Below are positions 1 to 64,000 of a stretch of 64,000 nucleotides of DNA, piece after piece. A program made the translations under genes and the position numbers. Position 1 is the first letter of the stretch; every line of letters begins with the position of its first letter. The stretch is from Narcine bancroftii (taxonomy: Eukaryota), in the NCBI RefSeq assembly GCF_036971445.1, contig NC_091472.1, forward strand, positions 313,906,001-313,970,000, given 5' to 3'. The notes below the pieces were generated by a model. That model was not told the origin of the DNA, did not search any database, and saw nothing but the letters and a program-made list of their open reading frames with translations.

Positions 1-629
1 CTGCCACGCCCCCCTCAGATCGTCAGCACAGGTGAGTTGGGCAGAAGGTCTGTTTCCATGCTGCAGAACTCAATGTTCAGAGTCAAAGTTGAGATTTATT
101 GTCAGAGCACATACACAACATTACATACTGAGATTTTTTTCCTGCGGGTCAGGCAGAACTTCTACTTATCGGTGGTTGTGGCTGTCATGTGACAGCACTG
201 CCCCATACCTAGACAGAGGACACACCAGCTGCCAATCAAGGTTGGGTTCCACCCCACCCATTAGTGCACACCTTGCTGTTGGACCAATGTAAATTACCTG
301 GACTGGACACTACAGCCTGCCTGTACTTGACCTTCTTGTAATTGGATTAGACCGCCTGGCTCCCGTAAACTGTGTGTGTGTGTTGTATCTGTTACGATTT
401 TCCACACTTGCCTTCTCTAAGTAAAATCCTTCCCCATCAAAACTGTTTCAGTCCTTGACTTTGAGGCCTACCAAACCTGTTTCCTCACTCAACAGAAAGA
501 CAAGTATATAAAAGAGAGAAATGTAAATAAAGAAATAAATGTAAACAAACTGTGCAAACAGTATAAAATCAACCAATATTCACTAATAAATAATGTGCAA
601 AGTAAAAGTCCATAAATAAATCTCTGAAT

Positions 630-1050
630 GAGTCTGTTGTTGAGAAGTCAGATGGTGGAGGGGGAGAAGCTGTTCCTGAACCTGGTGGTGCGAGTCTTGT
701 GGCACCAAGACCTCTTTCCTGATGGCTGCAGCGAGAACAGAGCATGTGCTGGGTGGGGTGGATCTTTGATGATTGCTGCTGCTCTCCGACGGCAGCGTTC
801 CCTATAAATGTTCTCGATGGTGGGGAGGGTTTTGCCTGTGACGTCCTGGGCTGTGTCCACTACCTATTGTAGGGTTTTACACTCAGGGATCTTGGTGTTC
901 CCATACCAGACCACGATGCAGCCAGTCAGCACACTTTCCACCACACCTCTGTAGATATTTGCCAAGGTTTCCGATCATACCAAACCTTCATAAACTCCCG
1001 AGGAAGTAAAGGTGCTGACATGATTTCTTCATACTGACACTTTCATCTTG
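630..1050 (-). mobile_element. Rex/Babar-type LINE 3' fragment
   Basis: ORF 648-860 (IIKDPPHPAHALFSLQPSGKR...TTRFRNSF) is the typical C-terminus. Related copies lie at 38600-39050, 60070-60335 and 62140-62940. Confidence 0.7.
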
Positions 1051-1297
1051 GGTTCTGGGTTTCCTTGTGCAAGTTAACCTAAAGGAACATTTGCAAGTTG
1101 AGTTGGTGGCGATGAGGGCAAATGCAATATTGGAATTCATTTCAAGAGGAATAGAATACAATAGCAGGGATATGACGATGAAGCTTTGTAAGGCCTTGGT
1201 GAGACCTCACTTGGAGCAGTTTTGGGCTCCTCATTTAAGAAAGGATGTTAGAGAGGGTTCAGAGGAGGTTCACTAGGATGATTCCAGGGATGAAAGG

Positions 1298-3315
1298 TGA
1301 TGCACCATCAATTACTCGAGAGACTATTTTAGAGAAACCAATAGGCTGTGAGAATTCATTTGAGAACTTAGTATATCCTATCTGTTTGGTTGTCCTGCAC
1401 TGAGTAACAGGGGGCTGTGAAACAGCCACCTTTATGCAGGAGCCTGTGGGGATGGGCCACAGGTACAACCAGCCAATAGGCATGCTTATACATGAATATA
1501 CATGTCAGTGGTTTACCACATTCACCTTTATTTTTAAAAAAGAGTCCCACGGGGTGAAAGTGGAACTTACCAAGTTACAAATGTACAATTCAAAAGTCAT
1601 CAGTCAGCCTATCAGGTGGTCTGGGATCGCCATAGAACTGGTTGAGGCTACAAAGCAGCAGCAGAGACTTGGTCAGTCTCTGGCGCCTGTTCATACTCAT
1701 CAGTGTTGTGCTGATGTGTCAGCGCCATGCCTGGTGTATCCTCCCTCGAGGTGGAGGCAGGATTCTGGACGTTCATCGATGAGGAGAGTGTGGGGTGGTC
1801 AGCAGCAGTCTCCAGGGCCCCTGAGGGAGTCAAATCTCTGATGGAAATGGTGTCCTCGTGTCTGTCCAGATATGTCACATAGGCACATTGGGGTTGGCAT
1901 GGAGGAGGCGGACCTTTTTGACCAATGGGTCAGACTTGTGTTTCCTCACATGCCTCCAGAGCAGGACGGCCTCTCAGGACGTCAGCCACGTTGGTAATGT
2001 GGTCCCTGTGTGAAGGAAAACATACGTTCATGTGGTGTGGCGTTAGTGGCGGTACGCAGCAGGCACCTGATAGAGTGGAGGGCCTCTGAGAGAACCTCCT
2101 GCCAGCAGGGGACCAGAAGGACCTTGGACCGCAAGGCCAGGAGGTCTGCCTTCCAGCTGGTAGCATTCTCCCTCTCCACTTGCCCGTTACCCCAGGTGTG
2201 GTAACTGGGGGTCCTGCTTGTGGCAATGCCCGTGGTCAACAGGTACTGGTGCAACATCACTCATAAAGGAAGCTCACTTTAGCTATAACTAGGGAAGCCA
2301 TATAGAGTGAAGAGGCTGTGGGAGCCGTCATGTCCGAGCAAAGGATGGCAAATGGAAAACAGGACTATTCGTCGATGCCATTAAGAAAATACACATTGCG
2401 GTCAGTGGAGGGCAGGGGTCTGTTAAAATCGACACTGAGTCGCTCAAAGGGATAGGTGGCTTTAATTAATTATGCCCTGTCTGGCCAGTATAAGAACGGC
2501 TTGCACTCAGCGCACACCTGGCAGTTCTTTGTCATAGATCCGATCTTGTCAATTGAGTACAGCAGGTTGTGCGCTTTGACAAAATGAAAGAATCTGGTGA
2601 CTCCGGGGAGATAGAGATCATTACGGAAGTTTTGTAGTTGGTCAATCTGGGTGCTGCCACAGGGCACTTGATGGATCATTATGTTTCCCTGGCTGGTACA
2701 GGATGTCATAGTTGTAAGTGGATAATTCTATTGTCCACCACAGTATTTTATTGTTTTTGATTATACCCCACAACAGCCAGGTAATGGTACTAGTGCTGCA
2801 CAATGGCTTAGGCCTCCTTCTGGACCGAGGAGTGTCAAATCTCTGCGGCCTGCAGGGTGCATGAAAAAATGCGACGGACCTGCCAGCCTGATTGAGGGTG
2901 GCTGCCAGAGGGAAGTCTGATTCATCGCTTTCCACCTGAAAAAGGGTGAATTCGTCCACAGCATGCATCGTGGCCTTAATGTGGCTGAAGGCTGCACGAG
3001 CCTCCACCGCCGGGGGCAGGGGGGGGGGGGAGGACATAGATTTGATGAGGGGGCAGGCTTTGTTCATATAGTTGGGGACCCACTAAAAACAAGGGGTGAA
3101 TGTGGTAAACCACTGTCATGTATAATTATCTGGTCAAGTACACCTATTGGCCGGTTGTACCCATTGCCCCCTTCCCTCAGGCACCTGTGTGAAGGTGACT
3201 GTTCCACAGCCCCCTGCATCTCAGTGCAAGACAGCTGAACAGTAGGGATATGGTAAGTCCTCAAGTGAATAAAATTGATGCACCATTAATCACTCGAGAG
3301 ACTAGGCTTGAGAAC
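1298..3315 (-). mobile_element. Decayed Gypsy LTR retrotransposon (RNase H/integrase relics plus LTR pieces)
   Basis: Fragments read FQVESDESDFPLAATLNQAGRSVAFF, GVTRFFHFVK...CQVCAECKP and GNGQVERENAT...LHSIRCLLRTATNATPHERMF. LTR-like tgatgcacc...tttaccaca at 1298-1520 has an adjacent purine tract on the minus strand. Confidence 0.75.
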
Positions 3316-5161
3316 ATGCATGGAATTCTTTAACAGAGTTAAAGGAAACTATCCTTACTGAACAGTTGAAGTTTTGATTTAAAAACCTGGAGCATTGGCT
3401 TTAACCAGCGTGGAGTAAAATTGACTGAACTGAGCCATTTGAAGCATGCTGTGGAAATTCTACACATTTTCTAATGGTGTTCTTCTTTTAAATCCATGTG
3501 CACAATTTATTCTTATTATGTCAAATGTGCAGTTTATGGATGGAAGTGGATTGAACAGAATTTCCACCATACTTGGTTATAAACCAGAAACTGGGGAGAA
3601 AAAAACCCCGATTTTAATTTTGCCAGAGTGCAGTTTAAATAACTGCCAAGGATTTGACGTCTGGTATAAATCTAAACTTCCAATTATGTCTGTAAATTTG
3701 TTTTTGGCATTGCATTATTTATAGATGACATGGCAACTATCTTCCATGATAACATGCTCATGGTGATTTGAAGGCCAGAGATAAATTATAACACCAGAAA
3801 CACAATAACCGTCTGGATTTTTGCTGTTGTCTGGTTCGTAAAATGAGATGCATTCGACTTGATTTCACCCCCCACACAAAACACAAGAGGCCATTCAGCC
3901 TATCATCCCTGAGCTGGCTGAGTTCTCCAATTTAGACCCCAATTTTTTGGGGGGTGATGGCTTAAATCATGTCCAACTTGTCAGAAGAAAAATAAAATCC
4001 AAATTTATCTTAGAAATATAAGACCATAGGATATAGGAGCAGAAGTAGGCCATTCGGCCAATTGAACCGGCTCTGCCATTCCATCATGAGCTGATCCATC
4101 CTCCCACTCCCCTGCCTTCTCCACATAACCTTTGGTACCCTGACTATACAGACAACTCTCAATCTTTGCTTTAAATGCACCCAACGGCCTGGTCTCCAGG
4201 GCTGCCCGTGGTTATAAATTCAGAGGTTCACCATCATATTTAGGAGGAGAAGCAGGCCATTTGGCCCATCAGGTCCGCTCCACTAGTCCATCATTCTCCC
4301 ACCCAGCCCCATTCCAGGTTAATATGAATGCATGGGGATGGAGAAATCCAGAGACAGAATTGATAAATAAAAGTTTATACAGAATGACAAGAGATGGTAT
4401 GCAGACGCAGAAGGTTTCAATAGCAATCATATTCCTAATATTCTGTAGAATGTTTCTCCACCCTTGCCATGCGGTTCTATCCTTCTCTTTTTGTTGGCAG
4501 CTGATTGGGCAATCAACATTGCAAGAAAGGCAGATGAGCTTAGAGCATGGATTGCCACATGGAATTATGACATTGTGGCCATAAGTGAAACCTGGTTGTA
4601 GGAGGGACAGGACTGGCAGCTCAATGTTCTGGGCTTCCGTTGCTTTAGACATGATAGTGTGGCGGCCCACAATTGCAGAGATCGGGCCGGCACATCACGC
4701 AGCAGCAGACGCTGACAGAGATCGCTAAAGCGACTCCCAGAACAATGAACTGGCGGGGGTAGAAGCTGGGGCAACATCAGACCAACACCCCTAAAATGGC
4801 GTTGGTCAAGCTGCCCAGCTAACTCAGCAGAAACAGGCTGGGGAAGAAGGGCATTCGTATGCATGGATGTTCCTGCCCGTTATTGTTATTCATACGGATT
4901 GTACTGACAATAACCTCACCAGCAGTAGGAGTATAAGACAGCTGTAATAAACTAATATGTACACTACGAGGTCTTGTCTCTACAAGACAAACCTGGAAGG
5001 CTAGACTGTAGCTCTGGACTGCTTTATAGACAAGGTCACCGGGATGACCCCTGGTGGCCTAGTGGTGGAATTACATCTCACCACATGGATGACTCAGTCA
5101 ATCAGCAAAAACGGTGGTGGGGGGAGACAACTTGAACAGTACAGAAGCAGCCTTTCCAGCC

Positions 5162-6767
5162 CTAATAAATGAGTAAGCTTAACCTGCCACACTGTGTGTT
5201 TCTTTGTAGCGGTCGGCTACAATTCCATGTTTTCACCAAACTCCTAAATGTTTGTCTATAAGCTTCCAGAACCAACTCATAAGCTTTCAGTACTGCTTGT
5301 TCAACAGTATCATAATCTGCCACTTGCTCTGCAATCAAGCTACAGGATGCAATTTGTGCTTTTCCCTTCAATCCACTTTGAAGCAATAAAGGCCATTTTT
5401 CTTTTGGCCATCTTGAGCTCTCAGCAACCTTTTCAAACAGCTGAAAATATGGATCTATATCTCCCTCATCAAAAGGAGGCACTAAATTTACCTCTCCCCA
5501 GGAGTTACAGCCTCAGCTCTCTTACCTTTCCCTTACTCCATTCTTAACTTCTCTAATAGAAACTGTCTGTCCTTTCAGCTTCTTCTGCCTCAATAATGTT
5601 GTTTGTGCAACTCAAAATTACATTTCTCTCTTTCATCTTGCGCTCTCAATTTCTCCAATTCCAATTGCAATTCAAATTTTCTCTGGAAAATTTTCTAAAT
5701 CTTCCTCAACAAATTTTCCTTCACATATAATATTTCACTATAATCCTCTATATTTCTACTTTTCTCACCCAATGCTTAACTTTAGTAATTTTCAGTGCCT
5801 TGCAAATAGGCATCAGTTCCTCTTTTCTCATGTTCTACAGGTGATGGTTATAACAAAAATTTATCAATATCCATTGCTGCTGTTTTTCCAGGGACCAGCT
5901 TTAAGTTCGCTTGCAAAAATTCCAGACACAATAGCTTGCAAAAAAACCCAATCAACTAATAAATCATCAAATTGCAATGTTCAAATCCTAAATAACGAGT
6001 CCCCATAAAATGTTATAGAGTCCAGAGGACCCCAAAAACCAGCAGTAATAGATATGCACCACAACACAGGGTGACTTAAACAAAAGTCGTTCTTAATTAT
6101 ATTTGAACAAGAAAACAGAATTAAACTTTAACTTATTACTTAACCTACCTAACCCACTTAATCCCCCCATCTAATACTAAGCGCAGGTGTGTGTAATGTA
6201 TATTTAAGATTGGAAAAGTTCTTTGGATCTCAGTCCAATCTCACGGGTTGCAGGCAATTCTTGTACTGTGCACAGAAATTCGCATTAACAAAGTTCACCC
6301 GTCTTGGGTGCTTAACAGGCAAATGGTTACCACTCAGAAGGGTTCTTGCTGGTTTTCCGAGAGAGATTTATTTTCCAGGACATCCACAACTGATTCCTTC
6401 TCAATCAGTCTTACTGATGAAACTTGCCCCCTTCAGGGTTCTCCAGATGATCCTCTTTCTTTCAGGTCACCTTTCAGACCGCCAGTCATCTCCTTTGACC
6501 AGGCAGCCTTCCAAAGTTTGCCAGCTTGTCCCTCTGGAACTGATTTCTGTGACTCTTTCTCTCTCACTCCCTCCCTCTCTGAGAGCAAAGCTGTTCTGCC
6601 CCCGTTTGAAAAGATCACATGCTCTCCCAGGCAAGCTGCTGTCGATACTTTACTGCTCCTCTGAAAAAAGCATTCTTTAAAAGTCCTGCAAAAATTCTGT
6701 TTTAAAATGTGTATGAGCAAGCTGCTCAAGCAATTCCTCCCAAGCCACCTCTAAATACTCTGTCACA
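5162..6767 (-). mobile_element. Gypsy-type element: LTR (6011-6767), PBS and gag fragment
   Basis: LTR is bounded by TGT...ACA. Minus-strand TGGGGACTCGT next to it (5995-6005) resembles a tRNA-Pro PBS. The gag-like peptide reads PPFDEGDIDPYFQLFEKVAESSRWPKEKWPLLLQSGLKGKAQ. Confidence 0.7.
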
Positions 6768-6769
6768 GT

Positions 6770-7160
6770 ACCATTCGTCCATAATCTTTGAGCAGTGAAG
6801 TTGAGTTCTTTACTAATACTTGGGGTTTTTGACATATAACTTCAAGCCCACATCACCCAAAATCTAATGGCCTAACAGAGAGCTCTGTCAAGGTGGTGAA
6901 GAGCCTCATGAAGAAAGCACGTGATGGAAGAGAGGATTTCCACACAAATTTAATGATTCACAGAAAGGCGTCATTACAGAATGGCCTTTCTCCTGCCCAA
7001 ATGCTGATGGCTCAATGCATATGGACCAACCTTCCAATGCATGAAAATCTGTTGACGCCCAAAGGAGCAACACAAGGTCAAACAGGCTAAAGTGGAAGAG
7101 AAAGTAAAACAGAAACAGTCTCATGATAAGGCTGCAAAAAACCGACCAGTCCTGAAGCCT
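6770..7160 (+). mobile_element. Gypsy integrase relic
   Basis: Degenerate TSSPHHPKSNGLTESSVKVVKSLMKKA...NGLSPAQMLM integrase core end. Confidence 0.6.
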
Positions 7161-7889
7161 GGAGTTCCAGTGTGAATCTGAGATCACAATTCTGAGCACA
7201 TGGTTAATGAAAGGATATGTTCAGGAGGAAATAGATTCACATTCTACCCCATCCAGAGAGGGAGGGACACCTCAGAGAAGGAGCCTCGTACATCTACAAT
7301 CCCAAGCTCCAACCCAATGGTCGTGACCCGTCACTATCAGTGCAGGAAAGGGGCCAGCACCGGCAGAAAGGAACATGTTGTTCAAAGTTGACAGAAAGAA
7401 ACAAATACTAATGCAGCAAATGCGAGTAATCCACCTGTGGAAACACATACGCGACCAAAAAGCCCCCTCATAGACTGATTGAAAACTGCTGAGTGGAAAG
7501 AGACTGGCCACGGAACATAGATGCACTTGTTCTCTGTCGGCATAGTATTGTTTTTGTGTTCTTAAGATATGTGTTTCGAATAGAGAACTGCATTTCCCAG
7601 TAGGTAATGGGAGTGGTAGGGCGCGAGAAGAAAATGGGTAAGTGCCCTTCCTGCCCCTTAATTCGTCCTCTATGGGGGGGGGGGGGGTGTAGTGCCTACA
7701 CTCCGCAGATGGAGGACAAATTAAAGTCCAGCTTGCAGTGGGGCTCAAAAGCAGGCCTGTCCGGCCTAAAACGTGACGCCCGGCCACCCGAGGGCAAGCG
7801 GCTCAAGCGATAGAATTGTTTTAAGTGTTAAAACCATGCAAGGTTGTTGTTCTTCGAGGAACAAAACATATGGGGAAAGTCAACGGGCC

Positions 7890-8700
7890 CATCAGGGGCG
7901 CGCGAGGCAGGGCTGAAGAAGGAGCTGGGGCCCTGAGGCAGAGGAAGGGTTGGGTGGGGGGGGGTTGGCTTGTGTAGGCCTCTGGCCGTTTTGGTCAAGG
8001 CGCCTGGCCAACCCGAGGCTGGCGCGCCTGCGCACTGCGGCTCCGGCGCCATGGCGGGCCGAGCGCGTGACGGCGAGCGGGGGCGGTGCGCACGCGCGGG
8101 GCGGCGAGCCTGGGGCGGTGCGCATGCGCGGGGCGGCGAGCCTGGGGCGGGGCGGGGCGCATGCGCGGGGCGGCTTCCTGCGCATTGAATTGGTGAAACG
8201 CCCAGCTCGAAGACGGGAAAATGGTCTGGCTTATTTCTTTCATTGCGCGATTACGGTTTTAAATGGTGGAGGCGGTCAATCTCGAGTCAGTGGGTCGCGG
8301 TTTTTACTTCGAACGTGGGGGCGCTGCTTTCCAGAAAACGGGTTGGTTTCCCGCGCTCGTCACGGGGGGGGGGGGGGGGGGAGGGGTTTGGCCGCAAAGA
8401 ATCGGGCCGGTTCCTCTCTCTCCCTGGTGCAGATTTTTTAAAACTGTCGGAAATCATGGTTGCGGGAGGAATTTCTCCCCCCCCCCCTGTACTTTACTGC
8501 TTTAATCGTGTACGGTCAGGATGGCGGCGCATCCACGGAGGGCGGGCGACCGCCTCAGCGCATGCGCACTGCGGACCCGGCTGGGCCGCCGCGGTCGGAG
8601 TGGTTCTGCGCATGCGGAAAGCGCTGACCTTGTGCCAGGTGGATGCGCATGCGCGGGCGTTCATGTGTGGCCTTCTCAGAGAAGGAAAATGGCGGGGGCA
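7890..8700 (+). promoter_or_regulatory. CpG-island promoter of alpha-tubulin A
   Basis: Dense CpG, repeated NRF1-type GCGCATGCGC motifs (about 8120, 8158, 8558, 8645) and several GGGCGG boxes. Confidence 0.75.
8221..8223 (+). CDS. TUBA: Alpha-tubulin A exon 1 (initiator ATG only, predicted)
   Basis: GAAA-ATG|GTCTGG lies just downstream of the NRF1/GC boxes. Vertebrate TUBA exon 1 encodes only Met, and the context parallels gene B's ATG|GTATGG. The donor is weak. Confidence 0.5.
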
Positions 8701-8831
8701 ACTCAGTATGTTAAACTGTATCCATGGCATGCAATAGATAGCCAACTTTTTGGGCTTAAACCCTTCATCAGGAATAAGACTCCAAGGGTCATATTCATTA
8801 AACTATTTATTGTATATATGGATACTTTGTC

Positions 8832-9396
8832 TTGCAGGGGTGGGGGGGGCTGCAGGGGTGGGGGGGCTGCAGGGGTGGGGGGGCTGCAGGGGTGGGGGGG
8901 CTGCAGGGGTGGGGGGGCTGCAGGGGTGGGGGGGCTGCAGGGGTGGGGGGGCTGCAGGGGTGGGGGGGTTGCAGGGGTGGGGGGGCTGCAGGGGTGGGGG
9001 GGCTGCAGGGGTGGGGGGGCTGCAGGGGTGGGGGGGCTGCAGGGGTGGGGGGGCTGCAGGGGTGGGGGGGCTGCAGGGGTGGGGGGGCTGCAGGGGTGGG
9101 GGGGCTGCAGGGGTGGGGGGGCTGCAGGGGTGGGGGGGCTGCAGGGGTGGGGGGGCTGCAGGGGTGGGGGGGCTGCAGGGGTGGGGGGGCTGCAGGGGTG
9201 GGGGGGCTGCAGGGGTGGGGGGGCTGCAGGGGTGGGGGGGCTGCAGGGGTGGGGGGGCTGCAGGGGTGGGGGGGCTGCAGGGGTGGGGGGGCTGCAGGGG
9301 TGGGGGGGCTGCAGGGGTGGGGGGGCTGCAGGGGTGGGGGGGCTGCAGGGGTGGGGGGGCTGCAGGGGTGGGGGGGCTGCAGGGGTGGGGGGGGGC
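8832..9396 (+). repeat. 17-bp G-rich minisatellite (CTGCAGGGGTGGGGGGG), about 33 copies
   Basis: Directly visible, nearly homogeneous array with one internal TTGCAG variant near 8969. Confidence 0.97.
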
Positions 9397-10219
9397 TATG
9401 TGTGTGTGTCTGCACTGGGGACCAGAGAATGCAGTTTTTGGGTTGTACTTCTGCAATTGGATGATGATAAACTTGACCAAAATAATGTGGATGCCTGATG
9501 AGGGCAGGTACACGGGCGTGGTGTAATGAGAAAGGCCGTTTTGCAAATAGCTCATTCCAAAATACAGCAGCTTTTTTTTAAAAAAAAAACACTTGCAGAA
9601 TTACCAAAAGAGATTAGAGCGCACAAAGGCAATTTTATTTTGCCAGTCTGAGATTTATTTGGGAGTCTGGAAACAGTGAGAAAGAAATCATCCCTGAGTC
9701 TGGTGATGTGTCAGTGCTGGCTCATATCCACACAAGGAAGCTGAGTAGGAGAATTCAAAAATCTGCAGTGAAATTGAATTCTTTAGTTTTTATGGGAAGT
9801 ACGTTTGGATGAGTGGGGATGCAGGGCCATGGGAGAGAACTCAAAAAGCCCGCAGTTGAGGTGAACATGGAGCATTTTGGATAATGGCAGCGCAGCAGGG
9901 GCTGCAGCAGCTTCTTCAGACTTTTTAAAATCTAAGACTATAAAAATGTAACTTGTCTCTGCTGTGACCACCGTCTAGTTTTCATCTTTTACTGTATTGT
10001 TTTGCACTTTTTAAATTCACTGTAGCTCTGTGTAGGTGTGTTTCTGTCTCAGGTTTTTGTTTTGTCTGGTGTAGGAGTGGCATAGTCTTATGTTGTCTGT
10101 TATTTTTTTAATCTTGTGATGTGTAGGTAGCATTATGGTTTGGAGGAATGTTATCTCATTTTTTTACTGTGTACTATTTTCCATTCTGGCTTTAAATTAC
10201 AATAAAGCATATTAAGTAT

Positions 10220-12210
10220 AGGCTCTTTGTCCCATGTTGTCCCAAAAATACTAAACCCTCCCGACCTCTATTTTTCTTTAGTCTTTATGCCTGTCTTTTT
10301 ATTGGCCTGATTGTTCAAGCTTCCACCACTAACCCTAGCAATGCATTCCAGGCACCTCCAATTTTTTTTAAAGTAAACAATTTATTCCTGAGGTCTACAC
10401 TAAACTTTCCTCCCTTCACTTAGTACAGATGTCCTCTGGTGTTTGTTTCTCACATTCTGAGAAAAATGTGCTGGCTGTCCACCCTATCTATACTTGTCAT
10501 AATCTTGTAGACCACTATTAAGTCACCTCGTCCTTGGCTTCAAAAAGTCCTCACTCTGCTAACCTTGCCTGGATTGGAAAATATATCTTGGTAAACCTCC
10601 TCTGCACTCTCTCCATAGCCTCCATATCGTCCTGTAATTAATTGAACACGATATTCCAAGTGTGCTCAACCAGAGATTTGGAGAGCTGCAACATTACCTC
10701 ACAGCACCTGAAGTAAATCCCCCCCATTAATGAAGCCCAGCATACCATAGGCCTTGATTGCGCAACCACTGGCCAAACTATCCTGGCAACATTGAGAGAT
10801 CTATAGATTTGGACCCCAAGGGCCCTCTGTTCTTCCACACTGTTAACTATCCTACCATTAACCATGTACTCTACCTTCAAGTTCGTATCACCTCACACTT
10901 ATCCAGAATGACCTCCTTCTGCTACTTTTCCATCCAACTCTACATCCTGTCTTTATCCATTTGTAACTTAAGACAACCAATACTATCCACAACACCTCCA
11001 ATCTTTGTGTCCTTGTCAACCCTACTGACCCATCCTTTGTTCAGGTCACTTACAATGAGCAGGGTTCCCAGAACAGATCTCTGCAGAACTCCACTGGTCA
11101 CTCCTCCAGGCAAAATACTTCCTGTCCACTACTACTCTCTGCTTTCTACAGGCAAGCCAATTCTGAAACCACACAACTAATGTTCCATGGATTCCAAGCC
11201 TCATGACTTTCTGAATGAGTCTCCCATGGGGCGGGGTCTTGTCAGATGCCTTACTAAAATCCATGCACTCCACCCTCCCTTCATCAATTTCTTATTCCAC
11301 CTCAAAACCTTTAAGTTAGGAACAACCTTTCCCTCAAAGCCATTGCTAACTATCCCTGAGAAGTCTACTACCTCAAATGCTCGTAAATCCTGTCCTTCAG
11401 AATTCTCCAATAGTTTGCTCACCACTGATGGAAGACTCACCAATCTATCATTCCCAGGATTCTCCTTATTATCTTTTTAAACAAGGATAGGCTTTCTCCA
11501 ATTTCCACCTCTTTATGGTCACGGAGGATGCAAAGATCATTGACAATGCCATAACAATCTGCGATATCTCGTCCAGTCCTGCGTTTTTAACAAGATCCAG
11601 CACTTCCTCTTTCTTGATCTCGACATGGTCCAGCACACAGCTTGTTCTATTTGACATTACCATGACCAAGGTCCTTTTTGAATACTGAAGTAAAGTGTTC
11701 TTTTAGGACCTCCCCAACTTCCTCTGCCTCCAGGCACATGTTACCTCCTTAATCCTACTTGCCAAGGCCTTCTCATGCCCCCTTCAGCCTCTCCTAAATC
11801 CTTTCTGGCTGATAATCCTCACAGGCCTTTCATGTTTTTGGTCCCTAAGTTTAATGTCTGCTTCCTTCTTCCTCTAATGAGCTGCCGCACCTCTTTTGTC
11901 TGCCATGGTTCTCTTTTCCTCCCATCTTTTTCCTGTCTCAGTAGGACAAATCTATGCAGAACTCTGTGCAACTAGTCTCAAAACATTCTCCACATTCATT
12001 TGCTGCTTTCTTTGAATATCTGTTCACAATTTATGCTCCCATGTTCCTTCTTCATCCCTTCATAATTAGCCCTTCCCCAATTAAGCCACCCCCATTTTGT
12101 CTGCTGCCTTTATCCTTGTCCATAGCTATGCTAAAGTTCAGGGAGTGGTCACTATCACCAAAATGCTCCCTCACTGAGTTGTCTGTCACCTGACCCCGGT
12201 TCATTATCCA
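10220..12210 (-). mobile_element. Degenerate CR1 LINE
   Basis: Fragments MDFSKASDK, HTWNIVFN and VSLPSVVSKLLE match the CR1 RT at 33.4-35 kb. Confidence 0.75.
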
Positions 12211-14452
12211 GTATAGCTTCCTCTAGTTGGCTGGTGCACATACTGCATCAGTAATCCTTATTCAATGCATCTGATTAAAAGGAGTCCCACACAAGCTTGG
12301 GGAGCATTGCCTCATGTTCCACTTGAGTGCAGTTAACCTTCAGGACTACGTTGAATTCTCCATCTTTGTATAACTCGCTTTCTTTATATCAAAACTGGCC
12401 ATTTCTACCACAAGTCATTTGGCTCGGTTTATTCCCTCTCTGTACAGCTTGGCCTGCTGGGCACGTTCTACGGCCTTGCTGTTATCAATATATAACAAAT
12501 AGAGTAATAAACCTCACAGCCCAGTTCACCCATTTCAATAGATGACTCATTCCCATGGCAGCCCTGGTCTCATTTATCAGAGATGTTCCCTGTGTCCCTC
12601 CATTACCTCTGCAAATTGTGCACTTTTTGTCCAGAGATGCTGCTTTACCCTGCTGACTTTCCAGCATTTCCTTTGCTTTTTGTGTTGTTAAAAGATATGT
12701 ATCACATTGAAGATGTTAGGTTTTGTCAAGCTGGCATCTTTACTTAAGCAGAAAGACTTGGTTTTTATGCTCGAGAATGCAATCCTCTGGTTTAATTTTT
12801 AACTACCAAATTTTGAAGAAATCTGTAGTTATTGACTTTTTCCTCAAAGCTTGGGTCATTTTGGTTGTGGGAAGGGATGTAAATCAACTTGTTGCTGGTA
12901 TAATCCTTGTGGAATTTGGCAGCTCTGCTTATTCTCATAGTTAAATCTATGCAAGAGTAGTTCTTGTATCAGCAAATTCCAGATTTCTTTTTGTTTGTAC
13001 CTAACCAGTAACTTCTGTCTGTAGTTCAGAACAATGAGCCTTATTAGGGCATTTTTTTTTGTTTGACCTAGCTAAGCAACAGGATCAGCTGTTTGATACA
13101 TGTACAGTATTTCTGTTCTAAACTGATGTTGGCAAAGCAGTAGATTAGATCTTGTTATGTAAGACCCTTTAAGTAGTCTGTAAAATTCAATATTGTAATT
13201 GTACTTTTAAAAAATTGCATGGAATTCGCTGTAAATTTATTTCTACCCTTTAAAAGTACTCCACTTTTATTTTTGTCTTTAATATTTACATCCCTGTGTG
13301 TTTACTAGAATTAAAGATTTTAATGTTAAAATGTTTTTGCTGGGAACCTTCTCCAGCATATTTGTGTATTGCACGTCCCCAGCATCTGCAAACTTTATTG
13401 TTTAACTTGGTACACAGTGAATGTAGAATTTCATAAAACGTTTAATAAAATGTCACATGAATATTTGTGACAATAGAAGAATGACAGGTGACTTGTTGAA
13501 ATATAAAAGTTCTGAGAAGGACTGAGAAAATAAGGGGCAAAATTTTCTGCTGGCTAGAATAAAAAATATTGGCCTGTGAATGTTCCATTATTAAATATTA
13601 ATTCAGGGCAGATGCTGGGATCTTGGTAAAAGGCTAAATTTGATAAATAGAAGACCACACATCTCTTGAACCTTCCTCTTTTTTTTTGTCCTCTTTCTAT
13701 AAAGATACTCCCTGATTTGCGACCTACTTGACTTGCGTCCATCCGCACATGCGACAGGATTTTTTTTTAAATAAGAAAAAATCCAGAAAAATTACGCGGT
13801 TTATGCTGTATTTGACAAACTACAACAGAAATACAGGGCATGCAAGAGCCAAAATATGTGTACTTACCTTGTTATTTGGTGTCCCAGGGATCATGGGCTT
13901 AGCGCAGCCATCTTGATTCCTGTGCGCATGCACTAGTTTTTGATTGGCACATGCACATTGGGTTCACGTATTGGAATTCGGTTCGCACATGCGCGAGAGT
14001 TAAGGCACAAATTCAATATCATTAGGGCGGTAATATTTATACACAGGGACAAGAATGTGGAATTTCCTGCTGAGGTCCCATGAAGCAAATTTCAAAAGTT
14101 CATTGGATACAAGGAAATTATTGGGGAAGTTCACTTGCATCTGGATACACGTCTGTATCAGTACTCCTTATCATCTTAAATTTCCCATGTCTATACACAG
14201 ACAATTGAATTTATTTTCACTATTGTGTTTGTTTTACTCGATCTATCTACAAAAAGAACATTATCAGTTTTGTGGCTCTGAAGAATTTAATTCTGCTATG
14301 ATTTTTGGAAAAAATCTTTCCAAAAGTATGAACAAATTCCATAAATACCTTTTATTGAAGTTGTTTAGCTGGGACGTGTATGGATTTTCAAACTGAGCAT
14401 AAACATAATGCACAGCAGAAGTATAAAGATAACTAAGTTTTATGGTTCTATT

Positions 14453-15790
14453 AGAACCATGAACTGCTACAGCACAGAAATGGGCCCTTTTGGCCATTCT
14501 AGTCTGTGCCAAAACATTTTTTTAATCCTAGTCTCACTGACCTGCACCCAGTCTATAGCTATCCATATCTCTCCCATCCATGTACCTGTCCAATTGCTTC
14601 TTAAATATTAAATTTGAGCCGGCATTCACTACCTCAGCTGGAAGTTCGTTCCACACTCCCACCACTCTGTGTGAAGAAGTTCCCCAACAGATTCCCCCTT
14701 TCACTCTTAACCCATGACCTCTGGTTTGTATCTCACCTACCCTCTAGAAAATGCCTACCTACCTTTACTCTATCTATCCCCTCATAATTTTAAATCTCCC
14801 CTCATTCTACTCTCCAGGGAATAAAGTCAAGCAACATCCTAATACATCTTCTCTGCACTGTTTCTTTCTTATTGATATCTTTCCTGTAGTTAGGTGACCC
14901 AAAACTGCACACAATACGGTACTCCAAATATGGCCTCACCAATGTCTTATACAATTTTATCATAACATCCCAGCTCCTGTACTCAATACAGGTACACAGT
15001 CCTTTATTTGGACTTCTAAAATCTGGAAATCTCCAAAATCCGGTAAGTGGGGAGAGAGATGGCAGTGCAAGTCGGGATGGTGAGTGGGGGGGAGACCGGC
15101 ATCACGAGTTGGGCAGGTGAGGGGGGGGAGACCGGCAGCGCGAGTCGGGGAGGTGGGGGGGGGGGGGGACGACACCATGACTGGAGGGGGGAGTGAATGT
15201 GGCAGCACAATTCGGTGGGCTTGTATTCTGGCTTTCCAAAATCTGAAATTCAGAACACACCGTCCCCCAAGGGTTCCAGATAAAGGATTGTGTACCTATA
15301 CTTTGATTTATGAAGGCCAATATTCCAAAAGCTCTCTTTACAGCCCTAATCACCTGTGACTCCACTTTCAAGAATGGTGTATCTGTCTTCCCAAATCTCT
15401 CTGTTCCACCGCACTCCTCAGTGCCCGACCATCCACTGTGTCTGTCCTTGGTTTGTCCTTCCAAACTGCAACACCTCACACTTGTCTGCATTAAATTCCA
15501 TTTTTCCAGCAGGTCCAGATCCCTCTGCAAGCTTTGAAAACCTTTGCTGTTCACAACGCCTCCAATCTTAGTGTCATCTGTAAATTTGATGATCCAATTT
15601 CCCACATAATCATCCAGATCATTGATATAGATGACAAACAACAGTGGTCTCAACACTGATGCGTGAGGCACAGCACTAGTCATTGGCCTCCAGTCTGAGA
15701 AGCAATCGTCCGCCACTACTCTGGCTTCTCCCATCCAGTCATTGTCAAATCCAGTTCACCATAAATACCTAGCATCTGAACCTTCCTGAA
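14453..15790 (-). mobile_element. CR1 LINE 3' fragment interrupted by a MITE
   Basis: PLLFVIYINDLD...IKFTDDTKIGG RT motif and a CR1-type 3' tail near 14453. Confidence 0.75.
14989..15298. mobile_element. Tc1/mariner (pogo/Tigger-like) MITE
   Basis: TIRs caggtacacagtcctttat / ataaaggattgtgtaccta, flanked by a TA duplication (14987-88, 15299-300). The CR1 sequence resumes after it. Confidence 0.75.
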
Positions 15791-16436
15791 GAAAGACCTC
15801 TTGCAAGACTAAAATGACATCATTTAGCCTGATAAATAACTACCCAATTGTTTCATAAGATCCCAAAAGTATGAGTTTACTGCACTCGTAACATCTAAAA
15901 TAAAGTTGTTCAAGTTGTGTTAATCATCCTGGAAGTCTGACTCCTGCTTGAGCATTGGGTTTTGGAACACAGAAATGCAAAACTGTGTTCCCCTCGAAAA
16001 TTGTTTACAACTTAAGAAGTATAACGCTTTCCTTTGGGAACCATGCTTAAATTCCATAGGAACACAATTATAGTGTGAACAACTGTGCCTCACTGCCCTA
16101 CCTTCCCCATCTGCAACACGGTGGGGGGGGTCCATACCATTCTAACCAGGAAAGTCAAGTCAAAGAAAACAGCCTGAGCACGGGGCACTGTGATGTGACA
16201 ACCCATAAACCCCCCCCCCCCCATAGATGTTTCATATCTTTGTTGTAAATGTTCCTGAAAATGTTCTGTGTAACTGGTTAAGTGTTAAATCTTGAGGGTG
16301 TAAGGAAGAAGAGGGAAGGGCACAGAAAAAGCTTGAGCTCTACAGAAAATCTTGTATAGAATTGATGATTGTAAATTGTAATTAATTTTGATAATTTTGA
16401 GTTTAAGTTTGGAAAATCGAAAGAAAGTTGTGCTGA

Positions 16437-16808
<372 letters not shown>

Positions 16809-16811
16809 TAG

Positions 16812-16960
16812 ATGAGGTTCGCCATGGTACCTATCGGCAGTTATTCCACCCCGAGCAGCTCATAACAGGGAAGGAGGATGCTGCAAATAATTATGCTCGT
16901 GGGCATTATACTATTGGCAAGGAGCTGATTGACTTGGTCCTTGACAAAGTCCGTAAACTG
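16812..16960 (+). CDS. TUBA: Alpha-tubulin A exon 3 (149 nt)
   Basis: tag|ATGAGGTT...AAACTG|gtaaga, encoding [37 protein letters not shown]. Confidence 0.97.
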
Positions 16961-17860
16961 GTAAGATTCTTGCATGACGTCCATTAAAACAAGGGCAGTT
17001 GACAGTAATTGGTTCATGGTTTAATGAAATATCATCTATTTTCATATATTTTTTAGAGGACCTGATGGTACATTCGACTATGATGGCGGCTTCAGAGATT
17101 GCCCTTCACATCCAAAAACCTGTGTTTCAATCCTGACCAGGCCTGAACAGGGAGTGGATAACTAAAAGATCACATCTCCTTGATGCGTGTTAAGAGCCAC
17201 AAGTGAAATGCCTTCTTATAGTTTCCAAACTAAGTGCTGGTAAACATCTGTCCACAGCTCTTAAGGTACCCCTGTATTGGATGGTGTGAAGGTGTAGATC
17301 ATTTAACTGGCACCTTAAAATACACAAAAATAAAATAGTCCAGGATCAAGAAATATCAATTGCAGAATATATGAAAGTTTTGTAGATTAATAGAACGTTC
17401 AGGGGCCCATAAAAAGTGAAATTCCATTGCTTATTTTGTTTTTCTGCTGAGAATTCTATTGGTAATTTGTGGAAGAAGTTATTTTAGTTTTGTATTTGAT
17501 GACAACGGTATCACTTCAATCCCAGCAGCATTCAAAGTAATCAGGAACAATTAAACCCATGACTGTACATTGCAAATTAAGAAGGAGCAGGTACAGGGGA
17601 TCGTGAAGATTTTTTTTAAAAAGCAATACCAAAGTACAAGTTGACAAGGAATGGCCCAAGTAGCAATACATTTAACTTTGAATCGATAATTGGTGTGGTT
17701 GTTTGAAACATTTTGGATTTTTAAAAATAAAATACTCAAAATGGGCACAAATGGGTTCAGCGAAGATTAAATGATTCATGGACTTGGTGAATCAAAGAAA
17801 AATTGTTAATATTGGAATAAATGCAGATTTTCCTAGCTATATCTTATAGCTGTATGGTAA

Positions 17861-18865
<1,005 letters not shown>

Positions 18866-20779
18866 ATGATCTGAAACATTCCTAACTGCTGAGGTTAATA
18901 TGTTGGTTGATTCAAGGGAAGGAGATTTGATTCCTAGTATTTTTTCCTGTCAAGTGTAAATTATACTCATTAAAATTCTGCTTTTGTAGTAAGTTTGCTG
19001 AATATTGCAATTATAAGAAAATGTAAAGGGCAGTGGGCAAATAATAAACCTTCGTGTATCAGACAAGGATTGATTATTTATTTCAACCATAGCAAAACAT
19101 AGTTGTATACCATAAACAGTGGAAATAAATATTCCTGTTTAATTCACGCCCATGTCATGCATTGAGACCTTTGACGTCAAATAATTTGAAGTTTGGACTT
19201 GCAAAGGTATACTGTTGCAGGTAATTGGACCTGTTTGTCCAAATTGCTTGTGATGACAAAGCTGCCCTCATTTATCACTACCACCCCTTGCCAGGCCACA
19301 CTGCTAACATCCTAAATCCAAAATATGGTTACGAGCATTTCAGTGGAAAGAATTTTGTCCTTGTTTTTGGGTCAGGGGACCTTTACCCAGACTAAAGTTG
19401 GAATCAAAATTTATTGTCATGAACATGTCACATAATTTGTTGTTTTGCGGCAAAGTAAGGCAGTGTCAGAAGGGAACACTAAGTGTTCATCTTCTTGTAC
19501 TTCCCTCCTGATGGTAGCAGAATGAATGTGGGTGCTATTGTTATAACAGCACCAGCGATCAAGACCGGGGTTTGAATCCCGTGCCATCTAAGGAGTTTGT
19601 ATGTTCTCCCTGTGCATGGGATTTCCCTGGAAGCTCTGGTTTCCTCCCACTGTTTGAAACGTACCGGGGGTTGTTGGTTAATTGGGCAGCATGGGCTCAT
19701 GGGCTGAAATGTCCTGTTACCAAGCTGTAAGAGGGCATGGCCTGGGTAGTGAGGGCTCTTGAGGATAGAGACTGATTTATTAAGTCGTCATGCTTATTGT
19801 CATCTGATTGTACAAGTACAACTGATGGAACAGCATTCTCCAGTCCTCAAAGCAAAAGACGCAGACTCACAACCAGACATAACACACACACAGACAAACA
19901 ATACACATAAATAAATATTGTGTACAAATGAGAATGAGAGTCTCTGATGGTCACTATGAGCAGTTCCTTTGGTCATTCAGCGGTCTCACTACCCGTGGGA
20001 AGAAGCTGTTCCTCAACACCCACTCTGATACTCCTGCATCTCTTCTGCCAATTGTAAATGCCCTCATTAGAGTTGGAGTATCTGAAAGTCGTTATTTGAT
20101 TCATCTATATAATTTATACAATTTAATTTTGTATAGAGGGAGGGGTTGGATTATTAGGGGTTTTTTTCTCCTTTTTTTTCTTAGATAAACTTGGTAAAGA
20201 TGGGTTTAACTTTGGATCATTAAGGTTGATCCTATCGCAGGATGAAAATGCCTGAAAAGTATAACATCTTTTGTTAATATAAGGGATTCTTAATTATCTC
20301 TTATCTATTTTCTATTCAACATTAATTTTGGCCATATTATGAGAAATGGGGTAACAACTCAGAATTCAATGTTTTGAATGGGATAAGTAAATAATTACGG
20401 TTATACTTCTGGTTTACAATTTTTGTGTGATATGTATATGATATGATTTATGTTACTAATTAGAGAACCATGTATAAAGGGTTTTGCTATTAAACTCAAT
20501 AAAAAATATTTTAAAAAGGAAAGAAGAGAGTGAAGGCTAGTGCAAAGAAAACCCAAAGGGTCCTTTGCAAAGTAGATTGGATGGGCTGAATGGCCTGCTC
20601 TGATGTCTCTTGGTCCTTTGGAACATTGACCATTTCTACCCCAACTAACCTGCTGAAGATTCCAGCTTTTTTTGTGTATCTTAGAAGAGAATCTATTGAT
20701 CAAGTTCTCTCTCTGGATGCCTCATCTCCCAGATTTTGGCAACAGTGGATCGATGGTTTGCCTGGAACTACAATACCCA

Positions 20780-21020
20780 CAATGCTTCCAAAAGCGGCGC
20801 ATGCGCAGACAGTATCGACGCAAGCGGGGACGAGGCTGAAGGACAATGGCCCCTTTTTTTGCGTCTGCGCATGCGTAGTTATTGCGATTGTTGCCACTGA
20901 GACCGACATGCGCGCCTGCAACGCTACGCATGCGCAGCGGATGGTGAAGGTTTTGGCGGGATAGCGCAGCGGCAGCACATGCGCGGGGAAGGGAATCGAA
21001 TTTCATCATGGTATGGCGGC
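20780..21020 (+). promoter_or_regulatory. CpG-rich promoter of alpha-tubulin B
   Basis: Several GCGCATGCG / ACATGCGC NRF1-type motifs, and an X-box-like GTTGCCACTGAGAC at 20890-20903. Confidence 0.7.
21008..21010 (+). CDS. TUBA: Alpha-tubulin B exon 1 (initiator ATG only, predicted)
   Basis: CATC-ATG|GTATGG at the end of the CpG-rich segment, phase 0, compatible with exon 2. Confidence 0.65.
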
Positions 21021-21089
21021 CACAACACCCCTCCACTGTGCCTGGACCTCCCGCCCCTCCACTCCACTCCTCCTCCGGGTCCATATCCA

Positions 21090-21600
21090 CACCCCTCCAC
21101 CGGGGCCAGACCCCCAACCCCATTCCCCCACTGAGGCCAGACCCCCACCCCTCCTCTGGGGCTGGACCCCCCATGCCTCCATCCCCCTCCACCGAGGCTG
21201 GACCCCCCACCCCTACATCGTGTCCACACCCACACCCCCACCCCCACCGAGGCTGGACCCCCCACCCCCACATCGTGTCCACACCCCCACCCCTACATCG
21301 TGTCCACACCCCCACCCCCACCGAGGCTGGACCCCCCACCCCTACATCGTGTCCACACCCACACCCCCACCCCCACCGAGGCTGGACCCCCCCACCCCTA
21401 CATCGTGTCCACACCCACACCCCCACCCCCACCGAGGCTGGACCCCCCCACCCCTACATCATGTCCACACCCCCACCCCTACATCGTGTCCACACCCCCA
21501 CCCCTACATCGTGTCCACACCCCCACCCCCACCGAGGCTGGACCCCCCACCCCCACATCGTGTCCACACCCCCACCCCCACCAAGGCTGGACACCCCCTC
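21090..21600 (+). repeat. C-rich modular minisatellite
   Basis: Shuffled modules ccccaccgaggctggacccccca and cccctacatcgtgtccaca. Confidence 0.92.
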
Positions 21601-22479
21601 CACTGCAGACAGACCCCCTCCTCCCACTGCACGATGCATGGCAATTCTCCCAGAGGCAGCTTCCAACAACCCATCCCCCTACTATTTCCCCTTCTATTTG
21701 CGTGACCCACCCTTAATCCAGCCCCTCCAACTGCTGGTGAGCCATCTCCCTCCTACAGACAGAAACCCGTCCCTCTCTATGCCAGCCCATCCTGTCAGCA
21801 TCTCATTCCCCTCCTACCTTAAAGTATTTTTCCCCCACTCCCAACAATCCATTCCTCTCCATGCCAACCCCCTTTCACTTTCAGCAAAATGTCCCCCTCA
21901 TATTTGCTGCTCCAACCATTCAGCACCCTAACTGTAATATCTTTTCCCCAATACCAGCTACCTGCAACCCACCCCACTGACAGCCGGCAACTTGTGCCCC
22001 CGTAACTAACCGTTCACACTGGCAGCATCCCACCCCTTCCATGCAAGACCTCTCCAACTGTCTTCAACCCATCCCCATCCAACCCCAAAACCTTATTTTT
22101 GGCAGCAAACCATTCCCCATACCAGCTCAGTAATATCCTTTTCCAAATACAACATCCCATCTCATTCTGCCAACAACTTATTCACCAGTCCAACCTTATT
22201 GCTACATTATTAGCACCCCATCTCACCCTACTCGGTCTCTCCCTCTGCCAACACCCACTCACAAAACACCTCCGTCCAGCCCAGTATCTCACCCACATCC
22301 AGCAAAGCCAGTGATCCATCACTGACCCACTGCTAGAAACCCACCCCCAGTGGGAGTCCATTTTCAGAATTCATCCTCTGCAGCAGAAAATACTGGGGAG
22401 GGAGAAGTGTTGCTTTGTGGTCAGTCTATTGATTATAAATATCAGCCCAAGGAGTTTTTATTTCAATACAGTTTTTTAT

Positions 22480-22830
22480 AAAAGCCCCTGGTATCTGGAA
22501 TTCAAGCAACCGGCAGAAAAAATTGAGGAATTGAGCTCTGGAACGTGGCAATTTTTGCAAGCTTCTCCAAGCAGATCCTCTCCTGACATTCATTTAACTT
22601 TGCACGACCAGGAACCTTATTCAAACAGCTGCTACGAGCAAAGCACTCCGCTGGCTGAATACTTGCTCCCATCTTCACCAACGGTTTGTTTTACTTCAGG
22701 GACCATTTATTTTTACAATTGTAAACATTTTAACCTATTATTATTTATTTTAATTATTAAAATGTATTTTCCTCAATGTTTGAGCTTGAGCTGCTGGTTG
22801 CTTGATTTCCGGATACCAGGAGTTTTACTG
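22480..22830. mobile_element. Tigger-like non-autonomous DNA transposon
   Basis: TIR-like ends (cccctggtatctggaattcaagcaacc / ggttgcttgatttccggataccagg). A related, inverted copy spans about 23690-24600. Confidence 0.55.
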
Positions 22831-23410
22831 GAATTAGAATTTACCACCACTCTCAGAGTAAAGGCTCAAGGTCCATTACCCAGATCTTCTCCATGGCTGA
22901 TAGGAATTAAGTCATACAATATAAAGGTTGACTTGCCTGGATAGCATGCAAAGCAAGGCCCGTCACTGTATCTCGGTACATATGACGATTATTTTATTTT
23001 ATTTAATTCTTGCCAAAGCATTGCCATTCCACTCAAGAAGCCCATACATTTATTCTTTGCACCCGACGAGTCCCACTATGTTGCATTCTTACACTGCTTA
23101 CCTTGTTTTAATGTAACTTTAAAATCAGCGAGTGCCCTCTGAGAGCATCTCCTGCTCTCTGCATGCTACATGTTCTCTCTCACAAAGCTTGGTAGTCTGC
23201 CGTCCCTGTAAATCCTGTGACAAATTGAACTTGTGGGATCTCCAGCACTCGAGGTCTTTCTGCTCACTTTGCTTCAAGATTACAATATGTTCTTACTGGG
23301 ATTGGTCACACTGAGTTCAAATTAGGAGAGATATCTTTGAAGGTGCCTTTCCTATCAGCCATTAAGATCCTCAGCATCAATTGAGGGTCTTGACAGTGGA
23401 CATTGAGACT

Positions 23411-23995
23411 TTAAATATATATAATTTTTAAATTAAATTTTGACATACAAAATGGCCATTTTGTCCCACAAGCCCTTGCTGCCCAATTACTCACAATTAA
23501 CCTGCACCTCTGGTACTTTTTGAAGAGTGGGAGGAAACCAGAGTCCCCAGGGAAACCCACTTGGTCACAGGGAGAACATACAAACTCCTTACAGACAGCA
23601 TGGGGGTTCAAACCCCAGTCCCAATTGCTAACGCTGTAAAGGCTATGCCAATCATGCCGCCCCTTGTAGAATGCTGTTAATTTCCAATTCTAGTAAAACC
23701 CCTAGTATCCAGAATTCAATCAACCAGCAAAAAAAGTTGAAAATAATTTTTTTAAATTAGGGTAGCATGGTTAACGTAGCGGTTAGTGCAACATTGCCAC
23801 AGTGCCAGCGATTGGAACCGGGGTTCAAATCTGGCGGTGTCTGTAAGGAATTTGTACATTACCCATGTCTGGGGGGGTTCCGATTTCCTCCCACCATTTG
23901 AAATGTACCAGAGTGTTGTAAGTTAATTGGGTGTAATTGCGCGTCATGGGCTGAAAGGGCCTGTTACCGTGCTGTATATCTAAATTTTTAAAAAA
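23411..23995. mobile_element. Two tRNA-derived SINE copies in head-to-head orientation
   Basis: A-box/B-box-like head (ggttaacgtagcggttag...ggggttcaaatc) and shared tgtaaggagtttgta core. Other copies near 19520, 29360, 39890, 42210 and 55545. Confidence 0.65.
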
Positions 23996-24694
23996 GAATA
24001 AAATAGGTAAAAACTAAGTGTTTACAATTGTGAAAATAAATGTTCTCTGAAGTTACACATGAACCTTTGGTGAAGACGGGAGCAAATATTCAGCCAGTGG
24101 AGGGCCTTGGATGTGTTTTGCTCCTAGCAGCTACTTAAATAAAATTGTGTGAAACAGCGATGGTGTCGCCCAGGGTGAAGAGCTGGTTGATGCCACTGGC
24201 TACTGGGGTGACTCTCATAAAGTGTGTCCTTATCCCTGCTTAGTAAGAGTCACCCTGGTCAAAAGCTTTCTCTGTAAACTAGGGGAAAGGGGGGTTAATT
24301 ATCTATAATGTTATTGTTCATCTTTTGGGCGGCTCCAAGGAGGGGGAGGAACCTGCAGATGCAGCAATGGTTAAATGTTTTCAAAGAATGTGATTGAAAA
24401 TAAAGAAAAATGATTTAAGGTTTATATATTCATGCAAGTGAAGTTTGTTCAGTGTAAGTACAGTCTAGTATTTTTGTCTTTTAAACTTTATTCTGAATGA
24501 AAGTAGATTAGACATTGTCAGGAGTAAGTCTCAATCAACCAGAAAATATACTTATCCAGAATCTACGAATCCCCATAGGATACCAGAGGTTTTTATTGTA
24601 CATTTATAATAAATTGAGATTGCTTTGACTTGCTTTTACAATCACAACCTGACCTGTATTTAAATAATTTGGAATTTGTAACTCATTGTCACAG

Positions 24695-24917
24695 CATGAA
24701 TGTATCTCCATCCACATTGGCCAGGCTGGTGTCCAGATTGGAAATGCCTGCTGGGAGTTATACTGTTTAGAACATGGTATCCAGCCTGATGGATTTATGC
24801 CCAGGGATTGGACCTACAGAGCTGCCGATAATTCCTACAATACTTTCTTCTCTGAGTCGGGTGTTGGAAAGCTTGTCCCGAGAGCTCTATTCATCGACTT
24901 AGAACCCACTGTAGTTG
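24695..24917 (+). CDS. TUBA: Alpha-tubulin B exon 2 (223 nt, divergent)
   Basis: cag|CAT GAA TGT ATC gives [52 protein letters not shown]. Ends at a GTAAGT donor. Confidence 0.95.
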
Positions 24918-25369
24918 GTAAGTCTAATGTAATCTGTTTCTATCTCAATTTTATCTCGTTTAGAATTTAAATGGCAAAAGGAATTTTGAATATTGGTAAC
25001 ACTGCTTCCAAGCAACAGATACTATCTTCCATAAAATGTCTATTGATGACTGTGTGCATGCAGACAGGCACACACAAAATATTCTAAAGTGATCAAAGGT
25101 GTGGAGCAGTCGCATGGTCAAAGGGGCTTGTCACGGAAAGCCAACATGCAGATGGAACAGACAACCAGGAAGGCAAATGGCATTTATTTCAAGAAGATCT
25201 GAACACATGAATACTATTTCCAAATCCTCATTTTAGTTAGTTATGGGATCATGAAGTATTATGGTGTTATTTTCCTGATTTTCAGTTGTTGCATTTGGAT
25301 ATTGCATTGAGAAAAGTTTATCTTCAAGAACAAAGTTGTAAATGTTAAAATTTTGCAAGATTGGAGATC

Positions 25370-26720
25370 ACAGGGAGGTAGGATCGTAATGAGAGCTTTT
25401 TAGCACATGGGTCTTCATAGAGTTGGGGTGTTATGGTGAAGTTGTTTAAGACACTGGTGAGTCCAAATTTGGAGTATTGTGTACAGTTTTGGTCACTTAC
25501 TTTTAGGAAAGATACCAATAAGAATGAAAGAGGGCATAGGAGATTTACAAGGATGTTGCTGAGACTTGAGGACCTGAGTTACAGAGAGGGGTTCAGGTTA
25601 GGAGTGAAATACGAGAGGCTGCAGATGCTGTGATTGTAGTACACACACCAAAATGCTGGAGGAACTCAGCCGGTTTATTCAGCGGAATCAAAGCTATATC
25701 GCTGACGTTTCGGGCCTGAGCCTTTCCTCAAGGCGAAAGCAGAAAAGGAAGAAGCGGGATATATTAGAAAGTCCCAGAATTCAAACAAAAGGGGAGGAAT
25801 CCAGACCAACAAAAGGTGTTAATTGGATGTGATAAGGGACAAAGTAAGAATTTATCATGTAAGACAAAAGGGGGGGGGGGGTTAACAAAAGCCAGAGAAA
25901 TCAATATTAATATCATCCACATTAGATAGACTGAGACCACCTGTACATTTGGAGGAACAACACCTCATCTTCCGACTGGGAATCCTCCAACTGGATGGCA
26001 TTAATATTGACTTCTTTGGCTTTCATTAAACACCACCCCCCCCCCGACCCTTTTCTTCCCATGTCAACTCTCCTTTCCCTGTCATCTTTTGCACAGACAT
26101 GATCAATTCTACCTTTTCCCTTATCATATCCATTTAACACCCTTTGTTGGTTCCTCCCCCACTGTTTGAATTCTGAGACTTTCTGATGTATCCCGCTTCT
26201 GCCTTGTCTGATTTTGCCTTGAAGAAGGGTCCAGGCCCAAAACGTCAGCGATAGATCTTTTTCTCCGAGACGCTGAATAGACCGGCTGAGTTCCTTCAGC
26301 ATTTCAGTGTAAACAGGTTATGGCTTTATTTCCTGGAGTGTCAGTGATTGAGGGGAGATTTGATAGAGGTATACAAAAGGGAACAGAAAGAGTAAATACA
26401 AGTCGGCTTTTTCCACTGAGGTTGTGTGAGACAAGAACTTGAGGACATGGGTTAAGGATGAAAAGTGAAATATTTAAGGGGAAATTTAGGGGGAATTTCT
26501 TCCCTCAGGGAGTGGTGAGAGCATGCATCGAGCTGGTAGTGAAAGTGGTGGATGTGGGTTTGATTTCAACATTTAAGATAAATTTAGTCAGATACATAAT
26601 GGGAAGGGTATGGAGAGTTATGGTCCAGTTGCAGGTCAGTGGGTCTGGACCGAATAATAGTTTGGCATGGGCTAGATGGGCAGAAGGGCTTATTTCTGTG
26701 CTGTAGTGTTCTATGGTTCT
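25370..26720 (+). mobile_element. CR1 3' fragment carrying an inserted Penelope-like inverted repeat (about 25603-26310)
   Basis: LEYCVQFWS motif. The insert has GIY-YIG-tail-like ttggaggaacaacacctc and mutually inverted arms. Confidence 0.65.
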
Positions 26721-27467
26721 AAAGAGGCCATCGTGCCTCTTCCCCATATCTTAGCCTTCGCTACATAACCCTACAAATTATTTCTCTTCAAGTACACGTC
26801 CGGTTGAAAAATTGTTTCTGAAAATTACTATGGCGTTTGATTCCACTATTCTTCCAAATTCAATAACTACAAGGTGTCTTACATTGGTGTTCTATACCTA
26901 ATTTTCAAGCCTGCACTTTGCTTTCCATTTATTACTGAGTGTGCATTAGGCCAGCTACTGCCGCAAAACAACGAATTTCGTGACCTGTTCAGGACAATTA
27001 ATTCTGATTCTAGTTGAGGTCACCAGCCTGGTGGACTCACAGCAATGATAGCATCAGTCGCAATGTGGCATCCTCTTGTTACAATGCAAAAAGAGGCCAT
27101 TCAGGCCATTGCCTATTTGCCGGCCCCCTGGTAAAGCAATCATCAGTTTCTTTTCCCAATTTATCCTCATAAAAGATTGTCTCTTAAAATCCCTATTTAA
27201 CTCCCCTATGAAAGCCATGCTTAATTCTGTTTCCTGCAAACCTACAGCCAGTTACTTTCAGAGCATAACTCCACACACAGAAAAGAGACTCTCTCCAGAC
27301 CTGTATTTTATATTCGACATTTTCATTTTCAGTTTTTTGGTGAACACGATAAAATTGACTAAAGATTATCGGGGTTGTTCTGAATGAGTCCCATGGAGAC
27401 AGACCAGAAAATGCTTCCAGCATCTCCCGTAACATGGCACCTGACGACTTATTATTCCTCATTCCAG

Positions 27468-27616
27468 ATGAGGTTCGTACCGGTACCTACCGCCAGCTGT
27501 TCCACCCAGAACAGCTCATCACAGGCAAGGAAGACGCTGCCAACAATTATGCCCGTGGGCACTACACCATTGGCAGAGAGATTGTCGATCTAGTTCTGGA
27601 TAGAATACGCAAACTG
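27468..27616 (+). CDS. TUBA: Alpha-tubulin B exon 3 (149 nt)
   Basis: cag|ATGAGGTT...AAACTG|gtgaga, encoding [37 protein letters not shown]. Confidence 0.96.
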
Positions 27617-30289
27617 GTGAGAGTCTTTTTAATGGGACATAGAAGCCAAAATCTTTGCTTCTCAGCCAATTACGTTCAGTAAAAACATGGTAATCTGTCA
27701 TCTCAGGAGGTGCTGGATCAGCAGATTTTCTATTCTCTTGGATGTAAATCATTATACCTCAGCACACGGAGATGTTGGTGAGGGAATGCTGCTCATTCCA
27801 GGCTGCAGGAGTACTTGCTGAGGGACACACCGAGGCTTGGTGCAGCCAACGTGAAGGCCCTATGGGGAAGGACCACAGTCTCGAGCCCTCCCATTACCGG
27901 GGCCGAGGGAAGCCCCTCAATCAACAGCAGGGGGGCGGGGGAGGGGGGGGAGAAATGACAAGGTGCAGCAGGGGTGGTAATGGGGTATTGAGAGAATAAA
28001 TTTTACAATGTACATTGACGAGAATGTATAGATATGACAGACATTATGGGTGTAAAAAGACTGTACGGTTTTCTTTTTTGTCAATTACTTATTTGAATAA
28101 AGTATATTTGGGGGAAAAAAAAGTCACGTAGGTAAAGATACATAACCAATGTTTTGTGCCTGAGCCTTTCATTGAGGTAGGTCTTGATGTAGGGTTCCGG
28201 ACCGCAATGAACACAGTTCTGTTTCTGCCTCTTTGCTGCTCGATCCACATTTGCGATGGTCCAGGTCCCAGCATCTGCAGTCTCTTGTCTGCTGTTCTCG
28301 TACAAACCCCAAAAGTAGAGAAATGAAGAATATTCACGGAGGTGATGGCTATTATGGATGGTTCAGGAATCTCAACCTGGGATTTGGAATTGGGGCTAAA
28401 ATAGAGACTATCAAATGTTTTTATTGCGAAAGGTCGCTCCTGCTGCAGCTGGATAAATTCATTTCCCCTACTTATTTTCCAGAGGCCTCAGGAATAGACA
28501 AATTAAACAAAACAAATTTCTTCAGTGATTATATTAGAATTATGATTATTTGGCACTTTTACCTCAAGGCATTCCAAAACTGTTTATGAAATATTTGTTT
28601 ACGTGTAGTTGTAATTGAAACGATAGTTTGAAGTGAGTTTTTCAGAATTAATTCCATTTTGAAAGTGTAAAAAACTAATTAGATTCCTGATAATTATGGA
28701 AACTCAAATAATCTGCACACAGTCGTACTAATTGCATCCAAGCTCAGACATTTTCTAACAAGCATCATCATTTTAAAGCAATTTTTCCAGTGTGGGGGTG
28801 GGGGGGGCCCATGTTACTAACCCTAGTCCAGTGGTCGCTTCTGCTCAGAATGCTGTGATTGGTAAAAATCACTGAAATGCTGGAGGAACTCAGCAGGTCT
28901 TGCAGAGGTAGAGACATATCACCGGCGTTTCGTGCCTGAGCCCTTCTTCAAGGTGTGAGTAAATAGCAAGCAGGCGCCTGAATTAAAAAAAGGTCAGGTT
29001 GATAGGTGGGGGGTGGGGTAGCCTGCCGGCTTTTTGTGCGTACCTTGACAAAGGGCTGAAATGACCGTTATGTTTCTTTACCTCCTATGGACGCTGCGAG
29101 ACCTGCTGAGTTCCTGCAGCATCTGTTTATTTACTCTGGTTTCAAGTACAGTTCTATATTTACTAGATTTGGCACAAAGGTGCGGTATTGGGAGAGCAAA
29201 ACAAATGCTAGTGAGGCCACATATGATTTCTTATGTGGTCATAAAAGATTCCATGCCACTATTCTAAGAAGACCAGGGGATCTTCCTGTCCCTACTATTC
29301 GGGTATCTCAGTGATGATTGTGGGAATTTGATGTATGCAAATCAGCTGACATTTTCTCTTGGGTGGCACAGCAGTTAGCACAACGTTATTACAGCGCCAG
29401 CGACCCGGGTCCGATTCCCACAATGTCTGTAAGGTGTTTGTATGATCTCCCCATGTCTGTATGGGTTTCCTCCATGTACCTCGGTGTCCTCCCACCCTCT
29501 AAAACGTACTGAGGTCGTTGTTTACTTGGGTGTATTTTGGCAGTACGGGCTCTTGGAATGGAAGGGCCTGTTACCGTGCTGTATGTCTTAATTAAAATTA
29601 CATGACAACCAATGGGGAGTTGGGGGGGGGGGGGGGCAAGAAAAAAATTACATTACAACCTTGTCTAACGTTCAAAAATACTGAATAAACTGTAATAAGT
29701 TTTAGGATGCCCTGGGGTCTAAAAAGCAATGAGAATGTTTTCTTTCCTAAAATAATAAAATATTAGATTTAGGTCTAAATTGTGTTTGGCTTCTGGAATT
29801 CCCATTTCAATTGCACTGTGGGAGTATTTTCACCAAGATTGCAATTGTTCAAAATGGCAATAACACAAGGACTGCATTGGCTGGGCCCTGCATTGAGAAC
29901 ACGGCATTCATTAACAGCTCCACCAGCAGCCATGCCTTCATCTCACCACCCTTTTCACCCTTCCATGAGCAATTGTCTGTGACCTTGACCCCCTGATTTG
30001 CTTTTCTCTCCCCACCCATCTACTCCTGCGACTGCAGAAGATTTAAGGATTTAAGATTTTTTAAGATTTAGACATACAGCCATTTCGGCCCATGACTCTG
30101 TGCCACCCACTTTACACCTCCCCCCCCGGTACATTTCAAAGATGCAAGATATGTCCCTCCGCATCCCCCCTTCATCTCCAACCTCGCAAATAGACTTTCA
30201 GAGTCAGATTTATTGTCAAAGTACCTACATGACATCACAGACAACCCTGAGATTCTTTTTCCTGTGGGGGAGGCAGAATTGCCACTTAG

Positions 30290-30930
30290 GACATAGAACA
30301 CGACAGCGCAGTACAGACCCTTCAGCCCTCAATGTTGTGCCAACCCATATATTCCTTAAAAAAAAGTACTGAACCCTCCCTATCCCATAACCCTCTATTT
30401 TTCTTCCATCCAAGTGTCTCTTAAATTCCCCTACTATTTCAGCATCCCCCACCATCCCTGGCAAGACATTCCAGACACCCACAACTCTCTGTGTAAGAAA
30501 CTAACCCCTGACATCGCCTGTAAATTTCCCTCTCTTCACTTTGTACACACATCCTCTTGCTATTCCTACACTGGGAAACAAGCACTGGCCGTCCACCCTA
30601 TCCATGCCTCTCAAAATCTTATAGATCTCTATTAAGTCTCCTCTCATCCTTCTACGCTCCAAAGAGAAAAGTTCCAGCTCTGCTAACCTTGCCTTATAAG
30701 ACGTTTTCCAATCTAGACAAAATCCTGGTAAATCTCCTCTGCCCCCTCTCCAGAGCTTCCTTCCTGTAATGAAGTGACCAGAACTGAACACAATTCTCTA
30801 AATGTGGTCTCACCAGAGATTTGTAGAGTTGCAACATGACCTCTCTACTCCTAAACTCAATCTCCCTATTAATGAATCCCAGCATCCCATAGACCTTCTT
30901 AACTATCCTATCAACCTGTGTAGCGACCTT
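30290..30930 (-). mobile_element. Older CR1 3' fragment (continues at 38249-38490 beyond the L1 insert)
   Basis: LVRPHLENCVQFWS and RRMRGDLIEIYKI. The upstream part (KCEVIHFG) lies at about 38250-38490. Confidence 0.75.
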
Positions 30931-33273
30931 TTTTAAACTTTATTTATTTGAAGAATCATTAATAGTAATACAAAATACATTCCATAAAGAAAATTTTATG
31001 TATATATTTTGAAAAAAAAAGAAAAAAACAAAAAAAAATCAAGTCCCCACCCCATCAGCCAACTCTCTTAAGGAGAGCTAAAAATATATAAACAGAAACT
31101 AAAAGCATATAATAAATCAAAATATATCTAAATGCATATATTCCAAATATGGTAACCACTTACTAACAAAAAAAGAAATATTGTCATGTAGATTATATGT
31201 AATTCTTTCCATAACTGTACAAACTTTCAATTCATTATGCCATCGCCTTATATTAATCACTATATTATCTTTCCATGTACTTGCTACACATTTTCGAGCT
31301 ACAGACAATGCTAAATATATAAATGCAATTTAAAATTTATCCAACCCTAATCCCTTTAAAGGAATCATATAACCCATTAAAAAAATAGATGGATCTAATG
31401 GTAACTTAAAATTATATAATTTTTCCAAAATTACCTTAATTTCATCCCAGAATGGTTGTACATGCACACAAGACCAAAAAAAGTTCCAGTACACACACAT
31501 CTAAAACAAGAATCCAATTAATAAAACCATATTTTTTCAATTTCTCTGGGGTTAAATACAACTGATGTAGAAAGTTATAATTAACCATTCGTCAATTTAG
31601 TAACACTATCATGACATGTATCTGCCCAATAGTCTTCAGGAAAAACAAAGGCTAAATCATTTTCCTATTTAAGCTTAGACTTCTCCCATTCCAACTTATC
31701 CATATTGTCTTGTAATACTTGGTGCATAACAGAAATATAATCCATTTTTGGTATAGAAGAAATCAAAGATTTGAATTCTGTCAATACAGGTAAAATCATC
31801 TCTCTACCATACATATTTTTCACCAAAGATCAAAATTGATAATAAACAAATAAAGAATTTTCAGCAATATCAAAATGCTCTTTCAAATGATTGAAAGAAA
31901 CTGTCCTTCTACAAAACAATCCTGCAATGTTTTATAATCCAACTCTTATAATCCCAACTCTTTAAATGACTATTAAACATTGAAAAAGAAACAAGCTGAT
32001 TATTATATAATGGAGTTAAAATTTACCTATTGATCCTAAAATCTTAATTTTTTTAATCCATAATTTTAATAAATGTTTTAATATCGGCATATTATATTCC
32101 CTCAGCAAATTTACATTCCATCGAAATATAAATTGATGCACTTCAATTTCAGAAATACAGGCCATCTCAACTTTAGCCCAACTCCGGGACTGGTCCAAAT
32201 CCATCAATCTACTAATAAATTTCAACTGGGCTGCTTCATAATAATTTTGAAAATGAGGTAAATGAAGCCCACCTAGCGCATACTTCCAAGTAAGTTTATT
32301 TAATGCTACCCATGGTAGTTTACCTTTTCATAAAATTCTCTTGTAATTTTATTTAAATCCTGAGAAACTCTTTGAAAGAGAACATGATATTGATTGAAAT
32401 AAATATTGAATACGAGGAAAAATATTCATCTTAATACAACTAACTCAACCAATTAAAATTAACGGAAGATCTTTCCACTTAATTAAATCTGCTTTAATTT
32501 TTTTAAATAATGGAACATAATTTAACGTATAAAGATTGATACTGAGTATTTACAATTATTCCTAAATATTTAATTTTATCAGACCATTTCAGTTTTATAA
32601 TATTTTTATACTCTGAATAGTCTGACTGGTAAAATTTCACTCTTATCCCAGTTAACTTTACATCCAGATAATGTTCCATATTGTAATAAACATTCCCGCA
32701 AATGTGGCAATAATTGTTCTGGGTTAAATATATCAAAACATCATCTGTAAACAAATTAATCTTATACTCTTCATCCATAACTCTCATCCCTCTTATCTGT
32801 TCCTTCTGCCTTATTGTTTGAACTAACGGTTCAATAGCCAATGCAAACAGAGCTGGTGACAAGGGACAACCTTGTCAAGTTGAACGCGTCAAATTAAACG
32901 ATGATGAAAGTTGACCATTTGTCACCATCCGAGCAGTCGGGTTCATATATAAAGCTTTAACCCAACCAATAAAAAAGGGCCAAATTTAAACTTCTCCAAT
33001 ACTTTAAATAAAAAATCCCATTCGACCCTATCAAAGTCTTTTTTCCGCATCAAGCGCAACCACCATTGGGTGGTTGGGCTGCTGTCGATATGCATTGACC
33101 AAACTAATCAATCGAAGAATATTATCTGAAGCATTTCTATTTTTAATAAAACCTGTTTGATCAACATGTATCAGTTTAGATAAATAATTAGCAAGTCGAT
33201 TTGCTAACACCTTTGCAGGTGGGAGTTTTATAATCAACATTCAATAAAGTAATAGGTCTATACGAAGACATTT

Positions 33274-35829
33274 TAGAAACATAGAAACATAGAAGATAGG
33301 AGCAGGAGTAGGTCATTCGACCCTTCGAGCCTGCTCCGACATTCAACGAGATCATGGCTGATCTTAAAGTTCAGTACCCCGTCCCCGCCTTCTCTCCGTA
33401 ACCTTTAATACCCTTATACTGAAGAAATAGATCTAATTCCCTCTTAAATAGATTTAATGAACCTGCCTCTACTGCCCTCTGTGGCAATGAATTCCACAGA
33501 TTCACCACCCTCTGGGTAATGAAATTCCTCCTCATCTCGGTCCTAAATGGTTTGCCTATTATCCTCAAACCATGGCCCCGGGTTCTGGATTTTCCCATCC
33601 TTGGAAACATCCCATCTGCATCCATTCTGTCCAGTCCTGCCAGAATTTTATAGGTCTCTATGAGATCCCCCCTCAATCTTCTAAACTCCAGCGAGTACAA
33701 TCCCAATTTGCACAATCTTTCCTCATAAGTCATTCCTGCCATTCCAGGTATCAGCCTGGTGAATCGCCTCTGCACTCCCTCCATTGCAATAACATCCTTC
33801 CTTAGATAAGGTGACCAAAACTGCACACAATACTCCAGGTGGGGTCTCACCAAGGCCCTGTACAGCTGTAGTAAGGTATCCTTGTTCCTAGACTCAAACC
33901 CTCTTGATATGAAGGCCAACATACCATTTGCCTTTTTAACCGCCTGCTGTACCTGCATGCTTGCCTTCAGAGACTGGTGTACAAGTACCCCTAGGTCTCT
34001 CTGCACTTCCCCATCTCTTAATCTATTGCCATTTAAATAGTAATCTGCCCTCCGGTTTGTATTACCAAAGTGGATAACCTCACATTTATCCACATTGTAG
34101 TGCATTTGCCATGGATCTGCCCAGTCACTCAATTTATCCAAATCACACTGGAGCTTCTTGACCCCCTCTTCCATGCACACAACTCCTCCTAGCTTAGTGT
34201 CATCTGCAAATTTGGAGATATTACATCCAATCCCCTCATCCAGATCATTAATGTAAATTGTGAACAGCTGGGGTCCCAGTACAGATCCCTCTGGCACCCC
34301 ACTGGTCACTGCCTGCCACTCAGAAAATGAGCCATTTATCCCAACTCTCTGTCTTCTACCTGCCAGCCAGTTCTCAATCCACATCAATACTTTGCCCCCA
34401 ATCCCATGAGCCTTGATTTTGGAAGCCAGTCGTTTATGCGGGACCTTATCGAAGGCCTTTTGGAAGTCCAGGTACACCACATCCACTGGCTCTCCCCCAT
34501 CTATTTTACCTGTCACCATCTCAAAGAATTCCAATAGATTTGTCAAGCACGATTTACCTTTTTTAAATCCATGTTGACTCCGTCCAATCCCTTCTCTGCT
34601 AGTCATATGCTCCGCTATTACATCCTTAATAATGGATTCCATCATTTTGGCCACTACTGATGTAAGGCTCACCAGCCTATAATTCCCCGCTTTTTCTCTA
34701 CCCCCCTTTTTAAATAGTGGGGTAACATTAGCTACCCTCCAATCCATGGGCACTGATCCTGAGTCTATCGAGTTCTGGAAAATAATTCTTAAAGCATCTG
34801 CTATCTGAATGGCCACTTCCTTAAGTACCCTAGGATGTAGATTATCAGGCCCTTGGGAATTATCTGCCTTCAATCCCATCAATTTCCCCAAGACCATGTC
34901 CTTAGAGATACTGATTTCTTTCAGTTCCTCCCTTGCATTAGCCTCTATGTTTCCCAACATCCTTGGGAGGTTATTTGTATCCTCTCTTGTAAAAACAGAA
35001 CTAAAGTAAGAATTTAATTGGTCTGCCATTTCCTTATTCCCCATTATATATTCCCTTGATTCCGACTGCAAAGGACCTACTCTGGATTTCACCAATCTTT
35101 TCCTCTTGACATATTTATAAAAGCTTTTTCAGTCAGTTTTTATATTTGCCGCAAGCTTACTTTCGTAATTTATTTTTGCTCTCTTGATGAATCCCTTTGT
35201 CCTCCTTTGGTGCATCTTGAACTGCTCCCAGTCTTCGGTTGTGGAACTTTTTTTGGCCAATTGATATGCTCTCTCTTTGGACCTAACGCTGTCTCTAATT
35301 TCCCTTGTTATCCACGGTTGAGTCACCTTTTTTGGTTTATTTTTATGCCAAACCGGTATAAACGATTTTTGCAATTTCTCCATTAGATCTGTGAATGCTT
35401 TCCATTGTCTATCCACAGTCAACTCCCCCATAAACACCACCCAATCAATCTTACTCAACTCCCGTCTCATACCATCATAATTCCCTTTATTTAAATTCAG
35501 GACCTTAGTCTCGGTTTTAATTTCATCACTCTCCATGTCGAGTGAGAATTCGATCATATTGTGATCGCTCCTACCCAAAGGGCCTCGTACAACAAGATTA
35601 TTGATTAGCCCCTTATCATTGCATAATACCCAATCTAAAATGGCCTGCTCCCGAGTTGGTTCCTCGACACATTGAACTAGATAACCGTCCCGTAAACATT
35701 CAAGGAATTCCTCCTCCTCAGTATTTTTACTAACTTGGCTCGTCCAATTTATATGCAAATGAAAGTCTCCCATGATCACAGCTGTTCCCTCATTGCACGC
35801 TTTTCTAATTTCTCTTTTAATGCTTTCTC
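33274..35829 (-). mobile_element. Young 5'-truncated CR1 LINE; ORF2 nearly intact (574-aa RT ORF 33371-35095)
   Basis: YLDFQKAFDKVPH, GVPEGSVLGP and KFADDTK motifs, with (TTCTATGT)n-type 3' repeats. One in-frame stop at 35129-31 separates it from the endonuclease-linker ORF. Confidence 0.93.
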
Positions 35830-35917
35830 TTTCAACGGGTGTCTATATTTTTTCGGGATTACAGTAATTAAAGCACTAGAGCAAGATTCTGGTAACTCGT
35901 GCTGTTCACTCACTTGT

Positions 35918-36633
35918 AATAGCGCCTTTGGAAGACTACACAAAAGAGTCTGGAAAAACAACCAACTGAAAAACCTCACAAAGATAAGTGTATACAGAGC
36001 CGTTGTCATACCCACACTCCTGTTCGGCTCTGAATCATGGGTCCTCTACCGGCACCACCTACGGCTCCTAGAACGCTTCCACCAGCGTTGTCTCCGCTCC
36101 ATCCTCAACATCCATTGGAGCGCTTTCATCCCTAACGTCGAAGTACTCGAGATGGCAGAGGTCGACAGCATCGAGTCCACGCTGCTGAAGATCCAGCTGC
36201 GCTGGATGGGTCACGTCTCCAGAATGGAGGACCATCGCCTTCCCAAGATCGTGTTATATGGCGAGCTCTCCACTGGCCACCGTGACAGAGGTGCACCAAA
36301 GAAAAGGTACAAGGACTGCCTAAAGAAATCTCTTGGTGCCTGCCACATTGACCACCGCCAGTGGGCTGATAACGCCTCAAACCGTGCATCTTGGCGCCTC
36401 ACAGTTTGGCGGGCAGCAACCTCCTTTGAAGAAGACCGCAGAGCCCACCTCACTGACAAAAGACAAAGGAGGAAAAACCCAACCCCAACCAACCAATTTT
36501 CCCCTGCAACCGCTGCAACCGTGTCTGCCTGTCCCGCATCGGACTTGTCAGCCACAAACGAGCCTGCAGCTGACGTGGACTTTTTACCCCCTCCATAAAT
36601 CTTCGTCTGCGAAGCCAAGCCAAAGAAGAAAGA
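35918..36633 (+). mobile_element. RTE-clade LINE 3' fragment
   Basis: VYRAVVIPTLLFGSESW...QLRWMGHVSRMEDHRLPKIVLYGEL followed by a (GAA/GAAA)n tail. Confidence 0.88.
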
Positions 36634-50439: not shown

Positions 50440-53373
50440 TGTTGCGGAGAAAGAATCAACTACCGACACCAGGGTAATGCTTCGGAAGAGTTTTATTAGC
50501 AAGATATCTTGGAGAGCATGCCCAGCACCCAGCCTGAGCTTGCTCTGCTCACAGCCAGTTTTAACAGAGTTTATATACAATAAATGGCAGTGCATTCCTG
50601 CATGTGGGCTTCCTGATGATAGGGACAGGGGTCGTGGGTAACACAATCAATCTTTCCTCGACTTGACTATCTCCCACTGTCAGGATGGTGGATTGTGAAA
50701 CAGGGTCAGTCATAAGGGTCCTGGACACCCCAATGCTACCTACAGTTTTTTCTCTCAGGGGTAATCCTGTGGATGATGGCACAGATGACATGGTGGCCCC
50801 GGTATCCACCAACATCAAACTCTCTTTTCCCCTCCAACCGCACATTAAGCATAGGCTGGGTTTCTCCATCTAAGGACAATTGGAGGAGGGGGGCCTGTAC
50901 TACCGGCCCCTCCAGGCACCCCTACGGGTTGGGCTGCTGAGAGGAGAATTGGGGCCGTTAGTTACAGTCCTGGCCCGCAAAGGGATTTTGATAAGGCCCA
51001 GGGTCTCTAGGGCAATGGGCATCCTCTTTGCCATCCTCTTCCCCAGGGCTGGCTTCTACGTTCCTGTGCCCAATGACCCTTCATTCTGCAATTGCAGCGC
51101 TGATCCTGGGTCTTATCCCGGGGCCTGTCCCGCTTTCGGTCACCCTCTCCCTTATGTTCGTTCTTTGTACACATATAAAACTGCCCTGTTCGCTTCTCCT
51201 TCTGGGTGAATAACCCTTCTCTGTCCATATTAGTCAATACAGTAACAGTGTTAGCTCAATTCTTTCCCTGCCAATCCAATTGCTTCATCTTATACATTTT
51301 GGCATTTTGGGGTAGCAGGCAATTTAGCAAGGTCTGCACAGCCAAGGATTGGTTATCTTGTGAAGGTACCCCAGCATCTTCTTCCCAAGTGTTTTTAAAA
51401 CAAACCACAAATTCAATTGTTTATTTCCCACCTTCTGGAAGCAGCGCGTTACTTCTCCCATTTTCTCCTATTGGGACTAGGAAAGATTCTTTTACTGCCT
51501 GCCAGTGGGATCTGTAGGCAGCTTGTAACAGCATACGGATGTCGCCGGGCAAGGGATGAAGATGGCGCTGGTTTGTTGCAGCCAATGGTGGAACGCTATG
51601 GGTCTCCTTACTGGGTCTGGTGCTGCTCTAATAATGTCCTCTGCCTCAGGCGGCATCCAGGTCTTTAGTATGGGGGCGTCTCCGATCATTTTTTGGGGCA
51701 TTTGACTAGTTGAATCTGGCTTTTCCTTTGCTCCCCCTACGTGTTGTTACTCCAATCCTTTCTCAGACCTGGGTTCTCTGTGCCCTGAAGCATCAGGCGC
51801 CAAGGCAACATTCACTTCCCACGAAACAGGAGGTTCAGCCTGATGCACAGGCCTAACGGGTGCCCCATCCCGCAGCCTGCTGGCATAAGCCACTGCTGCC
51901 TGGACCAGGTTGTCCCAGTCGCTTCCCCTTCCAGCAGATAACTGGGGATACAGGTCGACAGGAGGCGTGGAGGCCATGCCAGGAGGCGCAGATGGTGCTC
52001 TGGAGGAGTAAGAGAGTATGAAGGGGCCTTGGGAAGCTCCGAATGAGGGTCTGTCCCTTTTCCTTCTTTTCCGGTCGCGGGCTGATGCCGCTTTGCGACC
52101 TCTGTCCACTTATTAAAACACCCATTAAAATATCTGAGATCCCAAATGGGGTCTCCTCCTTCACTATTAGTAGATTCTTTCAGATCTTCTATCAGCTTTA
52201 AATTAAAACTTCCCCCATACGACTATTCATTCGTGAACCACCCATATAGATCATTACTGAACAGGACAGCATAATTCCAGTTTCCCTCTCTCATCACGAT
52301 GTCAGCTGGCGAGCCCAGAGGCTGCAGAGGATCTCCTACCAGTTGGCGATGTCTCCATAGTTCCTTTCCTTGGGTCTTTAGTGGCTTTCTTCATCGGGGT
52401 CGTTGTCGTGGCCTGGGAACAGACTTGTGTGCTCGACCGGGAATAGTTGCCTTGCTGAGCCGATTTCCCATCTTGGTCTTCTGTTAAATCTTAACAACAG
52501 TTAAACAATATATACACAGTTGTCAGTTCCCTTGCTTTAAAGCGCGTGCACCGGTGCCTCTTCTGTCCACGTTGTCACCCTGGGTACTACTTCTCCGTCT
52601 TCCCCCCATTTTAAATAGAGAGACTGCTACTCTCTGTACATCACCTCACCCTCTCAACCAGGGATCTCGGTGTGTGAGCCTCACCTCACCCTCTCAAGCG
52701 AGGATTTCGGTGTGTGAGCCTGCCTCACCCCCTTTCAGCTAGGTTCTTGGCTAGGGCCGTCGCCCACTCACTCCTACGGGACCCTCAGTCCCAGGTTCGT
52801 GATCCTGTCAAATAGGACCCTGCTCGCAGCGCCAGATTTGTTGCGGAGAAAGAGTCAACTACCGACACCAGGGTAAAGCTTCGGAAGTGTTTTATTAGCA
52901 AGATATCTTGGAGAGGATGCCCAGCACCCAGCCTGAGCTTGCTCTGCTCACAGCCAGTTTTAACAGAGTTTGTATACAATAAATGGCAGTGCATTCCTGC
53001 ATGTGGGCTTCCTGTTGCGGACAACCTGACAATAGTTTATCACTCAACATTTGGCAATAATTGAATCATTGTTTCCCAGAATTCCAAAGCTTATCATGTC
53101 TGCAGATAAATCACAACCTTGAGGTTCCCTGCCTCCACTTAAGCAATATGCAACTAACATGTTCTTTTATTTTTGTTTTTTTTTTGTCCTTAAACCACAT
53201 AGGCTATGACTTTATATCCCAAGTTATTTGTTATATGTACTTCTGAAGCAACAGATTCTAACGTATAATTACTATCAGTTTCTAATAGTTAGAGCAGTGC
53301 AATTTGTTCTTGTAAGCAACTTATGGGTGAACCCTTTGTGTTCAGATTTTCCTCCACAGTCACTGGCCTTTAA
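50440..53373 (-). mobile_element. Internally deleted class I (gamma/epsilon-like) endogenous retrovirus: LTR-PBS-gag-pro'-partial LTR
   Basis: Near-identical ~175-bp direct repeats at 50440-50614 and 52839-53014, PBS TGGCGCTGCGAGCAGGGT (52817-52834), zinc-knuckle relic CNCRMKGHWAQE and protease LVDTGATMS. The right boundary is uncertain (53023 or about 53373). Confidence 0.82.
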
Positions 53374-56335
53374 GCTGCCCTTGTCGTACGCCTGCCGGTT
53401 CACTTGTTGGGGCTAGTGCCGCTGCGCGGGCTGCTGGCCTTTGGTTGCGCTCGCCACCCAGAGCGCCGGCTCGATCGTCGCGAACCTGTCAAACTCTGCC
53501 TAAAGTACATCCAATGACCCAGTCTCTGCAACTGCCTGTGGCAACAAATTCCACAGATTCATCTCCCTCTGGCTGAAGAAATTCCTCCGCATCTCTGTTC
53601 TAAGCGGACGCCCTTCAATCCTGAAATTGTGCCCTCTATGAGGAGTCACGTGATGGAGTAGTGGCCGGTAGGAGAATACCAGGCCTCTCCAGAAAAGAGG
53701 AAATAAAGTGAAGAAAACATAAAGTTCAAGAAACACAACAAATAAAAGATAAAGTTGTGGAGAAAAGAAAGAAAATGGCACCCAAGAAGGAAAAAGTAAA
53801 AACAACGGGAAAAAAAGAAGAAAAGACGCCGGAAGAGAAAGGAGAAGGCCTTACCTGCATGAAGAAACAGGGAGCCGTCGTGGAGAAAAGAACCTGTTCC
53901 CTAAGGTTGGTGACAACCCCGCAGAGTCATGACCTCCCGACCGCTGGACCGCAAACAGAAGTGCGCAACTGTGCATGCGCAATGCGCACACTAAGGAAAA
54001 AGAAAACAGCGACAGGAAGGGGGCCCAGCTGAGGAGCGGGCAAACACAGCCCGACCAGCTGAGGGATGCCCGACATCAGGGCTCTCAGCTGGAAGAAGAG
54101 GAAAGTGACAGGAAAGGGATTGATAGGAAAGAAGAGCAGCAACAGAAGGCCCAACAGATGAGTAGCCCAGAAGAAGAGGAGCAGCAGCAAGAAGAAGCCC
54201 AGCAAAGTGAGACTGAAGGCAGGGTCAATTTTGTCATTTAAGAAAGAGTTGGATAAGTATATGGATGGGTGGAGGATGGAGGGATATGGGCAGGTAAGTG
54301 GGATTAGAGGAGGGGACTTGGATCAGTGCGGACTAGAAGGGCCAAATTGGCCTGTTTCCGTGCTGTAATTGTTATATGTTATATGGAAACACTCGACGAT
54401 CTCACATAAAAAACATTTTTACCCAAAAAACCCCACATAATTAATTGAGGGATAATCTCATGGAACCGGAAGAATCAAAGGAATTATTTATAAATTCAAT
54501 CCTAATGTTTGAGCGTACACGCTCCAAATCTGTAAAAAAGTAGAATATTTTATTAGACGACTCTTTGCCGGTTCGAGTATTTCCTAATTTCAAAACGTGC
54601 CAGCTTTAAGGAAACGTGAGGACAATATTCCGAATTATTAATCCAATAAACCAAACATTGTAGATGCAGTTTAATTCATAGATAAATGGATAAACATTTT
54701 GCATAACTTCGCATTAAGATTTCTATAACGATGAATAAACAAAACATTCGGCTACATTTAAAGATATAACGAAATTCAACTTTAAAGAGATATACAAGAA
54801 GAAATAAGACAAAATAAGACAAATTCAAAGAAAATGATCTTGAGCTCACGTCTCCATGGTTCGTCGAGAATGAGATGCAAGCTCTTGGTCTGGGTGGATA
54901 TCACTTCATAGTCACTATGGTAACACTACAAACAATAGTTCTCTTAAAGAGACAGACACAAAATTAACTAAGAATCAAAAACTCAAGGTTTTAACCTTTA
55001 CATATTTACCTCTCAAATTCTAAGTAACTTTTTTTCTAAAGGGATACAACTTTGAATCTCTGTGTGCCATCTTCCTAAAGAAACATCTGATTTCCAAGTA
55101 ACAGCAACACATTTCCTCGCTAATTAACAAATTTCAATTGAGAATCTGATAAATCTAATTTAGGAAATATATTTCTAAAATTCCTCATCAAGAATATTTC
55201 AGGATTTAATGGAAAAACAGCACCTGTAACTTGTTGCAAAAAATTACATCTAGAAATCCAAAATGGTTTGACTTTTGAACAAGGCTGAGTGGAGAAAAGT
55301 TCCAATTTCTTCACCACATCTAAAACATCGATCTGAAATATTTGATTGCAATTTTTGAGGCGTTAAAAGAGCTGCAGTTTTCCAGCTTTTCTCATCAATT
55401 ACTCCGGTCTAATGCATATTTGGAATATACAGTCAGTTTGTTCCTCCATGGGACAAATTTTCTGCCATTCTTGTCTGTCACAATAATGACATCCAGCATG
55501 GGAACAGAACATTGATTACATTTTTGCAAAATTTTTAATTTTTAAAAATTTAGACATTCAGCCATTTTGGCCACCCAATTACACTCAATTAACCTACAAC
55601 CCCAGGTACATTTCAAAAGTGGGAGGAAGCTGGAGACCCCGGAGGAAACCCAGGCAGACTCAGGGAGAATGTCCAAGTTCCTTACAGAGAGTGCTGGATT
55701 CCAACCCTGATCTGGTCCCAGTCTCTGGCACTGTAACGTTGTTGCGCCAACTGCTACACCAATCGTGTCGCCCAGGTAAAGTAAAACATGAAAGAGTACA
55801 GACAGCATGACTAAAGTAAAAACACAATCTTCTTCTTTGGCTTGGCTTCGCGGACGAAGATTTATGGAGGGGTAATGTCGTCAGCTGCAGGCTCGTTTGT
55901 GGCTGACAAGTCCGATGCGGGGCAGGCAGACACAGTTGCAGCGGTTGCAAGGGAAAATTGGTTGGTTGGGGTTGGGTGTTGGGTTTTTCCTCCTTAAAGA
56001 TACATATCCGATGTTTCAGGCTTGAGCCCTTCATCAAGGTTCAGATAACAAGGTGGACACTGATCCATGTTTATCCCACCTTCCAACATAAGGATATTAC
56101 TGGGTCTGGGGAGGTGCGGGCATTTCTCCAAGGCAGAGGTCTCTGAGAGGTGACATTATAGAGGTTTATAAAATCATGAGGAATTGAATGGTTACATTTT
56201 TTTTCCCCAGTTAGGAGAATCTAGGACTAGTGAGGTTTAAGGTGAGAGAGGACAGACAAAGAGGATCTAAGGGACATAAAGTACTTTTTCCATACAGACA
56301 ATGGCAAATGTATGGAACGAGCTGATACAGCAGAG

Positions 56336-56795
56336 CAGTGGTTCTCAACCTTTCGTTTCCCCACTTACATAGTACCTTAAGTAATCACTTACTAACCACA
56401 GAACACCTATGCCATAGGTCTGTGATTCTCAACCTTTTCCTTTACACTCACAACCCACTTTAAGTAATCCCAATGCCATCAGTGCTCTGTGATGAGTAAG
56501 GGATTGCTTAAGGTGGGATGTGGGTGGGAAAGGAAGGTTGAGAACCACTTCTCTTGACCCAATTGTTACTGAAATTATTTTGCTTGAGAAAAATTGTCGT
56601 TGGTCCATTTCCTTTGGAGTTCTGAAACCGTCCACATAACGAGTCAATGAGGGATGATTAAAACAGTGGTTTTCAAACATTTTCTTCCCATCCACATCCC
56701 ATCTTAAGCAATCCCTTACTAATCACAGAGCACTGATGGCATTGGGAATACTTAAAGTGGGCTGTGAGTGGAAAGAGAAAGGTTGAGAACCACTG
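56336..56795. mobile_element. hAT (Charlie-like) MITE
   Basis: TIRs cagtggttctcaacctt / aaggttgagaaccactg with a perfect 8-bp TSD CAGCAGAG (56328-35, 56796-803). Confidence 0.88.
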
Positions 56796-56959
56796 CAGCA
56801 GAGACTGCTACAATTAGAGCATTTAAAAGACATTTGGACAGGTACACGGAGAGGAATATAGGCCAAACACAGGGAAAAGGGAACCAGCTCAAGTGCGCAA
56901 CTTGGTCAGCACGGACGAATTAAGCCAATGGGCCTTTAACATGCTGCATGTAATTCCAT

Positions 56960-57645
56960 GTCAATTTCAGCCCCATTCCCATGCTGACATGTCTGCCTAC
57001 GGTCTCATGCATGGCCAGGCAGAGACCACCCAAAAATTGGAGGAACCACACCTCGCCGTCTGTCTGGGTGCCCTCCAACTGGATGGCGTTAACATCAATC
57101 TCTTCGGTTTCCATTAGGTCACCTCCCCCCCCTCCATCTTTCCCCATCCTCTAACTCTGCCTCCCTCTTTCTTCCTTTTTCCCTCTTGACTCCTTTCACA
57201 GAGCCAAAATCTGTTCTCACCATTCCTTTCTGTCCTCTTATAGAACAAAGAACACTACATCCCAGTGCAGGCCCCTCAGCCCTCGATGTGGTGTTGACAC
57301 ATATATCCCTAAAAAAAATGTACTAAGCCCACCCTACCCTGTAACCCTCTATTTTTCCTTCATGCATGTGTCTAAGTGCCTCTAAAATGCCCCCAATGTT
57401 CCAGGTTATCATATCCAATTAACACCTTTTGTCTGTTGGTCTGGACTCCTCCCTCTCCCATTCCTCCCCCTTTATCCCTCTCTCTTTTTTTTAAAACTCA
57501 TATCTCCCTTGAAGAAGGGCTCAGGCCTGAAACGTCACTTCTATATTGTTACCTCCTATGAGCGCTGCCTGACCTGCTGAGCTCCTCCAGCATCTCTCTA
57601 ATTTTACTACAATCGCAGCATCTGCAGACCTTGGTGTTTCACCCG
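56960..57645 (+). mobile_element. Penelope-like relic with a hammerhead-like motif
   Basis: KLEEPHLAVCLGALQLDGVNINL GIY-YIG-type tail, then cttgaagaagggctcaggcctgaaacgtc at 57508-57536. Confidence 0.55.
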
Positions 57646-58689
57646 CTAAGACCATGGCCTTCTCTGCTTAGTCAATTATGGAACTAAACACTTAAATGCC
57701 GTTTGTAACTCTGCATCCACCACCCTCTCCGGCAGCGTGTTCCAGATGATAAAGCTACCACCTTTCTCCTCAGATTTCCTTTTAAATCATATACTTAAAC
57801 ATAAAGGGTCTATCTTACCTATTTCAGTAGCCGTAGCAAGTAAGAATTTTGGTCCATCTGTTGCACTGCGGTCTGTTTTTCATCTTGTTGTATTTGTACA
57901 GGGAGATGATAGTAAACTTTTTTTAAAATGTATTTTTTTTAACCAAACATGGTCAATTACAAAATTAAAAATACAAGTGCATTCAATATTTACTTCAAGA
58001 TGGTATTAACTCAGTCTCCCCAACCCCCCCCCCCCCCCCCAGGACTCCAAAGAAAAAGAAATGAATGAATAAATATATAGAAAGCAAGGAAAAGATAAGA
58101 AAATAGCAAAAAAAAAAGGAAAACGGGTTGGATCGCTGAAAAGTGACACACACTCCACAGATCACAAATTCGTATTCGATTTAATTTTCTTTGGAGAAGA
58201 TCAATGCTGGTCTCAAGTGCTGGGAAGAACTCATCCAAAGATTTTATGCCTGAATTTTGGAAATAGGGTTGCCAGATTTGTAAAAAAAAAGTCGGACTTA
58301 TTTCTTAAGGCGTTGGCGATCTTCTCCAGGGGAATACAACGATGTATCTCTGCATTCCCCCTTGCCATGCCCAGATGTGAATCAGTCTTCCATGGAACAG
58401 CTCTGCATTCTCTGTCCATTGCTAGTGGAATTTTAACAAATTCTATTTCATATTTGGACAATTTCAATTTGTGTCTTATCCCTAGAAAAAACTAATTCTG
58501 GGTTTTGTGGAAATTGAGTTACTGTAAGCTACCCAAAATTAATATGACAAGGTTGAATGTTAAAAAAGTTCCTACCTCTATGGAAAATAGAAATGAATGG
58601 AAACATTTTGTACTCGAAAACAATTACTTTTACTTTATATTGCTACAATTAACATTTTGTATTTACTCTGTACTTTTAAACATTTACTT

Positions 58690-59315
58690 TTCTTCTCTTC
58701 TTTGGCTTGGCTTCGCGGACGAAGATTTATGGAGGGGTAATGTCCACGTCAGCTGCAGGCTCGTTTATGGCTGACATGTCCGATGCGGGACAGGCAGGCA
58801 CGGTTGCAGGGGAAAATTGGTTGGTTGGGGTTGGGTGTTGGGTTTTTCCTCCTTTGCCTTTTGTCAGTGAGGTGGGCTCTGCGGTCTTCTTCAAAGGAGG
58901 TTGCTGCCCGCCGAACTGTGAGGCACCAAGATGCACGGTTGGAGGCGAGATCAGCCCACTGGCGAGAGTCAATGTGGCAGGCACCAAGAGATTTCTTTAA
59001 GCAGTCCTTGTATCTCTTCTTTGGTGCACCTCTGTCTCAGTGGCCAGTGGAGAGCTCGCCATAGAACACGATCTTGGGAAGGCGATGGTCCTCCATTCTG
59101 GAGACGTGACCCACCCAGCGCAGTTGGGTCTTCAGCAGCGTGGATTCAATGCTTGCAGACTCCGCCAGCTCGAGTACTTCGATGTTGGTGATGAAGTCAC
59201 TCCAATGAATGTTGAGGATGGAGCGGAGAGAGCTAGGAGCCGTAGATGATGCCGGTAGAGCACCCATGATTCGGAGCAGAACAGGAGCGTGGGTATGACA
59301 ACGGCTCTGTACACG
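58690..59315 (-). mobile_element. RTE-clade LINE 3' fragment
   Basis: Very similar to 35918-36633. Shorter copies at 49830-49975, 55828-55990 and 59525-59660. Confidence 0.85.
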
Positions 59316-60399
59316 CTGAACCATATGTATCCAATTAGCAACCCTGTACAACCATGTACCATTTATGGGTAGTGAGAAGTGAGATGTAGCATGTGATAAG
59401 AACTTGACAAGTCAGAGGAGACTCCGCTAAGAAGTTGGGGGGGGGGGAAAGATAGAAAATAATAGTGGCTGAAAATGTCATGGTCCTGAAACATGGTTAG
59501 ATAGGTAATACTAAGCAATACAATATTCCCTTGCAACCGCTGCAACCATGTCTGCCTGTCCCGCATCGGACTTGTCAGCCAGAAGTGAGCATGCAGCTGA
59601 CGTGGACATTACCCCTCCATAAATCTTCGTCCGCGAAGCCAAGCCAAAGAAAGAAGAAGACTAAGCAATAATGGTGGCAGATTGAGAATCAATGTGTAGC
59701 CAAGATAAGGGACATCATGGATTGAACTATCAAGGTCAGGATTTGACATAAAGGAGAGGAACCATGCTGTGTTCCGTGTTTGATCAGTGACTTGTTCTCT
59801 GATTGCTTCAGCCTTTACTTGCAAATAAAGGTTTAAACTTCTTGAAGATTTCTCCGTGTTGCCCGATTCGTTTTTGGACCTCAGAAAACCACACCTCCTC
59901 ACCAGATCCGCCAGTGTTGACAGCCCACGCCGGCTGCCCCTGCCCGGACGTCCCACGCTGTGGGGCGGGGGCAGGGGTGAGGGGGGCTGTCAGGTGCTCG
60001 TCATCCCCTTAGCAGCCACTTTCAGGTGGCTGCATTCAGGTACACAAAATCTATGCCCTCTGATTGTATCTATTTAGGTTATTATCTCGGAGGATCTTTC
60101 CTGGGCCCAACACACCAATGGCATCATGAAGAAAGCCCGTCAGCGCCTCGACTTCCGCAGGAGTTTGTGGAGGTTTGATATGACACCAGAAACCCTGGCA
60201 AATTTCTACAGAGGTGTGTTGACCGGCTGCATCTCGGTCTGGTCCAGGGACACCAATACCCCTGAGCATAAAGCCCTGCAAACAGTCCAGGACATTAAGG
60301 GCATGGCCCAGAACATCTACAGGGAACGCTGCCATTTTGCTTTTAAGTAAGCTGCAAGGGTCAGATTTTAGGGCCGACTTATACAAAGTTGTATTTCGA

Positions 60400-61000
60400 G
60401 TCGTCCTATACGCCGGCCAATACGGCCACCCATCTCCGGCGGCGGCGGGTCTGCGCCTGCGCCTTGTGCCGGGCCCGGAGGAGGGGCGGGGAGACGTCGC
60501 CGACGTGCCATTGTCGACGTCGCGATGAGATCAGAGGCTGCGCGTCCGGCGGCGGGTCTGCGCCTGCGCGTTGTGCTGGGCCCGGAGGAGGGGCGGGGAG
60601 ACGTCACCGCCGTGCCATTGTCGACGTCGCGATGAGATCAGAGGCTGCGCGTCCGGCGGCGGCGGCGGAAGAGAGGGCGGGCGGGAGAGGAGACGCGGCA
60701 GCAGGTGAGGAGACTGTGGGGGGCGGGGGATGGGGGATGGAGCCCCGCTGTCCCGCGGGCTGCGGGGCGACAGTGTAGCCGAGCTCAGCCCAGGATGATA
60801 CATTGTTGCCGCTGCTCGCCCCGGGCACGAGCGCCAGCCCGAGGGCGCGCTCCAGTCCCCGCCGCGCGACCCCTCAGCCTCCTATTGGTCGCCGACGCTG
60901 TCAGTTGGCGACGCGCGCTCTGGGCTGCGCCCCGCCTCTCCGTGTGAGGCCATTCAGCCCGTCGTCCAATCCTGGAAAAAGGAGAGGCGTCGGATCCACT
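60400..61000 (+). promoter_or_regulatory. CpG island with probable first exon of a downstream + strand gene (donor after 60704)
   Basis: Very high CpG, TGCGCCTGCGC (NRF1-like), GGGGCGGGG, TCGCGA and a (GGC)n leader, then CAG|GTGAGG at 60704/60705. Confidence 0.6.
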
Positions 61001-62139
61001 TCACTGGCCCTGTCCCATTGGTCAGCAGGTGCCTCGCTGACCCAGGGACAAGGCTTAAATGTATTGTCCAAAGAAGTTTCTGTGCAATAGTCCATACCGT
61101 GTAAAATTTGACCCCCACCTGCCCGCCACAGCTCCCAATGATGCCCCGACCATGGGTTCTCACCTCAGTCCCAACCCCCACCCATCCGAGCTCCCGACAC
61201 TCCGACTACAGGTTCTCACTTCGGTCACAGCCCCCCCACCCACCCACCGGAGATCCCGACGCCCTGACCGCGGACTCTCACCTCGGTCACAGCCCCCCCC
61301 CACCCACTGGCGATCCCGACGCCCTGACCGCAGACTCTCACCTCAGTTCCAGCCCTCCCACCCATCCGAGCTCCCGAAGCCCTGAACCACATAGGCACTT
61401 ACCACGGTCAAAAGTTGAATGCGTGTAATAGTTAACACCCTAAATTTTACTCTAAAAGTTGGTCCACAAACCTCGGCTATTACACGTGTGTATATGGTGT
61501 GTACTTTGACAATTAATCTGAACTTTTTGGCCAAACCCTTCATCAGGACTCGATGCTTTCCACGGATGCTGTCTGACCTGATGAGTTCAATTATGGCATG
61601 ACTTCACATACAACCCTGAGATTCTTATTTATCTTGTGGGCTTATCAATACCATTAACTGTAAACAAACTCCAAATGTGGTTGTAAATATAAATTTTCTG
61701 TAGTTGACTGCTACAAAGAAAGACTCACAGTGTGGGAGGTTAAGCTCTGAGATTTATTGAGGATGGAAAGGCAGTAGGAGTTCCCGCCATTTATTTGATT
61801 GGCTGTACGAATAACAATATCGGGTGGGAACATTCTTGCATGTGAATACCCTTCTTCCCCAACCTTTTATTGATCTGTTAGCTGGGTAGCTAGGCCAGTG
61901 CCATTTTTGGTCTGCTGGTCTTGTACTGTTCCAGCTTTCAACCGTGCCGGTTCTCTGTATTAAGGGACGTACTACAGTGTGTTATGCTGTTGTTTACTAC
62001 CGCGCAATGTGCCGGCTCGATCTCCGCAGTGGTGGGCCGCCGCCGCAATACAGTAATAACTAACAAGCATGCGAGTTCTTGTCTCTAAATGATCAGACAA
62101 AGATTCGTCATCGCGTTACCCAGTGCCCATGGTATAATT

Positions 62140-62940
62140 ATCCACTATTGTTCAGTCTGATAGTTGAGGGGTACTAACTATTCCTGAACCTGGTGGTGCA
62201 GTCTTGTGGCACCTATACGTTTTTCCTGATGGTAGCAGTGAGAACAGAGTGTGTGCTGGGTGGTGTGGATCTTTGATCAATGCTGCTCCTCGACGGCAGC
62301 GTTCCCCGTAGATGTTCTCAGTGGTGGGGAGGGTTTTGCCTGTGATGTCCTGCCCTTTCTCCTCAGAGGTGTTGGTGTCCCCATTCCAGGCCATGATGTT
62401 GATGGTCAGTACACCTTCCACCACACCTCTAAAAGTTTGCCAGGGTTTCTGATGACATTCTGAACCTATGCTAACTTCTGACGGGCTTTCTTCACGATGC
62501 CATTAGTGTGTTGGGTCCAGGAAAAATCCTCTGAGATAGTGACTCCCAAGAACTTGTGTTTGCTCACCCTCTCCACCTCTGATCTACCTATCGATACTGG
62601 ATTGCACAGCTTTGGTTTTCCTTTCCAAAATGTCTACTTGGTCTTCTGACCTTGAGTGCAACGTTGTTGTTGGTGCACCATTCAGCCAAGTTTTCAATCT
62701 CCCTCCTATTCGCTGACTCATCACCCCTTTTTTTATACGACCCACTACCGTGGTATTGTTGGCAAATTTGTAGATGGAGTTATTGTTGTGCCGAGCCACA
62801 CAGTCGCAGGTGTAAAGTGAGTCGAGCAGGGGGCTAAGAACGCAGCCCTGTGGTGCTCTGGTACTGATGGAGATTGTGGAGGAGATGTTCTTACCAATCC
62901 TTACTGATTGTGTTCTGGAGGTGAGGAAATCCATGCTGCA
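62140..62940 (-). mobile_element. Rex/Babar-type LINE fragment
   Basis: DFLTSRTQSVRIG...APQGCVLSPLL...KFANNTTVVG RT motifs plus the HPAHTLFSLLPSG tail. Confidence 0.75.
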
Positions 62941-63289
62941 ATGACACAGATTGGATAGATTTTTACATAGTCGGGGAATTGAGGGATATGGGGAAAAGGC
63001 AGGTCGGTGGAGATGAACCGATCATCAGATCGGCCGTGAACTCATTGGATGGCAGGGCAAGCTCGACGGGCCAAATGGCTGACTCCTGCTCCTATTTCTG
63101 AGGTTCTTATAATTGCCCAATATTGCTAAATATGCAGTCATAGTTCTGCTGTGGGAAATATGGCAACCGATCCTACCTACCATTCTAGGTGGAGAGGCAC
63201 TGAAAATCCAAGGCCCCTGAGAAGATCACCCATGTCCTGAAGTAATATCACCTCTCCACAAATGTGGCGAGAAATAAGCACTCTGGGAG

Positions 63290-63985
63290 GGCATTTAGAA
63301 GCAGAAAGATCTAGGAATAACGGTTCATCGTTCCCTGAAGGTAGAATCTCATGTGGATAGGGTGGTGCAGAAGGATTTTAGTATGGTGGCCTTTATAAAT
63401 CAAAGCACAGAATACAGGATTTGGGAAGTGACGTTGAGACTGTTCAAGGCATTGGTGAGGCCAAATTTGGAATACTGTGTGCAGTTCTGGTCCTCAAATT
63501 ATAGGAAGGATATCAACAAGGTAGAGAGATTTACGAAAATGTTTCCCTGGGTTTCGGAATCTAGATTACAAAGAAAGATTGAGCAGATTAGGTCTTTATT
63601 CCTTGGAGCTTAGAAGGTTGAGGGGGGATTTGATCGAGGTATTTAAGATTATGAGGGGGTTAGATAGAGTTGATGTGGATGGGCTTTTTCCCTTGAGGGC
63701 AGGAGAGATTGAAACAAGAGGTCATGAGTTAAGGGGCAAACATTTAGAAGTAACACGAGGGGGAACTTCTTCACTCAGAGAGTGGTGGCCTTGTGGAATG
63801 AGCTTCCGGGAGAAGTAGTGGCGGCAGGGTCAATCTTGTCATTTAAGGAAAAATTGGATAGGAGGGGAATGGGGGGTTATGGGCAGGGTGCAGATAGGTG
63901 GGACTAGAGGACTTGGTTCAGTGAGGGCGAGAAGGGCCGAGATGGCCTGTTTCCGTGCTGTAATTGTTATATGTTATATGGTCAT
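63290..63985 (+). mobile_element. CR1 3' fragment
   Basis: LVRPNLEYCVQFWS and LRGDLIEVFKIM, ending in a (gttatat)n tail. Confidence 0.78.
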
Positions 63986-64000
63986 GTACCATGTCTTGCT

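Follow-up and report, generated by a model that had tools for sequence, protein, structure and literature searches.

A tandem alpha-tubulin gene with His2 and Trp40 in an elasmobranch clade and its possible escape from TTC5 feedback

Two tandem alpha-tubulin genes in Narcine bancroftii

The stretch of Narcine bancroftii DNA analyzed here (64,000 nt, termed the window) has two alpha-tubulin genes in tandem, A and B, both on the plus strand. Gene A is the canonical copy and is found at positions 16458–18865 (exons 16458–16680, 16812–16960 and 17888–18865). Its exon 2 opens at 16458 with CGG, the Arg of codon 2, and the closest canonical match of its protein is 96% identical. A search of positions 1–16457 of the window did not reveal exon 1 of this gene. 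This region contains strong ATG/GT donors at 3250 and 15077, the latter in a tandemly repeated element, and a CpG island with NRF1-like motifs is present at approximately 8000–8700, 5' of gene A exon 2.

Gene B consists of exon 2 (24695–24917, codons 2–76, which carries a divergent loop at residues 35–49), exon 3 (27468–27616) and exon 4, whose coding part (40306–41274) ends in TAG. The junctions are all GT-AG, and the spliced sequence encodes 446 aa without an internal stop. The C-terminal tail is short with Tyr as the last residue, and a polyadenylation-type hexamer is located at 41317, 3' of the stop. Exon 2 abuts an AG acceptor and begins with CATGAATGT (positions 24695–24703, His-Glu-Cys). 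Codon 2 of gene B (24695–24697) is thus CAT (His) versus the CGG (Arg) of gene A, and the letters at both sites agree with the original prediction, which had reported this difference. Codon 40 (24809–24811) is TGG (Trp) and replaces Lys40, which is the acetylation site (PMC12868001). There is one alternative AG in the 95 nt 5' of exon 2, with a start 76 nt away and out of frame. An in-frame TAA is present upstream at 24665, and no in-frame ATG is found between this TAA and exon 2.

The 446 aa are identical to residues 2–447 of a RefSeq model from Narcine bancroftii that starts with MHEC (P0243, XP_069792062.1). This model is not counted as independent support because it probably derives from the same assembly as the window. 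Genes A and B are identical in 382 of 450 aligned columns, with dN 0.090, dS 0.86 and a dN/dS ratio of 0.105; gene B is an intact gene under purifying selection. An orthologue, P0244, aligns with alpha chains in the PDB over residues 1–446 with an E value of about 1e-276. As judged from its frame, Glu254 and selection, gene B is an alpha-tubulin, and it has neither the MREC start nor the Lys40 that mark canonical isotypes.

A part of exon 4 in gene B (codons 342–421, positions 40954–41193) is nearly the same as its counterpart in gene A (18536–18775). Only 7 of 70 same-residue codons differ in this tract versus 123 of 368 gene-wide, and there are identical runs of 68, 59 and 50 nt. Gene conversion is the probable cause and looks to be active at this locus. 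In codons 2–21, 1 of 16 codons differs between the two genes (P 0.014, uncorrected for 22 windows). Gene A has Asn392, as does gene B of other species, and the gene B described here has the canonical Asp392, Thr381 and Glu423; this pattern suggests exchange between the paralogues.

A Pfam scan of 150 of the 153 open segments of the window revealed no neighboring host gene. There were two matches, both read as mobile-element remnants. At 50564–50869 on the minus strand there is a weak match to a retroviral-type aspartyl protease, with an E value of 8e-4 that falls narrowly below the cut-off; it is probably a remnant of an LTR element. An ALKBH8_N match at 60078–60347 adjoins a CpG island (60440–61000) with a 107-bp tandem duplication; in fishes, ALKBH8_N is frequently the tail of a LINE. 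Open frames of 585 aa and 237 aa lie on the minus strand (33371–35842) within the third intron of gene B, which is 12.7 kb long; by eye they look like a LINE reverse transcriptase and endonuclease.

Candidate exon 1 and promoter of gene B

An exon 1 that consists of the ATG alone is the usual layout of vertebrate alpha-tubulin genes. In the gene B clade, the models of four species begin with MHEC, and an exon 1 ending in ATG is therefore needed. There are nine ATG/GT sites between gene A and gene B exon 2. Exon 1 most likely ends with the ATG at 21008–21010, followed by the donor GTATGG (21011–21016), which is the best of 10 candidate positions. This placement comes from a comparison with the Mobula model, which has a 43-residue N-terminal extension that resembles mis-framed read-through. 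The first 30 residues of the extension align best to 20934–21014, including "EGFGG" and with the final "WY" over ATG/GTA at 21008. At the protein level, 110 of 500 shuffles do equally well and the match is not significant. With a degenerate DNA profile that allows indels, it is the best match on either strand in the whole window; 5 of 300 shuffles reach it over the 5.8-kb region, and none of 300 does so around the candidate at 21008. The runner-up positions are 24367 (10/300) and 20941 (22/300). The DNA-level match is to be taken as support and not as proof because the test was designed after the match had been noticed.

The extension in the Pristis model starts with MVC, which is compatible with ATG/GTATG, and scored 18/300 at 21008. 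Extensions in the Chiloscyllium and Amblyraja models gave no significant placement (32, 216 and 289 of 500 shuffles). An ACG/GT at 22681 resembles the Pristis extension and was considered as a mutated start codon. It was rejected, as 206 of 500 shuffles score as high, and it falls inside a repeat that has an inverted copy at 24016–24109. Intron 1 of gene B has a MITE-like short element with terminal inverted repeats, present at 22481–22853 and 23668–24142 in opposite orientations.

The stretch at 20790–21007 is the probable promoter and 5' UTR (exon 1) of gene B. It is CpG-rich (CpG observed/expected 0.83 in 20501–21000) and has no second copy within the window. Three GCGCATGCGC-type palindromes at 20797, 20867 and 20928 are what we take to be NRF1-like motifs, and TTTGGCGGGA at 20952–20961 is presumably an E2F-type site, as named from its motif. 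The latter lies within the block that matches the Mobula model, and its minus strand reads TCCCGC (20956–20961). The 10-mer is the only copy in the 64 kb on both strands; the hexamer TCCCGC alone has 20 copies. TCCCGC is the E2F6 site that silences germline genes, mouse Tuba3a among them, and E2F6 is found at cell-cycle genes as well (PMC8195999). Germline expression of gene B is therefore a tentative lead and somewhat doubtful, given the cell-cycle targets of E2F6 and the 20 copies of the hexamer. G/C-skewed minisatellites are found at 8833–9393 (a 17-bp unit x33) and 21148–21582 (25–56-bp units), each just 3' of a CpG-rich, promoter-like stretch.

The gene B clade of elasmobranchs and its residue 2

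A search with exon 4, in which the 8000 candidates sharing most words were scored, gave a single match that is both single-copy and better than canonical, P0135, with 93% identity. P0135 represents a 26-member cluster, and the comparisons use 15 members from 14 shark and ray species. The cluster is made up of elasmobranch RefSeq models named "tubulin alpha-1B/1C/alpha-3 chain-like" and contains P0243, the product of the window. The names are automatic, and neither the clade nor its N-terminus turned up in the literature searched. In a search with exon 2 for longer proteins, multi-copy models dominate and the best identity is 80%. A short-fragment search with the catshark N-terminus gave no additional orthologue among the best 120 of 5009 matches (top 85%).

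The 14 orthologues form one clade with an SH-aLRT of 100 and a stem of 0.16 in a quick tree of 39 rows, and the clade divides into sharks and batoids. The gene is therefore older than that split. Sharks and rays separated well over 200 million years ago. In a second tree with three outgroup rows, support is 100/100 for the clade and 100/98 for the sharks. TUBA8 and TUBAL3 were left out of the 39-row tree, which does not fix the placement of the clade among alpha-tubulins. The best explanation of these comparisons is that gene B represents an old elasmobranch isotype, which would have arisen by tandem duplication before the shark/ray split, diverged fast on the stem and been conserved thereafter.

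Across the clade, 378 of 446 columns do not vary, and the catalytic Glu254 is kept in all 14 orthologues. There are 39 sites where no member carries the canonical or the gene A residue. The clade-wide changes include S38R, K40W, I42Y, G45A, D47N, F49Y, H61L, L167F, A201C and S237C, with seven fixed changes in residues 38–49. Position 40 is Trp in 13 of the 13 orthologues that cover the site; of 450 copies from other alpha-tubulins, 430 have Lys at this site and none has Trp. Three of 21 Arg are changed in the clade, including R156C and R339Q, which are of the same CpG-type, one-base kind as R2H. Residues 3–30 are invariant across the orthologues except for position 16. The whale shark and zebra shark models (P0246, P0249) have Met16, as does gene A of the window, and both begin there. 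All six shark orthologues have Val-Ser-Met in place of Cys-Cys-Leu at residues 315–317, and the stingray and devil-ray orthologues (P0251, P0252, P0253) have Leu248Gln.

Residue 2 is covered by the models of nine species; those of the other 5 of 14 species begin downstream of it. The N-termini are those of predicted gene models throughout. His2 is present in eight of the nine species, seven rays and skates (Narcine, Leucoraja, Amblyraja, Pristis, Hemitrygon, Hypanus and Mobula) and the catshark Scyliorhinus. Four of the nine covering models start exactly with MHEC and are each 447 aa; four of the His models bear N-terminal extensions. The sole exception is the bamboo shark Chiloscyllium, with Arg2 in both records (P0241 and P0135), and no residue other than His or Arg is found. 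Among other alpha-tubulins, Arg2 is present in 402 of 406 motif copies and His in none of the 406 (357 proteins, which are top matches and not a census). Gene B had been proposed to be a natural R2H, with conservation in related rays and sharks as the check. The proposal is borne out, as His is found in 7 of the 8 covered species other than Narcine. An alternative suggestion, that CAT is a simple CpG transition, holds in part: the change needs one base, and a CpG transition may be its mutational origin. As a recent or private event it does not hold, since His2 is common to rays, skates and a catshark.

In a tree built from residues beyond exon 2, Chiloscyllium groups with the His-bearing Scyliorhinus among the sharks (100/98), which implies either one gain and one loss of His2 or two gains. 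A single His clade that leaves out the bamboo shark is not formally rejected (p-AU 0.057), and judged on position 2 alone, two independent CpG gains have an equal step count. A gain followed by a loss is favored because Chiloscyllium also shows the canonical residue at position 35. It has Gln35 where the 10 other covered species, including the whale and zebra sharks, have Phe or Ile; Phe to Gln takes three base changes and Ile to Gln at least two. From these sites we infer that His2 is ancestral for the clade. The Chiloscyllium protein is canonical at residues 2 and 35 and otherwise gene B-type, which suggests overwriting by gene conversion, as seen from the protein alone. The two sites probably mark a conversion tract, which would make this protein a natural MREC form of the isotype.

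TTC5 feedback, competing readings and known systems

TTC5 reads nascent MREI or MREC and then recruits SCAPER and CCR4-NOT (PMC10403363). R2, E3 and I4 of the nascent chain contact R147, D225 and E259 of TTC5 (10.64898/2026.01.09.698560), and TTC5 also pairs with nascent-chain residues 4–8 (PMC11570694). The same preprint (10.64898/2026.01.09.698560) cites Arg-to-His as enough to abolish beta-tubulin autoregulation and reports that, in HeLa cells, mRNA decay was lost when endogenous gamma-tubulin carried R3H. MHQV, which differs in three residues, is the standard non-binding beta control; in the same experiment alpha nascent chains were assayed and TTC5 binds them (PMC11570694). Decay of TUBA1A mRNA is lost upon TTC5 knock-down (PMC12714342; 10.64898/2026.06.23.733857). 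Human TUBA1A R2H, a change at a CpG site, still folds and is built into microtubules, although slightly less well than normal (PMC6119949). A decay assay of an alpha-tubulin R2H was not found in the literature examined.

These beta- and gamma-tubulin data, together with the entry of TUBA1A R2H into microtubules, make it most likely that the gene B isotype is competent for assembly and that TTC5 detects its mRNA poorly. In the proposed mechanism, exon 1 would supply the ATG alone and the chain would begin Met-His-Glu-Cys. This nascent chain would not have the Arg that docks in the acidic groove of TTC5, and TTC5-SCAPER-CCR4-NOT would be recruited weakly or not at all. With rising free tubulin, gene B mRNA would stay stable and that of gene A would decay. 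Control of the isotype would then lie in transcription only. Its subunits would be non-acetylatable (Trp40) and would possibly be made in germ cells or another specialized cell type; the suggestion of a cell type is weaker and comes from the promoter. On balance, exemption of gene B from TTC5 feedback, which the original prediction had put forward, is probable. It is plausible by analogy with beta- and gamma-tubulin and is weakened by the title of Bachurski 1994, according to which the tetrapeptide directs the decay of beta-tubulin mRNA and not that of alpha-tubulin mRNA. The presence of Arg2 in gene B of one shark, Chiloscyllium, also counts against it. A stronger version appears unlikely: that since before the shark/ray split elasmobranchs have kept an isotype selected for invisibility to TTC5, with which germ or other specialized cells would stockpile non-acetylatable tubulin while their other tubulin mRNAs remain under feedback.

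A serious, if doubtful, competitor shares this mechanism and departs from it on selection. His2 would have been fixed near-neutrally, once or twice, at a mutable CpG codon in a gene expressed where autoregulation is idle, and blindness of TTC5 would be real and inconsequential. Autoregulation is off in human iPSCs (10.64898/2026.06.23.733857), and Arg2 could therefore be lost free of cost from a gene that is active in cells of this kind. The one-base CpG-type change, its likeness to R156C and R339Q, the long stem branch of the clade and the tolerance of Arg2 in the bamboo shark are all consistent with near-neutral fixation. The lack of a third residue at position 2 in nine species argues against it. 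So does the persistence of His2 beside a 5' tract (codons 2–21, above) that is seemingly homogenized with gene A, although this is not decisive.

About 40 changes, including K40W and His2 itself, are specific to the clade, and a structural or relaxed-constraint reading therefore competes with the regulatory one. It is rather unlikely that His2, real and old, is co-adapted with the 35–49 loop and with changes near the longitudinal interface while the mRNA remains largely autoregulated. This would require that residue 2 is not the sole determinant of alpha-tubulin recognition, or that the TTC5 of elasmobranchs accepts His. Modeling of human R2H predicted a shift of loop 38–51 (PMC6119949), which is the loop that is rewritten in gene B by the seven fixed changes at 38–49. 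Gene B also retains residues 4–8, with which TTC5 pairs (PMC11570694), and the Bachurski 1994 title points the same way. Against this stand the single Arg-to-His that abolished gamma-tubulin mRNA decay, with the same stated for beta, the binding of TTC5 to nascent alpha chains (PMC11570694) and the dependence of TUBA1A decay on TTC5 (PMC12714342). The bamboo shark pairs Arg2 with the derived loop, which shows that the loop does not require His2.

A start of the protein other than MHEC is improbable. It would mean that exon 1 lies elsewhere, adds codons or is bypassed by a downstream Met, with the gene models misleading. The models of 10 of the 14 species have no Met directly before residue 2 (five extended, five truncated). 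The candidate exon 1 donor fits 6 of 9 consensus positions versus 7 for four internal donors, and there are several upstream ATGs within 20717–20979. However, four species yield the same 447-aa MHEC model. In the Amblyraja and Mobula models, the extensions end as if an intron end had been read through (compare the ORF at 24668–24970), and the Mobula extension maps onto the exon 1 candidate. The near-invariance of residues 3–30 speaks against a start further downstream. The chance of an assembly error or private polymorphism is negligible, as His is found at the same site in seven other species from separate assemblies.

The preferred reading remains an isotype with an mRNA that TTC5 detects poorly. 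The elasmobranch isotype with His2 is a real and apparently undescribed natural variant. No published account of the clade or of a natural MHEC tubulin was found in the sources searched (main texts, with few subscription journals), and alignments such as Figure S1 of PMC6119949 might show other natural non-Arg2 tubulins. In higher eukaryotes, autoregulation has been described as covering every alpha- and beta-tubulin isotype that is expressed (PMC9204600), and the tetrapeptide motif as one that the 18 human isoforms all share (PMC10501990). If true, a vertebrate alpha isotype that conserves His2 would be a natural exception to an autoregulation held to be general. It would be an opt-out by a substitution that is pathogenic in human TUBA1A, where it causes a brain disorder. 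The tandem MREC neighbor, gene A, is an internal control, and the bamboo shark offers a natural Arg2 form. The A/B pair makes it testable whether alpha-tubulin decay needs Arg2. It also bears on whether TUBA1A R2H disease reflects lost autoregulation or a structural effect, for which gene B may have compensated.

Among the closest known systems is human TUBA1A p.Arg2His, the same substitution in the first codon after intron 1 and one CpG transition away. It is a de novo, recurrent tubulinopathy allele of a canonical isotype (PMC6119949). In contrast, His2 of gene B is apparently fixed in a separate paralogue of rays, skates and a catshark, together with 39 other clade-wide changes. The engineered autoregulation-dead gamma R3H, beta R2 mutants and beta MHQV have the motif Arg replaced by His or another residue, as in gene B (10.64898/2026.01.09.698560; PMC11570694; PMC3698699). 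These engineered or disease beta- and gamma-tubulin alleles are from human cells, whereas gene B is a natural alpha isotype known from sequence.

As far as is known, TUBA8 and TUBAL3 lack Lys40. Along with testis Tuba3a/TUBA3 and TUBA4B, they are divergent or tissue-restricted vertebrate alpha-tubulins, and gene B is likewise divergent with an altered Lys40 loop. Human isotypes keep MREC, with TUBA4B the noted divergent case (PMC12868001), and they differ from gene B in this respect; orthology of gene B to TUBA8, TUBAL3 or TUBA3 is not established. Mouse Tuba3a has an E2F6-type site (PMC8195999), and a candidate site of the same type is located 5' of gene B.
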